A stretch of 64,000 bases of DNA from assembly GCA_964507055.1 (NCBI GenBank), contig CAZDOJ010000001.1:141210-205209 (forward strand). Direction: 5' to 3'. A program made the translations under genes and the position numbers. Within the stretch, counting starts at the first letter, position 1. Every line of letters begins with the position of its first letter. Below the pieces are notes generated by a model. That model saw only the letters and a list, made by a program, of their open reading frames with translations, was not told the origin of the DNA and searched no databases. The DNA comes from an uncultured Gammaproteobacteria bacterium (GTDB taxonomy: Bacteria > Patescibacteriota > Microgenomatia > Levybacterales > UBA12049). Positions 1 to 64,000 of the stretch are shown piece by piece.

Positions 1-152
1 TTGTTTCACATGTTTGGGATTATGATGCAGATGTTCTTCCAACAACAGTTGAAGTTCATATGAAGCATCTTCGTGATAAAGTCGATACACCTTTCGGTCA
101 TCGTTATATAAAAACAATCCGCGGCAGAGGGTATACTATAAATGAAGATTAA
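1..152 (+). CDS. OmpR-family response regulator, C-terminal winged-helix DNA-binding domain (5' truncated by window edge)
   Basis: Frame-3 translation ...VEVHMKHLRDKVDTPFGHRYIKTIRGRGYTINED* matches the Trans_reg_C end of OmpR/PhoB regulators; stop TAA at 150-152; directly followed by a histidine kinase gene. Confidence 0.6.
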   Translation, partial: VSHVWDYDADVLPTTVEVHMKHLRDKVDTPFGHRYIKTIRGRGYTINED

Positions 153-157
153 CTACC

Positions 158-1165
158 ATGTTTGAATCGGCCCGATTAAAGTTAACTGCCTGGTATTTAT
201 TGATAATCATGCTTATAAGCGTGTTTTTTAGTGTTGCTTTCTATCAATCATCAACGAGGGAAGTCCAAATACTTATTGATCGTATAAAGATGGATGAGCA
301 GAAATCAAAAGATAGATTGTTCATTTTTAGAGATAAACCTGCATTACCTTTTACAGTTGAAGACCTTGAAGCATCCAAACAACGCATTCTGATTAATCTT
401 ATTCTCATTGATGGAATTATTTTTGTATTTGCGGGAGCAGCAGGATATTTTCTTGCTGGGAGAACATTACGTCCAATTAAACTCATGATAGATGAACAGA
501 ATCAATTCATCTCAAGTTCTTCACATGAATTACGTACACCTATTACTTCAATGAGAGCTGAAATGGAGGGCAGTCTGATGGAAAAAAATATCTCAGACAA
601 ACAAGCTCGAGCATTAATTAGAAGCAATCTTGAAGAGTTGAGTGAATTACAAGAATTAACAAATAATTTATTACAACTTGCACAAGTTCATTCAATTCAA
701 TTAGAAAAACATAATGAAGACTTTTCTCTTAAAGATGTCCTATTATCTGTGCAAAAAAAAGTTACTCCACTTGCAAAGAAAAAAAATATTATCTGTGAAT
801 TTTTGTTAACTGATGTAACTATAACTGGGCAAGAAAAGAATATTCGTGAAGTATTTGTAATCCTTTTAGAAAATGCAATTAAGTACAGTCCCAATGGTAC
901 CCAAATAAAAGTTTCAACAAAGAAAACAAAAAATGCAGTTGAAGTTTCTGTAAAAGATAGAGGAATTGGTATAACGGCTACGGATCTACCAAGAATTTTT
1001 GAAAGATTTTATCGAGCCGACAAATCACGGCATAAAGAGGGTTATGGACTAGGCCTTTCAATTGCAAAGAAAATTGTTGATATACACAACGGCGTGATTA
1101 ATGTAAAAAGTACAGAAGGAAAAGGTTCCACATTCATCGTTACACTTCCTCGAAAAGTTGCTTAA
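158..1165 (+). CDS. Sensor histidine kinase (2 TM, short periplasmic loop, HisKA + HATPase_c)
   Basis: H-box SSSHELRTPIT, N/G boxes (DRGIGI, GYGLGLSIAKKIVDIHNG); two N-terminal TM helices; 4 nt after RR stop. Confidence 0.85.
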   Translation: MFESARLKLTAWYLLIIMLISVFFSVAFYQSSTREVQILIDRIKMDEQKSKDRLFIFRDKPALPFTVEDLEASKQRILINLILIDGIIFVFAGAAGYFLAGRTLRPIKLMIDEQNQFISSSSHELRTPITSMRAEMEGSLMEKNISDKQARALIRSNLEELSELQELTNNLLQLAQVHSIQLEKHNEDFSLKDVLLSVQKKVTPLAKKKNIICEFLLTDVTITGQEKNIREVFVILLENAIKYSPNGTQIKVSTKKTKNAVEVSVKDRGIGITATDLPRIFERFYRADKSRHKEGYGLGLSIAKKIVDIHNGVINVKSTEGKGSTFIVTLPRKVA

Positions 1166-1248
1166 GTTAGCAAACCTCAGCTAAAGCGTTTTTTAAGATA
1201 AGAACTATACAATTAACAAGTACTATATGAGAAAGGAGGTGAAATAAC

Positions 1249-1794
1249 TTGAAGAAAAAAGCAATGTTAACAGCAGCTGCAGTAACAGTCTTAGGAGCAG
1301 GAATTTTATCCGCATCAACTGCTTTTGCACAACAGAGTACGACTTCTGAACAAGATCCGATGTCATCACTCGTGCAGAAAATAGCGACGAAATTTAATCT
1401 CAGTCAAGACGACGTTCAAGCAGTTTTTGACGAAGAACATGAAGAACGTCATACGCAAATGGAAGCAAATTTTGAACAGCAACTTTCCCAATATGTTAGC
1501 GATGGAAAGATAACGGAGCAACAAAAGCAGCTTATTATTGAAAAGCGTAAAGAGATGGCATCTGAGCGTGAATCATCTAAAGATAATTTCAAAAATCTTT
1601 CAGAAGATGAAAGAAAGACACAAATGAACGCAAAGAAAACCGAACTCGAAGCATGGGCTAAAGAGAACGGCATAGATCTTCAATACTTAATGCCAAAAGG
1701 CGGTAGAGGAGGTCCAGGAATGGCAGGACATGGAGGTTTTGGTCAGGGCAAAGATGACCAACAATCAACAACTACTCCTACAATAACCCAATAA
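1249..1794 (+). CDS. Secreted LTXXQ-motif (CpxP/Spy-like) periplasmic protein with Gly-rich C-terminus
   Basis: TTG start with AGGAGGT SD; signal peptide MKKKAMLTAAAVTVLGAGILSASTAFAQQ; helical, charged repeats incl. ITEQQKQLIIEKRKE resembling LTXXQ motifs of CpxP/Spy; downstream of RR-HK pair. Confidence 0.5.
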   Translation: MKKKAMLTAAAVTVLGAGILSASTAFAQQSTTSEQDPMSSLVQKIATKFNLSQDDVQAVFDEEHEERHTQMEANFEQQLSQYVSDGKITEQQKQLIIEKRKEMASERESSKDNFKNLSEDERKTQMNAKKTELEAWAKENGIDLQYLMPKGGRGGPGMAGHGGFGQGKDDQQSTTTPTITQ

Positions 1795-1820
1795 GAGAAG
1801 TTCTTAGGGGAAACTTCAGG

Positions 1821-1850
1821 CAGCTCTCGGCAACTACCGGGAGCTGTTTT
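1821..1850 (+). terminator. Rho-independent terminator after RR-HK-CpxP-like unit
   Basis: 10-bp stem CAGCTCTCGG/CCGGGAGCTG (one G.U) with 6-nt loop followed by TTTT. Confidence 0.5.
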
Positions 1851-1856
1851 CGTGGA

Positions 1857-3335
1857 ATGTTATACTTTATAATATCAATGAAGATGAGTTTCCTAAAAAA
1901 ATTTAAAAGTAATAAGGTAATTCCCAATTTGGTTGTTGTTATCTGTCTTACTTTTTTTATAGCATATTCAGTCCTCTCCGTTGTCCGCCATGCTAATTAT
2001 CAATCTTTTGGATACGATTTAGGCATTAATAATCAAGTCGTGTGGCGGTATAGTACCTTTCAACCTCCAATTACCACATCTGATCCTTTCCCCGGAGAGG
2101 TAAAGCTTGTAACACATGTTGAATTTGTATATGCATTGCTTGCACCTTTTTACTGGATCTGGAGTACTGCACGGATGTTACTTATTGTAGATGCTTTGCT
2201 TATTAGTGCATCTGCGTTTGCTATTTATTTACTTGCAAAGAAACACAAATTACATCCAAGTTTGTGTGTTGCGTTACCATTTTCTTATCTCATGTTCTAT
2301 GGCATACAAAATGCAATGTGGTTTGATGTGCATAGTTCAAGTTTTGCTGCAGGATTTCTCGCATGGTTTTTATATTTTATTGACAGTAAAAAATATAAAT
2401 TGTCTTGGATTTTTCTTATTCTTGCAATGACCTCAAAAGAGAATATCGGGTTACTCACTTTACTTATTTGTGGAATATACATTTTCAAATATCGAGCGAA
2501 ACAGATCATTTGGATGGCAGTTTTTTCACTAGTTTACTTACTGTTTATCTATCTTGTTTATTTTCCATATATAGTTCAAAAAGAGTACTTATATCAGAAT
2601 CATCAAGGATTACTTTCAAATCTTAATCCAATGAGCATGGTAGACTCTACGGAAAAAAGAGAAGCACTATTCTATACCTTTGCATCTTTTGGTTTTCTTC
2701 CTATTTTGCTCCCAATCTATTTGTTGCCTGCAATTGGTGACTTTGCGACATACTTCATTCTTGCGAGCGATTTAACAGCGTCACATGGAATTTATATGCA
2801 TTATAGAGTTACACTCGCTCCACTTATTGCTTGGGTACTGGTTCTTGTTCTGTCTCGATATAGAATTTTAAATAGTAAATATATTGCAGCCTATCTTATA
2901 ATCTCTGCACTTGTGGTTCAGTATATGCTACATTTACCTTTAAGTTATCTCACAAAATCTTGGTTTTGGACACCTGCAAGTGGAGTTGTCCATATAGATC
3001 AAATTAAGCATATGCTTCCTAACAACGCTGCGGTGGTTGCACAGAATAATATAATTCCTCATATTAGTCAGAGGGATCAGATTTATACTTTGTACCCTGA
3101 AAAGAAAAAGTTTTTGCTTAAAGATTCTCCATGTGGTGCAGAAATTTGCGATTGGTTTCGATGGGAAGGAAAGCCTGAATTTCTTTTTGTAGATACATCG
3201 CCGGAATGGGATGCGAGACATTTATTAATAGATAGAGAATCATATATTAAAGGTCTCGAGAATATGAAGGCTAAAAATATTATTGATGAGTATCAGATTG
3301 ATGGTAGTGCAGTACTTTATAAAATAAATTACTAG
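1857..3335 (+). CDS. Polytopic membrane protein, DUF2079-like (GT-C-fold-like putative glycosyltransferase)
   Basis: ~12 predicted TM segments, N-proximal DLGINNQVVWRY motif, large C-terminal soluble domain; resembles DUF2079 predicted membrane proteins. Confidence 0.5.
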   Translation: MLYFIISMKMSFLKKFKSNKVIPNLVVVICLTFFIAYSVLSVVRHANYQSFGYDLGINNQVVWRYSTFQPPITTSDPFPGEVKLVTHVEFVYALLAPFYWIWSTARMLLIVDALLISASAFAIYLLAKKHKLHPSLCVALPFSYLMFYGIQNAMWFDVHSSSFAAGFLAWFLYFIDSKKYKLSWIFLILAMTSKENIGLLTLLICGIYIFKYRAKQIIWMAVFSLVYLLFIYLVYFPYIVQKEYLYQNHQGLLSNLNPMSMVDSTEKREALFYTFASFGFLPILLPIYLLPAIGDFATYFILASDLTASHGIYMHYRVTLAPLIAWVLVLVLSRYRILNSKYIAAYLIISALVVQYMLHLPLSYLTKSWFWTPASGVVHIDQIKHMLPNNAAVVAQNNIIPHISQRDQIYTLYPEKKKFLLKDSPCGAEICDWFRWEGKPEFLFVDTSPEWDARHLLIDRESYIKGLENMKAKNIIDEYQIDGSAVLYKINY

Positions 3336-3374
3336 TTTTATTTTTTAAGTTTAACGTGCTATACTGACCTCAAC

Positions 3375-3893
3375 ATGGACTTCTCTTTCAAAACAGTTAT
3401 TGGAATTATCTTTATCCTCATCGGGCTTAGTATCATTTTTAATTTTAATATCGGCAAATATCTCTTCCCAGCATTCTTGATAATTTTGGGTATTAGCATG
3501 CTCTTTGGATCAAATGGCTTACATGGAATGGGGAAGCAAAGTTCCACAAACCAAGCAGTTCTTAATGAATCAGCTGCTTTTAGTTCAGTAAATAAAAAGG
3601 TGGAAACAACGGACTTCAAAGGTGGCAAAATTGATGCAGTATTTGGTGGTGGCGAAATAGATCTCCGGAAAGCAAAGATTGCAAAAGGTGGAACTGTTGA
3701 TCTCGAGGTAAATGCAGTGTTTGGCGGAGTTAAGATTATCGTCCCAGAAAATTGGACTGTGAATAGCAGTGTAGTCGGAGTATTTGGGGGATTTGAAAAT
3801 GAAACAAAATTACCTTCTTCTGGAAAAGAGCAGGGGAGACTAAATCTTAAAGGGGCCGCTGTTTTCGGCGGTGGTTCTGTAGCAAATAAATAA
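3375..3893 (+). CDS. LiaF-like/DUF2154-like membrane protein with repeated AVFGG beta-strand motif
   Basis: Two N-terminal TM helices then 4 copies of (A/G)VFGG(G/V) motif typical of LiaF C-terminal / cell-wall-active antibiotic response domains. Confidence 0.45.
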   Translation: MDFSFKTVIGIIFILIGLSIIFNFNIGKYLFPAFLIILGISMLFGSNGLHGMGKQSSTNQAVLNESAAFSSVNKKVETTDFKGGKIDAVFGGGEIDLRKAKIAKGGTVDLEVNAVFGGVKIIVPENWTVNSSVVGVFGGFENETKLPSSGKEQGRLNLKGAAVFGGGSVANK

Positions 3894-3894
3894 T

Positions 3895-4299
3895 ATGGCA
3901 AAACAAACAATCACAGGATTTGGAGGATTTTTTTTCAGATCAAAAGATCCTGAAAAGCTCAGCAAATGGTATGAAGATAATTTTGGAATTAATGCTATAA
4001 ATAGCACAGAGGTTTGGATGCAGCAAAGCGGTCCAACTGTTTTTGCTCCTTTTCCAGAAGACACAGATTACTTTGGTTCTATGCACCAGCAAGCGATGCT
4101 TAATTTCCGAGTGAATAATTTGGAAGCAATGCTTGATCAATTGAAAGAGAACAATGTAAAGATTGATGAAAAAAGAACAGAAGACTCTGTAGGGAAATTT
4201 GCATCTGTTTATGATCCTGAAGGGAATAAAATAGAATTATGGGAACCTGCAGCAAATTGGCAGGATGCTCACCAAAAGAACGATTCTTCCCAAAAGTAA
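3895..4299 (+). CDS. VOC (glyoxalase/bleomycin-resistance fold) family protein
   Basis: FGGFFFRSKDPEKLSKWYEDNFG ... VYDPEGNKIELWEP is the typical VOC pattern. Confidence 0.6.
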   Translation: MAKQTITGFGGFFFRSKDPEKLSKWYEDNFGINAINSTEVWMQQSGPTVFAPFPEDTDYFGSMHQQAMLNFRVNNLEAMLDQLKENNVKIDEKRTEDSVGKFASVYDPEGNKIELWEPAANWQDAHQKNDSSQK

Positions 4300-4305
4300 G
4301 GCTGA

Positions 4306-4638
4306 CTATTTACTTTTTTTCTTCTTCGGTTGAGGCATAGGTAACTCCGCAGCCGTTTCAGCAATGAGTCTAGTCAAATACTCTCTGTCATCCCAAAAGT
4401 CTTCTGAAATAAGGAAATATAATTTGGCTCCAGGGTAAGGTGGAGCTTCTTGAAGTTCTTCGATAAGAGATTTACCTCGCTCCGTGGGTTTAACAAATAG
4501 CTGGTCGTCACAAATCAATGCTACTACTTTTTCATCACAGTAAATAGCATACTCTCCAAACATCTTTCGAAAGCGCATATTGCCTGCTTGCGTCATTTGT
4601 TCTACAAGAAATTCTACGGTAGATTGTTTGGATGCCAT
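4306..4638 (-). CDS. TfoX N-terminal domain protein (competence regulator TfoX/Sxy N-domain family)
   Basis: MFGEYAIYCDEKVVALICDDQLFVKPTE... matches the TfoX_N fold signature (MFGGxxxY..gk.fali.dd.Ly.K). Confidence 0.6.
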   Translation of the reverse strand: MASKQSTVEFLVEQMTQAGNMRFRKMFGEYAIYCDEKVVALICDDQLFVKPTERGKSLIEELQEAPPYPGAKLYFLISEDFWDDREYLTRLIAETAAELPMPQPKKKKSK

Positions 4639-4705
4639 AGATTCAGTATACTCTAGTTATAGATATTTGTAGAATAATTGACGCACTTGTGATATCTTAC
4701 CTAGT

Positions 4706-5149
4706 ATGAATATAAAATCCTCAAAGAATACCCGATTAATTCTCATAGTTATGATCCTCGCTCTTTTTGTGGGAGTTTTGCTCTATATAAATAATTCGTC
4801 CAAACCAGGAACAAATACTGCGAATACATCTGTTCCAACATTAGCACCAACACAAAAAGTTGAGGATGGTATCCCACAAGCAACATCATTAGAGGGAAAA
4901 GTACTCTGTTTGCCGCATAAAGATACTAGTGGCCCCCAAACTCTAGAATGTGCATTTGGGATGCAGACAGATGATGGGAAAAATTATGCTTTGGATGCGG
5001 GGTCGATAAACCCATTGCCTTATAACACTGGAGATCGTATTCGTGCAAATGGTACAGTTACGCCAATTGAAGCATTAAGTAGTGACCATTGGCAGAAGTA
5101 TGATATTGTAGGTATCTTCTCTATAAAAGATTCTTTGGAAGTACTTTAG
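4706..5149 (+). CDS. Hypothetical exported protein (N-terminal signal anchor, 2 Cys)
   Basis: ORF with N-terminal TM/signal, Thr/Pro-rich linker; no recognisable domain. Confidence 0.4.
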   Translation: MNIKSSKNTRLILIVMILALFVGVLLYINNSSKPGTNTANTSVPTLAPTQKVEDGIPQATSLEGKVLCLPHKDTSGPQTLECAFGMQTDDGKNYALDAGSINPLPYNTGDRIRANGTVTPIEALSSDHWQKYDIVGIFSIKDSLEVL

Positions 5150-5187
5150 TCGCACTTTTTGTATTATCTTCGTTTATACTTTTTACT

Positions 5188-6204
5188 ATGACTCGAATAA
5201 TGAAAAAAATCACGACAATTTCTGCATTAACGGTTTTGATTACCGTATTTTTTACTGCACTCAGTGCAGTGCTTTTTACTGTTAATAATCCACGTTCTGT
5301 AATTGAGCTTATAGAACCTCTTGTCCCGACAGTTACACCCGCACCCATTCATATGAAAGGTATTGCGATACTTGGAGATAGTCAATCGGATGAATATAGA
5401 GCGGATGATAACAGAGGCTACAACTATCCTGCCTCGACATTAAATTGGGTTGAAATTCTGCATAATGAGCGTAAAGTAAACTTTGGTAAATGGGGAGTTT
5501 GGGGTGAGCCAAGAAGAACAGGATACGAGTATAATTGGGCAAGAACAGGAAATACCACAGCAGCGATGATTGAAAGTGATCATCCGAGTGGCGTTGCTCA
5601 GCAAATAAAAGAAGGTAAAGTAAATGTTGTCGTAATATTTATTGGAGCAAATGATTTTGCTCCTTATATTTTGCCAGATGGATATGATGCTATTTACAAT
5701 GAGCAACTTTCAGAGTCTGCAAAGAAACGAAAAGTGAATCGTGTGGTTGCTGATATCAAAACAGCAGTATATACAATTAAGGATGCCGGAGATGCACGAA
5801 TATTGCTTGTTAAGATCCCGGATTGGGGGCAGCATGTTGGTGTGCAAGTCGCATTTCCATTTCCTGATCAACGAGCTGAAGTAAGTGCAGTTATTAATGA
5901 TGTCAATCAAGAATTGGATAAATTAGCACAAGATGAGAATTTACTAACCCTTGATCCGAATGCCTTTTATAGTGATCTTGTTTATAAAAATGAAAATAAA
6001 AAAACTACAATTGATGGCGTAACTTTAGAACGATTGTTGTTAAACAACAATCCAAAGAATTTTTATCTCGAAGATGGTGTGCATACGGGGACTGTTGTAA
6101 ATGGATTGCTTGCAAATGAAATATTGAAAAAGATCAATGTAATGATTGATAATGATGTGCCACTTTTGACACAAAAAGAAATAAGGCAGACTGCGGGTTT
6201 ATAA
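5188..6204 (+). CDS. SGNH/GDSL-family hydrolase (esterase/lipase), exported
   Basis: N-terminal TM; block I GDSQSD, block III GANDF, block V DGVHTG. Confidence 0.7.
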   Translation: MTRIMKKITTISALTVLITVFFTALSAVLFTVNNPRSVIELIEPLVPTVTPAPIHMKGIAILGDSQSDEYRADDNRGYNYPASTLNWVEILHNERKVNFGKWGVWGEPRRTGYEYNWARTGNTTAAMIESDHPSGVAQQIKEGKVNVVVIFIGANDFAPYILPDGYDAIYNEQLSESAKKRKVNRVVADIKTAVYTIKDAGDARILLVKIPDWGQHVGVQVAFPFPDQRAEVSAVINDVNQELDKLAQDENLLTLDPNAFYSDLVYKNENKKTTIDGVTLERLLLNNNPKNFYLEDGVHTGTVVNGLLANEILKKINVMIDNDVPLLTQKEIRQTAGL

Positions 6205-6225
6205 TTTAAAAAAGGAGGTGATGAT

Positions 6226-6489
6226 ATGGACAAAAAGAAAAACACAACTGATCTTGAAGTGAGTATTAATTTTGATACAACACCTATTCTGTATACAGAC
6301 AGTATTTCAATGACATCAAATGAAGATGGAATAGTACTTGATGTTATGCAAAGAGTAGGAAGTACAAATAAAGTACGAGTGGTTTCGCGAATTGGGATGA
6401 GTAGAACACATGCAAAGAAGTTTATAAAAGAATGTGGAAATCTACTGGCAATAACTGAAGGTCAGAAGCAAACAGCAAAAACCAATTAA
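6226..6489 (+). CDS. Small hypothetical protein (possibly DUF3467-like)
   Basis: Strong SD AAGGAGGTGATGAT-ATG; 87 aa, no TM. Confidence 0.45.
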   Translation: MDKKKNTTDLEVSINFDTTPILYTDSISMTSNEDGIVLDVMQRVGSTNKVRVVSRIGMSRTHAKKFIKECGNLLAITEGQKQTAKTN

Positions 6490-6548
6490 CTGGAGCATTG
6501 ACTTAGTAGTCTTACTAAATAATAATTAGGGAAGCATATACCCTTTTT

Positions 6549-8276
6549 ATGGAAATTCTGTTGTTATTCGCATTTATATCTGGTTTGGTCACTATTTTTG
6601 CACCATGTATTTGGCCTCTTCTTCCAATTATTTTATCTGCTAGTTCTAGTGGGGGACATAAAAAACCCCTTGGTATAACGCTTGGTATTGTTATCAGTTT
6701 TGCAGTGATAACTTTAACAATTTCATATATCGTTAAAATAATTCCTTTTGATCCCGAAGTCCTTCGTTATATTGCCGTTATAATTATTGGCGTACTGGGT
6801 TTATCATTGGTTATTCCTGCTTTATCTCAGAAACTTGAAGGTGCTGTCAGTCGATTGAGTGGGAAGCTCGGTTTAATTTCTGATCCAAAGAAAACAGGTT
6901 TCTGGTCAGGTTTTGTTACAGGTTTTGCGTTAGGTGTTGTGTGGACTCCTTGTGCTGGACCAATCCTTGCAACGATCGCGACATTAGCAGCAACACAGGC
7001 TGTGAGTTTTAACGTCATTCTTGTGACAATAGTCTATGTCATTGGGGTAGGAATTCCACTCTTTTTATTCGCAACAGCTGGGAGTGCATTATTTACGAGA
7101 AGTCGATTTCTATCTAAATATACAGGAAGAATCCAACAAGTTTTTGGAGTGATTATGATTCTTACTGCAGTTGCAATTGCTACTGGATATGATAAGACAC
7201 TTCAAGTAAAACTCCTCAATGCCTTTCCATCGTATGGACAGTTTTTAACAGATCTAGAAAGTAATGATGCAGTTACAAAACAACTCAATTCGTTGAAAGG
7301 CTCAAGTCAATCAAATAATGCTGTCCAGGTTGTCAGTGATCAAGGAGAACCGGCACCAGAGTTTGTTGGAATTACGAAATGGCTTAACACGAATGAAAAG
7401 CCACTCACAATGAATGAATTGAGAGGCAAAGTAGTTTTGATAGATTTCTGGACATATACATGTATTAATTGTATTCGAACATTGCCATATGTGACTGGCT
7501 GGTATGAAAAATACAAAGATGATGGATTTGTTGTGGTAGGTGTGCATGCACCTGAATTCGAATTTGAGAAAGATACAGATAATGTTTTAGAAGCGATTAA
7601 GCGTTACAACATAAAGTATCCTGTTGCTCAAGACAATAATTTTGATACATGGAAAGCTTACAATAATCAATACTGGCCGGCAAAATTTCTTATCGACGCG
7701 GATGGAAAAATACGATACTCACACTTTGGAGAAGGGGAGTATGAAAAGACTGAACAAGCGATTCAACAGTTGCTGCAAGAAAATGGAAAAAAAGTTAATA
7801 CAAAAATAGAAAAAGCAGAGAGCTCTTCATATTCAAATCAGATGTCTCCCGAAACATATTTTGGTTCAGATAGGATGCTTTATTATGTGACACAAGGTAA
7901 GGTTGCAAATGGATCACAAAATTTTACATTACAAAAAACACTTCCAAACAATAGATTCTCTTTTGGTGGTCAATGGAATATTACGGATCAGTATGCAGAA
8001 GCACAATCAATTTCAGCTTTAACATATAAGTTTACAGCAAAGAAAGTATTTATCGTTTTGAAAAAAGGTACTTCGATAAATGGAACATTTCGAGTTCTTG
8101 TTGATGGAAAAGTTGTGAGCAAAGATATTGCAGGTGCTGATGTGAAGAATGGGATAGTTTCTGTGGAAGCGGACAGGCTTTATGAGCTTGTAAATCTCAA
8201 AGACATGGGGACTCATCTTTTGGAACTTCAATTTCTCCAACCAGGAATTCAGGTCTACACATTTACTTTTGGTTAA
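6549..8276 (+). CDS. DipZ-like thiol:disulfide interchange protein: CcdA/DsbD transmembrane domain fused to thioredoxin-like (TlpA/redoxin, CxxC) domain plus C-terminal domain
   Basis: N-terminal 6-8 TM with paired Cys (FAPCIWPL, WTPCAGP) typical of CcdA; WTYTCINC thioredoxin CXXC motif with AhpC/TSA-like flanks. Confidence 0.7.
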   Translation: MEILLLFAFISGLVTIFAPCIWPLLPIILSASSSGGHKKPLGITLGIVISFAVITLTISYIVKIIPFDPEVLRYIAVIIIGVLGLSLVIPALSQKLEGAVSRLSGKLGLISDPKKTGFWSGFVTGFALGVVWTPCAGPILATIATLAATQAVSFNVILVTIVYVIGVGIPLFLFATAGSALFTRSRFLSKYTGRIQQVFGVIMILTAVAIATGYDKTLQVKLLNAFPSYGQFLTDLESNDAVTKQLNSLKGSSQSNNAVQVVSDQGEPAPEFVGITKWLNTNEKPLTMNELRGKVVLIDFWTYTCINCIRTLPYVTGWYEKYKDDGFVVVGVHAPEFEFEKDTDNVLEAIKRYNIKYPVAQDNNFDTWKAYNNQYWPAKFLIDADGKIRYSHFGEGEYEKTEQAIQQLLQENGKKVNTKIEKAESSSYSNQMSPETYFGSDRMLYYVTQGKVANGSQNFTLQKTLPNNRFSFGGQWNITDQYAEAQSISALTYKFTAKKVFIVLKKGTSINGTFRVLVDGKVVSKDIAGADVKNGIVSVEADRLYELVNLKDMGTHLLELQFLQPGIQVYTFTFG

Positions 8277-8301
8277 TTTTTTCTAGTGTTATAATAACCT
8301 C

Positions 8302-8820
8302 ATGAAAAAGAAGCTTCTTATTATATTTTCTATACTTATTGTTCTTGTTGCTGCAGCTATTATCGTACTCCCACAAACTGTCTTTAAGCCCGCACCAATC
8401 CATATTCATGCAGGTTTTCAAGTCTATAATAATGAAAAACTCCAAGACTTTTCGGATTTTAAATATATGCATGAGATGCCATGTACTGTTAATGGTAAAC
8501 CGATTGAAGGTGCTCACCCTGATGAACAATTGGAGCGTGCACATCTTCATGACCAAAATGGTGATGTCGTCCATGTCCATAGAAAAGGTGCAACGTGGAA
8601 AGATCTTTTTACAAATATTAAATATCCAATCGATCAAAATGCAGTTGCTTATGACAATGGAAAGAAGATTGATAACTTTCTAAACACGGAAATAAAACCA
8701 TATGAAAGTCTCGTAATCTTTGAAGGAAATCATAAAGATGATCAAAAATATTTAAAAAAGGCAGTTACAAAAGATCGCATACGAGAAGTAGAAAAGGGAA
8801 GTGAAACTTGCAGTTCTTAG
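8302..8820 (+). CDS. Hypothetical membrane-anchored His-rich protein
   Basis: N-terminal TM; HIHAGF...YMHEMPC...AHLHDQNGDVVHVH His cluster (possible metal binding); immediately downstream of DipZ-like gene. Confidence 0.45.
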   Translation: MKKKLLIIFSILIVLVAAAIIVLPQTVFKPAPIHIHAGFQVYNNEKLQDFSDFKYMHEMPCTVNGKPIEGAHPDEQLERAHLHDQNGDVVHVHRKGATWKDLFTNIKYPIDQNAVAYDNGKKIDNFLNTEIKPYESLVIFEGNHKDDQKYLKKAVTKDRIREVEKGSETCSS

Positions 8821-8830
8821 TTTTACTTCA

Positions 8831-9718
8831 TTACTTTTTAACTCTCGTAATTCCTAAGAAAATTATTCCAACAATAAGCATTCCGATACTTGTATAGATC
8901 TGGACTTTTCCATATTCCTGCATAAATACTTCCATAAGCTGTACCATTATTGGTGCAAATGTTGCAAGAAAATTTTCAGAACTCACTATTGTTGAATCCA
9001 ACAATGTTTGTACAGCAATATCGTTAAAAAAGATCATTCCATAACCAAAAACACTCGCGGTTATAAGTGAAGCTCCAATCCATTGTAGGCGAGAATGAAG
9101 ATTATTATTCAATTTTATCTGTACAAACAAAAGCCCAAATAAAAGAAGAATAAGTACGGGAGTAACCAATTTCATTACATCATAAAACTTTTTTAATCCA
9201 GCAAAATACTCTCCAACCGGTACCGTGAAATCATTTTGTGCTAATGTAGTCAGTGCATCGACATTACTTTTTGTTTCAGTAGTACCAGCTGAAAGCTCCA
9301 ATGCTGCTTCTCCTTCTATCTGATTTTGCTGTGCTTCTTTACGAATTTGGTCAAACTGTGTTGCAAAAGCAGGATTGGTTGCGAGCATGTCTGTTTTAAT
9401 ATCTATAAAGGAAAGGATAGGGGATGGACCATCTTTTGTTATCCAAATATATCCATCGTCGATAAGTTTATCTGTTTTTGTCTGTACATATGTAGGGGTA
9501 AAGCGATCGTAGATTTGTTGTGAGAGAAATGCAGTTTGTTCGTCTTGTTTGCCTTCAGGTTTTGCTTTAATCAAAAATTCACTAATTGTTGAATACACAT
9601 TTGTCTGAACTAGGCCTGTTTTCAATTCTTGTGGAGTAGTCCCTCCATACATTAATTCAGCGACAAAAATAGTAAATGGAGAAAGAAGAGCAAAAATAAA
9701 AAGTACCGCCAGTTTCAT
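8831..9718 (-). CDS. Hypothetical membrane protein (signal anchor, exported domain, C-terminal TM bundle)
   Basis: Long ORF with coherent hydropathy pattern; no recognised family. Confidence 0.5.
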   Translation of the reverse strand: MKLAVLFIFALLSPFTIFVAELMYGGTTPQELKTGLVQTNVYSTISEFLIKAKPEGKQDEQTAFLSQQIYDRFTPTYVQTKTDKLIDDGYIWITKDGPSPILSFIDIKTDMLATNPAFATQFDQIRKEAQQNQIEGEAALELSAGTTETKSNVDALTTLAQNDFTVPVGEYFAGLKKFYDVMKLVTPVLILLLFGLLFVQIKLNNNLHSRLQWIGASLITASVFGYGMIFFNDIAVQTLLDSTIVSSENFLATFAPIMVQLMEVFMQEYGKVQIYTSIGMLIVGIIFLGITRVKK

Positions 9719-9899
9719 AGCTCATACTGAGCATAGCAAGTTTTTTATTTGTAAACAATTGATATTGAGGAACTGTGTCGTGTTACCTATCTTTTCATTA
9801 ACCTTGAGAAATATTCGTGCAAGAATATTGTAAATGCTAAAGCTAATCTATTTTTGCTGACGTTGAATTTATCATGTTTGAAGTTTATACTTCTCCAAT

Positions 9900-10379
9900 A
9901 TGTATGAATATGAAGGAAAGAGGAGGTTTACCTATACAACTACTGAAATTGCAGAAAAGCTTTTACCAAATGAAAATGACTTTGCAACTGTTGCACATAA
10001 TAGGGTTGGAGCACACTCATTAAGGATGCGAATCCCTGAAGCAAGGACACAATCAGCATATGTTCCTGGAGATTTATTGGCGACAGTTGCGAGACAATCC
10101 GCTGGCAATTTAAGTGGTATAATCGCCGAAGCAATTTATGCCCCCCGACCTGCACTCCAACTCACTGAAGATGAAAAGCGTTCATTATTAAAGGGTGCAC
10201 TTATTTTTGATATTGCTTGGCATGAAGGACGCTCAAGTCGTCCAATATATAAAAAAACTAAAGAGGTTTTTACAAATGGTTTGTCAGAATCGCAAGTAAT
10301 TACTATGCGAAAAGAGCGACTGGCTGAGCTAGAAGAGACATCTGTATTTTTACCTCAGCCTACAAATCCCCCAGAGTAA
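9900..10379 (+). CDS. Hypothetical protein
   Basis: 159-aa ORF; an in-frame AGGAGG sits inside the 5' end so the true start may be downstream/non-canonical. Confidence 0.35.
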   Translation: MYEYEGKRRFTYTTTEIAEKLLPNENDFATVAHNRVGAHSLRMRIPEARTQSAYVPGDLLATVARQSAGNLSGIIAEAIYAPRPALQLTEDEKRSLLKGALIFDIAWHEGRSSRPIYKKTKEVFTNGLSESQVITMRKERLAELEETSVFLPQPTNPPE

Positions 10380-10420
10380 ATTTGATATCTTTAATGCTAT
10401 TTTTACATCTAAAGATCAGT

Positions 10421-10449
10421 TGCAAGGTGATAGTTTACGTGTTAAACTA
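10421..10449 (+). promoter_or_regulatory. Putative marR promoter (TTGCAA-17-TAAACT) overlapped by a 19-bp palindrome TAGTTTACGTGTTAAACTA (candidate MarR operator)
   Basis: Inverted repeat TAGTTTA-cgtg-TTAAACTA 10 nt upstream of the marR start; -35-like TTGCAA at 10421. Confidence 0.3.
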
Positions 10450-10459
10450 ATCGAAGATA

Positions 10460-10903
10460 ATGAGTAAAGAAGAAGAGATTGAATTACTTTTTAATACCAT
10501 GATGCAACTTGGTAAGCTCATGTCTCTACGAACAAAAGAAACCTATGAGGAGCAAGCCGCTACATCTCTACAATTCTACGCTCTCGGTTACATCCGAGAA
10601 AATCACAATGCAACCGTTACTGAAATTGCTGATTATTTGAAGCTTTCAAAATCCTCAGCAACGCAGTTGATTGAAAGGTTGGCGACAGCATCGTCTGTTG
10701 TGAGAACATCTGATGTCAATGATAAAAGGATTACTCGTCTTTCGCTTACGGACAAAGGAGTTTCAGAGCTTAAAGTAATGAAAACGAAATTTATCTCATC
10801 ATTAAAAGATGCATTTGCTGATATTCCGAAGGAGGATATACTAGAATTAATACGGATTCATAAAAGCATGATTGAATCCTTGAAGAAAAATAAGCATGAA
10901 TAA
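10460..10903 (+). CDS. MarR-family transcriptional regulator
   Basis: Winged-helix region LQFYALGYIRENHNATVTEIADYLKLSKSSATQLIERL...DKRITRLSLTDKG. Confidence 0.75.
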   Translation: MSKEEEIELLFNTMMQLGKLMSLRTKETYEEQAATSLQFYALGYIRENHNATVTEIADYLKLSKSSATQLIERLATASSVVRTSDVNDKRITRLSLTDKGVSELKVMKTKFISSLKDAFADIPKEDILELIRIHKSMIESLKKNKHE

Positions 10904-12236
10904 AGTAAAAAACATTTTTTCAAAGATAAAGAGACCCTTTGTGTGGTTTAAACATACACGTAGACGAAACAAAGTATTCACCATCATTGGCTTGCTTATT
11001 TTATTAAGTATAGTTGGTGGACAAATTGCTGCTGCAACAGCAACACCTCCATATGTTACGCAAAAAATAACCCGTGGTGATATCAAACAATTGGTTTCAG
11101 AAACCGGTAATGTTGAGACTGCTGGGCGAGTAGATGTCGACTCTACAGCAACTGGAATCATTGAGGAGATCTACGTAAAGAATGGGGATACTGTGGCAAT
11201 TGGGCAAGAGCTATTCGAGGTACGAAGTACTGCGACAGATCAAGAGAAAGCTTCTGCAAATGCCACGTATCAAAGTGCTTTAAGTAGTTTGGCTACAGCG
11301 CAACAAACAAAGGATAGTTTGGATGCAGGTATGTGGGCAAAAAGACAGGCATACCTCGATGCTCAGAATACACAGAACTACATGAATGACAACTCTAAGA
11401 ATCCTACAACGAATTCGGATTATACTGCTTTAGAACGTGAGAATGTTAAAGCTTCGGTCGTAACATCGGAAAAGGATTTTAAAGCGGCAGAAAAGAAATA
11501 TAAGGAAGCTGACATCTCGGTTCGTGCGGCACAAGCACAGGTAACATCAGCCCAATTATCTTATCAATCGACGCAGGATGTTGTCGTAAAATCACCCGCA
11601 GAAGGAACCATAACTAATTTATCTTTCAGAGTTGGTGACAAAGTTACATCAGGTGGTGGAAGTAGTTTTGGTACGAGTGCATTAGGTTCCGGAGCATCCG
11701 CTGCAAGTGTGACTTCTTCAAGCGGGGGAGGAAGTCCTGTTTTAACTATTGCCAATCTTGTTGATTATTCAATTAAGATTCCAGTCAATGAAGTCGATAT
11801 TCCAAAAATAAAAGTTGCACAGGGAGCAGAAGTTACATTAGATGCCTTTTCCAACAGAACTTTTGACGGCATAATTACACACGTTGATACAGTCGGAACA
11901 AATACTCAAGGAGTTGTTACATACAATGTCGTTATCGATATCACTGATCCGATTGATGCCATCCGTCCTGGTATGACTGCAAATGTCGATATCACCGTGG
12001 ATCATGTCGATAATGTTTTGACAGTATCTAACAGTGCGGTAAAGCCATATAAAGGTGGAAGAGCAGTTCGTATCGTTGATCCAAATAATAATAAAGAAAT
12101 AAAATATATTCCAGTTGAAATAGGTTTGAAGGGTGATGATAAAACAGAAATCGTCAAAGGTGTCTCCGAAGGTCAGGAAGTTATTACTTCACTTACAAAC
12201 GACCAAGTGCAGCGAACGAGCTCAGGTCCGTTTTAA
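10896..12236 (+). CDS. Efflux transporter periplasmic adaptor subunit (HlyD/MacA-like) with Gly/Ser-rich insert
   Basis: N-terminal TM, biotinyl/lipoyl-like hairpin motifs (GDTVAIGQELFEV, GTITNLSFRVGDKVT), coiled-coil region, beta-barrel C-term; overlaps marR stop. Confidence 0.75.
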   Translation: MNKVKNIFSKIKRPFVWFKHTRRRNKVFTIIGLLILLSIVGGQIAAATATPPYVTQKITRGDIKQLVSETGNVETAGRVDVDSTATGIIEEIYVKNGDTVAIGQELFEVRSTATDQEKASANATYQSALSSLATAQQTKDSLDAGMWAKRQAYLDAQNTQNYMNDNSKNPTTNSDYTALERENVKASVVTSEKDFKAAEKKYKEADISVRAAQAQVTSAQLSYQSTQDVVVKSPAEGTITNLSFRVGDKVTSGGGSSFGTSALGSGASAASVTSSSGGGSPVLTIANLVDYSIKIPVNEVDIPKIKVAQGAEVTLDAFSNRTFDGIITHVDTVGTNTQGVVTYNVVIDITDPIDAIRPGMTANVDITVDHVDNVLTVSNSAVKPYKGGRAVRIVDPNNNKEIKYIPVEIGLKGDDKTEIVKGVSEGQEVITSLTNDQVQRTSSGPF

Positions 12237-12238
12237 TC

Positions 12239-12931
12239 ATGGCTAAAAATCCTCTTATTCATCTTGAAAATGTTGTTAAGAACTATCCATTGGCTGATGG
12301 GGAATTTTATCAAGCATTAAAAGGAATAACCCTCACGATCAATGAAGGAGAATTTGTTGCAATTATGGGTCCATCTGGAAGTGGCAAATCTACAACGATG
12401 CATATTATTGGTGCACTTGATAATCCAACAAGCGGAAAATATGAATTAAAAGGAAAAGATATCGCCAGTTTTTCACCGGATCAATTATCAGATATTCGGA
12501 ATAAAGAAATAGGATTTGTTTTTCAATCATTTAATTTACTTCCTAGAACAACTGTTTTAAAGAATGTTGAACGCCCCATGGTATATGCTGGCATTCCCAT
12601 TGAAGAGCGGACCGCAAAAGCAATGAAGGCCTTAGAACTCGTACATATTGAAAATAAAGCAAATAATTTATCCAATCATATCTCCGGAGGACAGATTCAA
12701 CGCGTTGCAATTGCTCGAGCTATTGTCATGGATCCCTCAATTATTCTTGCCGACGAACCGACCGGAAATTTGGATACTGTGACATCAAATGAAGTTATGG
12801 AATATTTCACAAAGCTTAATGAGTCAGGGAAAACAATTATTGTCATTACTCATGAAGAAGATATAGCGAAGTATGTAAAACGAGTTATTAGAATTGTTGA
12901 CGGAAAGATTCTGTCTGATACAAAGAAATAA
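12239..12931 (+). CDS. ABC transporter ATP-binding protein (MacB/LolD-type)
   Basis: Walker A GPSGSGKST, signature LSGGQIQRVAIARA, Walker B ILADEPTGNLD. Confidence 0.85.
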   Translation: MAKNPLIHLENVVKNYPLADGEFYQALKGITLTINEGEFVAIMGPSGSGKSTTMHIIGALDNPTSGKYELKGKDIASFSPDQLSDIRNKEIGFVFQSFNLLPRTTVLKNVERPMVYAGIPIEERTAKAMKALELVHIENKANNLSNHISGGQIQRVAIARAIVMDPSIILADEPTGNLDTVTSNEVMEYFTKLNESGKTIIVITHEEDIAKYVKRVIRIVDGKILSDTKK

Positions 12932-12932
12932 T

Positions 12933-14144
12933 ATGGATTACAAAGAATTGCTACAAACATCATTACAATCCTTACGGCGAAATGTTTTGCGAACTTCGTT
13001 AACAATGCTGGGAATTATTATCGGCATTACATCAGTAATCCTCATTGTCTCAATTGGTCGTGGAGCTGTCGCGTTTATCACAAATGAACTTTCAAGTTTT
13101 GGTACTGACTATTTCCAGATTAATCCTGGTCAAAGTAATTTTGATTCATTCGCGGGTGCAAATACGCTGACATTGGATGATGTCCGAGCAATTAAAAATG
13201 ATAAATCGTTTACGAATATTAATAAGGTAGTTCCGATTGCTTCGGCAGCAACAGTCGTATCTGCAAATGGCGAAGAAGATAATATAAATGTTACAGGAAC
13301 TGGATCAGAAATTATTGAGATTCTTCGTCCAGAAATTATTTATGGAGAATTTCTTACGGAAGAAAATGACTTAACTGCAGAACGAGTTGCAGTATTGGGG
13401 TCAGATGCTGCAGAGACGTTCTTTGGCGAGGAAACTAATCCAGTCGGTGAGAGAATAAGAATTAATAATACGCCTTTTCGTGTTATTGGTGTCGCCAAAT
13501 CGGAAAGTGCTTTGGCGGGAAGTGTCCTTAATAAATCAATTTATGTTCCGATCAATGTGGTTTTTAATGAAATTCAAGGAGAAGAAAAGATTCAAGAAAT
13601 TGATGTCAGTGTTCATGACGAAAATCAAATTAATCAAACAATGGAGGACGTAGAGTTATTGCTGCGAGATCGTCATAATATTGCCGAAGGAGAAGAAAAT
13701 GATTTTCAAATAACAAGTGCTCAAGATATTCTAACAACGGTACAAACGATTACTGGTTTGCTTACGACGATGATTGCAGCTATTTCTGGTATTTCATTGG
13801 TTGTTGGTGGAGTAGGGGTTATGAATATTATGTTGGTATCTGTGACAGAGCGTACAAGAGAAATCGGTTTGCTAAAAGCTATTGGAGCAAAAGAAAGAGA
13901 TATTTTGACGCAATTTCTTATTGAAGCAGTTGTTATGACAGTAATGGGAGGAGTCATTGGTATTGTATTAGGAGTTGCAGGAGCCTATCTTATTGCAAAG
14001 GCTGTAAATATTCCTTTTGTTGTTGATTATGTGGGGATTCTTGTTGCGGTTGGAGTTTCGACTGCAGTGGGATTGATCTTTGGATACTATCCAGCAAAAC
14101 GTGCTGCTAAACTTTCCCCAATTGATGCATTGCGTCACGAATAA
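12933..14144 (+). CDS. ABC transporter permease (MacB-type, FtsX domain)
   Basis: ATG 2 nt after ATPase stop; MacB_PCD-like periplasmic domain between TM1 and TM2, C-terminal FtsX 3-TM bundle. Confidence 0.8.
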   Translation: MDYKELLQTSLQSLRRNVLRTSLTMLGIIIGITSVILIVSIGRGAVAFITNELSSFGTDYFQINPGQSNFDSFAGANTLTLDDVRAIKNDKSFTNINKVVPIASAATVVSANGEEDNINVTGTGSEIIEILRPEIIYGEFLTEENDLTAERVAVLGSDAAETFFGEETNPVGERIRINNTPFRVIGVAKSESALAGSVLNKSIYVPINVVFNEIQGEEKIQEIDVSVHDENQINQTMEDVELLLRDRHNIAEGEENDFQITSAQDILTTVQTITGLLTTMIAAISGISLVVGGVGVMNIMLVSVTERTREIGLLKAIGAKERDILTQFLIEAVVMTVMGGVIGIVLGVAGAYLIAKAVNIPFVVDYVGILVAVGVSTAVGLIFGYYPAKRAAKLSPIDALRHE

Positions 14145-14171
14145 CTTTCTGCTAATTTTAGTACAGAGTTT

Positions 14172-14876
14172 ATGGAAGAGATACATACAAAAATTATCGC
14201 CACAGTTGGACCAGCTACGTTGGATTTTACTGTTTTCCAAAAACTGGTTGATGCGGGAATCGATTACATTAGAATTAATACTGCTTATGGAGATGAAAAA
14301 CAGTACCAAACAATTCTCGATAATTTAGCGAAAGCAAATAAGTCTAAAGCTATCGAACCAATTTTTGACCTAAAGGGCGAAGAGATTATCCCGTTTGCAT
14401 TACAAAATAAGGTTGTGATGTATGCTCTATCATTTGCTGAAACAAAAGAACAGATCGCCAAGTATCATTCGCTTCTTCCAAATGCATTTCTTGTATCCAA
14501 AATTGAATCAAAAAAAGGTGTTGAAAACTTTGACGAGATCTTAAGTGCTTCTGATGGCATTATGATTGCAAGAGGGGATCTGGGTGTTTCCGAAACTTTG
14601 GAGAAAGTTCCTCCGATGCAAAAAGATTTTACTAATAAAGCAAAGGTAAAAGGAAAGTTTCTTATCACTGCAACAGAGATGCTTTTGAGCATGGTAAATA
14701 ATCCAGAACCAACAAGAGCAGAAGTTTCAGATGTAGCCAATGCTGTATTTGATAGTTCTTCAGCGGTTATGCTTTCAGAAGAAACTGCGATTGGAAAATA
14801 TCCGGTTGAGACAGTTCAAATGATGAGAAAGATTATTGTCGAAGCAGAAAAATGGCAATATAGCCATCAATATTAA
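14172..14876 (+). CDS. Pyruvate-kinase-like protein, minimal form (A-domain TIM barrel only; B lid domain and C-terminal domain absent)
   Basis: KIIATVGPA, IRINTAYG, FDLKGEEII, VSKIES, MIARGDLGV, PTRAEVSDVANAV, MLSEETAIGKYP align with PK motifs in order; no room for the ~100-aa B domain; ORF ends at PK barrel end. Confidence 0.6.
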   Translation: MEEIHTKIIATVGPATLDFTVFQKLVDAGIDYIRINTAYGDEKQYQTILDNLAKANKSKAIEPIFDLKGEEIIPFALQNKVVMYALSFAETKEQIAKYHSLLPNAFLVSKIESKKGVENFDEILSASDGIMIARGDLGVSETLEKVPPMQKDFTNKAKVKGKFLITATEMLLSMVNNPEPTRAEVSDVANAVFDSSSAVMLSEETAIGKYPVETVQMMRKIIVEAEKWQYSHQY

Positions 14877-14973
14877 CTACTTAGTATTTTTGTTCTAATT
14901 CTGTAGCTATTTTATATGGATGGTTGAGTTTTATCGATAAATGTATCGATTGTTTGTGTTTTATTTTGCACTT

Positions 14974-15354
14974 TTATCCTTCCCAAGGAGCTGAGTGGTG
15001 TTCATGCGATATTATCCATTTCCCGTTTATTTTTTCAAAACCCATTGTAAGTCTGATAAGAGGCTTTGTTTCATTTCCAATTGTAACAAGTGCATGACAA
15101 AATGCTACAGTATCGCTTGCTACTATTCTTAATTCTGTAAGATCAAATTTCCCTTTGTGTTGATATTTAAAGAAGAGTTCCCATGTTCTTTGATATGCTG
15201 CAATTCCTCTTGCTTGGAGTGGGGCTGGGACATCAAACATCACAATATCTTTTGCGTGGTTCTCAAGTACTTTTTCCAATTCGTCATTTTTGATTGCATG
15301 TGTCCACGATTCAATTAGTTCTTTTACTTGCTGCTCACTATCTTGTTTCCCCAT
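14974..15354 (-). CDS. SnoaL-like / NTF2-like (DUF4440-type) domain protein
   Basis: ELIESWTHAIKNDELEKVLENHAKDIVMFDVPAP pattern typical of YybH/ketosteroid-isomerase-like NTF2 fold proteins. Confidence 0.6.
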   Translation of the reverse strand: MGKQDSEQQVKELIESWTHAIKNDELEKVLENHAKDIVMFDVPAPLQARGIAAYQRTWELFFKYQHKGKFDLTELRIVASDTVAFCHALVTIGNETKPLIRLTMGFEKINGKWIISHEHHSAPWEG

Positions 15355-15405
15355 ACTTTTAGTATATCAGTTTTATTTATTGTTAAAAGTAATTAAGGTA
15401 TTATA

Positions 15406-15837
15406 TTGCAAGAAATAAAAAGGATCTTTATACTTGAAGAAGTTATGCATGAAATAAATTATTTAGCAGTTTTAGGATGTGCAGTTATTGGCTTTATTGT
15501 TAGTACCGTTTGGTATTCAGTATTTAGCAAACAAATGGCGAAACTTAACAAAGCCTATGCTGGGGCAACTCAGCCAAAGCCTTGGCAAATCCTGATCGAA
15601 TTTGGAAGAAATATACTTCTGGCGATTGTTATTGCTACACTTTTTGATTATATCGGTGTATTAGACTGGATCGCAGGAGTTGAATTTGGACTTATTCTTT
15701 GGGTAGGATTTCCACTCATTCTTCTCGCGGGTTCTGTAATGTGGGAGAAAGTTCCCGTAAAGCTTGCAATATTTCATGCTGGAGACTGGTTGATAAAACT
15801 CTTATTGTTTTCGGCAATCCTTGGAACTTGGAGCTAA
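15406..15837 (+). CDS. DUF1761-like small membrane protein
   Basis: TTG start with AAGGT SD (alternative ATG at 15445); 4 TM; AVLGCAVIGFIVSTVWYSVF start resembles DUF1761. Confidence 0.5.
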   Translation: MQEIKRIFILEEVMHEINYLAVLGCAVIGFIVSTVWYSVFSKQMAKLNKAYAGATQPKPWQILIEFGRNILLAIVIATLFDYIGVLDWIAGVEFGLILWVGFPLILLAGSVMWEKVPVKLAIFHAGDWLIKLLLFSAILGTWS

Positions 15838-15978
15838 GAAGCTCATCTTTTACATATCTCTTACCTCTGCCATACACGTTCGTCATAATACTCTTCTATA
15901 CTGAGTGTAGTTAAGTTCGTTAAAGGCTTTGGGTAAAAGCCTAAAGAGCGGACGATCTTTATAAGAAAGGAGGTATTT

Positions 15979-16245
15979 ATGAGTTTAATTATTACATTAG
16001 TATTAGCTGGATTAGTAGGTTGGATTGCATCAAAGATTATGCATACTGATGCCGAAATGGGATGGCTTGCAAATGTTATTGCAGGAATCGTAGGAGGTTT
16101 TATCGGTACGACTCTATTGGGTTTTATCGCTCCAGCGACACCAACAGATAACGGATTTAGTCTTCCTGGAATTATCGTAGGCATTATCGGTGCATGCGTA
16201 GCTATATTCATCTGGAAATTAATTTCCGGCAGAAAAGCTGCTTAA
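15979..16245 (+). CDS. GlsB/YeaQ/YmgE-family (transglycosylase-associated) stress membrane protein
   Basis: SD AAGGAGGT; LAGLVGWIASKIM...IAGIVGGFIGTTLLGF matches Transgly_assoc family. Confidence 0.75.
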   Translation: MSLIITLVLAGLVGWIASKIMHTDAEMGWLANVIAGIVGGFIGTTLLGFIAPATPTDNGFSLPGIIVGIIGACVAIFIWKLISGRKAA

Positions 16246-16260
16246 AAAGAAAAAAATATA

Positions 16261-16304
16261 ATAAGCCAGGCCTTTTGTGCAAACAAAATGCTTGGCTTAT
16301 TTTG
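16261..16304 (+). terminator. Rho-independent terminator (long bipartite hairpin, GCAA tetraloop, TTTG tail)
   Basis: ATAAGCCAGG..TTTTGT-GCAA-ACAAAA..CTTGGCTTAT followed by TTTTG. Confidence 0.4.
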
Positions 16305-16386
16305 TATAGTGTATTCGTAAGGTACTATTCTTAATCTTCACTATTAATTTATTTCTCCATATAGTTAAATAGATCTAGATAAACTT

Positions 16387-17943
16387 ATGCAAAATTGGAG
16401 TACTCTTATTAAATCCAGAGTTTTTTTAATATGTATTTTGTACATGATTATTCATGTAATAAATCTTACAGTACTTCCAATTTTTAACGATGAATCAATT
16501 TATCTCGATTGGGGATGGACGCATACGCATATGCCTGGTCATCTGTATGATGCTTTGATCGATGCCAAACAACCTTTCATGATTTGGATATTTGGATTAT
16601 TTGAGAATTTTTTTCAAGATCCTTTATTTGCCGGTAGGTTTGCTTCTGTTCTTATTGGTTTAATAACTTTAATTGGAATTTATAAACTCGCAAAGCAATT
16701 TTTTTTGGAACATGTTGCATTGTTTGCAGCCTTTCTTTATGCGATAACTCCAATCTTTGCCTTCTACAATAGACAGGCTTTATTTGAGAGTGGGGTAATG
16801 AGTATAGGAATTTGGTCATGCTACGCACTTGTACATGCAATTCGAAAACCTACAACGAGAAATAGTATTGTCTTAGGTGTGATACTTGGAATCGGTTTTT
16901 TTATTAAATCATCTGCTTTACTTTTTGTTATTGCTGCGACTGCTGTCATCATTTTTCAAATAGTTGTAAAGAAAGAGCACAAGCTCATAAAGTCATATTT
17001 CATCGCTTTCGGTGCATTCGTTGCCGTTGATCTGCTCCTTTTTATTAATCCATTATTCTGGCAGACCTTCTCATCAAATAGCAGATATGCGTTCACGCTG
17101 GGAGAACTATTTACATTTCCCATTGTGACATGGGTACACAATCTTTTAGGATTTTTCGAAATAGGGTTTGTGTTTATTACGCCACTTATTTTTGTCAGTA
17201 GTATCATAGGGTTTTTTATGATGAAGAAACAGAAGATACATCAGATTCATATATATATCATCTTCTTTTTCATTGCGTTACTTCTTGAAATTTTATCTGG
17301 GAAAACACAAAGCCAAAGATATATCGTTCCATTTCTTCCATTTCTCGTTATCTCTGCGGCGTATGTATTATCAGCAATATGGAAAAAGAACGTATATCAA
17401 AAGGGAGTTGTTGTAGGATCTCTTCTCATTCCCGTTTTATTCACTAGTTTGGTAGTTATTTCTCCTGAACAATATATCCTTACTTTATCTAAAGTTTCAC
17501 GTTATGCAGATACAGCGTATACCTCTGGACAAACTTCAGGCCATGGCATCCACGAAGCAGTACAATACATTACTGATCATTCAAATCCCGACAAACCCGC
17601 AATGGTTTTATTTGGATTCAATATCGGCAATCCCGAGAGTGCAATAAACATTTATACACAAAACACGCACAATCAAGTGGGGCTTCATGTCGATGCACAA
17701 TTGTTTGAGGGGATCGATACATATGATTGTATTACATCTGCTTATCCGACATTTCTTGTCACAAGAAATGATCAAAGATTGGGAATGGATCGCTTCTTTG
17801 TTCTCGAAAAAGCATTTCCAAATCCTGATAAAAATTATTCTGTGAGAATTTATACGATAAAAAATGGTTGCAAAGGAAATACTTTTTCACTTTCAGATGT
17901 GTACCAACCATCTATCAATGCGGTGTTGATGATGAGAAATTAA
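16387..17943 (+). CDS. GT-C glycosyltransferase family 39/83-like membrane protein (PMT/ArnT-like)
   Basis: ~11 TM N-terminal domain with FNDESIY (DE motif in first extracytoplasmic loop) and soluble C-terminal domain. Confidence 0.55.
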   Translation: MQNWSTLIKSRVFLICILYMIIHVINLTVLPIFNDESIYLDWGWTHTHMPGHLYDALIDAKQPFMIWIFGLFENFFQDPLFAGRFASVLIGLITLIGIYKLAKQFFLEHVALFAAFLYAITPIFAFYNRQALFESGVMSIGIWSCYALVHAIRKPTTRNSIVLGVILGIGFFIKSSALLFVIAATAVIIFQIVVKKEHKLIKSYFIAFGAFVAVDLLLFINPLFWQTFSSNSRYAFTLGELFTFPIVTWVHNLLGFFEIGFVFITPLIFVSSIIGFFMMKKQKIHQIHIYIIFFFIALLLEILSGKTQSQRYIVPFLPFLVISAAYVLSAIWKKNVYQKGVVVGSLLIPVLFTSLVVISPEQYILTLSKVSRYADTAYTSGQTSGHGIHEAVQYITDHSNPDKPAMVLFGFNIGNPESAINIYTQNTHNQVGLHVDAQLFEGIDTYDCITSAYPTFLVTRNDQRLGMDRFFVLEKAFPNPDKNYSVRIYTIKNGCKGNTFSLSDVYQPSINAVLMMRN

Positions 17944-18172
17944 TTCTTAGTTAGGTTGTTTGTCCGGTAATACAATTCTATATTTATCAATAATTTTTTT
18001 GTTTATTTCATTATTTCGTACAATAATTGTTACCTGACCATCTCCATATACAGGCACCCAGTCTTTACTATATGGTAAGACTGTAGGGTTTGGAAGTGGG
18101 ACATCATTAACTGCAAGTCAGTCAGCAGGTTTCCCTCCCACAACATACAATCTTCCGCTATAATAAATAAAA

Positions 18173-18559
18173 ATGAAGAAAAAACTGACTCCTGTCATAA
18201 TAATTTTAATTCTTGTTGCAGGATTTCTAGTTGCCTCTTTTGTTGGATCCTCGAACTATAAATTAGCTTCTTTACCTAAAGTGGCTAAAGCGTCTGATAC
18301 TAAATCACTTGCACAGCAACTTATAGCAAATGATGAGTTTTTCTCTGGAGGTATAGAGATGAAGTACACAACACTTGAAAGACACACCGTCGAGGTGAAA
18401 GTACGAAATGATATGACAGGCGATGATTCTGTTATTGCAAAGGAATACGTCATAAAAGCAGTTAATAATGGTTCAGAGTGGAAAATGGTAGAGAATAAGA
18501 TTCATTGGAAATGTCGAGGAGACATTTTCGGGTTCTGGACCACTAGCACTTGTTCTTAG
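18173..18559 (+). CDS. Hypothetical small exported protein
   Basis: N-terminal signal/TM, 128 aa, no recognised domain. Confidence 0.4.
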   Translation: MKKKLTPVIIILILVAGFLVASFVGSSNYKLASLPKVAKASDTKSLAQQLIANDEFFSGGIEMKYTTLERHTVEVKVRNDMTGDDSVIAKEYVIKAVNNGSEWKMVENKIHWKCRGDIFGFWTTSTCS

Positions 18560-19173
18560 TGTATACTCTTAGATTGAATTACAGAAAATTCTTAGTAGTT
18601 ATTTTAGGCTTTACTCTAACTGGTATAACTATTTATATCTTAATTTTTTTGCATGTTGCATTAAAAGCCGAAATAGATTCAAAGACAAAATCAGATGCAA
18701 TACTTGTTTTGGGTGCTCGTTCGTACATTGATGGGAAATATAATCCTTGTCTTGAAGCAAGAGTTACACACGCAGCAGAACTCTATAAAAATGGTTATGC
18801 TTCCAAGATAATCGTCACTGGCGGCGATGATAAAGAAGATCGTGTAAATGAAGCAGAGACCATGAAGAAAATTGCTGAAGAGAATGGAGTATTATCGAAA
18901 GATATTCTTATGGAAAAAGCCGCTACATCCACCTACGAAAATTTTATTTTGTCTCAAAGGATTATGGAGCAGAAAGGTTTGGGTTCGATTATCATCGTGT
19001 CTGAGCCATTTCATATCGCCCGTGCATCGTTAGTTGCTCAGAAGTTGAGGATTGCGTATACAGTCTCTCCTGCAATCGAAAGCTCATGCTGGCAACCCAA
19101 TAAATATTTCAGCAAATTCTTCTTCAAAGAACCTTTTGCGATATTAGTTTATAAGCTTCAAAACAAGTTCTGA
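18550..19173 (+). CDS. DUF218 (YdcF/ElyC/SanA-like) domain membrane protein
   Basis: AILVLGARSY...RVTHAAELYKNGYASKIIVTGG...STYENF motif set of DUF218; TGA stop. Confidence 0.7.
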   Translation: MFLVYTLRLNYRKFLVVILGFTLTGITIYILIFLHVALKAEIDSKTKSDAILVLGARSYIDGKYNPCLEARVTHAAELYKNGYASKIIVTGGDDKEDRVNEAETMKKIAEENGVLSKDILMEKAATSTYENFILSQRIMEQKGLGSIIIVSEPFHIARASLVAQKLRIAYTVSPAIESSCWQPNKYFSKFFFKEPFAILVYKLQNKF

Positions 19174-19216
19174 CTTACAGATTTCTTTCCGTTTAGCTAC
19201 CTGATATAATCCATAT

Positions 19217-20320
19217 ATGAATTTAAGTGTCGGTATCGTCGGTCTTCCAAACGTAGGTAAATCCACTTTGTTTAATGCTCTTCTCAAGAAGCAAGCGGCT
19301 TTGGCGGCTAATTATCCTTTTGCTACCATTGAGCCAAATGTCGGAGTTGTACCAGTCCCAGATCAGAGATTGATTAAACTTGGTGAAATAACCCGCGAAG
19401 AAGAGAAGATGTCTGAGCTTCCTCCATTAAAACCAGCATTGATCGAATTCGTCGATATTGCAGGACTTGTGAAAGGTGCTTCTGAAGGTGCTGGACTTGG
19501 TAACAAATTCCTTTCCCACATCCGTGAAGTAAAGATCATTTCTCATGTCGTCCGAGCTTTTGAGGATCCTGATGTTATTAAAGAGGGAGCTGTGGATCCG
19601 CAGGCTGATTATGAAGTAATTCAAGCAGAACTTATCATCGCCGATCTCCAAACAGTTGAAAAGCAGAAAGACTCGAAGGCGGTAAAAACTGATGTCAAGA
19701 AAAAGTCAGCGGTTGAGAAACTTATTAAGGGATTGAACGAAGGGAAAGCTGCACGAGATATCAATTTAACCGATGATGAGCAAGCATTTGCTCAGGAACT
19801 TTTTTTACTTTCCAACAAACCTGAAATTATCGTCCTCAATGTCTCAGAAGAGCAATATTCGCCAGAAGGAATTACTGAAGTCACCAAGAAGTTTGCAGAA
19901 CTTTTAAATCAACCAGAAGACAAATTAGTCGTGATCTGTGCCAAGATCGAGTCCGAGCTTGCGACACTTTCTGATGAAGAATCAAAAGAGTATTTAGCAG
20001 ATTTAGGATTGGAAGCGTCAGGGTTGGAAAGACTTATCCAAAAGGCATACAACAAATTAGGTTTGATTTCATTCCTCACAGCAGGGGAGAAGGAAGTCAA
20101 AGCATGGACTATTAAGAAAGAAACAGACGCCCCAAATGCAGCTGGTGCTATTCATACAGACTTTACGAAAAAGTTTATTAAGGCTGAGGTAATTAGTTTT
20201 GATGATTATGTCACAACAGGTGGACGCAAAAAGGTTAGGGAAGTGGGTAAAGCCCGTCTCGAAGGCCGTGACTATATCGTCCAAGATGGTGATATTATCG
20301 AATTCAAGATCGGTGCATAG
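19217..20320 (+). CDS. ychF: Ribosome-binding ATPase YchF (Obg-family GTPase)
   Basis: G1 [27 protein letters not shown]-terminal domain. Confidence 0.9.
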
Positions 20321-20373
20321 TCCCTCAAATTCCTCTTGATACTCCATAAGTCATGCTGTATGCTTAGGCTGAT

Positions 20374-21987
20374 ATGGCAGTAGAACGAATAGACTCACGA
20401 AGTGCACGAAGTCATAGAGCAAATAAGCTTAGAGAAGTGGCAGTCTCTCGACGAGAAAGGGAAGGTTCTGATACAACACCTTTGCCAACTGAACAAACGG
20501 ACCTCCCTGAAACAACGAATGCTGATGTATGGAAATCTCGTGCGAAAAAGGTTGCAGTGGTAGGTGGTATAACCGTAGCAGCATTGGCTCTTGGGAAATA
20601 TGCTTTTACTGATAAAGAAACTGGCAAACTCGATGCAGGGAAGATTGCCAAATCCTTGGGGAAAGCAGTGGCAGTTGGAGCAGGAGAAGGAGTTTCCGGA
20701 GTTGCAGGAATTACGGTCCGACATCATCGAGAATTGACGCATCGGAGTTTGGAATTATCAAAGGGTATACAAAAAGCAATTGATTTCGAGCAACGATCAC
20801 TTGGAGTTGCAGAACCATATACTTGGGCTTCAGTTCATAGAATTCATCATCAGATGGAAGACGCATCCCTTTTTCCTTTTTATCAATTACATCATGCGAT
20901 GCAAGAGGCTGAGAGTCGTGGGATAGAAGTTCCCGAGACATTTGCACAGCTTGATCCTTTCGTAAAACAATTTGATAGGAAAACAGTTGATTCGATTGGA
21001 AAATCTGTAGATGAACTTATTCAGGAACGTCTTGCAGATCCTCGATTAGGGGAGAAGCAATATAAAAAACCTACGTTTGAAGACGTAACTGATGATGAGC
21101 TTACTGCCATGCTTCATCCTACTGAACCACAGTATGCCTATATCCCTCTTGAAGAGCATGTGCGAAAAACGACTGAGGAAGCGTATTCTCAAGATGATAT
21201 CGCCAGATTATTGCTTACAGATCCTCATTCTCCCGCATTAGAACCTCGAAAAAATGGTGTCCAGGGAATTTTGATAGAAGGTATGCCACGATATCAAAAT
21301 CCGGCTGATATGTTCAGAGCGATTCCTCTTGTAAAACCCATCGATTTGCAACAGCCAGAGGATGAACTTTCACCAGAAGAAAGACGAATTAATAAAAAGA
21401 AGTATGTTGCAGCTGGCTTTGCTTTGAACGCTGGAGCATTTTTCCTTGCGAATAGAGATTTTTCTTTCAAAGGTGCTGCGAGAGCAATCCTCGAGGGAGC
21501 AGCTGCAAATGGTGCAAGAGCCGGTTTGGAAGTTTCCGGCGGAAACGTAACAAACTCGGCAGGGCATATGGGAGATCCTGTGCAAACAGAAATTGGAAGG
21601 GCATTTCTTAATAGGGAATACGAAATTAAATTAAAGGAAGATGGAACGATATCTACCAATACAGTAGGTAAAGGTATCTCCGGAAGAATGGCAAGCTGGG
21701 CAACGCTTGATGAAGTCGGGGGACAAGAAATTCATCATAAAAAACCATGGAAAATTAAATATACCAACGAAGAAGGAATACAAGCTGTTATCGAGGCTCC
21801 TTGGGGAAGTGCACTTGAATTCTTAGCAAAGTCGGAATGGTTTACAAAAATTAAAGAAGGAGCTGGTTTTGGTGAGACATCTCGTCCTGATGTTGCCCAT
21901 CCTGCAGTTAAAATGCTCCAAGCAGAGCGTGCCAAGCAATATGTCTTAGATCATATCGATGACGAAACCGTGGTATTTAACGGATAA
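20374..21987 (+). CDS. Divergent membrane fatty-acid desaturase-like protein (three His boxes at SCD-like spacing, atypical hydrophilic body)
   Basis: HRELTHRS (res 118-126) vs SCD HRLWSHRSY; WASVHRIHHQ (155-160) vs WARDHRAHHK, 37-aa spacing identical to stearoyl-CoA desaturase; distal QEIHHKKP resembles QxxHH third box; only 2-3 hydrophobic segments. Confidence 0.5.
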   Translation: MAVERIDSRSARSHRANKLREVAVSRREREGSDTTPLPTEQTDLPETTNADVWKSRAKKVAVVGGITVAALALGKYAFTDKETGKLDAGKIAKSLGKAVAVGAGEGVSGVAGITVRHHRELTHRSLELSKGIQKAIDFEQRSLGVAEPYTWASVHRIHHQMEDASLFPFYQLHHAMQEAESRGIEVPETFAQLDPFVKQFDRKTVDSIGKSVDELIQERLADPRLGEKQYKKPTFEDVTDDELTAMLHPTEPQYAYIPLEEHVRKTTEEAYSQDDIARLLLTDPHSPALEPRKNGVQGILIEGMPRYQNPADMFRAIPLVKPIDLQQPEDELSPEERRINKKKYVAAGFALNAGAFFLANRDFSFKGAARAILEGAAANGARAGLEVSGGNVTNSAGHMGDPVQTEIGRAFLNREYEIKLKEDGTISTNTVGKGISGRMASWATLDEVGGQEIHHKKPWKIKYTNEEGIQAVIEAPWGSALEFLAKSEWFTKIKEGAGFGETSRPDVAHPAVKMLQAERAKQYVLDHIDDETVVFNG

Positions 21988-22011
21988 ATCATGCAATCTC
22001 TATATTCCCAC

Positions 22012-22041
22012 TTGAGTTCAAACTTAAACCTGTGGTACAAT
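22012..22041 (+). promoter_or_regulatory. Putative sigma-70-type promoter for rpsF (TTGAGT-18-TGgTACAAT), apparently leaderless
   Basis: Extended -10 TGGTACAAT ends 7 nt before the rpsF ATG. Confidence 0.35.
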
Positions 22042-22048
22042 AGCATCC

Positions 22049-22363
22049 ATGAGAACTTACGAATTGGCATTGGTTTTACGTCCATCACTCAAAGAAGCAG
22101 ATCGAAAGAAACTTCTTGAAACCATCAAAGATTGGTTGGGTAAAGTAAAAATTGCAAAAGAAAACGATTGGGGTCAAAAAGCTTTGGCATATCCAATCAA
22201 AAAAGAAGACGCAGGATATTACTTGATGTTAGAACTTGAAGTCGAAGATCCAAAGGTTTTGGCTAAAGAAAAGAATATCAAAAGTGGATTGCCAGAAGAT
22301 TTTGAACAAAGAGTATTACGAACAGATAGTGTTTTAAGGCATTTGTTATTAAGAACTAAATAA
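22049..22363 (+). CDS. rpsF: 30S ribosomal protein S6
   Basis: MRTYELALVLRPSL... canonical bS6. Confidence 0.85.
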   Translation: MRTYELALVLRPSLKEADRKKLLETIKDWLGKVKIAKENDWGQKALAYPIKKEDAGYYLMLELEVEDPKVLAKEKNIKSGLPEDFEQRVLRTDSVLRHLLLRTK

Positions 22364-22851
22364 TGGCCAGAAGTTTAAATAGAGTACAATTAATAGGAAA
22401 TCTCACACGTGATCCGGAGTTGCGATATACCCCGGCTGGAAATGCGGTTTGTACTTTTGGTTTGGCTACCAATAGATCTTGGACAACAGATGCAGGTGAG
22501 AAAAGAGAAGAAGTAGACTTTCACAGGATTGTGGCTTGGAACAAATTGGCTGAATTATGTAGTCAATTCTTAGTTAAGGGTCGCAAAGTCTATGTCGAAG
22601 GAAGACTTTCTACTCGTAACTGGACAGCTCAGGATGGAGCTCAGAAATCTACAACAGAAGTTGTAATTGATGATATGATCCTTCTTGATAACAAAGGCGG
22701 TTCAGGAGCAGGAGAAAATCAACCAGAAGAACAGTTCAATCCTGAAGAAGAAGCAAAGCCAGCGGCAAAAAAGCCAGAAGCTAAGCATGAAGAAGCTCCT
22801 TCATCAAACAGTAAAGAAGATGAAGTCGCACCGGATGATATACCTTTTTAA
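22363..22851 (+). CDS. ssb: Single-stranded DNA-binding protein
   Basis: OB-fold LIGNLTRDPELRYTPAGNAVCTFGLATNR, acidic C-terminal tail ending DDIPF. Confidence 0.85.
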   Translation: MARSLNRVQLIGNLTRDPELRYTPAGNAVCTFGLATNRSWTTDAGEKREEVDFHRIVAWNKLAELCSQFLVKGRKVYVEGRLSTRNWTAQDGAQKSTTEVVIDDMILLDNKGGSGAGENQPEEQFNPEEEAKPAAKKPEAKHEEAPSSNSKEDEVAPDDIPF

Positions 22852-22867
22852 GGTTTAATATAAAAAT

Positions 22868-23110
22868 ATGGCAGAAAAGAAAAGATTACCAAAGAAGAAG
22901 ATAGTTGTACCAAAGACATGTTATTTCTGTACAGAAAAGAAGACACCTTGGTATTCAGATACAGCAAGTTTGCAAAAATTTGTAACTGATCGCGGCAAAA
23001 TCATTGTCCGAACTCGATCAGGACTTTGTGCGAAGCATCAACGCAGAGTAACTACAGCTATCAAGAATGCACGACATTTAGCATTGATGGCGTTTGTTAA
23101 CCGCACATAA
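22868..23110 (+). CDS. rpsR: 30S ribosomal protein S18
   Basis: CYFCTEKKTPWYSD...RGKIIVRTRSGLCAKHQR. Confidence 0.85.
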   Translation: MAEKKRLPKKKIVVPKTCYFCTEKKTPWYSDTASLQKFVTDRGKIIVRTRSGLCAKHQRRVTTAIKNARHLALMAFVNRT

Positions 23111-23171
23111 TTTTCCTCTCAAACAGTTTTCCTAATAGAAAAACTCAGCAAAAACATGCTACAGTTATAGT

Positions 23172-23939
23172 ATGATATCTTTGCCCATACCTCTCCCGAA
23201 GGGATATGTATGTATTGTTGATACAGGTGACCGTATCACTGCTGGGCAAATTCTTGCTCAAACCTCTGGACCCAATGAGGAATTCGTGAATGTTCCTGAA
23301 CACCTCGGCGTTTCGCTCTCAAAAGCTCCCAAATATATTAAGAAAAATCCAGGAGATGCTATCGAAGAAGGGGATACTATTGCAATCCGTAAAGATTTTT
23401 TTGGGAAAACAAAGGCTGCAATCATAAGTGAAGTTGCTGGTACTGTTATTAGATACGAAAGAAATACTGGTAATTTGGTCGTAACGACAGGCGAAACCGA
23501 GAATAAAGGTGATGTTATTTCCCCGGTTGATGGCATGGTTGAATTGTGTAATAATAAAGAAATTGTGATCCATACTGGTAACGCAGTTATCGGTACACGA
23601 GTAGTTGCAGGATCAAGAGGAGAGGGCGAATTAACGATTATGAAAGCATCGTTTAATGAAACTTCGCCCCAAAATGTATTATTCTTTCTCGATAAACAAG
23701 TTGCAGGAAAGATAGTCCTAGGAGATACATTTACACGAGACGTAATTATAAAAGGATCAACAATTGGTGCCGCAGGGTTTATCGCAAAAAGTATCCCTGA
23801 CAGTGATATTGATTATCTTCAAGATAAAAATATTTCCATTCCGGTAATAGAAGTCGATGAAGAATCAATCGCAAAATTAAAAAAGCTCGATGGGGAAAAA
23901 GTCGTTATTGATCCCCAAGCAAAAATCATTTTATTTTAA
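23172..23939 (+). CDS. Hypothetical protein with repetitive Gly/Val/Ile beta-strand motifs (possible beta-helix/bactofilin-like fold)
   Basis: Occupies the position normally taken by rplI after rpsR; repeated GDxI..G motifs; no confident family. Confidence 0.4.
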   Translation: MISLPIPLPKGYVCIVDTGDRITAGQILAQTSGPNEEFVNVPEHLGVSLSKAPKYIKKNPGDAIEEGDTIAIRKDFFGKTKAAIISEVAGTVIRYERNTGNLVVTTGETENKGDVISPVDGMVELCNNKEIVIHTGNAVIGTRVVAGSRGEGELTIMKASFNETSPQNVLFFLDKQVAGKIVLGDTFTRDVIIKGSTIGAAGFIAKSIPDSDIDYLQDKNISIPVIEVDEESIAKLKKLDGEKVVIDPQAKIILF

Positions 23940-23940
23940 T

Positions 23941-25224
23941 ATGTTGAAATCAGAAAAGCTTCGAATTGTTTTACTCGTTCTTATCGCAGGTTTTATCGGA
24001 TATTACCTCGGTGTTAGTAAAGTGGCATTTGCATGGGATAACTTCAAACCCCACATAGAAATTTCTAGCAAAGAACCTCCACCAAGTCTTCAGACTGGGG
24101 ACGCAAGTATGCTTTGGCAGGTATTAGCAAAGATTGAAGCAACATATTATGACAAGGAAGCGATTACTGCTGACAAAATCATGAATGGTGCGATTCAGGG
24201 AATGGTGAGTAGCTTAGATGATCCGTATACCGTATATCTTCCTCCACAACAAAATGATGATTTCAAGCAAAGCATGGCTGGAAAATTTGAAGGTATTGGT
24301 GCCGAGCTAGGATTAAAAGACAAAAATATCATTGTTGTCTCTCCAATTGATGGCAGTCCAGCTAAAAAAGCTGGTATTAAAGCTGGAGATTTGATCGTCA
24401 AAGTAAATGGACAATATATAAGCGGACTGACATTAAATCAAGTTGTTGAAAAGATTCGTGGTCCAAAGGGAACAGAAGTAATTCTTAATATTCAGCAAAA
24501 GGCAGGAGAAGAACCAAAAGATATAAAGATTGTTCGTGATGAAATTACAGTGAAGAGTCTTACCACTTGGACAAAGAAAGTGAAAGATATTGAAGGTATC
24601 AAGAAAGATGCACAAGGTATTGCAGGTGGGGCAGAGAATAAAGTTATTTACGTTCGATTATCTCAATTTGGTGATAGTACCAATGAAGAATGGACAAATG
24701 TAGCAAGTTCGATTCGAAAGCAGCTTGATGCAGATAAAACAATTAAAGGAATCGTCTTTGATTTGCGAAACAATCCAGGCGGATATCTCAATGATGCCGT
24801 CTATATTGAATCAGAATTTGTTCCATCAGGTACAGCTGTACAACAGGAAGATAAGAATAAAAAGAGGACACCGTATCCAGTTTCAGGTAAAGGTGTCCTT
24901 ACCGATGTTCCTGTCGTTGTCCTTATTAACAAAGGATCAGCTTCTGCGAGTGAAATTGTAGCAGGTGGTCTTAAAGATAACGGCCGAGCGACATTAGTGG
25001 GAGACAAATCATTTGGTAAAGGGACAATTCAACAGGCTGAAGACCTTGGCGGTGGTGCAGGTTTGCACGTCACAATTGCGAAATGGCTTACACCAAATGG
25101 TACGTGGGTTGGGAATGGAAAAGATGGTCAAGGTTTAACACCTGATGTTCTCGTCCAAGTTGATAAAGAAGATCCAGCACATGATATCCAACTTGAAAAA
25201 GCAGTTGCAGAATTGCTAAAATAA
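23941..25224 (+). CDS. S41-family C-terminal processing peptidase (CtpA-like) with PDZ domain
   Basis: ATG 2 nt after previous stop; N-terminal TM; PDZ (SPIDGSPAKKAGIKAGDLIVKVNG); GIVFDLRNNPGGYL; catalytic SASASE...K region. Confidence 0.8.
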   Translation: MLKSEKLRIVLLVLIAGFIGYYLGVSKVAFAWDNFKPHIEISSKEPPPSLQTGDASMLWQVLAKIEATYYDKEAITADKIMNGAIQGMVSSLDDPYTVYLPPQQNDDFKQSMAGKFEGIGAELGLKDKNIIVVSPIDGSPAKKAGIKAGDLIVKVNGQYISGLTLNQVVEKIRGPKGTEVILNIQQKAGEEPKDIKIVRDEITVKSLTTWTKKVKDIEGIKKDAQGIAGGAENKVIYVRLSQFGDSTNEEWTNVASSIRKQLDADKTIKGIVFDLRNNPGGYLNDAVYIESEFVPSGTAVQQEDKNKKRTPYPVSGKGVLTDVPVVVLINKGSASASEIVAGGLKDNGRATLVGDKSFGKGTIQQAEDLGGGAGLHVTIAKWLTPNGTWVGNGKDGQGLTPDVLVQVDKEDPAHDIQLEKAVAELLK

Positions 25225-25300
25225 CCCCAAAAGAGTAAGCTCTCTTTGTTTCAGTGATTCTTAAGCACTATTTAAGAATTTAGTATAACAATTAGCTATT

Positions 25301-26452
25301 ATGCGTAGATTAATTCTTCTAATATTTGTTTTAATAGGTGTTCTTTTTCTTATCAATGCGGCACAAACTCATCTGCCAGCACTTCTTAAAATTGATCCCG
25401 CCAAATTTACTCCAGCACCACAAGTTAATAATAATGTTCGAGTTGTTACAGAAGAATCAGTAACAATTGATATTGTTAAAAAGTTTGGACCTTCAGTAGT
25501 GACAGTTGCAGAAGCTCGTAGTGCACCAAGTCAGCAATCTCCATTTAATTTCGAACCATTTTTTAATCAACCTGATGAAGAAGATCAACCAGATCAGCCG
25601 CAAAGTATCGGTTCCGGATTTATCATCGGTAATGAAGGACTTGTGGTTACTAATAAGCATGTTGTTTCGGACACAAATGGTGAGTATAAGATCATTACAA
25701 ATAATGAAAAAGAGTATGACGTAAAGCGTATTTATCGAGATCCACTCAATGATATTGCACTGCTACAAATTGATCTGAATCAAAATCCAGGTAATACATT
25801 GAAGGTATTGGAACTAGGAGATTCCTCAAAATTACAGGCGGGACAATACGTTGCAGCAATTGGAACATCGCTGGGTGAATTTCGTAATAGTGTTACTACG
25901 GGCGTTATCTCTGGTTTAGGTCGTGGTATTACCGCAGGAAGTCCTTATGAAGGCTCTGTAGAACGCTTAGATAATGTTATCCAGACCGATGCTGCAATAA
26001 ATCCTGGAAACAGTGGAGGACCACTCTTTAACTCTTCAGGTCAGGTAATTGGGGTAAATACAGCTGTCTCAGCGAGCGGACAAAATATCGGTTTTGCTAT
26101 TCCTATTAATATCATTAAAGACTCTTTAACAAACTTCAATCAAACAGGACAATTTGATAGACCGTACCTTGGAGTATCCTACAGAATTGTTTCACAAGAT
26201 CTTGCGAAACTAAATGATGTCCCTGAAGGTGCATATGTACAAGATGTTATTCAAGGATCCTCTGCAGAAGAAGCAGGAATTCAACGTGGGGACATTCTTA
26301 CCAAGATTGATGGACAAGCTGTCAATGAATCAACACCATTGTCAGCACTCATTGCGAAGAAAAAAATTGGCGACATTATAAAGATTACATTGGTTCGCGA
26401 TAACCAATCTCAAGATGTTGAAGCAGCATTAAAAGTGGCACCTGAAGAATAA
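25301..26452 (+). CDS. HtrA/DegP-family serine protease (trypsin-like domain + PDZ)
   Basis: GSGFIIGNEGLVVTNKHVV (His), DIALLQID (Asp), GNSGGPLF (Ser), C-terminal PDZ. Confidence 0.8.
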   Translation: MRRLILLIFVLIGVLFLINAAQTHLPALLKIDPAKFTPAPQVNNNVRVVTEESVTIDIVKKFGPSVVTVAEARSAPSQQSPFNFEPFFNQPDEEDQPDQPQSIGSGFIIGNEGLVVTNKHVVSDTNGEYKIITNNEKEYDVKRIYRDPLNDIALLQIDLNQNPGNTLKVLELGDSSKLQAGQYVAAIGTSLGEFRNSVTTGVISGLGRGITAGSPYEGSVERLDNVIQTDAAINPGNSGGPLFNSSGQVIGVNTAVSASGQNIGFAIPINIIKDSLTNFNQTGQFDRPYLGVSYRIVSQDLAKLNDVPEGAYVQDVIQGSSAEEAGIQRGDILTKIDGQAVNESTPLSALIAKKKIGDIIKITLVRDNQSQDVEAALKVAPEE

Positions 26453-26538
26453 TTTGCATCATAAGAATTTATTTGGCTTGCAAACTAAGTCAAAATGCCT
26501 CTTGCAAAAACAATCCGGATCAGTTTATAATAAAACAC

Positions 26539-27345
26539 ATGGCAACACGATCAACGAAAAAGTCTACAACAAAGAAGACAACGACTGCACCAGCAGCAAA
26601 AGCAGCACCAGTAAAGTCTACAGCTAAGAGAACATCAAGACCATCTCGTTCTACAGCAAGAGCAGCATCTTCAAAAGCAACAGTGGCTACATCAGCACCA
26701 GTTGAAAAACAAGAAACAAGAACAGCATCTACTTCAACAAGTACAGCAGCTAAAAAGCCAACAACAGTGAAAAAGTCATACATCGCACTTATCGCTGTAA
26801 TCCTTCTCGTTGGAGCAGCACTATATTACTTCCGAGGATTATTTGTTGCAGCAGTTGTTAATGGTCAACCAATCAGTCGACTTGAAGTTGTTCGCCAAAC
26901 AGAACAACAAAGTGGAAAGCAAACATTGGACACATTGGTCAGAAATGCTTTAATTGAACAAAAAGCGAAGCAACAAAATGTAACAGTAAGTGATCAAGAA
27001 ATTAATGATGAAATCAAAAAATTAAATGATAATCTTTCAAAGCAAGGCCAAAATCTTGATCAAGTTTTGCAAGCACAAGGTATGACACAAGATGATTTGA
27101 AGAAACTTATTCGATTAGACAAATTAGTTTCAAAGATGGTCGGTAAAGATGTAAAAGTTACTGACGAAGAAGTAAATGCGTATATCGAACAAAATAAAGA
27201 CGCTCTTCCACAAGAAACAAATGAAGACGAATTAAAGAAGCAGGTTACAGAACAATTGAAGCAACAGAAGACAAATGAAAAAGTACGAACTTGGTTAGCT
27301 GATCTTCAAAAAGAAGCAAACGTACTTTACTTCGTTCAATATTAA
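26539..27345 (+). CDS. Membrane-anchored SurA-N-like/PpiD-like chaperone-domain protein with basic Thr/Ala/Lys-rich N-terminus
   Basis: Low-complexity basic N-term, one TM, then VNGQPISRLEVVRQ...LDTLVRNALIEQKAKQ resembling SurA N-terminal chaperone domain; adjacent to HtrA and CtpA. Confidence 0.5.
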   Translation: MATRSTKKSTTKKTTTAPAAKAAPVKSTAKRTSRPSRSTARAASSKATVATSAPVEKQETRTASTSTSTAAKKPTTVKKSYIALIAVILLVGAALYYFRGLFVAAVVNGQPISRLEVVRQTEQQSGKQTLDTLVRNALIEQKAKQQNVTVSDQEINDEIKKLNDNLSKQGQNLDQVLQAQGMTQDDLKKLIRLDKLVSKMVGKDVKVTDEEVNAYIEQNKDALPQETNEDELKKQVTEQLKQQKTNEKVRTWLADLQKEANVLYFVQY

Positions 27346-27465
27346 ATCTCAGCAGGACTACACAATCCGTTTTCACAAGTAATATTTCCCCTTGACAACC
27401 TATACTGTTGATACTGTACTATGGATATAGATACAAAGACTTTTCACAGAAAGTGGGTGATGGTA

Positions 27466-27629
27466 TGAAGAAAACAGTTAAGAAATCAGCAAAGACATCA
27501 AAAGCAAAAACTACAAAACGAAAGGGTGCCATTCATACTGCACTTTACGCAACAGAACATGATTTTATTATCATTGCTGGTGGGGGATTAGTCGTTTTGA
27601 TGTTGACAGTCTTCTTATTCCTTCAATAA
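27466..27629 (+). CDS. Small basic membrane protein (54 aa, C-terminal TM)
   Basis: ATG with GGGTGA SD-like; MKKTVKKSAKTSKAKTTKRKG then TM; upstream TTGACA..TACTAT promoter-like elements (27392-27422). Confidence 0.3.
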
Positions 27630-27633
27630 TCTT

Positions 27634-29148
27634 TCAGTCTTGTAATTGACTTAGAGACTCCATGAGAAAAGGATTTGCACTACTTGTATCGAAAGAACGA
27701 TAATTTTGGATCTTCTTTTGGTTTTTTATATTCTTTAGATATTGTCGTAATATTTTGTACATATCCAAATCAAATGTCACATCTTGTATAAGATCATCTT
27801 TGACATTGCCTTCAGTGTCTACGTGCACATTGCCGATATAGCACCAGTTATCAACAATAAAATATTCTTTCTTTCCATCAATTGCATCTTCCTGGATAGT
27901 AATTGGTCCTGCATACGGCCAAGGGATAATTTTTGTTCCAATGAGTGATGTTTCAAGCCTGAGATTATATATTTCTGGTCTTTCCAGATTTACACATGCT
28001 CCTTTACATCGCTCAAGCCGGTGAGCAAAACATGCTGCACTAGTTTTTTCCAATCCCAGTAGTTTTTCGCACAGTGAATACTCCTTGGCAATAGTTGCCA
28101 AAAATGCCTTAGCTTGCTTACGCGATCTAAAGAATCCCAAAAAGTTCTCTAATCCATCGGGGGTTATTTGCGTAATTGGTTCAAGAAAACATTCTTTGTA
28201 TCCTTGTTTATTCAATCGACTTTTTAGTGCTATCAATTCATGCTTTATTCGGGATCGTTTATTATAGATTGGAAGCATTTCTTTGATCATTTTTGACTCA
28301 AGAAAGAGTGCTCCCAATTCTCCAGCAGTTGTTATCGTTTCGATACTTTCTATTTGTTGGGATATCTTCATTTCAGTTGAGGAAGCAAGATCTGCTGAGA
28401 AATGACTCAGTACACGGTTGCGGATGTTGACGCTTTTCCCAACGTAGAGAGGAATAAGACTTTTTGTTTCATACTTTGGTTTATCACCAAGTTTTAGTTG
28501 ATCAGCTTTTGTATCATCAGGACCATAGAAGATATAGACTCCGGGTTTATCCGGAAGTTTTTCCAATTCTTCCATCGGAAGTTTGATAGGGAGCGATGGC
28601 TTCTTCATCGTTTTTGCTAAAGCCTGCAAAACAATTTCTGGTTCCAATGTTTTTTGAATATGATTGTAGAATTCAAAGAGTACTTTCGCGTCATCAAATG
28701 CTCTATGACGGCTTTCGCATTCGATATTGCACTGTTGTATCAATGCATCCAGATTATGTCGTTGCCATTGTGGATAGAGTATTCTTGAAAGCCTGACCGT
28801 ACAAAAATGTTTGGCATTATATGTGATATTCTCCCGCATGAGTTCTTGTTTCAAAAAACTGTAATCAAAGCGGACATTGTGTGCAACAAAAGTACAATCA
28901 GCAAGGATTTCAATGATGTCATCTTTCACAGCACGGAAAGTTGGTGCATTCTCCAAATCTTTTCCGCGAATACCTGTAAGCGATGTTATTTCTTGTGGGA
29001 TATATGTTTGTGGGTTAATGAGCGTTTGGAACGTATCGACAAGTTCGTTATCTTCAACTCTGAGGATACCAATTTCAATAATTCTATTACGAGAGGCACT
29101 TGTACCGGTGGTTTCGATATCAACGAAGGCTAACTTTGAAGGCAGCAT
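27634..29148 (-). CDS. DnaQ-like DEDDh 3'-5' exonuclease fused to GIY-YIG nuclease domain (UvrC/Cho-like)
   Basis: Exo I FVDIETTG, Exo II VAHNVRFDYSFL, Exo III HRAFDDAKV; then GVYIFYG...LYVGKSVNIRNRV GIY-YIG motif. Confidence 0.75.
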   Translation of the reverse strand: MLPSKLAFVDIETTGTSASRNRIIEIGILRVEDNELVDTFQTLINPQTYIPQEITSLTGIRGKDLENAPTFRAVKDDIIEILADCTFVAHNVRFDYSFLKQELMRENITYNAKHFCTVRLSRILYPQWQRHNLDALIQQCNIECESRHRAFDDAKVLFEFYNHIQKTLEPEIVLQALAKTMKKPSLPIKLPMEELEKLPDKPGVYIFYGPDDTKADQLKLGDKPKYETKSLIPLYVGKSVNIRNRVLSHFSADLASSTEMKISQQIESIETITTAGELGALFLESKMIKEMLPIYNKRSRIKHELIALKSRLNKQGYKECFLEPITQITPDGLENFLGFFRSRKQAKAFLATIAKEYSLCEKLLGLEKTSAACFAHRLERCKGACVNLERPEIYNLRLETSLIGTKIIPWPYAGPITIQEDAIDGKKEYFIVDNWCYIGNVHVDTEGNVKDDLIQDVTFDLDMYKILRQYLKNIKNQKKIQNYRSFDTSSANPFLMESLSQLQD

Positions 29149-29200
29149 AGGAAAGAAATAATAACAAATTCGTATTTTCTTTGCAATCTCAGCTATTCAC

Positions 29201-29980
29201 TTGATTTGCGGTGGATCATATGGGACAATTCTTTGGATTATGCCGCGTACTGAATCATTTCCTTGGAGAAGAAAACCAACCTCTGCAGATCGAATAAAGT
29301 CTTTTTTAGAACAGCAACCACAAACAGATGGCTCAGATGCAACTGAAATCTATAATTCAAATGCAAGAGTAACTGTAAAAGAGCGTTTGTCAAAAGCACG
29401 AAAACAATATGACTCATTTATGTATGAGCATGGACGAACGATTGCAGATACTGCTACAAGAGCAAGGAGAATTGGTGGAATAGTCGAATCAGGTTTGATT
29501 CTTTCAAACAAACCAAAAGTTGCGAGAGCCGTTAGTATTCCTGTTTTGGCAACGGATTTAGTTGATGGGCATTCTGCCCGCAAACATAAAGATGGTGCGA
29601 CATTTTCTGGCGGGATGGAAGATCAGAAAGTCGATAAGGAGCGTTCGCTTATGGTTGAGGCAGCTTTGGTTGCAAAAGGAAGAATGGATTGGAAGCATCT
29701 CGCAATACGAGCTGGTTCAGATTTTGTTATGAATAAAGTAATCCGTCCATATTTTCAAGAGAAAGGAATTGATACAAAAGCAGGGTGGGCTGGTAAGGCA
29801 AGTTCTGCAAGTGTCGCTGTAGCAGAAGTTTCAGCAATGGGAGAGAGCAATCCGCAATTTATCCAGAATACTGCAACTGGTGCAAAGGTTGGGCGAGTTA
29901 TTGTTTATACATTCCAATGGGGAAGAGAGTTGAAAAAAAAGAATAAAGAGCAGAAACTGGATCTACCTCATGCCGCTTAG
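29201..29980 (+). CDS. Hypothetical protein (unknown function)
   Basis: 259-aa ORF, hydrophilic; contains near-match to CDP-alcohol phosphotransferase signature (DLVDGHSAR-x9-GGMEDQKVD) but no TM helices; start uncertain. Confidence 0.4.
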   Translation: MICGGSYGTILWIMPRTESFPWRRKPTSADRIKSFLEQQPQTDGSDATEIYNSNARVTVKERLSKARKQYDSFMYEHGRTIADTATRARRIGGIVESGLILSNKPKVARAVSIPVLATDLVDGHSARKHKDGATFSGGMEDQKVDKERSLMVEAALVAKGRMDWKHLAIRAGSDFVMNKVIRPYFQEKGIDTKAGWAGKASSASVAVAEVSAMGESNPQFIQNTATGAKVGRVIVYTFQWGRELKKKNKEQKLDLPHAA

Positions 29981-30864
29981 TTATCTTGATTAAGTGCTTC
30001 TAATTCTTCTTTTGCATCGGGAATATCTCCTGCAAGAATAATAGGTAAGTTTTTCCATGATTTATTAATTCGATGATCTGTTAGTCGATCTTGTGGGAAA
30101 TTATATGTTTTAATTTTCTCAGAACGGTCACCTCGTCCGACTTGTGTTGATCGGAGGGAGGAGATTTCATTTTCTCGTTTTGTAATTTCAATTTCCCAGA
30201 GTTTTGCACGAAGTAATTGCATCGCAATTTCGCGATTTTGTAACTGTGATCGCTCGACAGAAGTTGTTACCACGAGTCCTGAAGGTACATGTTTCAAACG
30301 TACAGCAGTTGATACCTTGTTTACATTCTGCCCACCGTGTCCACCTGATCTGAATGCTTCAAATTCAATGTCGTCAGGATTAATATGCAAATCGATATCA
30401 TCAAGTTCTGGGAGAATAGAGATAGTTGCAGTAGAAGTATGGACGCGCCCCTTTTTTTCAGTTACCGGAATTCTTTGAACTCTATGTACACCAGCTTCAT
30501 ATTTGAAATCCCCAAATGCTCCTCGTCCAATTATTTTAATTGTATTTTCTTCCAATTGTTCAACTTGATAGCCTTTTTTTTGTGCTGCTCGGACATACAT
30601 ACGCATCAATTCTTCAGCCCAAATTTTGGCTTCGTCACCACCTGCTGCACCACTTAATTCAAGAATGATGTTTCTATGGTCGTAACTATCCTCATCCTTA
30701 GCGTTTGAAGCAGCAATACTATCTTCAATCACTTTCTTTTGCTCTTCAAGATCAGCAATTTCAAGTTCTGCCAATTCTTTCATAGCAGGGTCAGTAAGAA
30801 GTGCTTTGGTTTCCTCGATTTTTGCTTCAAGTTCTTGGATTTGTGTATAACGGTAGTCGTTCAT
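29977..30864 (-). CDS. prfA: Peptide chain release factor 1 (short N-terminal domain)
   Basis: GGQ motif FRSGGHGGQNVNK; RIPVTE (PxT-type tripeptide region); YNFPQDRLTDHRIN is RF1-type; 295 aa. Confidence 0.7.
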   Translation of the reverse strand: MNDYRYTQIQELEAKIEETKALLTDPAMKELAELEIADLEEQKKVIEDSIAASNAKDEDSYDHRNIILELSGAAGGDEAKIWAEELMRMYVRAAQKKGYQVEQLEENTIKIIGRGAFGDFKYEAGVHRVQRIPVTEKKGRVHTSTATISILPELDDIDLHINPDDIEFEAFRSGGHGGQNVNKVSTAVRLKHVPSGLVVTTSVERSQLQNREIAMQLLRAKLWEIEITKRENEISSLRSTQVGRGDRSEKIKTYNFPQDRLTDHRINKSWKNLPIILAGDIPDAKEELEALNQDN

Positions 30865-30918
30865 TGTGAGGTGTGTTCGATTGGCCGAGAAGACGGTTCG
30901 AGACAGAATAGAGCGTGG

Positions 30919-31218
30919 CTATTTAAGGCCCATAAGCATTTCGCGGAGTGACTTTGGTCCTGACTGACTTCTCTTTTTATCTTCAACCTTTTTCGTAACA
31001 GTAGCTTTGTATTCTGTAGCTTTTTGCTGCTTGGTTTGGAATTTTTGGATACGTGAAGCACTATCTACAAATCTTTGCTCACCTGTATAGAACGGATGGC
31101 ATTTGTAGCACAATTCAACATTGATTTTTTCTTGCGTAGAACCTACATGAAATTGATTTCCGCAAACACATGTTACTTGTGCTTCACTGAAATACTTTGG
31201 ATGGATATTTGCTTTCAT
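30919..31218 (-). CDS. rpmE: 50S ribosomal protein L31 (with C-terminal basic extension)
   Basis: MKANIHPKY...CxC...CYKCHPFYTG zinc-ribbon pattern of bL31. Confidence 0.75.
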   Translation of the reverse strand: MKANIHPKYFSEAQVTCVCGNQFHVGSTQEKINVELCYKCHPFYTGEQRFVDSASRIQKFQTKQQKATEYKATVTKKVEDKKRSQSGPKSLREMLMGLK

Positions 31219-31273
31219 GAAATCTATTATAGCCTAAATGAACCTAATTGACAAGGCCCCTTCAAGGCTAGAT

Positions 31274-32197
31274 TTATTTCTTAACATGGTGGAGTTTGTG
31301 GAAGGGAAATTTCCCTTCCGCGGCAAAAATTCCGATAAACACCAAAAGTGAACCCATAGCAAAAGTTGGAGTAATTTGCTCGCCAAGAAGCGGTACCGCC
31401 ACAACTATTGTTGTCAATGTCGCAACATAAAGGAATATTCCTGATTCATTTGCCTTTATATATTTCAGTCCGAAGGAGAAGAGGAGATAGGCTATCAATG
31501 ATGAAAAGATAATCCCATAACCTAGTCCAAAGGCTCCTTGATAATTGAGATCTGTCAAAAATCCGTATTTATAGGTTTCTGATAGGGCTAACGGTAGAAC
31601 TGCGAGCGATCCAATAAGAAAACTCCAAAAAGTGAGAGTCATTGGTGAATACTTTTGAACGATATCTTTTACCAAAAGTGTATGAACTAACGCTGAAAGT
31701 GCGGCCATTAAAAAGAGGACATTTCCAAGGAGTCGATCTGGAGATCCTTGTTCTAATAATGGGCGAAGTATAATAAAGAGTACACCTGCCAAACTTATGA
31801 ATGTGCCAATGGCAGTTTTTAGCTTGATCTTTTCGTGGAGGAAGAAAACTGCGAAGAGCATAAGAAAGATTGGTGACATAGCATCAATGACTGAACCGTT
31901 GATACTTGGTGCTAACTGTAATCCGAGGAACCAAAAAGTTACTGTTAATGTGACGCCTGTGATTGCGAGTACAATTATTCTTCCATAATCGGTCTTTGCT
32001 ATGTGAAGCCGCTTATATACAAATGGAAGGAGCAGTAATGCAGCAATGAAAAATCTCAGAAAGAGAAATGTGAATGGTTGTATATTCTCTAATGCCCATT
32101 TATAGATAGGGAAGGATGCTCCCCAGATAATGTTACAGAGAGTGAGTGCAATGATTGCCAGGTGCATTTTGGACAGTTTCATAATAGACGGGCTCAC
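31274..32197 (-). CDS. DMT-superfamily transporter (two EamA domains)
   Basis: 10 TM, duplicated EamA-like halves. Confidence 0.75.
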   Translation of the reverse strand: MSPSIMKLSKMHLAIIALTLCNIIWGASFPIYKWALENIQPFTFLFLRFFIAALLLLPFVYKRLHIAKTDYGRIIVLAITGVTLTVTFWFLGLQLAPSINGSVIDAMSPIFLMLFAVFFLHEKIKLKTAIGTFISLAGVLFIILRPLLEQGSPDRLLGNVLFLMAALSALVHTLLVKDIVQKYSPMTLTFWSFLIGSLAVLPLALSETYKYGFLTDLNYQGAFGLGYGIIFSSLIAYLLFSFGLKYIKANESGIFLYVATLTTIVVAVPLLGEQITPTFAMGSLLVFIGIFAAEGKFPFHKLHHVKK

Positions 32198-32233
32198 TTT
32201 TAGTATATACCTGTTGAGTTCTATTGCGAAGGG

Positions 32234-33433
32234 TTATTTAAGAAGTTTGATTGCTTCACTTAAAGGAAGCTGTTTTTGCTCACGGGTTTGCATGTCTTTC
32301 AGGTTTACAACATTTTTTTCAACTTCTTCCGGTCCGATGACAATGACATACGGGATATTCTTTTGATTAGCATACTTTAACTGTTTATCCATTTTTGTAT
32401 TGGCATCTAACCATAATTCTGTCTGTATACCATTTTCTCGTAATTCTGTTGCAGTACTGACCGAAACATTAATGACTGAGTCATTAAATACTGTGACGAG
32501 AACAGATGCTGTAGCATTCACTTCTTCAGGAAAGAGGCTTAACTCTGTCATAGCTTCAATAATCCTATCAAATCCAAAAGCGAAACCGACTGCAGGAAAG
32601 TCTTTATTGGTAAAAAGACCAAGAAGATTGTCATATCTACCGCCACCACCAACGGAGCCTGTAGGATATGCTGGTAATTCTACTTCAAGAATCATTCCTG
32701 TATAGTAATCGAGGCCTCGTGCTAGAGTGGGCTCAAATACCATTTTACTTTTATCAACGCCCATTTTTTCTGCCATGTCCATAATTACCTGGGTATCTTC
32801 TGTAATAGTCGCGTCTTGTACGTTCTTTAAATCATTCTTTGAAAATCCTTTTCCTTCAAGTTCCTTGATGACATTATCTTCTCCAACTTTTTTCAATTTA
32901 TCGATAGTAATAATTGCATCGATCGGGAGTGTCCCAAAAACTTTTCTATCATTAATCAGTATTCGATAATCCCGAAACCCTAACTTTTCCAAAGATTGAG
33001 CAACAACTGCGACAATTTCGCTATCAACTGTCAGAGATGAAAGTCCGACACTATCAATGTCGCATTGGATAAACTCTCGATATCTTCCTTTTTGTGTATT
33101 TTCAGCTCTCCAGACATTTTGAATCTGATAGCGTTTAAATGGAGTAGAGAGATCGTTTTGATATTGTGCCACAACTCGAGCTAAAGGAACTGTTTGATCA
33201 TATCGCATCGCAACACGACGCTTACCATTATCTTCGAAGCGATACATCAATTTCTCGCCTTCATCACCATATTTGCCTGCGAGAACTTCTTCATATTCTA
33301 GAGTTGGTGTTTCAAGAGGTTCGAATCCAAATTTCTCAAAAACAGTTCGTAATTTTGTAATAACGTATTGACGTTTTCTCGCTTCTTGAGGCAAAAAATC
33401 GCGAAAACCTTTTAATGTTTGAGTCTTTATCAT
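32234..33433 (-). CDS. hisS: Histidine--tRNA ligase
   Basis: Class II motifs: GFRDFLP, RYDQT..., GGGRYDNL; C-terminal anticodon-binding domain. Confidence 0.9.
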   Translation of the reverse strand: MIKTQTLKGFRDFLPQEARKRQYVITKLRTVFEKFGFEPLETPTLEYEEVLAGKYGDEGEKLMYRFEDNGKRRVAMRYDQTVPLARVVAQYQNDLSTPFKRYQIQNVWRAENTQKGRYREFIQCDIDSVGLSSLTVDSEIVAVVAQSLEKLGFRDYRILINDRKVFGTLPIDAIITIDKLKKVGEDNVIKELEGKGFSKNDLKNVQDATITEDTQVIMDMAEKMGVDKSKMVFEPTLARGLDYYTGMILEVELPAYPTGSVGGGGRYDNLLGLFTNKDFPAVGFAFGFDRIIEAMTELSLFPEEVNATASVLVTVFNDSVINVSVSTATELRENGIQTELWLDANTKMDKQLKYANQKNIPYVIVIGPEEVEKNVVNLKDMQTREQKQLPLSEAIKLLK

Positions 33434-33478
33434 GGCTCTATAATACCATATTGTAGAGGATTTTCGAAGGCTGTGTCA

Positions 33479-34783
33479 TTATTGCTTGTTCATTTTTGAA
33501 CCAGCGGCAACTATCCCTATAGCAGGTGCAGCTGCTACTGCAGTTGATGCAGCGGCGGCAACAGCAACCGTTGTAAGAAATGCTTTACCAAGTGCCTTTA
33601 GAAACCTTTTCATGAATCCAAGTTTCTTGGCCTCAGCAGTGTTACCGTCTTTTTCTGCCTTTGCTATCTGTTCATCTAAGCTTTCAGCTGTGGCATTTGC
33701 AGCAGCAGCGGCACCTTCAGGACCTCCAATTTCTTTATTTGCGGCTCCAGCTTTTACTCCTGCTTTAACTGCTTCTGCCTGATCAGGATTCTCAGCAATT
33801 AAATCTAGTACCGCTTGGCCTTCAGGACTATTGATATCCACTCCCAACTTTACAAGTTCTTGTACTTCTTGCATTACTTGTTTTCTTTCTTCAACAGCTT
33901 TTTGCTCTGGAGTAAGTTCTGTGTCCTTATTTGTATCGGCAACTTCATTTGCGATTTGTTCAGCTTCTGCTTTTACTGTTGCAGGTGTCGCTTCAGGTGG
34001 GGGAACAGCTTCACTTGTAGCTTCGACTTTAGCACCTTGGGCTCTTTCTGCTGCGGAAGGTTCTTTATATTGTGCTTGTCCTTCCCAGTCCTGCCAGTCT
34101 TTTTTGACTTGTTCTGCTGTTGGTTGCTCATTTGATGGGGGAGTTGGTACGGTTTGCTCTGCTCCTTGAGGTGCTGCTGGTTGACCGGCTTCGGCCTGTT
34201 GCTTAAGCATATCTTCTGCCCCTTGAGATACTTGCTTTTCCATATCACTTAATGCTTTCTTTGCTAGGTCATTTCCTTCAGCAGCAAGTTTTTGAAGATC
34301 TTCAGGTTTTAGATCCATCATCTCATTTAATCGTGCCTGTTGAGCATCAAGGCTATGTTGATCCTGGTCTACTCCAGTAGCTTGTGCTGCTGCTGGTTGT
34401 TCTGTATTTGGGACAGGTGGGTTTGGGTTTTCTACGGATAGTTTAGGATCTTCCGCAGGTGCAATTGGTGATTGTGCTTCTCCGGTAGCAGGTTGTTGTC
34501 CATCTACCGGTGCATCTCCCAATTTGCCTGCTTGCATATCTGCAAACTCTTGTTCTAATGCACCTGGTGTTAGGCTGTCACCGCGATTTGCCAAATCTTC
34601 AAAAGTTTTGGCTTCTGGATTCGAAGTTCCTTGTTCAGTAGCAGCCTTTACTTGATCTTCAATTTTTGCTGCACTATCCTGTCCTGCATTTGGTTTCTCT
34701 GGTCCTGCTGTTTGTGGCACCTCTGCAGGCTTTGGTGCTTCGGGGGCTTTGACTTCTACTGGTGGAGCTGTTGTCTCAGGCAT
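33479..34783 (-). CDS. Acidic Pro/Ala/Glu/Gln-rich intrinsically disordered protein with C-terminal TM anchor
   Basis: 434 aa, low complexity throughout, single C-terminal hydrophobic helix AFLTTVAVAAAASTAVAAAPAIGIVAAG; higher local GC; start overlaps upstream stop (ATGCCTGA). Confidence 0.5.
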   Translation of the reverse strand: MPETTAPPVEVKAPEAPKPAEVPQTAGPEKPNAGQDSAAKIEDQVKAATEQGTSNPEAKTFEDLANRGDSLTPGALEQEFADMQAGKLGDAPVDGQQPATGEAQSPIAPAEDPKLSVENPNPPVPNTEQPAAAQATGVDQDQHSLDAQQARLNEMMDLKPEDLQKLAAEGNDLAKKALSDMEKQVSQGAEDMLKQQAEAGQPAAPQGAEQTVPTPPSNEQPTAEQVKKDWQDWEGQAQYKEPSAAERAQGAKVEATSEAVPPPEATPATVKAEAEQIANEVADTNKDTELTPEQKAVEERKQVMQEVQELVKLGVDINSPEGQAVLDLIAENPDQAEAVKAGVKAGAANKEIGGPEGAAAAANATAESLDEQIAKAEKDGNTAEAKKLGFMKRFLKALGKAFLTTVAVAAAASTAVAAAPAIGIVAAGSKMNKQ

Positions 34784-35117
34784 TTGTTGGAACTCCTTTC
34801 GCTACATTGATTGCATGATCTATATTTCCGTTTTGAATATGTTGGCTCATAAGTTCAAGCTTTTTTAATCGATCCTCTTCTTCTAATGGTTTTGCATATT
34901 TCAAATAAGTTCCTTTTGCTTCAATATGAGCTTGGCTAAATTTATAGAGTTTATCGAGGAGATCTCTTTTATCCTGCATAGGGAGTAGCGTTAAGAATTC
35001 TTTGGCCATTTGTCTTCCTTGGTCTTCAGTCATACGATTTTGTTTCAGGTTGGTGATGATTGCTTGAAGTAAATCTTTTTCAATATCTACAGTAATTGTC
35101 TGCATTGATTGGTCCAT
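34776..35117 (-). CDS. Small helical cytoplasmic hypothetical protein, translationally coupled to the downstream disordered protein
   Basis: 113-aa ORF; 8-nt overlap with next gene. Confidence 0.45.
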   Translation of the reverse strand: MDQSMQTITVDIEKDLLQAIITNLKQNRMTEDQGRQMAKEFLTLLPMQDKRDLLDKLYKFSQAHIEAKGTYLKYAKPLEEEDRLKKLELMSQHIQNGNIDHAINVAKGVPTNA

Positions 35118-35158
35118 AATACTACTATAAGAAATGTCAGACTTTTATGCAAGCAGAG

Positions 35159-36247
35159 TTATATTGTTAAGAGGGTGTTTTTTGAATGTGTTAGTTTTAT
35201 GAGTTTATCTTCTTTGATTGTGAAGACATCTTCTATACGTACACCAAACTCTCCAGGAATATGGATTCCAGGCTCGAAAGTAAAAACCATACCAGATTCA
35301 AGGAAGGCTTTCGAGCGTGGATTGAGAAGGGGATACTCGTGTATTTCAATCGCAACTCCATGACCTAAAGAATAGGGGAAGGCTGGGTATCCTTTTGCGA
35401 TAATGTAATCACGGGCTACTTTGTCTGTTTCAAAGGCAGATATTTTTTCTTTTGCAGCAAGTTTCTCTTCAACAAAAGCAATTGCAGCTTGTTGAGCCTC
35501 ATATGCCACTTGGAACATATCTTTTTGCTTTTCGGGCGGATTGCCAATAAAAAAAGTTCGAGTAACGTCTGCACAGTATCCATCGATCTTTGCACCGAAA
35601 TCGATTAATACTGCATCCTGTTCTTTTAGTTTCGTTGATCCAGATAAATGATGAGGAACAGAAGCATTTTTGCCAAAGGCTACTATTGACCGAAAACTTG
35701 TTTCTGCGTCTTGTTGGGAAAAGTATTTACTTATCGCATATGCAACTGCTTTTTCAGTTATGCCAGGCTTAATAAATGAGAGTAAATAGTCAAAAGCATC
35801 GTCAGTCAATTTGCATGCTTTTTGGATTGTTTCCAGCTCGGAAGATTCTTTTAATGCACGTAGTTGCGAGAGGTTACAGTTTTGGATATCTATCGAGAGT
35901 GGTGTTAATCTTTCATATTCTGCAACGGTTAGGTTATCAGTTTCAACACCAAGTCTTTCGATATGATGCTCTTTTACCAAACGCTTTAAGGATTGAGAAA
36001 GAGGTTCATCTCTCGTCATTTCAACAAGTGAGAGGTGGGGGATTTCTGTACCCATAGCTTCTGCGTACAATGCATGAGTAAAAATATATCCCTTAGTTTT
36101 TGTTACTAAAACATATGCGTCTCGCTCTTCTGGGACAAACCCGCCATAACCTGTGAGATAGCTAATATTTGGAGTTGATGAAATAAGTACTGCATCAAAA
36201 GATTGTTCTATAAGGATTTTACGAAGTTTCTCTATACGGGATTCCAT
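35159..36247 (-). CDS. M24B Xaa-Pro aminopeptidase/dipeptidase
   Basis: Creatinase-N-like N-term; pita-bread domain with HGVAIEIHE, metal ligands D..D..H..E..E pattern. Confidence 0.8.
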   Translation of the reverse strand: MESRIEKLRKILIEQSFDAVLISSTPNISYLTGYGGFVPEERDAYVLVTKTKGYIFTHALYAEAMGTEIPHLSLVEMTRDEPLSQSLKRLVKEHHIERLGVETDNLTVAEYERLTPLSIDIQNCNLSQLRALKESSELETIQKACKLTDDAFDYLLSFIKPGITEKAVAYAISKYFSQQDAETSFRSIVAFGKNASVPHHLSGSTKLKEQDAVLIDFGAKIDGYCADVTRTFFIGNPPEKQKDMFQVAYEAQQAAIAFVEEKLAAKEKISAFETDKVARDYIIAKGYPAFPYSLGHGVAIEIHEYPLLNPRSKAFLESGMVFTFEPGIHIPGEFGVRIEDVFTIKEDKLIKLTHSKNTLLTI

Positions 36248-36250
36248 TTT

Positions 36251-37027
36251 CTAGCGTGTAGTAGTTCTTGTCGCGGGAGTTGGTGTTGTTGCCGTTGCCG
36301 CAGAACTTGCTGGTGCTGCTGCTGAAATATTAATTCGAGGATCTTTTGGTATGCCGATAAAATCAACAAGTCTACTTGCAGCTATAACATTTGCATCTGT
36401 TCGACTAGCTGAGCCGGCAAATGAAACTCTATCACCAACAGCTATTTTTGAAAATCCATATTTAACCAATCCATCTTCTGGTGTGTATGAGGAAAGCTTT
36501 GTTGAAGTTTCAACATCAACTTTAATTTCTTTTTGCTCCGGTGTCATTACTGTCAATTGAAACCCTTTTACATCGATTGCAGTTACAGCTCCGCTATAGA
36601 TTGTCGGAGTTGCATAGGTGCTGATATATCGAGCTAACAACCTTTTCGATTGTTTATTATAAATTCCAAGAACACTAATCTTGGTTCCTTTTGTTATATC
36701 TGAAATCCCAAAGTTCTTATTGCCTGTAGAAGAGAACTTAGTAATCTCATCAACGTCTACGAACCGATTGTTGCCTTCATTATCAGATAATGTTAATTGA
36801 TTACCTTTTACTTCAGTTACTGTGCCGATTAATCCACGCTTTTCAACAAGATTCAATTCTGAAACTCGTGAAGCAATTTTTTCTTTGAGCTGATTTATCT
36901 GACTATCAAGTTTTTCTTTGACTGCGTCATCAGTTTTTGTAGGAGCGGGAGTTGCTGTTGTTGCATACGCTTGTCCAGCGGAAACTCCAAAGAAAAGGAT
37001 TGTACTCAAAAATAATGCTTTTTTCAT
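36251..37027 (-). CDS. Secreted hypothetical protein with Thr/Ala/Pro-rich C-terminus
   Basis: Signal peptide MKKALFLSTILFFGVSAGQAYA; beta-rich repeats. Confidence 0.5.
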   Translation of the reverse strand: MKKALFLSTILFFGVSAGQAYATTATPAPTKTDDAVKEKLDSQINQLKEKIASRVSELNLVEKRGLIGTVTEVKGNQLTLSDNEGNNRFVDVDEITKFSSTGNKNFGISDITKGTKISVLGIYNKQSKRLLARYISTYATPTIYSGAVTAIDVKGFQLTVMTPEQKEIKVDVETSTKLSSYTPEDGLVKYGFSKIAVGDRVSFAGSASRTDANVIAASRLVDFIGIPKDPRINISAAAPASSAATATTPTPATRTTTR

Positions 37028-37032
37028 AATTA

Positions 37033-37473
37033 TTAGAAACTTTCTGTAGTGTACGTGACTGTGCGTGAAACCTTCTTTTCCTGACCATCAGGGAAGATTG
37101 CGGAAACTTGCAATACACTTGTACCATCAGGGATCGCTTGTGTCAAGGTAAAATCACCATTATCTGCAGGCTTTACGACTTGATCGGTTTCATCCGTAGA
37201 AATTGTAATTGTCGCATCTTTTACAGCCTTACCTTTTATGGTAATAACTTGCTTATCAAAAACTTCTTCATCTTTCGGAGAATCAAGGGTCAGTAAGTTT
37301 GTATCAGGTTGTGTTGGAGATGGTGCTTGCTGTTGCTGATCATTAATTGTTACTGGAGCGGATTCTTCTGGCGGAAGTGTACGGGTAGTTTGGTAAATAT
37401 AGAACGCAAACCCTGCCGCAACTAAACCGACAAAGACGGCAACAAAGGATAATATGACTTTCTCAGCTTTCAT
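37033..37473 (-). CDS. Membrane-anchored protein with Ig-like (Big-type) extracellular domain
   Basis: N-terminal TM, Gln/Pro linker, ITIKGKAVKDATITISTDETD...GDFTLT Ig-like strand pattern. Confidence 0.5.
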   Translation of the reverse strand: MKAEKVILSFVAVFVGLVAAGFAFYIYQTTRTLPPEESAPVTINDQQQQAPSPTQPDTNLLTLDSPKDEEVFDKQVITIKGKAVKDATITISTDETDQVVKPADNGDFTLTQAIPDGTSVLQVSAIFPDGQEKKVSRTVTYTTESF

Positions 37474-37588
37474 GGGGGCGGGTAACTCAGGTTATAATAC
37501 GATAAATGATATTCCTTGTCAAGAAAATATCAAACAATGATTACCCTGATATGACGGGATAAGTAGCTTATATCACGAGAATTGCTCT

Positions 37589-37616
37589 TTGCAAAATTCA
37601 ATCGAAGTGGTATAGT
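37589..37616 (+). promoter_or_regulatory. Putative promoter TTGCAA-16-TATAGT immediately abutting ORF start (leaderless or very short leader)
   Basis: Near-consensus hexamers; -10 ends 1 nt before ATG at 37617 (next in-frame ATG at 37626). Confidence 0.4.
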
Positions 37617-38132
37617 ATGTTTTACATGGAAATTGCTCTACTAAATAAATCAGCTTTACGCCTTAAAGGTAAATCTACAACCTTTATTGTAAATCCAATC
37701 GATTCTGCAGGTGCAAATGCCGCATTTCTTCTTGATGATTCTATTGAAGAAGTTCTCAGTGATGAAACCGTCGTTCTTCAGGGACCTGGGGATTATGAAG
37801 TCGGTGGCGTGAAGATTGTTGGAAGTCGAGGCGAATCTGGATTTGTTTACAGCATGAATATGGACGGTATGGATATTATCGTTGGCAAATTAGCGACACT
37901 TTCTGCAATGCAACACAAACTTAAAGAACATAACATTGTTATTGCTTTATGCTCTGATCAGCTAGACTCAGCCTTTCTTACATCACTGACAACCAATGTC
38001 GTAATCTTTTATGGAGAAAAAGCAGCTGAAAGTGCTCAAGGATTTGCGAAAGAAAATGTGAAGCAAATGAATAAATATTCAGTTGCTATTGGGAAGTTGC
38101 CAACAGAAGTAGAAACGATCCTGCTTGCATAG
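37617..38132 (+). CDS. Hypothetical protein (weak resemblance to MBL-fold N-terminus but lacking HxHxDH)
   Basis: 171-aa ORF upstream of dnaB; no catalytic motifs. Confidence 0.45.
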   Translation: MFYMEIALLNKSALRLKGKSTTFIVNPIDSAGANAAFLLDDSIEEVLSDETVVLQGPGDYEVGGVKIVGSRGESGFVYSMNMDGMDIIVGKLATLSAMQHKLKEHNIVIALCSDQLDSAFLTSLTTNVVIFYGEKAAESAQGFAKENVKQMNKYSVAIGKLPTEVETILLA

Positions 38133-38170
38133 AAATTTACACGTGAGTAAATAAATATTTCTCACCAGTT

Positions 38171-39502
38171 ATGGCTATAAAAGTTTTACCCCACAATGAT
38201 GAAGCGGAAGAGAGTGTCTTGGGCGCTATTCTTATCGATAAAAACGCTATTGTCCCAGTCTCTGAAGTATTGCGAACAGAAGATTTCTATAGCGATATTA
38301 ATGGACTAATTTATGGTGCGATGCTTATCCTTTACGAAGCACGTCGTCCGATCGACCTCCTTACACTTACAGAACAGCTCAAAAAGAATAAAGATTTAAA
38401 GAAAATTGATTCTGCATATCTTACTGATTTAGTCGAAAAAGTTCCAACCGCTGCAAATGTAAAACACTACGCAGATATTGTAAAAGAAGAAGCTACAAAA
38501 AGATTTCTCATTACAGCAGGAACTGAGATTGCAGAAATGGGTTACGCAGAAAATAGTGAAGTAAGAGATATTCTCGATAAAGCCGAATCTTCAATCTTTT
38601 CTATTTCTCAAGGGCATATGACTCGAGGTTTTCTCCCAATTAAGGATACTTTAGCTGATAGTTTTGATCGTATCGATGAATTACAAAAAGTTGGGAGTGG
38701 ACTTCGTGGTGTTAAGACCGGATTTACTGATTTGGACAATCTGCTCTCAGGTATGCAAAAGAATAATTTAATTATTCTCGCTGCTCGTCCGGGGCAAGGT
38801 AAGACTGCATTCATGTTAAACATCGCACAAAATATTGCAGTCAAAGACAAAAAGTCTGTCGGTATATTTTCTCTTGAAATGAGTAAAGAAGAATTGGTAG
38901 ATCGTCTTTTGGTTGGTCAGGCGGATGTCGATGCCTGGCGTCTTAAAACAGGTAAATTATCAGAAGAAGATTTCGGAAAGATTTCTGACGCAATGGGACA
39001 ATTGGCCGATGCACCGATCTTTATCGATGATACACCTGGCTTAAATCTGGTCGAAATGCGAAGTAAAGCACGTCGTCTGCAAATGGAGCATAATTTATCA
39101 TTGTTAGTTGTTGATTATCTCCAGTTGATTGATCCAGGAAAGAAATACGACAATCGTGTGCAGGAAGTTGCTATCATTTCTCAAGCTTTAAAAAATCTTG
39201 CGAGAGAGTTGGGAATTCCTGTTCTTTCCGCGTCACAGCTTTCCCGTGCAGTCGAACATAGAACAGGGGATAAGCGTCCACAACTTGCCGATCTTCGTGA
39301 ATCCGGTACTATTGAACAAGATGCTGACGTCGTTATGTTTATCTATCGACCTGAAGTTGAAGTTGTAACCCCAATGATCCCAGTAAAGGTTTTAGTAGCA
39401 AAACATCGAAATGGTGCAACAGGAGAGGTAGATCTCATGTTCCAAGGCAATAGAGTCCGATTCATGAATGTAGAAAAAACTCACTCAGAATCTGGATCGT
39501 AG
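38171..39502 (+). CDS. dnaB: Replicative DNA helicase DnaB
   Basis: N-terminal DEAEESVLGAILID; Walker A ARPGQGKTAF; H4 SQLSRAVEHR...LADLRESGTIEQDADVVMFIYR. Confidence 0.9.
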   Translation: MAIKVLPHNDEAEESVLGAILIDKNAIVPVSEVLRTEDFYSDINGLIYGAMLILYEARRPIDLLTLTEQLKKNKDLKKIDSAYLTDLVEKVPTAANVKHYADIVKEEATKRFLITAGTEIAEMGYAENSEVRDILDKAESSIFSISQGHMTRGFLPIKDTLADSFDRIDELQKVGSGLRGVKTGFTDLDNLLSGMQKNNLIILAARPGQGKTAFMLNIAQNIAVKDKKSVGIFSLEMSKEELVDRLLVGQADVDAWRLKTGKLSEEDFGKISDAMGQLADAPIFIDDTPGLNLVEMRSKARRLQMEHNLSLLVVDYLQLIDPGKKYDNRVQEVAIISQALKNLARELGIPVLSASQLSRAVEHRTGDKRPQLADLRESGTIEQDADVVMFIYRPEVEVVTPMIPVKVLVAKHRNGATGEVDLMFQGNRVRFMNVEKTHSESGS

Positions 39503-39554
39503 ATTTTAATTCTCCACAGCCACATGTAAACTCTGCTACAATTACATTGTTGCT

Positions 39555-40814
39555 ATGATTGAAAACCTCAAAAAAGTATTTTATTTTCAAATCGCATCAT
39601 ATTTTAGATTCTTTGCGGCTATTCGTTTGCAGCGTTGGAACCCCAAGATAATTGTAGTAACCGGATCGAATGGTAAGACTACATTGCTTCACATGCTTGA
39701 ATCACAACTTGGATCAAAAGCCAAAGTTTCTCATCATGCAAATAGTGCTTATGGAGTGCCATTTGATATCTTGGATCTTCATAGGAAAACGATGTCAGCA
39801 AGTGAATGGATTGCATTAATTCTCAATGCACCTCGTAATGTTTTTAAGCCACTTCCAAAAGAAAAAATTTATGTTGTTGAAGCTGATGCAGACAGACCAT
39901 TTGAAGGTGTTTTTCTTGCAACATTATTAAAGCCAGATGTTGTTCTGTGGGTAAGTACCGGACGAACACACAGCATGAACTTCGATTATCTTGTTGCCGG
40001 AGAAGAATTCAAATCTGTTGAAGAGGCAATAGCATATGAATATGGTTACTTTTTAAAGTATTGCAAAGCATTAGCAGTTATTGATGGTGATTCTGAATTG
40101 GAAACAGAACAAATTGGGCGAACAAAAGTGAAAGTAAAAGCGATAAAGAAAAGTTCTTTACAACAATATTCTGTTGAAAAAGACGGTACAAAGTTCGTCA
40201 TAGATAAGCAAACATATATGTTTAAAGGACTGTTGCCTGAAGAAATATTTCTTTCCATTGCCATGTGTAAAGAAGCGATGGAGTATTTAGAGCTCGATTT
40301 TAATCCAAAATTTAGTCATTTTCAGTTGCCTCCAGGAAGGGGAACAATGCTTTCAGGAATAAAGAATACAGTTCTTATCGATAGTACATACAATGGTAAT
40401 CTTGGATCCATCAAAGCCATGCTTGCGATGTTTGATAAGTTCCCCGCAAGAAAGAAATGGGTTATCATTGGTGATATGAAGGAACTTGGGAAAGAGGAAA
40501 AAGAAGAGCATGAGACATTGGCTCATTTGCTTAACAAAATGGATTTAGAACGAGTTATCCTCATTGGTAAGCTTGTCCAGCAGTACACATTGCCAAAAGT
40601 AAAAAATGGCAAAGGGTTTAACAAATCTCCAGATGCAGCAGAATATATTGAAACAAACATACAAGGTGGAGAAGCAATCTTATTTAAAGGATCACAATCA
40701 TTGCTTATTGAAGGCTTGATAGATCCATTATTGCGAGATAAAAAGGATTCTCACTTGCTTCCACGTCAGACTGAATTTTGGAAAAATCAGAGAAAAAAAC
40801 TTGGTTTCAATTGA
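39555..40814 (+). CDS. murF: Mur ligase family, UDP-MurNAc-pentapeptide-forming MurF-like
   Basis: P-loop VTGSNGKTT; DSTYNGNLGS (cf. DDSYNANP); next to ddl/alr. Confidence 0.65.
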   Translation: MIENLKKVFYFQIASYFRFFAAIRLQRWNPKIIVVTGSNGKTTLLHMLESQLGSKAKVSHHANSAYGVPFDILDLHRKTMSASEWIALILNAPRNVFKPLPKEKIYVVEADADRPFEGVFLATLLKPDVVLWVSTGRTHSMNFDYLVAGEEFKSVEEAIAYEYGYFLKYCKALAVIDGDSELETEQIGRTKVKVKAIKKSSLQQYSVEKDGTKFVIDKQTYMFKGLLPEEIFLSIAMCKEAMEYLELDFNPKFSHFQLPPGRGTMLSGIKNTVLIDSTYNGNLGSIKAMLAMFDKFPARKKWVIIGDMKELGKEEKEEHETLAHLLNKMDLERVILIGKLVQQYTLPKVKNGKGFNKSPDAAEYIETNIQGGEAILFKGSQSLLIEGLIDPLLRDKKDSHLLPRQTEFWKNQRKKLGFN

Positions 40815-40847
40815 CTCTTCTTTGGATAAAATGTATTATTGCTTAAC

Positions 40848-41933
40848 ATGAAAAAGACACGTGTTGCTATCCTCTTTGGCGGCAAATCTGCTGAGCACGA
40901 AGTATCTCTCCAGTCCGCGAAAAGCATCATTGATGCCATCGATAAAGACAAATATGAAGTCGTTAAAATCGGTATCGACAAACAAGGACGTTGGCTTCTC
41001 AATAATCAAAGTGATTACTTACTTAACTCAGATAATCCAAAATTAATTAGTCTTAACAAATCAAATAATGAGCTCGCTGTTTTGCCTGGAAATAAAGAGA
41101 AACAATTAATAAGTTCGACACAAGAATCGATCGGAACTGTTGACGTAGTCTTTCCAGTTTTGCATGGAACGCTTGGTGAAGATGGTGCGATGCAAGGTTT
41201 GTTAAAACTTATGGATGTAGCATTTGTAGGGGCTGATGTTCTTGGTTCAGCTGTTGGAATGGATAAAGATATTATGAAGCGTTTGTTACGAGATGCTGGG
41301 ATATCAATTGGCAAGTTTATCTCATTACGAAAAGGGGACAACGTATCATTTGAAGAAGCAAAGCAAACAGTCGGTTTACCCATGTTTATCAAACCAGCCA
41401 ATCAAGGATCATCTGTAGGAGTTCACAAAGTGCATGATGAAGAAGAGTTTGTTAAAGCATTTAATGATGCATTTTTGTATGACACTAAAATATTGATTGA
41501 AGAATTTATTGAGGGACGAGAGATTGAATGTTCGGTGCTTGGTAATGAAAATCCTGAATCATCAATTCCAGGAGAAATCATCCCGCATCATGAGTTTTAT
41601 TCTTATGAAGCAAAATATATTGATGAAGATGGAGCAGGATTGAAAATACCTGCAGAGTTGCCTGATGCATTGGTGAAAGAAATTCAGCAAATTGCTGTCA
41701 AAATATTTACTACATTAAATTGTGAAGGCATGGCGAGAGTTGATTGCTTCCTAACAAAAGACAACAAAATTTATGTTAATGAGATTAATACAATTCCAGG
41801 ATTTACCAAAATCAGTATGTATCCAAAATTATGGGAAGCAAGTGGCGTTTCGTATGCTGACTTAATTGATAAATTGATCCAATTAGCAATTGCTCGCCAC
41901 GAAAGACAAAAAGGATTAAAAACCTCATTCTAA
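40848..41933 (+). CDS. ddl: D-alanine--D-alanine ligase
   Basis: VAILFGGKSAEHEVSLQSA; VFPVLHGTLGEDGAMQGLL; ATP-grasp. Confidence 0.85.
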   Translation: MKKTRVAILFGGKSAEHEVSLQSAKSIIDAIDKDKYEVVKIGIDKQGRWLLNNQSDYLLNSDNPKLISLNKSNNELAVLPGNKEKQLISSTQESIGTVDVVFPVLHGTLGEDGAMQGLLKLMDVAFVGADVLGSAVGMDKDIMKRLLRDAGISIGKFISLRKGDNVSFEEAKQTVGLPMFIKPANQGSSVGVHKVHDEEEFVKAFNDAFLYDTKILIEEFIEGREIECSVLGNENPESSIPGEIIPHHEFYSYEAKYIDEDGAGLKIPAELPDALVKEIQQIAVKIFTTLNCEGMARVDCFLTKDNKIYVNEINTIPGFTKISMYPKLWEASGVSYADLIDKLIQLAIARHERQKGLKTSF

Positions 41934-41936
41934 GAT

Positions 41937-43058
41937 ATGGATTTCTTTTCAAAGTTTAAAAAAGAGTATTTTCCTCTTAACACCATAACGATTTCAGAAA
42001 AAGCATTAGATGATAACTATAGTTACTTAAGTAACCTTACGAAAGATTTGCGGATCGCTCCAGTTTTCAAAAGTAATGCGTATGGACATGGATTTGAAAT
42101 TGCAAAAGTTCTCGATAAAGTGAATGCTCCATTTTTTTGTGTTGATAGCATTTACGAAGGATATAAGTTACTTAAACAAAATGTCAAAACGCCAATTCTC
42201 ATCATGGGATATGTCGATCCGAGAAATCTTCAAATTAAAAAACTGCCGTTTTCATTTGCGATTTATAATCGTGAGATGCTTGAAAATGTTTATAAATACC
42301 AACCTCATGCAGGAATACATATTTTTGTTGATACCGGTATGAAAAGGGAAGGCATTCCCATGAGTGGATTGCCGTCCCTTATTGAAACACTTCGTGCAAA
42401 AAAAGATATTCATGTAGAAGGATTGATGTCCCATTTTGGAGCATCAGATATCTTTAATGACTTGACGCAATTACAAGTAAAGAATTTTCAAATTGCACAA
42501 GCGTTGTTTAAAACTGCTGGAATATCTCCCAAATGGATTCATCATGCCAATTCATCCGCCATACTTAATTATAAAAACTACAAAGGCAAAATAGGAAACC
42601 TTGCGAGAGTTGGAATCTCTTTATATGGAATCGATCCAGAGAATAAAAATAAAAAATTAAAACCAATATTGGAATTCAGTTCAACATTGGCTCAAATAAA
42701 AGATTTAGCGAAAGGAGAATCAACTGGATATGATTTTACTTTTAAAGCGAAGAAAAATATGAAGATTGGTGTCGTTCCTGCGGGATACAATGATGGTGTT
42801 GATAGAAGATTATCCAATGTTGGTTATATGAAAATCGGTGAAACTTTTTGCAAAATTGTGGGAAGAGTGAGTATGAATCTTACTATGATTGATATTACAG
42901 AAGTTAAAAATGCTAGAGTTGGTGATAAAGTCATTGTCTATTCAAATAAGTCCGATGATAAAAATAGTTTCTTTAATTCTGCACTTGTATGTAAAACAAT
43001 TCCTTACGATTTGCTTGTAAAGCTGACAACCGCAACAAAAAGAGTTATTATTGCCTAA
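41937..43058 (+). CDS. alr: Alanine racemase
   Basis: PLP-lysine motif APVFKSNAYGHG. Confidence 0.85.
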   Translation: MDFFSKFKKEYFPLNTITISEKALDDNYSYLSNLTKDLRIAPVFKSNAYGHGFEIAKVLDKVNAPFFCVDSIYEGYKLLKQNVKTPILIMGYVDPRNLQIKKLPFSFAIYNREMLENVYKYQPHAGIHIFVDTGMKREGIPMSGLPSLIETLRAKKDIHVEGLMSHFGASDIFNDLTQLQVKNFQIAQALFKTAGISPKWIHHANSSAILNYKNYKGKIGNLARVGISLYGIDPENKNKKLKPILEFSSTLAQIKDLAKGESTGYDFTFKAKKNMKIGVVPAGYNDGVDRRLSNVGYMKIGETFCKIVGRVSMNLTMIDITEVKNARVGDKVIVYSNKSDDKNSFFNSALVCKTIPYDLLVKLTTATKRVIIA

Positions 43059-43059
43059 C

Positions 43060-43641
43060 ATGAAAAAACTTATACTTGCATCAGCATCACCTCGACGAAA
43101 GCAATTACTAAAACAACTTGGATTAGAATTTGAAATTCTTGCGAGTAATATCGATGAGAAGTTGAATCCAAGACTTAAACCATTACATCAAGTTGAAGAA
43201 CTATCTAGGCAAAAAGCAGAAGCAACAGCAGCTATAAAAGAATCAAAAAATGCTGTCATTTTAGCTGCCGATTCTATGGTAGCTGTAGCAGACGAAATTA
43301 TGGGCAAACCAAAAGATGCAAAAGATGCCAAAAGAATGCTTCGAAAATTAAGTGGGACAACACACTCTATTGTGACAGGATTTACATTGCTTGATACTGT
43401 AACAAAGAAAAAGGTGACAAAATCTGTCGAGACAAAAGTATGGTTTAAAAAACTTTCTTCGCAGGAAATATCAGCATATATTAAAACAAAAGAACCATTT
43501 GATAAAGCAGGTGCGTATGCTATCCAGGAGATTGGTTCTATTTTCGTTGAAAAGATAGAAGGAGATTATCAAGGAGCGGTTGGTCTCCCATTGTATGCTT
43601 TGGCGAAAGAATTAAAGAAGTTTGGAATACAAGTTTTATGA
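43060..43641 (+). CDS. maf: Maf-like nucleoside triphosphate pyrophosphatase (septum formation protein Maf)
   Basis: LILASASPRRKQLL start; ATG 2 nt after alr stop. Confidence 0.8.
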   Translation: MKKLILASASPRRKQLLKQLGLEFEILASNIDEKLNPRLKPLHQVEELSRQKAEATAAIKESKNAVILAADSMVAVADEIMGKPKDAKDAKRMLRKLSGTTHSIVTGFTLLDTVTKKKVTKSVETKVWFKKLSSQEISAYIKTKEPFDKAGAYAIQEIGSIFVEKIEGDYQGAVGLPLYALAKELKKFGIQVL

Positions 43642-44387
43642 AGAAACAATACAAAGCACTCATGTTAGATATGGATGGAACCACAATTCCCAATGAACGA
43701 CACGGCCTCCCATCCAAAAGAGTTATCGAAGCGATTGAAAAAGCAACACAAAAAATAAAAGTCGGTGCAGTAACTGGAAGACCATTTTTTGCTGCAAAAG
43801 AAGTTGCAGATATTCTTCATTATAATTCTCCATTGATTGTCAGTGGGGGAGCACAAATTGTTTCAGGCGATGGCGAAGTTATGTGGGAGAAAAAGATTTC
43901 TCAACAAGATACCTTTGAAATTTGTAAGCTGCTTAAAAAATATAATATGAGAGCTCTTATTCAAGAAGATGAAGAAAAGGATGTACCATACAGTTCTACA
44001 TATGTTGCTCGTGAAACTATTTCGATTGCAGCTGCGGATTTAACATTAGAGCAGGCAGACAAGCTAATTGAAGATTTAAAACCGTTCAAAGATTTGTCAT
44101 ATCATAAGATTCTTGGATGGGAAAATGGTTCAACGTGGGTGCAGATTAATCACGCTCAGGCAAGCAAACAACATGCTATTTTAACCGTTGCAGAACTTCT
44201 TGGCATTGAGACACATGAGATCATCGGCATTGGCGATGGATATAATGATTTCCCGCTTTTAATGGCATGTGGTCTAAAAGTCGCAATGGGTAATGCTGTC
44301 CCAGAACTCAAAGCAATTGCAGACTATGTTGCACCAACTGTTGCAGAAGATGGAGTAGCAGATGTGATTGAGAAATTTATTTTGTAA
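43638..44387 (+). CDS. HAD-IIB (Cof-type) hydrolase
   Basis: Motif I LDMDGT, motif IV GDGYNDFPLL. Confidence 0.75.
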   Translation: MKKQYKALMLDMDGTTIPNERHGLPSKRVIEAIEKATQKIKVGAVTGRPFFAAKEVADILHYNSPLIVSGGAQIVSGDGEVMWEKKISQQDTFEICKLLKKYNMRALIQEDEEKDVPYSSTYVARETISIAAADLTLEQADKLIEDLKPFKDLSYHKILGWENGSTWVQINHAQASKQHAILTVAELLGIETHEIIGIGDGYNDFPLLMACGLKVAMGNAVPELKAIADYVAPTVAEDGVADVIEKFIL

Positions 44388-44437
44388 GCCAATCTATTGT
44401 TTTTCTTCATTTCCTTTGCTATCCTTGTAAGCGTTTT

Positions 44438-46246
44438 ATGGCAAATGCTTTAAAGATCAAACAAACCTCGTGGAATTTAAAACCTCTGTTCAAGTCCGAC
44501 AATGATCCTGCGATCGCAAAACATCGAGAAGAAGTCGAGAAAGCAAATAAAAAGTTTGTGACCAAGTGGTCAAAGAATAAAAAATATTTAACTGAGCCTA
44601 AAGTTTTAAAGACCGCTTTGGATGAATATGAACAGCTTTTAAGAAGTTTTGGAACCGATGGAAATGAAGGATATTATTTCTGGCTTCGTTCTCAACAAGA
44701 TCAAAATGATCAGGCGGTTAAAGCAAAGTTTGCAAAGGTTTTAGATTTTAGTAATCGTCTCAGAAATGAGTTACAATTTTTTGAATTACGTTTGGCAAAA
44801 GTTGAGAAAGCCAAACAAAAAGTTTTCCTCAAAGATCCGCAATTGAAAGAATATAAACATTTTCTTGAAAAGATTTTCCGTCAAGCGGATTACTTATTAA
44901 GTGAAGCAGAAGAGAAGATCATGAATCTCAAGTCGGATCCGGCACATATGAAATGGGAGCAAATGCTTTCAGGTTTTCTTTCCAAAGAAGAACGTGAAGT
45001 GCTCACAGAATCAGGAAAGAAAGAAAAATTAAATTTTGAACAACTCATAAGTTTAACTGCGAGTAAAAAGAAAAAGGTTCGTGATGGAGCAGCATATGCT
45101 GTAAATGAAATTTTTGAGAAATTGGTTGAGACAGCTGAGGCTGAAATCAATGCAATTCTTGCCAATAAAAAGATTGACGATGAATTGCGTGGAATGAAGC
45201 GGCCAGATTTTTCAAGACATTTGGCTGATGATATGGAGAGTGAAGTTGTTGATGCTTTAGTGAAGACCGTTTCAGATCGTTACAAGATTGCACAAAAATA
45301 TTATCAATTTAAAGCAAAATTAATGGGCGTCTCCAAACTTGCATATCACGAACGGAGTGTTCCTTTTGGCAAGATTGATAAGACCTATTCATTTGCTGAT
45401 GGAGCTGCATTAGTTCACAAAGTTTTTACTGATTTAGATCAAGAGTTTGCAGATGCACTTTCACGATTTTTGGAAAACGGTCAAATTGATGTTTATCCAG
45501 GGAAAGGTAAAAGAGGAGGAGCTTTTTGTGTGTATTGGCAAGTCGATCAACCGACCTATGTCATGTTGAATTACACAGATAAGTTGCGTGATGTTGAGAC
45601 ATTGGCTCATGAAATGGGGCATGGGATCAATGATGAGTTAATGAAGAAACAAAATGCATTAAATTTTGGTACTCCAACTTCAACAGCAGAAGTGGCGAGT
45701 ACATTTATGGAAGATTTCGTTTTACAGGAAATTCTCAAAACTGCTGACGAAGAAACTCGGTTTGGACTTATGATTTCTAAATTGGATACAGAAATTGCGA
45801 CTATTTTCAGACAAATTGCCTGCTATCAGTTCGAGACAGAATTACATCAGCAGTTCCGAGAAAAAGGATATCTTTCTCATCAGGAAATTGGAAAGATTTT
45901 TCAGAAACACATGGAGACATACATGGGACCTGGCGTTGAACAATCAAAAGGTTCTGAAAATTGGTGGGTGTATTGGTCACATATTCGAACATTCTTTTAT
46001 GTCTATTCTTATGCAAGTGGATTACTTATTTCAAAATCAATGCAAAATGGAGTGAAATCCGATCCGAAGTTTATAAACAAAGTGAAGGAATTTTTATCAG
46101 CTGGTACATCAGCATCTCCAAAAGATATTTTTGCACGGGTTGGAATTGATATTACTGATACGACATTTTGGAACAATGGACTTGATGAAGTCGAAAATTT
46201 ATTAAAAGAAACAACAAAGCTTGCCAAGAAAATGGGCAAAATTTAG
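44438..46246 (+). CDS. pepF: M3B oligoendopeptidase F
   Basis: HEMGHGIND zinc motif; M3 family length and helical architecture. Confidence 0.8.
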   Translation: MANALKIKQTSWNLKPLFKSDNDPAIAKHREEVEKANKKFVTKWSKNKKYLTEPKVLKTALDEYEQLLRSFGTDGNEGYYFWLRSQQDQNDQAVKAKFAKVLDFSNRLRNELQFFELRLAKVEKAKQKVFLKDPQLKEYKHFLEKIFRQADYLLSEAEEKIMNLKSDPAHMKWEQMLSGFLSKEEREVLTESGKKEKLNFEQLISLTASKKKKVRDGAAYAVNEIFEKLVETAEAEINAILANKKIDDELRGMKRPDFSRHLADDMESEVVDALVKTVSDRYKIAQKYYQFKAKLMGVSKLAYHERSVPFGKIDKTYSFADGAALVHKVFTDLDQEFADALSRFLENGQIDVYPGKGKRGGAFCVYWQVDQPTYVMLNYTDKLRDVETLAHEMGHGINDELMKKQNALNFGTPTSTAEVASTFMEDFVLQEILKTADEETRFGLMISKLDTEIATIFRQIACYQFETELHQQFREKGYLSHQEIGKIFQKHMETYMGPGVEQSKGSENWWVYWSHIRTFFYVYSYASGLLISKSMQNGVKSDPKFINKVKEFLSAGTSASPKDIFARVGIDITDTTFWNNGLDEVENLLKETTKLAKKMGKI

Positions 46247-46248
46247 AT

Positions 46249-47973
46249 TTATATTTCTTTCCACAAATAAGCATATGGAGCAAGTTCATACATGGTATCT
46301 TCATAATGCACTTTAACTCTTGAGCCACTCACATTGTGAAGTGCCAATAATCTTTTTGACTGTGATTGGCGAAGTACAGCAAAAATTCTTTTATCGAGAT
46401 CAAGTATCTGTTGAGACGCATTCGGATGCAAAAGATTATTGTTAATTCTTGATGCGATTAAAGATTTCACTGCCGACAATACTCTCGATTGTTTCGAAGA
46501 GACATTTTCAAGTTGCTGAGTGAGCTTTGGATAATTTAACTTCCTTTCATTTATATCTCGATTAAAGTTCGTTTTCTTCCATGTATCGAGATCATTTTCT
46601 TCTCCAAATAGCGATCCGTAATAAATTGCAGGTACTCCAGCGATTGCAAAACTTATGGCGATAGAAGTTATAAACTTTTGCAGTGTTATTGAAAAAGATT
46701 CTTCTGGACTATGCAGGGCAGACCACCATGTGGAATTCATTTCATAGATCGATTTACTTCCATCCGGCATTGTTCGATAAGAAATTTTTCCTCCATTTTT
46801 GATGATCGATTTTGACAATGTAGCAATCTCTTTATCCGGTAAAATGCCCCGTGCACCCAAAACACCGATCCCATCATGAGAGGAGAGAAAATTAAAAAAT
46901 GTCGTATCTTTTGACGGAACAGTCAATGTATTAGCCCAAGTTGTGAGATGTAATGCGTCTTGATTTTTGAATGCGTGTAGGACCAATGGAGGTAATGCAA
47001 AATTATAAACCATATGTGCACCATGTATGCCATCTCTGAAGTAAGAAATATTCTCTTTGTGAGGCACATTTGTTTCAGTTATTAATAAGGCAGAAGGATA
47101 TACAAGATCAAATATCGTTCTGAAAAGTTCAAGTAATCGATATGCATTTGGACGATGAATGGAATTTGTTCCTAGTTCTTTCCAGATAAAAGTAATAGCA
47201 TCCATTCGTACGACACGGACACCTTTTCTTAATAAAAAAAGTATAGTTTTTACCATTTCCAAAAAGACCTCAGGATTTTGATAATTCAAATCGATTTGGT
47301 CCTTACTAAATGTTGTCCATACATACCGTTTTCCTTTTTTTGTTTCAAAGGGAGTGAGACATTCTGTTGCTCGTGGACGAAACAACTTTTTTAGGTCTTC
47401 ACGCGGGATTTCTTTTTCTTCAAAACTTATAAAGTAATTTTGATATTTTTCTTCACCTGCGAGAAATTTCTGAAACCATTCATGAGCACTTGAGACATGA
47501 TTTAACACGAGATCAGCCATTAAACGATAATCCTTTGCTATAGACTCAATATCCTTCCAGTCTCCGAATTCTTTTTTTACTTTGTAAAAATCAGCGACAG
47601 CAAAACCACGATCCGCAGTAAAAGGATGGAATGGAAGAATGTGTACAGTATCGATAAGACCCTTTAGAGTATCATCAAGAAATGCGTGAAGTGTTTGCAA
47701 TGGTAATTGCTTTTCTTGCTGAAACGCGTTAGCGAACGTGATAAGGACAATATCTTTTTCACTAAAATATTGTTTTCTACGAAGTTTGTGCAGTCTAAAT
47801 TTTTCATTTATTGCATGTCTTTGAAGAGGGAATATGACTGGAATTTTCCATCGAGCGTGGTGAGAATGAATGAATTTGTGCTCTTCTTTAACTAGTTCTT
47901 TTAATTTTTTATATGTCTCTTTCCCTTGCTTTTCCCCGTAAATCAGTACTAACTTATCTAAGATTGTATTCAT
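46249..47973 (-). CDS. GH13-family sucrose-phosphorylase-like glucosyltransferase/phosphorylase
   Basis: DLVLNHVS, VRMDAITFIW (nucleophile Asp), ITETNVPH (acid/base Glu), FLSSHDGIG regions in GH13 order. Confidence 0.7.
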   Translation of the reverse strand: MNTILDKLVLIYGEKQGKETYKKLKELVKEEHKFIHSHHARWKIPVIFPLQRHAINEKFRLHKLRRKQYFSEKDIVLITFANAFQQEKQLPLQTLHAFLDDTLKGLIDTVHILPFHPFTADRGFAVADFYKVKKEFGDWKDIESIAKDYRLMADLVLNHVSSAHEWFQKFLAGEEKYQNYFISFEEKEIPREDLKKLFRPRATECLTPFETKKGKRYVWTTFSKDQIDLNYQNPEVFLEMVKTILFLLRKGVRVVRMDAITFIWKELGTNSIHRPNAYRLLELFRTIFDLVYPSALLITETNVPHKENISYFRDGIHGAHMVYNFALPPLVLHAFKNQDALHLTTWANTLTVPSKDTTFFNFLSSHDGIGVLGARGILPDKEIATLSKSIIKNGGKISYRTMPDGSKSIYEMNSTWWSALHSPEESFSITLQKFITSIAISFAIAGVPAIYYGSLFGEENDLDTWKKTNFNRDINERKLNYPKLTQQLENVSSKQSRVLSAVKSLIASRINNNLLHPNASQQILDLDKRIFAVLRQSQSKRLLALHNVSGSRVKVHYEDTMYELAPYAYLWKEI

Positions 47974-47992
47974 AGGCAGTTCTTATGAGTTG

Positions 47993-48077
47993 TGCCGGGA
48001 GGGGGAGTCGAACCCCCACGAGGTATAATCCTCAAAGGTTTTTGAGACCTTCGTGTCTGCCATTCCACCACCCCGGC
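47993..48077 (-). tRNA. tRNA-Leu (anticodon CAA), class II long variable arm, CCA not encoded
   Basis: Reverse complement folds: acceptor GCCGGGG/TCCCGGC+A, D-arm GGTGGAATGGCAGACAC, anticodon stem AAGGT/ACCTT with loop CUCAAAA, T-arm GGGGGTTCGACTCCCCC. Confidence 0.8.
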
Positions 48078-48165
48078 AATTAATTGAACTTAATTCTACA
48101 AGAAATAAGCCTTTAAAGGCTATTGATTCTTGAATTTAACTCCCTCCTATTATATACTTGATCTC

Positions 48166-49128
48166 ATGACTATTCAAGAAATATATGATCTTGCAATTGA
48201 AATGGCTATTGATGCAGATCCCCGCGGTGCAAGTTTTGTCAAAAAGCGATTAGAAAAAGCAAAGAAAGAATATAAAGACCTCTCAGAAAAAAAGAAAAAA
48301 TACTTCGATATTGAAACATTAACTAATCCATATTCTGATACAAGAATGTATCATGGTGATCCAAAACAACAAGTAAAAAAAATCTTGGCTGGAATTGATA
48401 TCTCAAGTGCCGAAGTTTTACTATTTGATCGGCTTAATGAAAAAGGAATGAAGCTTGATCTTCTTGTCGCACATCATCCAGAAGGTGCGGCATTGACTGC
48501 ATTGCATGAAGTAATGGATCTTCAAACAGATATGTACGGCGTCAATGGCATGCCACTGAATGTCTCTCATGCATTAATGCAAGGACGCATGGTTGATGTT
48601 CAACGAAAGATTCACCCAACTAATTACAATCAGGCGATTGATACAGCAAAGCTTTTAGATGTACCTTTTATGTCTCTTCACACGATTTGGGATAACTTAG
48701 GAAATCATTTCATTCTTGATTACATCAAAGGGAAGGACTATGAAACTGTTGGTGAAATTATGGAAGATCTTATGGAAATTCCTGAATATATTGAAGCGAC
48801 CAAAGCAAAAGCAGGTCCATTGGTTATTTCTGGAAGTGAAAAGAGTAGAGCTGGTAAAGTTGCTGTTTTCTATACTGGTGGAACAAATCCAGCAAAAGAA
48901 ATCTACATGGAACTTGCCAAAACTGGAATAGGTACGATTATCGATATGCATATGCCAGAAGATGCTGTCAAAGAGATGAAGAAATTGCATGTCAATGTTA
49001 TTAATGCAGGACATATGTCCAGTGATTCAATTGGAGCAAATCTTTACTTTGACGCATTAGAAAAAAAGGGTGTTGAAGTTGTCGCTTGTTCAGGGTATAT
49101 TCGAGTTAAGAGAAAGGGGAATAAATAA
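48166..49128 (+). CDS. Nif3-family dinuclear metal centre protein (GTP cyclohydrolase 1 type 2 homologue)
   Basis: ILAGIDIS...LLVAHHPEG and C-terminal HTIWD/His cluster pattern of NIF3; alternative TTG start at 48130. Confidence 0.6.
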   Translation: MTIQEIYDLAIEMAIDADPRGASFVKKRLEKAKKEYKDLSEKKKKYFDIETLTNPYSDTRMYHGDPKQQVKKILAGIDISSAEVLLFDRLNEKGMKLDLLVAHHPEGAALTALHEVMDLQTDMYGVNGMPLNVSHALMQGRMVDVQRKIHPTNYNQAIDTAKLLDVPFMSLHTIWDNLGNHFILDYIKGKDYETVGEIMEDLMEIPEYIEATKAKAGPLVISGSEKSRAGKVAVFYTGGTNPAKEIYMELAKTGIGTIIDMHMPEDAVKEMKKLHVNVINAGHMSSDSIGANLYFDALEKKGVEVVACSGYIRVKRKGNK

Positions 49129-49691
49129 TGATAGGAGTTACAGATTTACGAGCTGGAACAGCATTTGAAGAAGATGGGCAATCGTTCATCGTGATCTCAT
49201 ACGAGCACATCAAAATGGGGCGTGGTTCAGCCAACATTAAAGTAAAAGTACGAAATATCAAAACTGGTTCAATTGTAGAAAAAAGTTATATTAACGGAGC
49301 AAAAGTAAAATCAGTATCTGTTTCCAAGAAAGAAATGCAATACCTGTACAAAGACGATGATAATGCATTTTTTATGGATCCAGCAACATACGAGCAAGTT
49401 ACAATTCCATTGTCTGTTTTTCCTGACGAACATATCTATTTGAGGGATGGGGATAGCTATCCAATTAATATGTTGAAAGATGAACCGATTGGGATTTTAT
49501 TACCTCCTAAAATGACCTTTGTGGTAGCTGAAACTGCTCCAGGTGCCAAAGGAAACTCAGCGACGAATGTTTTCAAAGAAGCAATTCTTGAAAACGGACT
49601 CAAGACTAAGGTTCCTCTTTTTATCGATACGGGTGACAAGATCCGTGTAGATACTCGTACCGGTGCATATTCAGAAAAAGCATCAGCCTAG
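49128..49691 (+). CDS. efp: Elongation factor P
   Basis: MIGVTDLRAGTAFEEDGQSFIVISYEHIKMGRGSANIKVKVRN canonical EF-P. Confidence 0.9.
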   Translation: MIGVTDLRAGTAFEEDGQSFIVISYEHIKMGRGSANIKVKVRNIKTGSIVEKSYINGAKVKSVSVSKKEMQYLYKDDDNAFFMDPATYEQVTIPLSVFPDEHIYLRDGDSYPINMLKDEPIGILLPPKMTFVVAETAPGAKGNSATNVFKEAILENGLKTKVPLFIDTGDKIRVDTRTGAYSEKASA

Positions 49692-49692
49692 C

Positions 49693-50946
49693 ATGAACAC
49701 ATACATCCTTCGTGTTTTATCAGAAAGATCCTTTTTGTATCTTTGGATTGGGGAAATATTTACCCAGATATCAACGCACTTATTTAACTTCTTCCTCATT
49801 CTTATCGTTTACAAACTTACCGAATCAAATACTGCTGTATCGATCGCCGTTCTTTCGTTTACGGTACCCTCAATCCTATTTGGAACACTGGCTGGAGCAT
49901 ATGTCGATCGATGGGACAAGAAAAAGGTACTCATTATTACAACAGTACTCCGTGCCTTATTACTCATTTTGCTAGCATTCTTCCTAAATAATTTATTAAT
50001 GGTCTATCTTATCTCTTTTGTCTTCAATGTCCTCGTCCAATTCTTTATCCCTGCCGAAAGTCCGATTATTCCGACAATTGTTCGCAATAAATATCTCATG
50101 GGTGCAAATGCTTTATTTGGTTTAGCGATATATGGTTCTATGCTTGTTGCATATGTTTTGTCTGGGCCATTGCTTATCGCATTGAAGCCTTTTGTCTTGG
50201 CTGTAAGTTTGGGTGTGACATTAATGTTTGGTGCCTTATTTATCAGCTTTATTAAACCATCGTACGAAAAGGCTAAATTAAAAGATGAAGAAGATAAAGA
50301 ACTAAATTTGGTAAAGGATATTAAAAAGGCATTTAATCTCATGTCTAAGACTTCTGAAATTTTCCGCTCACTCTTTCTCTTGGCACTTTCACAGATCCTC
50401 ATTCTTACGCTTGCTACAATTGCACCAGGATATGCCTCACAAGTATTATCAATATCAGTTGAAGAATTTCCAGTAATCTTTGTAGCTCCAGCAGCACTCG
50501 GTATGGTAATTGGTGCGGTTGTGCTTGTATCATTCTTTAGAAAGCTAAAAAAAGAAAAAGTTATTCTTACGGGAGTATTTTTGTCCGGGCTTTCGATGCT
50601 TCTTCTCCCATATGGTTCAAAGGTTGCGACTCGCGATTTTGTACAAGTTCTTAATAACTATATTCCTGATATCACAACATTTCATATTATCTTTTTCTTA
50701 GCATTTATTTTAGGTGTTGCTAACTCACTTGTCTTCGTTCCATCTAATACTATATTGCAACAGAAGACTTCTGAAGAACTTCGTGGTAAAATCTATGGGT
50801 TCTTAAGTACAATAATCGGTTTACTTTCATTGGTGCCAATTATCCTTGTCGGTGGACTTTCTGATTTAATTGGAGTAGGATCAGTGGTCATTGGTATTGG
50901 TATTTGTTTAATTTCACTTGGTTTTGTGCTTATGTTCACAACATAG
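49693..50946 (+). CDS. MFS transporter
   Basis: 12 TM; ATG 2 nt after efp stop. Confidence 0.75.
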   Translation: MNTYILRVLSERSFLYLWIGEIFTQISTHLFNFFLILIVYKLTESNTAVSIAVLSFTVPSILFGTLAGAYVDRWDKKKVLIITTVLRALLLILLAFFLNNLLMVYLISFVFNVLVQFFIPAESPIIPTIVRNKYLMGANALFGLAIYGSMLVAYVLSGPLLIALKPFVLAVSLGVTLMFGALFISFIKPSYEKAKLKDEEDKELNLVKDIKKAFNLMSKTSEIFRSLFLLALSQILILTLATIAPGYASQVLSISVEEFPVIFVAPAALGMVIGAVVLVSFFRKLKKEKVILTGVFLSGLSMLLLPYGSKVATRDFVQVLNNYIPDITTFHIIFFLAFILGVANSLVFVPSNTILQQKTSEELRGKIYGFLSTIIGLLSLVPIILVGGLSDLIGVGSVVIGIGICLISLGFVLMFTT

Positions 50947-50948
50947 TT

Positions 50949-51644
50949 ATGGAAATAGTAGTTTTATTGCCAGCAGTTTTGGTTTTTCTTTATGCTTTCT
51001 ATAAGCTTGTAAAAGATGATTATGTCTTTATTCGTAAAGGTATTTCGTTGGAACAAGCATTTGATCTTGCTTTTATATCTCTTTGGGTAAGCCTGATTGT
51101 TTCCAGGCTTGCATTTTTGCTTTTTAACTTTCAACCAGGGAAAAATATTTTTCTTCAATTCTTTTCGCTTAAAGATCCAGGACTCTCTTTAATAGGTTCC
51201 GTGATAGGTGGTACTGCAGCTCTTCTTGTTCTTGGAAGATATAAAAAAATTCCTCTGGGGAGAATAGGTGATTTCTTTAGTTTATCATTCCTCTTTGCAT
51301 TACCAGTTGGCTATTTAGGAAGTGCATTGCTTGCCCCTAGAAATGAGCTATTGTATGCTCTTTTAAATGTTGTTTTATATTTTCTTCTGATGATGTTCTT
51401 CGTCCAGTTTCTCAAGCCGAAACTTATGAGTAGAGCACTCAAAGAAGGTACATTATCTATACTATTCTTAGTTTTCTTCTCGCTTATCTCCTTGGTCGTT
51501 GCACTGATTCCATCACTAAAAAATTTACAAGCATTTCTTTTCAATCCTTCAACAATTGTTACCGCAGTAGTATTAGTTATAAGTATCTTTTTCTATTTTA
51601 AAGAAGAGCGTCCATTTTCACCACATAGAAGGGTTTTGCGCTAG
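50949..51644 (+). CDS. Polytopic membrane protein, possibly divergent Lgt-like (prolipoprotein diacylglyceryl transferase family)
   Basis: 7 TM; FSLKDPGLSLIGSVIGG loosely resembles the Lgt WDGGMSFHGGLIG region; weak call. Confidence 0.35.
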   Translation: MEIVVLLPAVLVFLYAFYKLVKDDYVFIRKGISLEQAFDLAFISLWVSLIVSRLAFLLFNFQPGKNIFLQFFSLKDPGLSLIGSVIGGTAALLVLGRYKKIPLGRIGDFFSLSFLFALPVGYLGSALLAPRNELLYALLNVVLYFLLMMFFVQFLKPKLMSRALKEGTLSILFLVFFSLISLVVALIPSLKNLQAFLFNPSTIVTAVVLVISIFFYFKEERPFSPHRRVLR

Positions 51645-51649
51645 TCAGT

Positions 51650-52411
51650 ATGGATATCCCAGTCGTTTACGAAGATGAAGATGTTTTAATAGTAAACAAG
51701 CCCGCTGGCGTAACAGTAAATCGTGCAAAAACTACAAAAGATGATTTTACAGTGCAAGATTGGGCCGAGACACACCTTAATATTGATAAAAATAATATTC
51801 CTGTAAATAAGAAATTTGGAGAAGAGGGATGGGATCCGAAATTAGATTTTTATAGTAGAGGAGGAGTAGTTCACCGTTTAGACAAAGAAACCTCGGGTAT
51901 ACTGATACTTGCGAAAAATCCTGATTCTTTTGTCGAGTTATTACGTCAATTCCGTGAACGCATTGTAAAAAAATCATATGTAGCATTTGCACATGGACAA
52001 ATAGAACCTGCAACAGGAGAAATTTCTGTACCGGTTGGCCGTTTGCCATGGAACAAAACAAAGTTTGGTATTATTCCCGGTGGGAAAGAATCAAAGACAT
52101 TATATAAAGTAAAGCAATATTACCTTAATCCAAAAACGAAAGAAAAATTAACATTAATTGATATGTATCCACAATCGGGAAGAACACATCAAATTCGCGT
52201 CCATCTTAAGCACATCAATCATCCAATCTTCGCTGATTTTCTCTACGCAGGACGGAAAACATCGAGAGACGATCGAAAAGTCCTCCCAAGAGTTTTCTTG
52301 CATGCAGCTCAGATTACTTTTCAGCATCCTAAAAGTAATGAGGAAATTACATTTGATGCACCTTTACCTGCAGAACTTCAGCAGTGCCTCGATAGCTTCA
52401 CTACAGTGTAA
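51650..52411 (+). CDS. RluA-family pseudouridine synthase (no S4 domain)
   Basis: Catalytic motif VVHRLDKETSGILILAKN. Confidence 0.8.
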   Translation: MDIPVVYEDEDVLIVNKPAGVTVNRAKTTKDDFTVQDWAETHLNIDKNNIPVNKKFGEEGWDPKLDFYSRGGVVHRLDKETSGILILAKNPDSFVELLRQFRERIVKKSYVAFAHGQIEPATGEISVPVGRLPWNKTKFGIIPGGKESKTLYKVKQYYLNPKTKEKLTLIDMYPQSGRTHQIRVHLKHINHPIFADFLYAGRKTSRDDRKVLPRVFLHAAQITFQHPKSNEEITFDAPLPAELQQCLDSFTTV

Positions 52412-52466
52412 CCTCAACACGAACAAATACATGACATTCTTAAGTTGATGAGTCTATAATAATACT

Positions 52467-53285
52467 ATGAAAAGAAAAACAGTACAGAAAGAGACGAGTA
52501 AAAGTTTAAAAACATTTTATCTATATGCTGTATTAGTTTTTTTGGCAATTGGCATTTCATTATTCATCAAACTCATATTTGTTATCCAATCAAGTAAATA
52601 TGATGGACACCATCATTTCACAATTGCATTCACAAAGGATCAGAAAGTAAAAGAGGTTATTTCATTCAGTCCTCAAGTCCCTTCACTTGCTGTGCTTAAA
52701 ATAAAGGATAATAACATTTCTATAAATTCCCTTACCAAAGACCATGGAATTGCCGCAGACGCTCAGGTTGAGGTAAATGGCACAGTTACACTTGGTCAAG
52801 ATACTACAGCGACCTTGTGGGAATCTACACGGTCATATACATCAATTAAAACTGATGCAACACTCATTGATCTTATGCGGCTCACTCTTTTATCAAGAGA
52901 TATTATTTCAAATAATAAAGTAGTAAGGGATATTAACTTGAATGAGAATAAGCCTGAGAATAATACGCTCATTGCTCGTGCATTGAATGATCCAACCATT
53001 TCTTCTGAAAATGTAAGTATCCAAATCATTAATGCATCAAATGTTTCTGGTTTGGGTCAACGACTAGGTAAAGTATTTACAAACATGGGAGCAAATGTTG
53101 TTGAAGTCTCAACTTCTCACACACCGCAATTAACGTCCAAAGTTCAGTATTTTGGAGAGCGTTCATATACTCTCGAGCAAATCGAAAAGTATTTGGAATA
53201 TCCGGTTTCGCAACTAAATAGGCAGCCAATTGCAGATATTGTTATAATACTCGGTGAGGATATGAAGAATACCCGGAAGTTTTAA
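52467..53285 (+). CDS. Membrane-anchored protein with LytR_C-like C-terminal domain
   Basis: N-terminal TM; C-terminal VSIQIINASNVSGLGQRLGKVFTNMGANVVEV typical LytR_C. Confidence 0.45.
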   Translation: MKRKTVQKETSKSLKTFYLYAVLVFLAIGISLFIKLIFVIQSSKYDGHHHFTIAFTKDQKVKEVISFSPQVPSLAVLKIKDNNISINSLTKDHGIAADAQVEVNGTVTLGQDTTATLWESTRSYTSIKTDATLIDLMRLTLLSRDIISNNKVVRDINLNENKPENNTLIARALNDPTISSENVSIQIINASNVSGLGQRLGKVFTNMGANVVEVSTSHTPQLTSKVQYFGERSYTLEQIEKYLEYPVSQLNRQPIADIVIILGEDMKNTRKF

Positions 53286-53287
53286 TT

Positions 53288-53455
53288 ATGATAATAAATG
53301 TAATTGCTGTTTTAATACTTATTTCGATATTGCTTGCGGTGTGGTCTTTTGAAAGACAAAAGAAGTTAAGCGAAGTGAAAGCGGTGAAGAAAGACCTGCA
53401 TCAAGGAAAAGTTATTTACGACTCATCATCGTCCAAACTTTCTGATTTGGTGTGA
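53288..53455 (+). CDS. Unlisted small ORF: 55-aa single-TM protein
   Basis: ATG 2 nt after previous stop; MIINVIAVLILISILLAVWSF TM then charged tail; overlaps convergent 3' end of the TPR gene by 40 nt. Confidence 0.25.
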   Translation: MIINVIAVLILISILLAVWSFERQKKLSEVKAVKKDLHQGKVIYDSSSSKLSDLV

Positions 53456-54084
53456 CCCTTTTTAGCACTTGAAATAGTTAGTTTCTTTTCGTTATTTGCT
53501 ACAAAAGAAGGCTGATTTTTAAATTTCTTTACGCGTTTTGTTTCACGGATAAAGACACTGACTTTATTATTATCTACAGTACGAACATAAGCCTCATATT
53601 CGTTTCCTGATTCAATAAATTTAATAAGTCTTTGGCAAAGATCATCGGGAAGCATTCCTACAAATTGATCTTCCAAATCATATGTGAAAATCTTACTACG
53701 TTTGATCCGTATGTCTAACTTTTCTCCTGATCGAAGATGTGAGATTACTTTTTTCTCAGCATTATTGAGTTCTACAACTTTTGTTTTACCAGGTTCTTCA
53801 ATAAAAAGATTATTAATTGTGATACTAGGACGTTTTACATTTACATCATTAAGCCGTTTTAAATTACGAATTGCGATGGGATTCTTCATGTCTAACATGA
53901 GAACTTTCTCATAAAGATTTTTTGCATTTTTTGGATCGCCTGAACTTAAAAATGCAAATGCGAGTCTGTTAAGTGTATCAATATCGTTAGGTTCTTCCTG
54001 AAGAATAAGTTGGTTAAGCGTTATTGCAGATGGCCAATCTCCAACAAGGGCGGTTTGAATTGCTTGAGACTTTATTGAAAGCAT
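53416..54084 (-). CDS. TPR-like repeat protein with C-terminal beta-rich domain
   Basis: N-terminal helical TPR-like repeats (LNRLAFAFLSSGDPKNAKNLYEKVL). Confidence 0.5.
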   Translation of the reverse strand: MLSIKSQAIQTALVGDWPSAITLNQLILQEEPNDIDTLNRLAFAFLSSGDPKNAKNLYEKVLMLDMKNPIAIRNLKRLNDVNVKRPSITINNLFIEEPGKTKVVELNNAEKKVISHLRSGEKLDIRIKRSKIFTYDLEDQFVGMLPDDLCQRLIKFIESGNEYEAYVRTVDNNKVSVFIRETKRVKKFKNQPSFVANNEKKLTISSAKKGHTKSESLDDDES

Positions 54085-54212
54085 AAGTAGAGCCTGAGTT
54101 GAGTGTAATTCTACTAAGCTTTATTGCAAAAGTCAAGCAAGAAAGAGTATAATATGATCAATAAATGAGAAGAGAGAACTTATTTCTCCTACCTTCTCAT
54201 TTTTCTTTTCAT

Positions 54213-54962
54213 ATGAGTGGACATTCCAAATGGGCAACAATTAAAAGAGCAAAAGGAGCAACTGATGCAAAACGCGGACAACTCTTTACCAAACTTTCCA
54301 AAGCAATAACAATTGCCGTTCGGCAAGGTGGTGGAACTGCCGATCCTGCTATGAATTTTAAGCTTCGATTAGCAATTGACGCAGCACGTACTGCAAACAT
54401 GCCAAAAGATAATATTGATAGAGCAGTACAGCGGGCAAGTGGCGTACAAGCTGAACAACTTGATGAAGTTATGTATGAAGGTTTTGGACCGGGAGGGTTC
54501 AGTGTTGTTGTTGAAGGCTTAACAAACAATAAAGTACGAACAGTTGCAGAAGTAAAAAGTATTTTTAATAAAGGTGGCGGTAGTATGGGTGCTCAAGGTA
54601 GTGTCATGTATCAGTTTGAGAAAAAGGCAATTATTACCGTTGATAAAGGAGACCAAACACTTGATGATATCTTTCTTATCGCCGCAGATCATGGAGCAGA
54701 CGATATAGAAGATGCTGGTACAGAAGTGATCCTTTATACACAGCCAGATGATTTGGCAAAAGTACGTGATGCAATAGCAAAAGAAGGATTGAATATAAAG
54801 GGTGCTGAGTTCACATTTAGTCCTGTAGTAATTTCAGCTATTACGAACAAAGAAGATGCTGAAAAAGCATTAAATTTTATTGAAAAGTTAGAAGAGAACG
54901 AAGATGTCCAAAAAGTCTATGCAAATTTTGATATTCCTGACGAAATAATGAGGGAGAGTTAA
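54213..54962 (+). CDS. yebC: YebC/PmpR-family transcriptional regulator
   Basis: MSGHSKWATIKRAKGATDAKRGQLFTKLSKAITIAVRQGG canonical YebC N-terminus. Confidence 0.85.
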   Translation: MSGHSKWATIKRAKGATDAKRGQLFTKLSKAITIAVRQGGGTADPAMNFKLRLAIDAARTANMPKDNIDRAVQRASGVQAEQLDEVMYEGFGPGGFSVVVEGLTNNKVRTVAEVKSIFNKGGGSMGAQGSVMYQFEKKAIITVDKGDQTLDDIFLIAADHGADDIEDAGTEVILYTQPDDLAKVRDAIAKEGLNIKGAEFTFSPVVISAITNKEDAEKALNFIEKLEENEDVQKVYANFDIPDEIMRES

Positions 54963-54978
54963 AGGGGAATATTGCTAC

Positions 54979-55806
54979 ATGAATATCAGACCCAGACAAT
55001 CATCAGGAATTAAAAAGGGGAGACGGTTTAATTTTTCCATAGACAAGAGACAAAAATTTGTTCTTGGAATTTTGGCTCTTTCCATTGGTTTATTCATTAC
55101 AGAATTTCGCTTCGATCAATCTGGAATTTATATTGCGTTTCTTTTACCATTTTTGACTTGTTTATTCTTGTGGTGGGCGATAAGTGCAGACTTACGAGAA
55201 AACAAATCGTATCAAGTATTCATATTGCCGTTTCTGTATAGTTTGGCTTTTGGTTTTTTCTACTTTTTGACACCTACAACTTTTATTTTTAGACTTTTGC
55301 TTACCGCAATTTACGCTTTCGGATTATACTCATTGTTCCTTAGTCAGAATATTTTTATTGTTTCTTCATCAAGAACTATTCAACTACTTTCCGGGGCAAG
55401 AATTGTGTCCTTTGTCATAACACTTATTTCATATTTCTTTTTGGCTAATATTATTTTTTCTTTTCATGCCATCATTTTTCCTGTTATTGCACTTATCGGT
55501 ATTTTTAGTTATTTACTTATTTATCATTCATTATGGACTTATACACTCCAAAGGTATTCACAGTCATTAGCACTTTGGGTATCTGCTCTGACAGTTTGTC
55601 TCATTGAAGTGGCTACGTTAGTTTGGTTTTGGCCTAGTAATCCTACAGTTACGGCACTATTTCTAACAGGATTTTTATATGCGGTAGTAGGATTGAGCCA
55701 TATATGGTTAGAAAAGAGGCTATTTAAGGGGATTTTGTGGGAATATGTATGGGTTGGGACGATTGTGTTTTTTGTATTAATGCTTTTCACATCCTGGGGG
55801 AAATAG
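54979..55806 (+). CDS. Hypothetical polytopic membrane protein (7-8 TM)
   Basis: Coherent hydropathy, basic N-terminus; no family recognised. Confidence 0.5.
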   Translation: MNIRPRQSSGIKKGRRFNFSIDKRQKFVLGILALSIGLFITEFRFDQSGIYIAFLLPFLTCLFLWWAISADLRENKSYQVFILPFLYSLAFGFFYFLTPTTFIFRLLLTAIYAFGLYSLFLSQNIFIVSSSRTIQLLSGARIVSFVITLISYFFLANIIFSFHAIIFPVIALIGIFSYLLIYHSLWTYTLQRYSQSLALWVSALTVCLIEVATLVWFWPSNPTVTALFLTGFLYAVVGLSHIWLEKRLFKGILWEYVWVGTIVFFVLMLFTSWGK

Positions 55807-57033
55807 CCTCAAATTAGCCTCGAAAATTGATAGTTTTTAGCCTCAAATGGAGAAGTGGTATAAATACAAAAGTTATATGTTCCAGTAAGCCTTAATAATA
55901 ATTATATAATTATTATTTCTTTTAATACTTGCAGAGTAAGTAGTTATTTCGTGGCTAAAATAGGGAGAAGAGAGAAGTGGGAGAGCAACGTCCTATATAA
56001 TTATTGATATGTTATGATATAGTTGGGGATAACTTTTCACAAAAGACTTTTCACAGCCTCAAATGATATAGTTTGATGTATATTATAAACACATTTTTAT
56101 ATATAGAGAGACTTTAGTGAGAATCGTTGAAGCTTTGAATTACCTACGTAGTATCTATTATTCGGGAATAATTCTCCACCTTTGGCCTCATTTAGATTAG
56201 TATGTCAGCATTATTTTCATGGCATTGCTAATGATAGATGGGCATAGAATGAAAAAAAATACGAACATATAAATATGAAAATATGAGGCTAAAATTTTAG
56301 TTTAGGCTGTTTTATCAATCTAAATTTATATTAATTTACTAGCAGGTTCTCCATCGGGTAGAGGGGCATTCGGGAAGACCCTTACAAAGCTCAAACATGC
56401 TTAAATTGCACCTAGCCGGAGGAGGACCTGCTTTAATAAATAATACGTATGTAATTATTAAGTAAAAAGTTAACAAATATTGAAGCTGGAGCTTAAGTAT
56501 TTATACATCATTACTTTTATCCCTCGGTAGTAAAAAATTTTTTTAGGGAAGGATTTTTCTCTTTCATCTTGCAATGAGTATATGTCGCACAATAATACTT
56601 TTACGACGTAAAGTTTGATATTTTGAGGGGGAGGATCCAAAGTTCGTGTCGTTAAAATAAATTTACAAATGCATATTGTATATATACTCAACCGTGGTTC
56701 ATCTAGTGACAGCCTTTATGCTTCCTAGATTTATATAAATATTTCATCATTCTTTAGACATCCCATAGTCACTTTTGAAAAGCATTTCTTCACCATACAT
56801 CCGCACTTTCTAGCCTCAAAAATGAATTAATTACTCTCATTATAGATGAGGTTTATGGTTAAATAGCATATTTAGAGCTCCCCTCAGTCATATTTAGGCA
56901 GGGGGGTATTTTTCATAAGAAGTTTTTCCACAGGTCATGTTAGTGACTAGCAATGCGGTCTACATGCGATTAAAGTAAAAATATATACTTGAGGCTAAAT
57001 ATATAATGAATCACGAATAAACTAGCCTTAAAC
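55804..57033. repeat. Array of >=10 dispersed copies of motif TAGCCTCAAA(T) (both orientations) in a 1.27-kb AT-rich noncoding region
   Basis: Forward copies at 55804-55813, 55815-55826 (TAGCCTCGAAAA), 55838-55848, 56055-56064 (CAGCCTCAAAT), 56184-56193 (GGCCTCATTT), 56811-56820, 57023-57033 (TAGCCTTAAAC). Reverse copies at 56284-56294, 56301-56309, 56989-57000. No credible ORF in the region. Confidence 0.6.
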
Positions 57034-57083
57034 GCCGTAGAATGCGATTTAAGGGGCCTGTTTATTTAAAGATGAGTAATTAG

Positions 57084-58559
57084 TCAGTGAAGAATAGCTA
57101 AATCGTACGGCGGGTCTTGTAAGTCCTCTGTTTTATAGATATTTTGACCCTTTTCTAGTGCATCGAGAATTTGGATATATCTGTAGAATGCTGCATTTGT
57201 CCAACCGAATCCTTGTTGATCTCCATAGAGAGCTCCAGCACCAGTTTCACCGGTTTCACCATTAAGCTTTTCAAAGAATGTACCGAACTTACGAAAAGCA
57301 GCTGCATGGGCTTTTACTGAGTTAGACATTATACGACGAGCTTCATCAATATAACCATATCTGAGAAGGCCGATGACAGCTTGATATTCCAATGGAGACC
57401 AAATATTTGGATAATCCCATTGCTTAGGTTTAATGATTTCTTCAATGGCAGGGTGATATTGTGCCTGAATCTTAGATAAATCAACAGGTTTAGCTAGAGA
57501 TTCTTTTGCTGTTATTGTTAATCCATATGGCGTCTGAAATTTATGTAGCTTTTCAACGGTACGTTTAGCCTGATACGGCGAGGCTAGTCCTGCCCAAAGA
57601 GGCGTAAAAGAGGCGAGTGATAAGAAGCTACTTTTACGTCCAAAAGCATAATTATAATCTACAAAAAGCCCTAGCTGATCATCCCACATATATTTATTGA
57701 TTTCCACTGCCCTCGCTTTAGCCTTATCTCTCCATTTTTCCTCTTCAGCTCTCTCCCCTAGTATTTGTGAAGCTAATTCGAAGTCTTTTTCATACTTAAA
57801 TAGATACGAATTGAGGTCAATTGGAAGGAATTGGTCACAACGATTGTAGTATCGGGAAGTCATGTCCCAGCCTGATTCAAGCTCAGATGAATGTGCGTAT
57901 CCAATATCGCGATCACCATACCGTGCAAGGCCAAATTCAGCCACACTATGATTGTATGCCTTTGCTCTGTCGATCCATACAATCTCATATTCTTGCTTAG
58001 CTGTTTCAATAGCTCTCTTTAGCCATCTTCGCTTTGAAAGCTTGTAAAAACGCTGCTGTACGGCTCCCTTGGCGTATCTGTATGGGTTATTTGGATTGAG
58101 CCTTTTCAAATACGTATCAAGTATCATTGAAGTAAAAAACGGCGGTTGTGAGCGACCCATTGAGGCTGGAGCACTAAAATTAGGTACAATATGGAATGTA
58201 TTAAAGAGATATATGAAGTTTTCTACAGTCTCACGCATCAACCACTCACGTTTTGTTCCCATAAGTCCTCGGAACATAAAGAAACTATCCCAATAAAAGA
58301 TATAGGTAAACTTATTATCGTTTGGAACAAAATAATAGTGGGGGAGTTTGATGGATGTCGGATTAATATCCTTATTTTTCACAACATTCTTGTAGACAAT
58401 AGGCATCCTATCCCCAAAAGGGATTTTATCTGCGTATGGGAGTTGATATGGTAAATTAGAAATTCGATGCTCCAATCTCATCTTAGAGGGTTTGTATGTA
58501 ATGCGTTTCCAATAGTTATCTATATACTCGAGGCAATCCTTATATTCTTCATTCCACAT
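57084..58559 (-). CDS. GH37 trehalase
   Basis: Signature-1-like FTYIFYWDSFF, RSQPPFFTSMI, signature-2-like DQQGFGWTNAAF. Confidence 0.75.
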   Translation of the reverse strand: MWNEEYKDCLEYIDNYWKRITYKPSKMRLEHRISNLPYQLPYADKIPFGDRMPIVYKNVVKNKDINPTSIKLPHYYFVPNDNKFTYIFYWDSFFMFRGLMGTKREWLMRETVENFIYLFNTFHIVPNFSAPASMGRSQPPFFTSMILDTYLKRLNPNNPYRYAKGAVQQRFYKLSKRRWLKRAIETAKQEYEIVWIDRAKAYNHSVAEFGLARYGDRDIGYAHSSELESGWDMTSRYYNRCDQFLPIDLNSYLFKYEKDFELASQILGERAEEEKWRDKAKARAVEINKYMWDDQLGLFVDYNYAFGRKSSFLSLASFTPLWAGLASPYQAKRTVEKLHKFQTPYGLTITAKESLAKPVDLSKIQAQYHPAIEEIIKPKQWDYPNIWSPLEYQAVIGLLRYGYIDEARRIMSNSVKAHAAAFRKFGTFFEKLNGETGETGAGALYGDQQGFGWTNAAFYRYIQILDALEKGQNIYKTEDLQDPPYDLAILH

Positions 58560-58577
58560 ACACCTATACTAACAAAG

Positions 58578-59654
58578 TTATATGAGTAATCTCAATGCAC
58601 CATGTATACTACTATCTTCATTTGTGTGAAAAGTGACTGTATTTGAAGGAACTCCAAGGCTATTTAATTCATTTGTAAGCGTTTTACGGTATTTATATCC
58701 ATACATAAAAAGACTGCCTTCAGCAGAAATAGTCAAATTTTTAGGTTTTCCTTTAAATTCATATAGAGCAGCAATTTGCGTGGCTGCGTAACCTGCAGAT
58801 GTAGCAAATAATTCTCTTGCTAACTCCCCTGCTTTATTTTCATCAGTCGCTGCAAACTCGGCCATTTCTTCAGCTTTTCTAACACGTTCATTTATATTGT
58901 GTTTCTTTGCTAAGAGATTAAAATGTTGTGGCAAATAATATCCTGACATCATTTTTTCGAACTGATTGTTACCATAATGCTTGGATTGTTTATCTATTGC
59001 TTCTAATTCTTCACTTGGCTCAATTGCATGTGAGTTCCCTGCCTCAAGATTAAGAACATATGTCCCCTGCTCATCTTTCCCCTGTATTCCCATATTAAAG
59101 CCGGTACCGATTACGATTCCTGCATCCGTTTCTGTTAAGCAGACAATATCATTTGCAGCGGCAACGACTGCGTAGCCATTATGCTTGGGTATATACTTTT
59201 CGTGGACCAACTCCCCTATTTTGTGCCCAAGCAAACCTACGAGTGTATGGTCTTTGGTAGCTTTAATAAATGTGCCGTCAGGTTGTCCCTTTTCACCTTG
59301 AAAATACGACAGAGGAAATCCAACATTAAGTGCGATTGCGTCGACAGGAGTTGATAAATGAGTTTCAAGAAGTGCAAAAAAATCTTCTTTACTATTTATT
59401 GGAAGTAATTTCCCTTTTTCACGAAATGATATGACAGGCTTTTTACCTTCTTCAATCTCAACAACTGCGAAGTCGTAATTGGTTCCGCCTAAAACGACAA
59501 CTTGGATAGTTCCAGAGGTAATAATTGGTTTTTGAGGGAGATACGTTTTTATGCCTAGAAAAGGACTTTTCTCTCCGTGTTCAAGTGCACGAAGTTCATC
59601 TACTATCTTTTTGACAATATGTTCGTAGTCAGGTTTATGAACAAAGGTATTCAT
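58578..59654 (-). CDS. Hexokinase-family sugar kinase (eukaryotic-type hexokinase fold)
   Basis: YLPQKPIITSGTIQVVVLGGTNYDFAVV (cf. LPTG.E.G.FLALDLGGTNFRV), LNVGFPLS (cf. LGFTFSFP), VVAAANDIVCLT...IGTGFNMGI (cf. NDTVGT..GTGTNACY). Confidence 0.7.
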   Translation of the reverse strand: MNTFVHKPDYEHIVKKIVDELRALEHGEKSPFLGIKTYLPQKPIITSGTIQVVVLGGTNYDFAVVEIEEGKKPVISFREKGKLLPINSKEDFFALLETHLSTPVDAIALNVGFPLSYFQGEKGQPDGTFIKATKDHTLVGLLGHKIGELVHEKYIPKHNGYAVVAAANDIVCLTETDAGIVIGTGFNMGIQGKDEQGTYVLNLEAGNSHAIEPSEELEAIDKQSKHYGNNQFEKMMSGYYLPQHFNLLAKKHNINERVRKAEEMAEFAATDENKAGELARELFATSAGYAATQIAALYEFKGKPKNLTISAEGSLFMYGYKYRKTLTNELNSLGVPSNTVTFHTNEDSSIHGALRLLI

Positions 59655-59662
59655 TGGCAGTA

Positions 59663-59691
59663 ACTTTAGTGTAACAGATGCACATTGCCAA
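59663..59691 (-). promoter_or_regulatory. Putative promoter for hexokinase-trehalase operon (TTGGCA-17-TAAAGT on minus strand), near-leaderless
   Basis: Reverse complement of 59663-59691; -10 ends 8 nt before the ATG at 59654. Confidence 0.3.
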
Positions 59692-59713
59692 ACATAACTC
59701 CGTGTCGTAGAAT
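59685..59713 (+). promoter_or_regulatory. Putative promoter for xer recombinase gene (TTGCCA-17-TAGAAT)
   Basis: Near-consensus hexamers 28 nt upstream of ATG 59741; -35 overlaps the -35 of the divergent promoter. Confidence 0.4.
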
Positions 59714-59740
59714 CTTAATAGTACTTCCCTATTTCTGCCT

Positions 59741-60676
59741 ATGGAAACGAAAATTGGACAACAAATAAATGAATTTTTTGAGTACCTAGAAGTTGAGAAA
59801 AACTCTTCAAAGCTTACTATTCGGGATTATCGTCATTATCTTGAGGTTTTCGAAAAATGGCACTCCTCTACTCTCGGTCGTGATTCCTTAGAAAAGTTAT
59901 CATTGGGTGATGTCCGAAAGTATAGAGTTTACTTAGCAAATAAGGTTGATAACAAAGGCAATACTCTTAAAAAAGTAACGCAAAATTATTATGTTATAGC
60001 ACTTCGATCGTTTCTCCGGTACTTAATTAAAAATGATATCCCAACACTTGAACCTTCAAAGATTGATCTGCCAAAAACTGAGAGCAGAAGTTTAAAATTC
60101 CTTGAACGTGAACAAGTCGAACGCTTGGTTACTATGCCTGATACAACAAAAGAAGATGGTGTTCGAGATCGAGCTATTTTGGAATTACTCTTTTCGACGG
60201 GACTCCGTGTCTCGGAGCTTGTTAGCCTAGATCATAAGCAGATCAATATCGAACGTCGTGAGTTTGGTGTTATTGGAAAAGGACGCAAGGCACGGATTGT
60301 CTTTATTTCTGATCGTGCTGCAGATTGGGTAGATCGCTATTTAAAGATAAGGGTTGATGTCTTTAAACCGTTATTTATACGTTATTCAGGAATGGTTGAA
60401 GAAGCTGATGAAGGAGAAAAGATGCGTTTAACTGCCCGAAGCATTGAACGAATTGTTAAAAAGTATGTTGAACAGGCTCGTTTACCAGTTGATGCAACGG
60501 TGCATACGATGCGACATAGTTTTGCAACCGATTTGTTAACAAATGGAGCAGATCTCCGATCTGTACAGGAAATGCTGGGGCATAAAAATATTGCGACTAC
60601 GCAAATCTATACACACATTACAAACAAACAGCTTCGGGATGTTCACAAAGCGTTTCATAGCGGGAATAAAGGATAA
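59741..60676 (+). CDS. Tyrosine site-specific recombinase, XerC/XerD type
   Basis: SAM-like N-domain; catalytic R...HxxR...Y: RDRAILELLFSTGLRVSEL, HTMRHSFAT, ATTQIYTH. Confidence 0.8.
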   Translation: METKIGQQINEFFEYLEVEKNSSKLTIRDYRHYLEVFEKWHSSTLGRDSLEKLSLGDVRKYRVYLANKVDNKGNTLKKVTQNYYVIALRSFLRYLIKNDIPTLEPSKIDLPKTESRSLKFLEREQVERLVTMPDTTKEDGVRDRAILELLFSTGLRVSELVSLDHKQINIERREFGVIGKGRKARIVFISDRAADWVDRYLKIRVDVFKPLFIRYSGMVEEADEGEKMRLTARSIERIVKKYVEQARLPVDATVHTMRHSFATDLLTNGADLRSVQEMLGHKNIATTQIYTHITNKQLRDVHKAFHSGNKG

Positions 60677-60677
60677 T

Positions 60678-61664
60678 CTACTTCTTTTGCTTTTTGGATT
60701 GAAATATCTCTACTAAATCCGCGAGCACTCCCATAACAACATACCCTCCGATTACTGCTGCCTTTTCTCCTTTTGAAAGTTTCTTTTCTCGCTTTGGAGG
60801 AATTGTAGAGATTGCGTTTTGTGAAGGTTCTATCTTAATATTCGCTTCTATTGCATATGCCTTTGTAAATTCTGCTCCTAAAAGTAATATTTGGACTGAA
60901 TAGTAAACCCAAACAAGGAGAATCATTAAGGCTCCAGCTGCTCCGTATGTTGAAGTATATGCACTCTGACCGATATACCATCCAAGCACAAATTTGCCCA
61001 ACGTAAAAAGTAATGATGTTATTATCGCTCCTGGAAGCACTGTTTTGAAAGAGATTTTTATATCAGGCAGGACTTTGAACATTAATGCGAATAGCACGCT
61101 TAAAACAATAAATGAAATAGTTTGATTTATTAATTCAAAAACAGGAAGCGGAATCGATGCAAATGAATTCAAATAATGAGTCGCAATGTTTGTAATAAAG
61201 CTCAAACCTACAGATATTGCTAAAAGAAAAGCGATTACTAAGAGCATGGAGAAAGACAAAAGTTTATCGATAAAAACCTTTTTAATACCTGCCTTTGGTT
61301 CTGCTTTTACATTCCAGATAGAATTAAATGCCTGCTGTATTTGATCAAAGATGCCAATTGCTCCAAGGATTAACGCAATAACCCCAATTACAGTTGCGAT
61401 AATGTTCCCGGAAGGATTTGAAGTGCTACTAACACCTTTTTGAATCAAGCTTGCAGCCTCCGGTCCAACAATATCTTTGATCTGCCCAAAAAGTTGTCCA
61501 TTTGTTGCCTGGGCTCCGAAAAAGAATCCAAGAATTGATATAAGTAATAAAAGTAAAGGTGATAAAGAAAAGATTGTCACATAAGCCAATGATGCAGCCC
61601 AAACAGATGCTTTATCTTCACTCCATCCTTTTAACGAGTTTTTTGCAATTCGCAAATAATTCAT
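60678..61664 (-). CDS. YihY/BrkB-family membrane protein
   Basis: MNYLRIAKNSLKGWSEDKASVWAASLAYVTIFSLSPLLLL canonical YihY N-terminus, 6 TM. Confidence 0.75.
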   Translation of the reverse strand: MNYLRIAKNSLKGWSEDKASVWAASLAYVTIFSLSPLLLLLISILGFFFGAQATNGQLFGQIKDIVGPEAASLIQKGVSSTSNPSGNIIATVIGVIALILGAIGIFDQIQQAFNSIWNVKAEPKAGIKKVFIDKLLSFSMLLVIAFLLAISVGLSFITNIATHYLNSFASIPLPVFELINQTISFIVLSVLFALMFKVLPDIKISFKTVLPGAIITSLLFTLGKFVLGWYIGQSAYTSTYGAAGALMILLVWVYYSVQILLLGAEFTKAYAIEANIKIEPSQNAISTIPPKREKKLSKGEKAAVIGGYVVMGVLADLVEIFQSKKQKK

Positions 61665-61725
61665 AACTCAAGCATAGTTGCTACGATTGATAATTATGTT
61701 ACAGCTGGGTAAGGATTGGAAAAGA

Positions 61726-62166
61726 CTACAGATGGTCGGTTAAATAGAATTTGCTCTTTAAATAGCATTCTACGGCCATACGACTGGCATCATAATGTGG
61801 TTCTGGAAGTTCTTTTGGATCAACCCAATTCCATGATTCACATTTATCTGGTTCCATGAGCTTGAGTTCGCCAGTATATTCAGTTGCCACGAGCATGACT
61901 GAGATTGAATGTTTCCCTTCCTCTTTAAAGGTATCGATATTGTTTGTGATTGCGTAGACTTTTGGGTTTTTTATATCGAGATTGGTTTCTTCCTTTGCTT
62001 CTCGGATAGCAGCCTCTTCAAATGTCTCTCCTATTTCAAGTGCTCCTCCAAAGATAGAATATTTTGGGGCGGGATTTGTCTTCCTTCGGCCAACGAGTAT
62101 TTTGCCCTCCTTATTTATGAGGAGAACTCCGATTCCAACAACTGGTTGATTCCACGAAAGTTTCAT
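61726..62166 (-). CDS. NUDIX hydrolase
   Basis: Nudix box GGALEIGETFEEAAIREAKEETNL. Confidence 0.75.
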   Translation of the reverse strand: MKLSWNQPVVGIGVLLINKEGKILVGRRKTNPAPKYSIFGGALEIGETFEEAAIREAKEETNLDIKNPKVYAITNNIDTFKEEGKHSISVMLVATEYTGELKLMEPDKCESWNWVDPKELPEPHYDASRMAVECYLKSKFYLTDHL

Positions 62167-62178
62167 GCAGATAGTATA

Positions 62179-62823
62179 CTACAGTTCAAACTTCTTTTCT
62201 CCTGCTTCTATTGCAGGTTCAATACGATTCTCGACAGGTGCAAGGGGGCAAACCCATGCTTTGTTATATGCACAAGATGGATTGTAAGCATAGTTAAAAT
62301 CCAAAATGATCGTTCGCTTTCCATTCTTTATGCTTTCAAGAAAGTTACTTCCTTTAATTGTGTCAAAAAGATACCTTCCTGCCCCATAACATGTGTCTGG
62401 GCTTGTTGCATCATGAAACGGCAAGAAAAGACCTCCGCCATAAAGTTCTAGCCAATATATTGAAAGCGTTGCAGCCTGTTCTTTTATCGCAAATGTAACT
62501 TGTGCCACACTAGTCATGGTCATAGATTCATAGTTGTTTTTCTGTACGGTGACTGCTCTAAGCGGAATCTCAACAATTTCTGCTTCTACTACAAAAGCTG
62601 GATCGTATGCGAAATAGGATAAGCCTTTGAATTTACTCTTTTGATCATTGTCCAAAGCTGACTGTGGATGGTTAAGGAAGAGATCGTCTTTTTCTTCACG
62701 GAATTGTTGTGTTACTGCTGCTGGATTGGTGCCTTCTTGCAGTAAACTATTTCGTTTACGGTACAACAAAAAGGTTCTTTGTCGATAATCGTAAAGATCG
62801 AAATAATCGTATGCAGCAGCCAT
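62179..62823 (-). CDS. DUF1684-family protein
   Basis: FKGLSYFAYDP...GGLFLPFHDATS...GAGRYL...LDFNYAYNPSCAYN...CPLAPVENRIEPAIEAGEKK matches DUF1684 conserved blocks. Confidence 0.7.
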   Translation of the reverse strand: MAAAYDYFDLYDYRQRTFLLYRKRNSLLQEGTNPAAVTQQFREEKDDLFLNHPQSALDNDQKSKFKGLSYFAYDPAFVVEAEIVEIPLRAVTVQKNNYESMTMTSVAQVTFAIKEQAATLSIYWLELYGGGLFLPFHDATSPDTCYGAGRYLFDTIKGSNFLESIKNGKRTIILDFNYAYNPSCAYNKAWVCPLAPVENRIEPAIEAGEKKFEL

Positions 62824-63587
62824 TAGAGTGTTTCGTAAGATAATGAAACTGTTGTAGAAACTTTATTCTCTCCAGGATTGAGTTCAGTAGCCGGAACTGG
62901 ATTTGCTGTACCTGCAGCATCTTTACTAAATTCTGCTCTCATGAGCGTTGGAGGTTGGACATTTAAATCTCCAGTTTCTTGAACATCAATGAGTCGTCCA
63001 AGTTTGATTCCTGAAGTTCGAGCGATACTTTCAGCTTTGGCCTTAGCTTTCTCGATTGCTTCTTTGCGAGCCTGTTCTTCAAGCTCTGCTCTCTTTGCAT
63101 CATCAAGAACGAATTGTACATTGCCTACATTTGTTGCACCAGCTTTTGTTGCGGCATCAATTGCTTGGTTTGCTTTATCAACAGGTTTTAATTTTACTTG
63201 GACATCTGCGTTTACCATGTAACCATTAATCTTTTGTGTGCCACTTGTGTAATCATAATTTGGATTCACTGAATAATTTATTGTTTTGATATCCTTTGCT
63301 TCAATTCCGAGCGCTTTAACTTCTTCAGTAATTTTATTTATGACATCGTTTACTTGCTTTTGGGCTTCTTCAACTGATGGAGCTGTTTTACTAACACCCA
63401 TATTTATCATCGCTGTATCAGGAATCGCTGTAACTTCACCTGTACCTTGAACTGTGAAGAGTGAATCTTTAACTGTTGAAACGCTATTTACTGTAAAAGG
63501 AATAGGACCCAAAAGTTTTGTATATGCGATCAATGCAATGAAGATGAAAAGAACTGTAAGTAATGGTGTTCGAACTTCTTTCCACAT
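62823..63587 (-). CDS. SIMPL-domain (DUF541/BP26-like) exported protein
   Basis: N-terminal TM/signal; FTVQGTGEVTAIPDTA...GYMVNADVQV...coiled C-term matches SIMPL pattern. Confidence 0.7.
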   Translation of the reverse strand: MWKEVRTPLLTVLFIFIALIAYTKLLGPIPFTVNSVSTVKDSLFTVQGTGEVTAIPDTAMINMGVSKTAPSVEEAQKQVNDVINKITEEVKALGIEAKDIKTINYSVNPNYDYTSGTQKINGYMVNADVQVKLKPVDKANQAIDAATKAGATNVGNVQFVLDDAKRAELEEQARKEAIEKAKAKAESIARTSGIKLGRLIDVQETGDLNVQPPTLMRAEFSKDAAGTANPVPATELNPGENKVSTTVSLSYETL

Positions 63588-63688
63588 AGGACATATTTAG
63601 TGTAGATGTTAATTTATCTCTTTGTCAATAATCATCTATTGCTGCTGTATTTATTGCACAAATTAAAAGTGTGTGTTAAAATCTCGAA

Positions 63689-64000
63689 ATGGAATATTAT
63701 AGGCCTCTCTTCAAGAGCTCGGTGGATTATTCGAACGAAAGTATTGTCGAAAAAAACATTTTTAGAAATCAAGAACACAAATCATTATATTTTAAAAATA
63801 AACAAAATAGGGAAAATCTGATACCTGAATCTTCCCTCGAAAAGCCTGATGTTTTTAATTTTCAAGATGAACAACAGGTCCCTTTACCTGATGCGTATCA
63901 GCGTTTTGTAGGAAGAGAAGTCGCATTGCCGCTACAAGATTTGCGTTTTTTTGAGGGATTGCTTGAGAAGTATGGCTTCGGCGAAAAAGGAGAGGATCAA
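63689..64000 (+). CDS. Hypothetical protein, 3' truncated by window edge
   Basis: Open frame from ATG 63689 (MEYYRPLFKSSVDYSNESIVEKNIFRNQEHK...) running off the end; not in ORF track because no stop. Confidence 0.3.
   Translation, partial: MEYYRPLFKSSVDYSNESIVEKNIFRNQEHKSLYFKNKQNRENLIPESSLEKPDVFNFQDEQQVPLPDAYQRFVGREVALPLQDLRFFEGLLEKYGFGEKGEDQ

What the first reader, a model, noticed from the sequence alone, without database searches (positions are those of the whole stretch)
20374..21987. Highly divergent desaturase-like protein: three SCD-type His boxes at conserved spacing but otherwise hydrophilic
Residues 118-126 HRELTHRSL and 152-160 WASVHRIHHQ match the first two histidine boxes of stearoyl-CoA desaturases (HRLWSHRSY, WARDHRAHHK). 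The 37-residue spacing is the same as in mammalian SCD1 (H120 to H157). A QEIHHKKP near residue 452 resembles the QxxHH third box of front-end desaturases. Canonical desaturases have four TM helices and about 135 residues between boxes 2 and 3. This protein has only two or three weak hydrophobic segments, one of them Gly/Ala-rich, and about 290 mostly hydrophilic residues between boxes 2 and 3, plus a charged Arg/Glu-rich N-terminus. Local GC is visibly higher than in flanking membrane-protein genes. It may be a novel di-iron oxidase or hydroxylase variant, or a decaying desaturase.
Basis: partly seen in the sequence, partly recalled or inferred. Interest (0 to 1): 0.55.

Follow-up and report, generated by a model that had tools for sequence, protein, structure and literature searches.

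The report
Divergent CPR-bacterial SCD-type desaturase homologue
This gene encodes a very divergent relative of stearoyl-CoA-type fatty-acid desaturases, found only in tiny-genome Patescibacteria, that keeps every iron-binding position but carries a new ~115-residue inserted domain and a weakened membrane anchor; its substrate is unknown.

Summary
It is a true homologue of delta-9 ("first") membrane desaturases such as SCD1, not a chance resemblance. Profile-profile alignment matches both halves: TM2 to box 2 at E=1.7e-18, and DPHSP to box 3 at E=1.8e-8 (reversed controls E=0.2-0.4). All ten SCD1 metal-site positions align. H118, H123, H155, H158, H159, N394, H398, H454 and H455 are conserved in 86-87 of 87 family members. 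SCD1 H298 is always Gln (Q451).

The roughly 155 extra residues between boxes 2 and 3 are mainly one discrete, conserved insert of about 115 aa (164-282). It lies between box 2 and the DPHSP motif and resembles nothing known. The TM-equivalent helices sit at homologous positions but are Ala/Gly-rich and charged. The query's subclade adds an N-terminal TM-like helix.

Full-length members occur only in Patescibacteria (about 18 of 185,579 species genomes), are unannotated, and have no partner gene. "Decaying desaturase" is refuted. The raised GC reflects amino-acid composition (GC3 is average).

Most likely it is an active di-iron, O2-dependent lipid-modifying enzyme. Chemistry and substrate are inferred, not shown. 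Structural support is modest. I class it as a new variant of a known kind.

The parts
20374..21987 (+). Complete ORF, 537 aa plus stop: a divergent SCD-type desaturase homologue.
   Evidence: ORF. (identical protein P0001 on 8 contigs, longest 1.32 Mb). (AF2 mean pLDDT 87.4, pTM 0.83).
20374..20658 (+). N-terminal extension (residues 1-95), present only in the 'long-form' subclade. It comprises an Arg/Glu-rich helix (2-30), a low-confidence linker (32-65) and a TM1-like hydrophobic helix (60-78, nt 20551-20607).
   Evidence: absent from most homologues. (pLDDT below 50 for 32-65). (KD 1.77; 10 long forms).
20659..20862 (+). TM2-equivalent Ala/Gly-rich helix plus His box 1 (H118-x4-H123, nt 20725-20742) and His box 2 (H155-x2-H158-H159, nt 20836-20850), ending at invariant D163.
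   Evidence: hhalign against bacterial canonical desaturases: prob 99.1%, E=1.7e-18. Against animal SCD: E=1.9e-8. hmmsearch against PDB hits 4zyo at E=2.6e-4. Ligand positions 86-87 of 87.
20863..21219 (+). Family-specific insert (residues 164-282), a predicted alpha/beta subdomain with no counterpart in canonical desaturases. It contains the >=95% conserved residues D194 and Y256.
   Evidence: P0119 and SCD1 have only 7-8 residues here. Insert length has median 115, range 71-135. No match to canonical profiles (E>=0.31). No match in Pfam or PDB. pLDDT above 90. Conservation 0.47, equal to the core.
21220..21234 (+). DPHSP motif (283-287), equivalent to SCD1 D169-P-H-N-S, which immediately follows box 2 in canonical enzymes.
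   Evidence: Invariant in A1. D283 87/87 and H285 84/87. Aligned to hSCD1 169-173.
21403..21549 (+). TM3/TM4-equivalent helical hairpin (344-392), Ala/Gly-rich and charged, weakly hydrophobic in this protein.
   Evidence: Model helices 334-360 and 365-396. Aligned to hSCD1 around 222-262. Best KD 0.95 in the query, 1.52 family mean, 2.22 in canonical bacterial enzymes.
21553..21567 (+). N394-S-A-G-H398, equivalent to SCD1 N265-S-A-A-H269 (second-shell Asn and an Fe2 His ligand).
   Evidence: 87/87 conserved. Aligned in three independent hhalign runs. hSCD1 active-site list in PMC8533217. Mouse H265 is an Fe2 ligand, PMC10359943.
21568..21708 (+). Extended loop (399-445) between the NxxxH motif and box 3, about 24 residues longer than in SCD1, with conserved G400 and G424.
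   Evidence: (gapped against hSCD1 270-291).
21724..21747 (+). His box 3 variant Q451-E-I-H454-H455-K-K-P458, equivalent to SCD1 H298-N-Y-H301-H302-S-F-P305. The first His is replaced by Gln in every family member.
   Evidence: Q451, H454 and H455 87/87; P458 85/87. Alignment.
21748..21984 (+). C-terminal region (459-537). The first part aligns with SCD1 306-334. The tail has family-specific invariant R504 and D506 (the RPD motif).

Best explanation
The gene encodes a functional member of a previously undescribed, Patescibacteria-restricted subfamily of the delta-9 'first desaturase' (SCD/DesC-type) histidine-box di-iron enzymes.

Shown: it is homologous to SCD-type desaturases across both halves of the catalytic core. 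All ten SCD1 metal-site positions are retained and essentially invariant: eight His, the second-shell Asn, and Gln in place of the ninth His. A discrete ~115-residue domain, as conserved as the core, is inserted between box 2 and the DPH motif. The helices equivalent to TM2-TM4 are markedly less hydrophobic than in canonical enzymes.

Inferred: the protein binds two irons in the cytoplasmic cap. With O2 and electrons from a separately encoded small redox protein (ferredoxin- or flavodoxin-like, not adjacent), it oxidises a lipid acyl chain. The most likely reaction is introduction of a double bond into acyl chains of scavenged or membrane lipids, which would give organisms thought to lack de novo fatty-acid synthesis a post-synthetic way to tune membrane fluidity. 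The insert probably builds a new head-group or redox-partner docking surface. The degenerate stem suggests shallow or peripheral membrane association. In the query's long-form subclade the added N-terminal TM-like helix would act as the anchor.
For: Homology:
- NCBIfam DesA-family hit, E=1.5e-4.
- Family profile against PDB hits only SCD1: 4zyo E=2.6e-4, 4ymk E=2e-3.
- 14 of 40 members touch PF00487, and P0091 exceeds its gathering score.
- hhalign N-terminal block: E=1.7e-18 against the nearest bacterial desaturases.
- hhalign C-terminal block: E=1.8e-8, prob 95.4%, 159 columns, with reversed controls at E=0.2-0.4.
- The bridging bacterial profile is itself SCD-like, E=4.9e-48.

Active site: H118, H123, H155, H158, H159, N394, H398, Q451, H454 and H455 are conserved in 86-87 of 87 members down to about 26% identity. 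They align one-to-one with hSCD1 H120, H125, H157, H160, H161, N265, H269, H298, H301 and H302 (residue list in PMC8533217).

Fold: AF2 pLDDT 87.4, with four long helices where SCD1 has TM1-4. SCD1 entries are the only PDB hits with Foldseek prob 0.75-0.92 and TMt 0.43-0.47.

Selection: at least 84 clusters at 50% identity. The insert is as conserved as the core.

QxxHH is compatible with desaturase activity in front-end desaturases (PMC3826146).
Against: - No activity, metal content or substrate data exist for any member.
- The query itself fails Pfam and scores 21 bits against the 400-bit cut-off of the NCBIfam equivalog.
- No redox partner or lipid gene is adjacent in any of 19 loci. The window has no ferredoxin, rubredoxin or cytochrome b5 motif.
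- Many Patescibacteria are regarded as anaerobic fermenters (background knowledge), which sits badly with an O2-dependent enzyme.
- The weak hydrophobicity raises the question of how a lipid substrate would be reached.
Confidence: 0.6

Rival explanations
1. Same fold and di-iron site, but different chemistry or substrate. It would be a hydroxylase, epoxidase or other oxygenase, or a desaturase acting on something other than a glycerolipid or acyl-thioester chain, such as a more polar or host-derived molecule bound by the new insert domain. The enzyme would act largely at or off the membrane surface.
For: - The superfamily includes hydroxylases, ketolases and alkane monooxygenases that share the His boxes (PMC5037126).
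- The conserved 115-aa insert has no counterpart in any desaturase.
- The Fe2 site is altered by the H-to-Q substitution.
- The TM-equivalent helices are much more polar: 12-14 charged residues per 60 aa against 6.2 in canonical bacterial enzymes.
Against: - The closest relatives by a wide margin are delta-9-type desaturases.
- The auxiliary delta-9 signature motifs (HRxxxHRS, DPH, NSxxH, HHxxP) are all retained.
- QxxHH enzymes that have been characterised are desaturases.
Confidence: 0.27
2. A non-catalytic derivative: a metal- or lipid-binding protein (sensor, structural or regulatory) that keeps the histidine cluster for metal binding but no longer turns over O2.
For: - No redox partner lies nearby.
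- The family is rare and its hosts have minimal redox metabolism (background knowledge).
- The conserved H-to-Q change falls in the Fe2 site, and Fe2 is already the labile iron in SCD1 (PMC10359943).
Against: - Every one of ten metal-site positions, including the second-shell Asn, is invariant over 87 sequences. That is the pattern of an intact catalytic site.
- Pseudo-enzymes normally lose some ligands.
- Gln at this position is compatible with catalysis in front-end desaturases.
Confidence: 0.1
3. A decaying desaturase gene or a chance resemblance of histidine motifs.
For: The query gets no Pfam hit. Its sequence is unusually hydrophilic and long.
Against: - The ORF is intact, with 40 to over 84 homologues at 26-72% identity and invariant motifs.
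- The AF2 model is confident.
- Profile E-values are 1e-8 to 1e-18, with null controls at about 0.3.
- GC3 is typical of the genome.
- An identical protein was recovered on 8 contigs from several samples.
Confidence: 0.01

Closest known systems
[quoted passage not shown]
   Same: - Box 1 HRxxxHRS and box 2 WxxxHRxHH, with an identical 37-residue spacing.
- DPH motif, NSxxH motif and xxxHHxxP box 3.
- Collinear alignment of query 107-166 and 283-491 with hSCD1 109-168 and 169-334.
- Four long helices at the TM1-4 positions.
- The only PDB fold with appreciable Foldseek probability.
   Different: - About 18-25% identity in the aligned blocks.
- SCD1 H298 (the first His of box 3) is Gln.
- An insert of about 115 aa lies between box 2 and DPH, and about 24 extra residues lie before box 3.
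- The TM helices are far less hydrophobic.
- TM1 is absent from most family members.
- The family-specific C-terminal RPD motif has no SCD1 counterpart.
- Whether CoA-binding residues are conserved was not assessable.
Short bacterial delta-9-type desaturases of Acidimicrobiales, Planctomycetota and Phycisphaerae (e.g. P0119, P0121; JGI name 'stearoyl-CoA desaturase (delta-9 desaturase)'; loci L026-L079)
   Same: They are the nearest canonical relatives. They share HR(D/C)L(T/A)HRS, WA(A/G)VHR(I/L)HH and DPH(A/S)P. The N-terminal block is 33% identical, E=1.7e-18. The C-terminal block gives E=6.3e-7.
   Different: - They are compact (about 240-350 aa), with DPH 7-8 residues after box 2 and no insert.
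- Box 3 is the canonical HN(S/N)HH.
- Their TM segments are clearly hydrophobic (KD about 2.1-2.2).
- They pass Pfam PF00487.
Front-end desaturases (delta-4, -5, -6, -8; Fads-type)
   Same: The third box has Gln in place of the first His (QxxHH) (PMC3826146).
   Different: - Front-end enzymes carry a fused cytochrome b5 domain with HPGG. This protein has no HPGG, and none was found in the window ORF scan.
- Their box 1 and box 2 consensus differs.
- Profile searches point to delta-9-type enzymes instead.
- The shared Gln is best read as convergent.
Pseudomonas-type DesA acyl-lipid desaturase family (NCBIfam NF049918)
   Same: It is the only curated family model hit by the query itself: residues 110-206 against profile 22-118, E=1.5e-4.
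   Different: The score is 21 bits against a 400-bit equivalog cut-off, and only the box 1 to box 2 region aligns. The protein is not a member.

Membership tests
Membrane histidine-box di-iron desaturase/hydroxylase superfamily (Pfam PF00487 FA_desaturase clan) | Three histidine boxes, HX3-4H, HX2-3HH and (H/Q)X2-3HH, in that order. | tested here: met
   H118-x4-H123, H155-x2-HH159 and Q451-x2-HH455, conserved in 86-87 of 87 members.
Membrane histidine-box di-iron desaturase/hydroxylase superfamily (Pfam PF00487 FA_desaturase clan) | Statistically significant sequence similarity to the family model. | tested here: met
   The query alone gets no Pfam hit. At family level, 14 of 40 members hit PF00487 and P0091 scores 32.3 bits against the 29.7 cut-off. 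Profile-profile E=1.7e-18 (N-terminal half) and 1.8e-8 (C-terminal half), with null controls around 0.3.
Membrane histidine-box di-iron desaturase/hydroxylase superfamily (Pfam PF00487 FA_desaturase clan) | Integral-membrane topology (four TM helices in the SCD type). | tested here: inconclusive
   Long helices sit at homologous positions, but hydrophobicity is low. The query has KD 1.15, 0.95 and 0.51 for the TM2, TM3 and TM4 equivalents and 14 charged residues per 60 aa. Most members lack TM1. No dedicated topology predictor was available.
Membrane histidine-box di-iron desaturase/hydroxylase superfamily (Pfam PF00487 FA_desaturase clan) | SCD1-like three-dimensional fold with the ligands converging on a two-metal site. 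| tested here: inconclusive
Membrane histidine-box di-iron desaturase/hydroxylase superfamily (Pfam PF00487 FA_desaturase clan) | Binds two Fe and catalyses O2-dependent oxidation. | not testable with these tools
   Requires biochemistry.
Delta-9 'first desaturase' family (SCD1 / DesC type) | The signature motif set: HRxxxHRS, WxxxHRxHH, DPH, NSxxH and HHxxP. | tested here: met
   All are present and aligned in register with hSCD1.
Delta-9 'first desaturase' family (SCD1 / DesC type) | Nine-histidine coordination (five His on Fe1, four on Fe2). | tested here: not met
   Eight of the nine His are conserved. The position of hSCD1 H298 is Gln in 87 of 87 members. The nine-His description is from PMC10359943.
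Delta-9 'first desaturase' family (SCD1 / DesC type) | Compact cap: the DPH motif 7-8 residues after box 2, and about 137 residues from box 2 to box 3. | tested here: not met
   There are 123 residues between H159 and D283 and 292 from H159 to Q451. The family's median insert is 115 aa.
Delta-9 'first desaturase' family (SCD1 / DesC type) | Delta-9 regioselective desaturation of a saturated acyl chain. | not testable with these tools
   No functional data exist for any member. No paper on the family was found.
DesA family fatty acid desaturase (NCBIfam NF049918 equivalog) | Score at or above the curated 400-bit cut-off over the full-length model. | tested here: not met
   21.1 bits, covering profile positions 22-118 of 385 only.
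Front-end desaturases | QxxHH third box. | tested here: met
   Q451-E-I-H-H. Motif definition from PMC3826146.
Front-end desaturases | Fused cytochrome b5 domain with an HPGG haem-binding motif. | tested here: not met
   The protein has no HPGG (sequence) and the regex scan of window ORFs found none. No Cyt-b5 Pfam hit.

The most novel reading that the evidence does not exclude
The SCD-type integral-membrane desaturase fold has been remodelled in Patescibacteria into a largely hydrophilic, peripherally or monotopically attached enzyme. It would have a new substrate- or partner-binding domain and a His8-Gln-Asn di-iron site. It would be the only route by which these fatty-acid-synthesis-deficient episymbionts can desaturate or otherwise oxidise lipids taken from their hosts. 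That would make it both a new structural class of histidine-box enzyme and a new element of CPR-host lipid biology.
Probability: 0.25. Interest if true: 0.72.

Novelty: new variant of a known kind. Interest (0 to 1): 0.5.

Why it matters
Histidine-box membrane desaturases are hard to study because they are integral-membrane proteins. A natural lineage with a polar stem, an extra domain and an invariant His-to-Gln change at the metal site (Fe2 by my recollection) could be a more tractable model for this unusual carboxylate-free di-iron centre. It could also show how head-group or partner recognition evolves.

Biologically, Patescibacteria are thought to depend on host lipids. An O2-dependent lipid-modifying enzyme confined to a few Microgenomatia and Saccharimonadia lineages would be a rare example of autonomous membrane remodelling in these organisms, and a marker of aerobic niches.

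Practically, the family is invisible to Pfam and NCBIfam thresholds and is annotated everywhere as hypothetical, so a dedicated family model would improve CPR genome annotation.

Tried and rejected
1. Pfam on the query found nothing. phmmer against PDB with the single sequence gave only a spurious plastocyanin hit, E=1.2.
2. hhalign of the whole family against a single hSCD1 sequence stopped at the insert. The C-terminal half against a single hSCD1 was not significant, E=0.23. Larger profiles were needed.
3. A homology search seeded with the bridging desaturase P0119 returned only 3 proteins and was poor value. The last search, seeded with alignment A2, returned mostly animal SCDs. The useful canonical bacterial set came instead from ORFs I extracted from the loci. 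Start codons were chosen mechanically and sequences were trimmed to 45 aa before box 1.
4. An AF2 model of the C-terminal fragment (283-537) was confident (pLDDT 87.4), but Foldseek against PDB gave no SCD1 match, best E=3.6. The fragment test therefore gave no structural support.
6. Neighbour clustering over 19 loci found only ychF and rpsF-ssb-rpsR synteny in 5 loci and no functional partner. Regex scans for ferredoxin, rubredoxin and cytochrome b5 motifs in the window found nothing.
7. Horizontal transfer suggested by the raised GC was rejected, because GC3 equals the window mean.
8. Kinship with front-end desaturases suggested by QxxHH was rejected, because there is no cytochrome b5 domain and the box 1 and box 2 signature is delta-9-type.
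9. Literature searches for desaturases in Patescibacteria or Saccharibacteria found only the unrelated carotenoid CrtD.
10. Promoter and terminator scans were at or below chance expectation.
Full report
**Observation**

The window contains an intact ORF at 20374-21987 on the + strand (537 aa). It lies between ychF (19217-20320) and rpsF-ssb-rpsR (22049-23110).
- HRELTHRSL at residues 118-126.
- QEIHHKKP from Q451.

The H118-to-H155 spacing is 37 residues, as in human SCD1 (H120 to H157). H159 to Q451 is 292 residues, against 137 in SCD1.

The protein is hydrophilic, with GRAVY -0.51 against -0.19 for SCD1. Only two 19-residue windows have KD >= 1.0: 60-78, and the Gly/Ala-rich 97-115.

Its GC (0.429) is the second highest among the large ORFs of the window (mean 0.375, sd 0.026). 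GC3 (0.271) equals the window mean (0.272), so the excess reflects a Gly/Ala/Arg/Glu-rich composition and not foreign DNA.

**Is it a desaturase homologue?**

The single sequence gets nothing from Pfam. It gets only a 21-bit hit (E=1.5e-4) to the NCBIfam DesA-family model, over residues 110-206.

Homologues exist, all unannotated:
- 40 proteins in the 90%-clustered collection.
- 84 representatives at 50% identity among 1.84 billion proteins.

A profile of the first 40 hits only SCD1 in the PDB: 4zyo at E=2.6e-4 and 4ymk at E=2e-3, over box 1 to box 2. Fourteen of the 40 touch PF00487, and member P0091 passes its gathering score.

Local aligners stop at a large insert, so I split the alignment.
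- **N-terminal block (TM2 equivalent to box 2).** Against animal SCDs: prob 95%, E=1.9e-8. Against 42 canonical short desaturases that I extracted from Acidimicrobiales and Planctomycetota loci: prob 99.1%, E=1.7e-18.
- **The bridging set.** It is itself unambiguously SCD-like, E=4.9e-48.
- **C-terminal half.** It was marginal with 40 sequences (E=1.1e-3 and 3.2e-4, same register). With an 87-member family profile against the merged canonical profile it became clear: prob 95.4%, E=1.8e-8, 159 columns, query 283-491 against hSCD1 169-334. Reversed-profile controls gave E=0.2-0.4.

It was validated three ways:
- A verbatim match to the 4zyo chain segment.
- 94% identity at full coverage to primate SCDs.
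- Numbering consistent with the published active-site list (PMC8533217).

**Anatomy**

The alignments place every SCD1 metal-site residue on a conserved residue of this protein:

| This protein | hSCD1 |
|---|---|
| H118, H123 | H120, H125 |
| H155, H158, H159 | H157, H160, H161 |
| N394, H398 | N265, H269 |
| Q451, H454, H455 | H298, H301, H302 |
| P458 | P305 |
| DPHSP (283-287) | DPHNS (169-173) |

In an 87-member alignment of full-length relatives, down to about 26% identity, these ten positions are present in 86-87 of 87 sequences. The single exception lacks its N-terminus. Position 451 is always Gln.

SCD1's di-iron centre is ligated by nine His, five on Fe1 and four on Fe2, and Fe2 is labile (PMC10359943). 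My recollection is that H298 is an Fe2 ligand, which would make this family's site His3-Gln at Fe2. I did not verify that assignment from a paper. QxxHH is the normal third box of front-end desaturases (PMC3826146). This protein has no cytochrome b5 domain or HPGG motif, and its other motifs are delta-9-type, so I read the Gln as convergent.

The roughly 155 extra residues between boxes 2 and 3 break down into three parts:
1. **A discrete insert, residues 164-282.** Canonical enzymes have 7-8 residues between box 2 and DPH. P0119 reads VHRIHHRFADGARDPHAP and SCD1 reads HRAHHKFSETHADPHN.
   - Its length in the family has median 115, range 71-135.
   - It is predicted with pLDDT above 90 as helices plus a beta-hairpin.
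   - It is as conserved as the catalytic core: mean top-residue frequency 0.47 against 0.45-0.53, with D194 and Y256 at >=95%.
   - It matches nothing in canonical desaturase profiles, Pfam or the PDB.
2. **About 24 extra residues** between H398 and box 3.
3. **About 14 extra residues** between DPH and the NSxxH motif.

A C-terminal tail carries invariant R504 and D506.

**Membrane stem**

The AF2 model has four long helices (50-77, 88-122, 334-360, 365-396) where SCD1 has TM1-4. Helices 2 and 4 run into box 1 and NSxxH, as in SCD1 (the SCD1 comparison is from my knowledge of 4ZYO and 4YMK).

The motif-anchored hydropathy comparison is:

| Measure | This family | Canonical bacterial | Animal SCD | Query |
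|---|---|---|---|---|
| TM2 equivalent, best KD | 1.59 | 2.11 | 1.78 | 1.15 |
| TM3/4 equivalents, best KD | 1.52 | 2.22 | 1.78 | 0.95 (second 0.51) |
| Charged residues per 60 aa before NSxxH | 12.0 | 6.2 | 8.5 | 14 |
| Ala+Gly in that stretch | 31% | 21% | not tabulated (Ala 6.1%) | - |

Most members (about 440 aa) lack TM1 altogether. Ten long forms, including the query, have an N-terminal extension that in nine of them contains a TM1-like hydrophobic helix. Their TM3/4 equivalents are less hydrophobic than those of short forms (1.21 against 1.58, Mann-Whitney p=0.0013, not corrected for phylogeny).

I infer a shallow or peripheral membrane association. In the query's clade the new N-terminal helix would serve as the anchor. 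This was not tested with a topology predictor.

**Structure comparison**

The full-length model is confident (pLDDT 87.4, pTM 0.83). In Foldseek against the PDB, the SCD1 entries are the only ones with appreciable probability (4zyo 0.92, 4ymk 0.85, 6wf2 0.75) and TM-scores of 0.43-0.47 normalised to SCD1. The E-values are 0.38-0.8 and the rmsd is large.

**Distribution and context**

In 185,579 species-representative genomes, full-length matches occur in about 18 MAGs. They are labelled as follows:
- Levyibacteriota, Microgenomates, 'Patescibacteria group' and Saccharibacteria.
- 'Uncultured Gammaproteobacteria' or 'Methylomirabilota', which share the CPR-type synteny and are probably mislabelled.

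The other 54 matches cover only box 1 to box 2 and are canonical desaturases of Acidimicrobiales, Planctomycetota and Phycisphaerae. These are the nearest ordinary relatives.

The window's identical protein lies on contigs up to 1.32 Mb.

Across 19 loci the only recurrent neighbours are ychF and rpsF-ssb-rpsR, in 5 loci. No ferredoxin, flavodoxin, cytochrome b5 or lipid-metabolism gene is linked. No paper describing the family was found.

**Interpretation**

Shown:
- Homology to delta-9-type histidine-box desaturases over the whole catalytic core.
- An intact, invariant metal-site set with one systematic His-to-Gln change.
- A conserved novel insert.
- A polar, Ala/Gly-rich stem.
- Restriction to Patescibacteria.

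Inferred: it is an active O2-dependent di-iron enzyme working on lipid acyl chains, most simply a desaturase that lets organisms without de novo fatty-acid synthesis adjust the unsaturation of acquired lipids. Electrons would come from an unlinked small redox protein. The insert would provide a new head-group or partner surface.

Confidence:
- About 0.95 that it is a true homologue of the SCD-type fold.
- About 0.6 that it is an active lipid-acyl oxidoreductase of this kind.
- About 0.4 that it is specifically a fatty-acyl desaturase.

Rivals:
- Same site but other chemistry or substrate (0.27).
- Non-catalytic metal or lipid binder (0.1).
- Decaying gene or chance resemblance (0.01 or less). 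This is refuted by conservation across at least 84 clusters, the confident model and typical GC3.

**Novelty and score**

It is a member of the histidine-box superfamily. It fails two defining features of the canonical delta-9 family (nine-His ligation and a compact cap), and its membrane topology is uncertain. I classify it as a new variant of a known kind.

It is moderately interesting (0.5). It is not a new principle. It is an unannotated, lineage-restricted remodelling of a well-known and hard-to-study enzyme fold, in organisms whose lipid biology is an open question.

Noticed in passing
window 33479-34783 (-): A 434-aa Pro/Ala/Glu/Gln-rich, acidic, low-complexity protein with a single C-terminal hydrophobic tail (...FLTTVAVAAAASTAVAAAPAIGIVAAG), so it looks tail-anchored. 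It has no Pfam hit. It has the highest GC (0.459) but the lowest GC3 (0.223) of the large ORFs in the window.
   Followed up: partly
window 23172-23939 (+); L006 13211-13332: A 255-aa ORF lies directly downstream of rpsR. It has only sub-threshold barrel-sandwich (Biotin_lipoyl / RnfC_N) hits. A 254-aa ORF occupies the same position in a Levyibacteriota locus. The window ORF overlaps the following S41 (CtpB-like) peptidase ORF (23890-25224) by 50 nt.
   Followed up: partly
window 6549-8276 (+): A fusion of a DsbD/CcdA-type transmembrane domain with Redoxin/AhpC-TSA and Thioredoxin_10 domains, i.e. an envelope thiol-disulfide oxidoreductase. This may be relevant to life under oxidising conditions.
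   Followed up: no
L008 (OZ246394.1), L010, L012-L014, L009: Several species-representative MAGs carry full-length family members. L008 and L010 also have the same ychF and rpsF-ssb-rpsR synteny as the window. These records are titled 'uncultured Gammaproteobacteria bacterium' or 'Methylomirabilota'. Their taxonomy labels are probably wrong and they are more likely Patescibacteria.
   Followed up: partly
L006 8792-12148 (same contig as L011): In the Levyibacteriota relative, a 1118-aa protein with an Rce1-like (CPBP) protease domain is inserted between ychF and rpsF. There the desaturase-like gene lies upstream of ychF rather than downstream.
   Followed up: no
proteins P0098 (512 aa) and P0106 (378 aa): These very divergent relatives have DPYSP instead of DPHSP and unusual N-terminal halves. 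P0098 has a box 2 interrupted by an acidic stretch. P0106 has no recognisable box 1. They may be sub-lineages with an altered or lost Fe1 site.
   Followed up: partly
window 20395-20742 (-) and 21294-21659 (-): Two antisense ORFs of 115 and 121 aa lie inside the desaturase-like gene. They are Cys/Ser/Phe-rich mechanical ORFs, and no homologue evidence was sought. They are most likely non-coding shadows of the + strand gene.
   Followed up: no
window 10896-14144 (+): A tripartite-efflux-like set: a HlyD-family membrane-fusion protein (10896-12236), a 230-aa ORF (12239-12931) that was not scanned, and a MacB/FtsX permease (12894-14144). This is unusual-looking for a presumed monoderm CPR cell.
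   Followed up: no

Follow-up and report, generated by a model that had tools for sequence, protein, structure and literature searches.

The non-coding island at positions 55807–57083 of the window (the whole 64-kb stretch of DNA analysed) is best read, with a probability of roughly 60%, as a dif-type locus for Xer recombination on a CPR chromosome of the Levybacteria type, in which arrays of short motifs flank a predicted 28-bp core site. The island lies between a membrane-protein gene ending at 55806 (+ strand) and a trehalase gene ending at 57084 (− strand). Only two ORFs of at least 30 aa occur within it (45 and 73 aa, both TTG-start and on the − strand); they were rejected as small protein genes because their cross-species matches consist only of the translated 28-bp site and the protein is not conserved. 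No conserved ORF was found in 55807–57083, and the remaining gaps between called ORFs in the 64-kb window are each 288 nt or less. The initial annotation, which had described a non-coding island without a credible ORF, was right in this respect and in its coordinates.

The island is not unique to the window. Homologues of 0.7–1.4 kb are present at some 170 related loci, drawn from metagenomes and from CPR genomes of the Levybacteria type, and the island is a conserved feature of a group of tiny uncultured CPR bacteria of the Levybacteria type. An archaeal origin and a snoRNA cluster, both considered from the AT-rich sequence, were dismissed, as the neighbouring genes and the related loci are those of a CPR bacterium. 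The conserved neighbours are lytR_C, a TPR gene, yebC, a DUF5656 membrane-protein gene and xer. Among the metagenome loci with enough flank, the 275-aa membrane-protein gene is the left neighbour in all 47 and yebC lies to the left of the island in 44 of the 47, whereas on the right, among the 54 loci with enough flank, xer follows the site on the same strand in 50 (median start, +1164) and a trehalase gene is found in just 5. In the ancestral arrangement the island is directly upstream of xer, with the gene a few hundred bp downstream of the site; the trehalase and hexokinase genes are a later insertion in the present subclade, which is why xer is located 3.1 kb downstream of the site in the window. 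An IMEX-type integration of this insert at dif was also considered and rejected, since a second full site flanking the insert is absent. The order and orientation of the modules within the island vary between clades.

The 28-bp element (left arm ATGTCGCACAA, 56582–56592; centre TAATAC, 56593–56598; right arm TTTTACGACGT, 56599–56609) is near-invariant across 172 full sites. The two arms are inverted repeats with 7–10 of 11 positions identical; they are nearly symmetrical, position 9 being the one fixed difference. TAATAC forms the centre of 129 sites and TATAAC that of 40. The full site occurs once per locus in 1.74 Mb of loci, and once in the 64-kb window, the exception being locus L096, in which weak extra sites were found upstream of xer. 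A metagenome scan with the site returned at least 120 stretches with one match apiece, and a scan of viral sequences gave no match. These features point to a dif-type core site, predicted to serve a single XerC/D/A-like recombinase. Matches to the canonical dif inner motif (ATAA-N6-TTATGTnAA) occur in the window at chance level only, and a canonical dif elsewhere in the window was rejected on this basis. The 28-bp element is absent from the initial annotation.

The candidate partner of the site is the tyrosine recombinase encoded by xer. Against the NCBIfam models the product scores 248.3 bits for XerD, 248.1 for XerC and 205.6 for XerA, each under the family cut-off (220 bits for XerA), and the best matches among solved structures are E. 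coli XerD, followed by P. abyssi XerA. With equal scores against the XerC and XerD models, the protein is a member of the Xer family equidistant from the two. The arm sequence of the core recurs at the xer promoter: in 83 of the 120 loci a half-site GTCG[CT]A[CGT]AA is found no more than 160 nt upstream of the gene (background, 0.09 per kb) and is often fused to, or overlaps, a TTGACA −35 hexamer (GTCGCACAATATTGACA). In the proposed mechanism, the Xer recombinase would bind both arms of the core and add a crossover between sister copies, by which chromosome dimers would be resolved; it may also bind the half-site at its own promoter and thereby regulate its own expression. The features of the locus are listed in Table 1.

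Table 1. Sequence features of the island and the xer region, in order along the window
Feature	Position	Strand	Remarks
Left-boundary array of three forward motif copies	55804–55848	+	TAGCCTCAAAT at 55804, TAGCCTCGAAAA at 55815, TAGCCTCAAAT at 55838
Purine-rich tract AGGGAGAAGAGAGAAGTGGGAGAG	55958–55985	+	Before the left motif block; in every aligned relative
TCCTATATAAT module	55991–56001	+	TATAAT-like hexamer inside; orientation and position clade-dependent
TGATATG and TGATATAGT, paired GATATAG-type repeats	56005–56023	+	10 bp apart
DnaA-box-like 9-mer	56024–56032	−	TTATCCCCA here; perfect box TGTGGATAA / TTATCCACA in most relatives
Two direct repeats CTTTTCACA	56033–56055	+	Starts 56033 and 56047
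Variant motif copy CAGCCTCAAAT	56054–56064	+	Overlaps the second TTTTCACA repeat
Third GATATAG-type copy TGATATAGTTTGAT	56064–56077		
A-tract, then AAATACGA	56257–56264	+	Carried by 76 of the 147 loci
Reverse motif copy, ATATGAGGCTAAAA on the + strand	56281–56294	−	GAGGCTA at 56285–56291
Palindrome TTTAGGCTG-TTTT-ATCAATCTAAA	56301–56324	.	Consensus TTTAGATTGAT-NN-ATCAATCTAAA; after the GAGGCTAAAA copy
Clade-specific 92-nt hairpin ending in CCGGAGGAGGACC	56341–56432	+	Minimum free energy −42.9 kcal/mol, z −5.8
Predicted dif-type core recombination site	56582–56609	+	Layout 11+6+11, near-invariant
Purine tract GAGGGGGAGGA	56625–56635	+	Conserved, about 16 nt right of the core
Putative extra Xer-arm-like half-site GTGTCGTTAAAA	56646–56657	+	Read from sequence; also in L001; role inferred
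ACATCCCATAGTCA	56758–56771	+	Clade counterpart of CCCCTACTATRGG, which is at +163 in other clades
Forward motif copy TAGCCTCAAAA	56811–56821	+	Relatives: copies at +190 to +240, mostly in opposite orientation
Hairpin CTCCCCTCAG...GGCAGGGGGG	56878–56906	+	
Inverted motif pair, GAGGCTA (56991–56997) and TAGCCTT (57023–57029)	56991–57029	.	Conserved in trehalase-carrying relatives
Hairpin TAGCCTTAAACGC...GCGATTTAAGGGGCC	57023–57058	−	blastn matches only in trehalase-containing loci
Xer-arm half-site GTCGTAGAAT	59704–59713	+	28 nt upstream of the xer start codon
xer, tyrosine recombinase, 311 aa	59741–60676	+	Pfam Phage_integrase and SAM-like N-terminal domain

Alternatively, the island could be transcribed, either as one long RNA or as several small structured ncRNAs, with forward and reverse motif copies pairing as helices and the 28-bp element folding into a hairpin whose 16-nt loop is conserved. 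In this element the two positions of the outer pair co-vary, U.G far outnumbering C.A on the + strand (UA 27, UG 13, CG 11 and CA 2), RNAalifold run on seven close genomes gives long-range pairs (GAGGCUA/UAGCCUY and GGGGGAGG/CUCCCCUC) with a few compensatory changes, and the 92-nt hairpin has a z score of −5.8. However, the co-variation is explained without RNA by the 11+6+11 geometry and by the presence of the same arm sequence as a half-site at the xer promoter, and the hairpin interpretation of the element has been superseded by these two findings. With 46–53 sequences RNAalifold recovers just the arms of the 28-bp site, the mismatches in the nearby palindrome are of both strand types, the 92-nt hairpin is limited to two genomes, and module order and orientation shift between clades. 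The motif copies were rejected as obligatory RNA helices because many islands carry the motif in a single orientation, and matched variants co-occur weakly (9 versus 5.2 expected). The structured ncRNA proposed in the initial annotation was not recovered by Rfam 15, which gave no match in the window, none in its island at the gathering threshold or at E values up to 10, and none in the equivalent islands of 13 relatives, and ARAGORN identified no tRNA or tmRNA in the island; divergent tmRNA, RNase P, SRP and 6S RNA were likewise rejected, Rfam and ARAGORN giving no match at permissive thresholds included. We consider a transcribed RNA quite improbable. The two hairpins reported earlier do exist: the one at 56362–56382 is part of the 92-nt hairpin, common only to the window and its nearest genome (L001), and the one at 56875–56908 corresponds to 56878–56906 and is conserved in the closest relatives, although RNAalifold (seven sequences) offers an alternative in which CUCCCCUC pairs with the purine tract at 56625.

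The repeated motif that had first drawn attention to the island (TAGCCTCAAA) is indeed enriched there. Six of the nine exact TAGCCTC copies of the window lie inside (forward, with starts at 55804, 55815, 55838 and 56811; reverse, at 56285 and 56991), as do all four exact copies of AGCCTCAAA and 8 of its 22 matches with one mismatch or fewer. When the looser variants named previously are included (CAGCCTCAAAT at 56054, GGCCTCATTT at 56184 and TAGCCTTAAAC at 57023), the recount gives 9–10 copies, about seven forward and two to three reverse, compared with the at least ten (seven forward and three reverse) reported. The claim that their density exceeds chance stands for the clustering (6 of 9 TAGCCTC copies in 2% of the window, binomial P ~5e-9) but not for the window total, which at one mismatch or fewer is that of shuffled sequences (22 versus 22.4).

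A search of about 170 related loci, along the lines proposed, showed the motif to be confined within them to the region from −900 to +500 of the core. The density of TAGCCT is 2.22 per kb in the homologous island versus 0.27 per kb outside (53 genomes), and the motif 7-mers are enriched 26–44-fold in the island. The consensus across loci is wTTTAGCCTCAAAt (TAGCCTC/GAGGCTA). Neighbouring copies are most often 10–11 bp apart, and their positions peak at −240 and at +190/+200 relative to the core, with GARGCTA predominant on both sides. The first copy (55804) shares bases with the TAG that ends the membrane-protein gene, and the tandem copies at this left boundary, 10–11 bp apart, are found at the same position in relatives, with four in L005. 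The best-conserved copy of the family is that at 56281–56294, kept in all eight closest genomes and matching the peak in copy positions that lies 240 to 300 nt left of the core; the variant copy at 56054 is partly conserved (CAGGTTCAAA, CAAGCCTGAA). Because of the 10–11-bp phasing, the occurrence in either orientation, the fixed distances to the core and the confinement to the locus, TAGCCTC is predicted, with lower confidence than the core, to be the site of a DNA-binding protein that would act on this locus only. It is not the site of Xer itself, as the core arms are unlike it: the link of the island with the Xer recombinase suggested by the initial annotation is upheld by the position of xer directly downstream in the 50 of 54 metagenome loci, but the use of TAGCCTC as the Xer site is not. 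YebC was considered as the TAGCCTC-binding protein and set aside; the predicted site of a Lactobacillus YebC-family protein, SSTAGACR (PMC5561223), shares only TAGAC with the palindrome, an overlap too limited to make a usable lead.

Inverted copies of TAGCCTC next to a gene for a tyrosine recombinase might also represent an invertible or rearranging DNA switch, or the scar of a mobile element. A 14-nt inverted pair is present (55835–55848 and 56281–56294, 93% complementary), and the TCCTATAAT module is found in either orientation, depending on the clade. Yet the other modules between the inverted copies hold their orientation when that of TCCTATAAT changes, which shows that the segment is not inverted as a whole, and both flanking genes point into the island, which leaves no neighbouring gene to switch. 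Furthermore, the arm sequence of the recombinase is unrelated to TAGCCTC, and synteny holds across about 170 loci, with neither a transposase nor a viral match, which also argues against the mobile-element remnant initially proposed. Either explanation of the island is very improbable.

Several other motif families share the island with TAGCCTC, namely a DnaA box (perfect in most relatives), paired TTTTCAC, paired GATATAG and TCCTATAAT. Of 147 loci, 110 carry (T)GTGGATA (25-fold enriched) and 128 carry GATATAG (20-fold enriched; pair spacing exactly 10 bp in 32 cases). TTTTCAC is likewise found in 128 of the 147; among its 118 pairs, 79 have a spacing of 22–23 bp, and in the window the spacing is 14 bp. 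Three copies of the TCCTATATAAT module occur in L053–L055. The arms of the palindrome at 56301–56324 co-vary, and its mismatches are of both C.A and G.T type, which fits a double-stranded DNA site. Overall, the island flanks have the grammar of double-stranded DNA, with short motif families in variable order and orientation. The block containing the DnaA box, TTTTCAC and GATATAG is left unexplained by the dif model.

The same block raises the possibility that the island, or its left part, is a DnaA-dependent element, i.e. a chromosomal origin or a titrating or reactivating locus of the datA/DARS type, in which GATATAG would be the unwinding element, the repeats spaced by 22–23 bp would be iteron-like and TAGCCTC would be bound by an origin-associated factor. 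The conservation of the perfect box TGTGGATAA beside the paired GATATAG repeats in the 110 loci favours this idea, as do the two TTTTCAC[AG] repeats, which are one position off the relaxed box TTWTNCACA. A published skew-defined CPR origin had short repeats and DnaA-box-like sequences nearby; in that study, gene predictions did not reveal the origin and terminus (PMC4736985). However, the box in the window is imperfect, and DnaA-box-like 9-mers with one mismatch or fewer number 24 in the window versus 20 expected, with 2 in the island. By eye, the grammar of a DnaA-trio (a GC cluster and an in-frame trinucleotide repeat) was not seen beside the box. No dnaA signature occurs in the window or in the first 80 loci with flanks of 10 kb on either side, and module order differs among clades.

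Strand composition is also at odds with an origin. Gene skew was regressed on strand and side, and four-fold GC3 skew was calculated for three data sets; by both coding-strand GC skew and four-fold GC3 skew, the + strand is G-rich on both sides of the island, and no skew switch was detected at the island within 10–17 kb on either side. The GC-skew check suggested by the initial annotation for proximity to ori or ter thus returned the same sign on both sides; with no change in strand composition, the island does not behave as a bidirectional origin. From both sides, genes predominantly point towards the island rather than away from it (84–87% + strand to the left, 60–78% − strand to the right); when the right flank is extended by 10 kb, genes are still on the − strand and the skew is noisy. 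Together with the absence of dnaA and rep nearby and the chance level of DnaA-box 9-mers, these observations speak against the iteron-type origin or partition site proposed earlier; in addition, the motif core is 7–12 nt long and occurs in both orientations, and rep and par are absent among the conserved neighbours. A DnaA-dependent element is accordingly unlikely, but a datA/DARS-like role of the left block would be compatible with the dif reading of the core. A bolder variant, in which the DnaA-box block is the origin and the origin and dimer-resolution site coincide, is opposed by the converging genes and the unswitched skew and is highly improbable.

A dif site would be expected to lie at the terminus of replication, with a change of polarity there in strand composition and in FtsK-orienting motifs. 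Genes do converge on the island, but the failure to detect a skew switch within 10–17 kb on either side counts against the dif reading. The convergent gene orientation, the position of the motif next to a dif-type site and its oriented, repeated occurrence on both sides of the core might suggest that the arrays are polar fork barriers (Ter-like) or terminus-organizing (matS-like) sites around dif. Known Ter and matS sites are spread across tens to hundreds of kb, not over 1 kb. The orientation of the motif is not opposed across the core, GARGCTA being predominant on both sides, no skew switch was detected, and no Tus- or RTP-like gene was recognized among the scanned conserved neighbours. Such a role for the arrays is distinctly improbable.

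Within the Xer/dif reading, copies of the putative TAGCCTC-binding protein would occupy the arrays left and right of the core in helical phase. By analogy with known systems, the protein may be an accessory or architectural component of the Xer synapse; alternatively, it may serve locally in regulation or insulation. It is conceivable, but rather unlikely, that dimer resolution in these CPR bacteria is plasmid-like, relying on a single Xer, a near-symmetrical dif and a nucleoprotein complex on TAGCCTC, TCCTATAR and TTTTCAC/DnaA-box arrays rather than on FtsK and terminus polarity. Such a dif site could work away from the replication terminus, as the unswitched strand skew would suggest.

Comparison with known systems places the locus near several of them. 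As in canonical XerCD/dif, the core has 28 bp with 11-bp arms and a 6-bp centre, and it is well conserved and non-coding, with inner arm ends rich in A (left) and in T (right) (PMC5357621); it differs in its near-symmetrical arms, in that no more than one xer gene was seen and in that no skew switch was detected. XerS/difSL of streptococci and lactococci and XerH/difH of Helicobacter and Campylobacter likewise combine one recombinase with its own linked core in non-coding DNA and with imperfect inverted arms around a short centre. The present recombinase, however, resembles XerD, XerC and XerA far more than it does XerS or XerH, the core has the classical 11+6+11 layout in contrast to difSL (31 bp with an 11-bp centre), and a separate half-site is present at the xer promoter. 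In addition, xerS is immediately adjacent to difSL and forms a single module with it (PMC5357621), whereas the site described here is separated from the gene by 0.3–1.4 kb and embedded in an extensive stretch of conserved non-coding DNA. Archaeal XerA/dif also has a single recombinase and an 11+6+11 site with few arm mismatches. Predicted crenarchaeal dif sites are close to xerA, and those of Thermococcales have conserved flanks and inverted repeats proposed to bind partners (PMC2958812). The present locus belongs to a bacterium and has a different arm sequence, far larger flanks and at least four motif families.

For the motif arrays, the closest functional analogy is plasmid cer/psi, in which the core is accompanied by non-coding accessory DNA with sites for other proteins that control the reaction (PMC5357621). 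In cer this DNA is about 180 bp long and bound by ArgR and PepA, whereas the present locus is chromosomal and has conserved, unrelated motifs that extend 500–900 bp on each side of the core. The grammar of iteron plasmid origins is similar, with direct repeats about two helical turns (22–23 bp) apart, a DnaA box and AT-rich repeats, but here there are two repeats with a conserved core of 7–9 bp each, rep is absent, and the locus is chromosomal and group-wide, with no detected switch between strands. E. coli datA and DARS1/2 and the B. subtilis DnaA-box clusters are conserved intergenic elements away from oriC with a few DnaA boxes and other sites; the present block has no more than one perfect and two relaxed predicted boxes (in relatives) and lies beside a putative recombination site.

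A limited search of the dif/Xer literature retrieved no description of chromosome-dimer resolution in CPR/Patescibacteria. For these bacteria, the locus provides candidates for a 28-bp site, its recombinase and, at the xer promoter, a half-site that is probably autoregulatory. Around the site, a streamlined genome of about 1–1.6 Mb retains 0.7–1.3 kb of conserved non-coding DNA with at least four families of motifs, a perfect DnaA box among them. Should the flanks control recombination, they would be a chromosomal counterpart of the cer/psi accessory sequences, echoing the archaeal dif flanks; if they are irrelevant to it, the new dif/Xer pair would still be useful for annotation and for locating CPR termini.

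In the right part of the island, the hairpin at 57023–57058 is probably the terminator of the trehalase gene, because TTTATT comes next on the − strand; a consensus scan of the island called no terminators, this hairpin included. Promoter-like sites in the island were fewer than in shuffles. ACATCCCATAGTCA is identical in seven of the eight closest genomes and has one mismatch in L007, and its counterpart CCCCTACTATRGG is found in 47–49 loci, 161–176 nt from the core. On the left of the core, purine-rich 7-mers are enriched 8–11-fold.

The island is flanked by a membrane-protein gene and a trehalase gene that converge on it (see table). Two ORFs of 30 aa or more were found within it, both starting with TTG, and no protein-level conservation was found for either; the remaining gaps between called ORFs across the window are each 288 nt or less. 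In total, 9 exact copies of TAGCCTC were identified in the 64 kb, 6 of which are located inside the island, i.e. within 2% of the window (binomial P ~5e-9). The 4 exact copies of AGCCTCAAA in the window all lie within the island. When one mismatch to AGCCTCAAA was allowed, 22 matches were obtained in the window (8 in the island), which is not above the level in shuffled sequences (22 vs 22.4), and the signal is therefore the clustering of the copies and not their number. With 6 of the 9 TAGCCTC copies and no conserved ORF inside it, the motif-seeded non-coding island described in the initial annotation was confirmed. The first motif copy opens with the TAG stop codon of the membrane-protein gene. 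This gene always precedes the island, and its product is assigned to PF18900 (DUF5656) in a precomputed Pfam table; a separate Pfam scan gave no match.

Eighty loci were retrieved with the trehalase, nearly all from metagenome-assembled genomes of Levybacteria or Microgenomates-type CPR bacteria, and the island could be aligned to the DNA downstream of the trehalase gene in about 50 of them, with 69% identity over 1.2 kb in the nearest complete chromosome (L001). Each island-aligned locus contains an ORF-free gap of 0.75-1.4 kb adjoining the membrane-protein gene. The initial annotation had named a generic motif, or an unconserved region, as grounds for refutation. The density of TAGCCT is 2.22 per kb in the related islands vs 0.27 per kb elsewhere, so that neither objection applies: the motif is specific to the islands, which are themselves conserved. 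In the complete genomes OZ246394.1 (1.61 Mb) and OY970292.1 (1.14 Mb), the island is located near 172 kb and near 376 kb, respectively, and the genes of the window are carried on a contig of >1 Mb. Several records (L001, L007-L009, L013-L015 and others) carry titles such as 'uncultured Gammaproteobacteria', 'Sulfotelmatobacter', 'Limnocylindrales' and 'Saccharimonadales' despite CPR-type synteny, and these titles are probably automatic taxonomic mislabels.

The conserved gene order is lytR_C, TPR (- strand), yebC, membrane protein, island and the tyrosine recombinase gene xer, which is encoded on the same strand. Among the 54 listed metagenome loci with enough flank, xer is located to the right of a 28-bp core within the island in 50, with a median start 1164 nt past the core. 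In the window, a trehalase gene and a hexokinase-like gene separate the island from xer, as they do in the 53 genome loci, a set obtained by way of the trehalase. Because the trehalase gene is found between island and xer in only 5 of the 54 metagenome loci, the trehalase-hexokinase pair appears to have been inserted, in the subclade of the window, into an older arrangement in which the island lay just upstream of xer.

The core is the single block of the island that is near-identical across every locus. A scan of metagenome contigs yielded at least 120 stretches with the block, with one match in each of those listed, whereas no match was found in the viral collection scanned, leaving the mobile element proposed in the initial annotation without support. 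Read as DNA, the block is a near-invariant site, unique in its locus and linked to one Xer gene, that consists of two 11-bp arms and a 6-bp centre (ATGTCGCACAA / TAATAC / TTTTACGACGT), which is the geometry of dif sites (PMC5357621; PMC2958812). When the right arm is reverse-complemented (ACGTCGTAAAA), it agrees with the left arm at 7-10 of the 11 positions among 172 sites, with position 9 as the only consistent difference between the arms, and the centre is TAATAC in 129 and TATAAC in 40. The block was first read as an RNA hairpin with a 6-7-bp stem and a 16-nt invariant loop, a reading that was replaced by the 11+6+11 DNA site. Its outer pair co-varies (UA, 27; UG, 13; CG, 11; CA, 2), which is the outcome expected if a single recombinase binds both arms.

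In 83 of 120 loci, the arm sequence GTCG[CT]A[CGT]AA was also found no more than 160 nt ahead of the xer start (background, 0.09 per kb), often fused to or overlapping the -35 hexamer (GTCGCACAATATTGACA) or directly before the start codon. This recurrence at the xer promoter suggests that the arm is the predicted binding motif of the recombinase and that xer may be autoregulated. The Xer protein scored 248.3 bits against the XerD model and 248.1 bits against the XerC model, both below the cut-offs, and its score against XerA was 205.6 bits; among solved structures, Escherichia coli XerD and Pyrococcus abyssi XerA are the closest to it, with XerH being distant. The equal XerC and XerD scores and the nearest structures fit an undifferentiated single Xer. 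The link to the Xer-type recombinase drawn in the initial annotation was thus right, but it runs through the 28-bp site, which had been overlooked, and not through the TAGCCTC motif.

Discriminative k-mer counts over ~150 loci revealed several other motif families around the core. The TAGCCTC/GAGGCTA family has the consensus wTTTAGCCTCAAAt (422 instances), and neighbouring copies are most frequently spaced by 10-11 bp. These arrays are limited to positions -900 to +500 of the core; outside this range, each locus has ~0.01 copies per 100 nt. The block of DnaA boxes, TTTTCAC and GATATAG to the left of the core may be a separate, putative DnaA-binding element, perhaps of the datA/DARS kind.

Features of the island and its surroundings (window coordinates; signed positions are nucleotides from the 28-bp core)
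Feature	Position	Strand	Remarks
tRNA-Leu(CAA)	47992-48077	-	sole Rfam or ARAGORN match in the window
Membrane-protein gene	54979-55806	+	275 aa
Island	55807-57083		non-coding
Exact TAGCCTC, forward	starts 55804, 55815, 55838, 56811	+
Exact TAGCCTC, reverse	starts 56285, 56991	-
92-nt hairpin	56341-56432	+	MFE -42.9 kcal/mol, z -5.8; ends in CCGGAGGAGGACC; otherwise found only in L001
28-bp core	56582-56609
Putative trehalase terminator	57023-57058	-	includes one motif variant
Trehalase and hexokinase-like genes	57084-59654	-	trehalase gene ends at 57084
Xer-arm half-site GTCGTAGAAT	59704-59713		28 nt before xer ATG
xer	59741-60676	+	311 aa
TTTTCAC[AG]	left of core		128/147 loci; pairs spaced 22-23 bp in 79/118 cases
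Perfect DnaA box TGTGGATAA	left of core		110/147 loci; TGGGGATAA in the window
GATATAG	left of core		pairs spaced exactly 10 bp
TCCTATAAT	left of core		position and orientation vary by clade
AAATACGA	left of core		about half of loci
GAGGCTAAAA, then palindrome TTTAGATTGAT-NN-ATCAATCTAAA	left of core
Purine tract	right of core, ~+45
CCCCTACTATRGG	right of core, +161 to +176
Tandem GAGGCTAA copies	right of core, +190 and +200

The initial annotation had also considered a structured non-coding RNA. No Rfam match was obtained in the island of the window, including at permissive E values of up to 10, or in the islands of 13 relatives, and RNAalifold on 46-53 sequences returned nothing beyond the core arms, so that this option is unsupported. 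In addition, the palindrome to the left of the core has C.A as well as G.T mismatches, the motif occurs in a single orientation in many islands, with matched variants co-occurring weakly (9 observed vs 5.2 expected), and the order and orientation of the island modules vary by clade. These results favour double-stranded DNA sites over RNA. Long-range RNA pairs were proposed for seven close genomes, and the 92-nt hairpin could represent either a small RNA or an insertion particular to its clade. Both leave room for small clade-specific transcripts and are not support for a conserved large RNA.

A replication origin, another option of the initial annotation, was likewise not borne out. No dnaA signature was found in the window or the first 80 loci (±10 kb flanks), and DnaA-box-like 9-mers occur at chance level across the window. 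The genes converge on the island (84-87% on the + strand to the left and 60-78% on the - strand to the right), and this convergence continues for 17 kb to the right in the source contig; some metagenome loci revert to + genes after ~7 kb. In the 53 genome loci, the metagenome loci and the window, which are mutually related and span ±10-17 kb only, the four-fold GC3 skews of the coding strand were 0.02, 0.08 and -0.07 for left + genes, -0.01, 0.00 and 0.08 for right + genes, -0.25, -0.37 and -0.22 for left - genes, and -0.19, -0.29 and -0.24 for right - genes, respectively. No switch in strand composition was seen at the island, the four gene classes fitting a + strand that is G-rich to the left as well as to the right, and a bidirectional origin was rejected on this basis within the ±10-17 kb covered. 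Gene orientation hints at a terminus, but strand composition does not. The orientation flip without a skew switch (in the window and positions 1-10000 of its right extension, L201) implies either that the dif-type site lies off the terminus or that the right-hand genes are oddly composed.

Xer would bind both core arms, and crossover between sister sites would resolve chromosome dimers; it may also repress or tune its own promoter via the half-site. The TAGCCTC arrays are predicted sites for one or more proteins that could build up the recombination complex, restrict it or insulate it, and the same may hold for the other families. These arrays are most closely paralleled by the accessory sequences of the Xer sites cer and psi (PMC5357621) and, around Thermococcales dif, by conserved flanks and inverted repeats that have been put forward as binding sites for partners (PMC2958812). 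The core and its recombinase are a probable further case of the single-Xer/dif type. The centre of the locus belongs to a well-known system, and the large, motif-dense, conserved flanks set the locus apart within this type. It is a concrete locus that lends itself to testing, and its flanks and position are puzzling.

A further Xer-arm-like half-site (GTGTCGTTAAAA; ATGTCGTTAAAA in L001) is located at 56646-56657, 37 nt past the core on its right side, and coincides with a 4-codon mini-ORF (MSLK) preceded by GGAGGA. The related locus L096 contains two extra weak dif-like 28-mers at +506 and +536 from the core, just upstream of xer, with 7-8 mismatches to the consensus.
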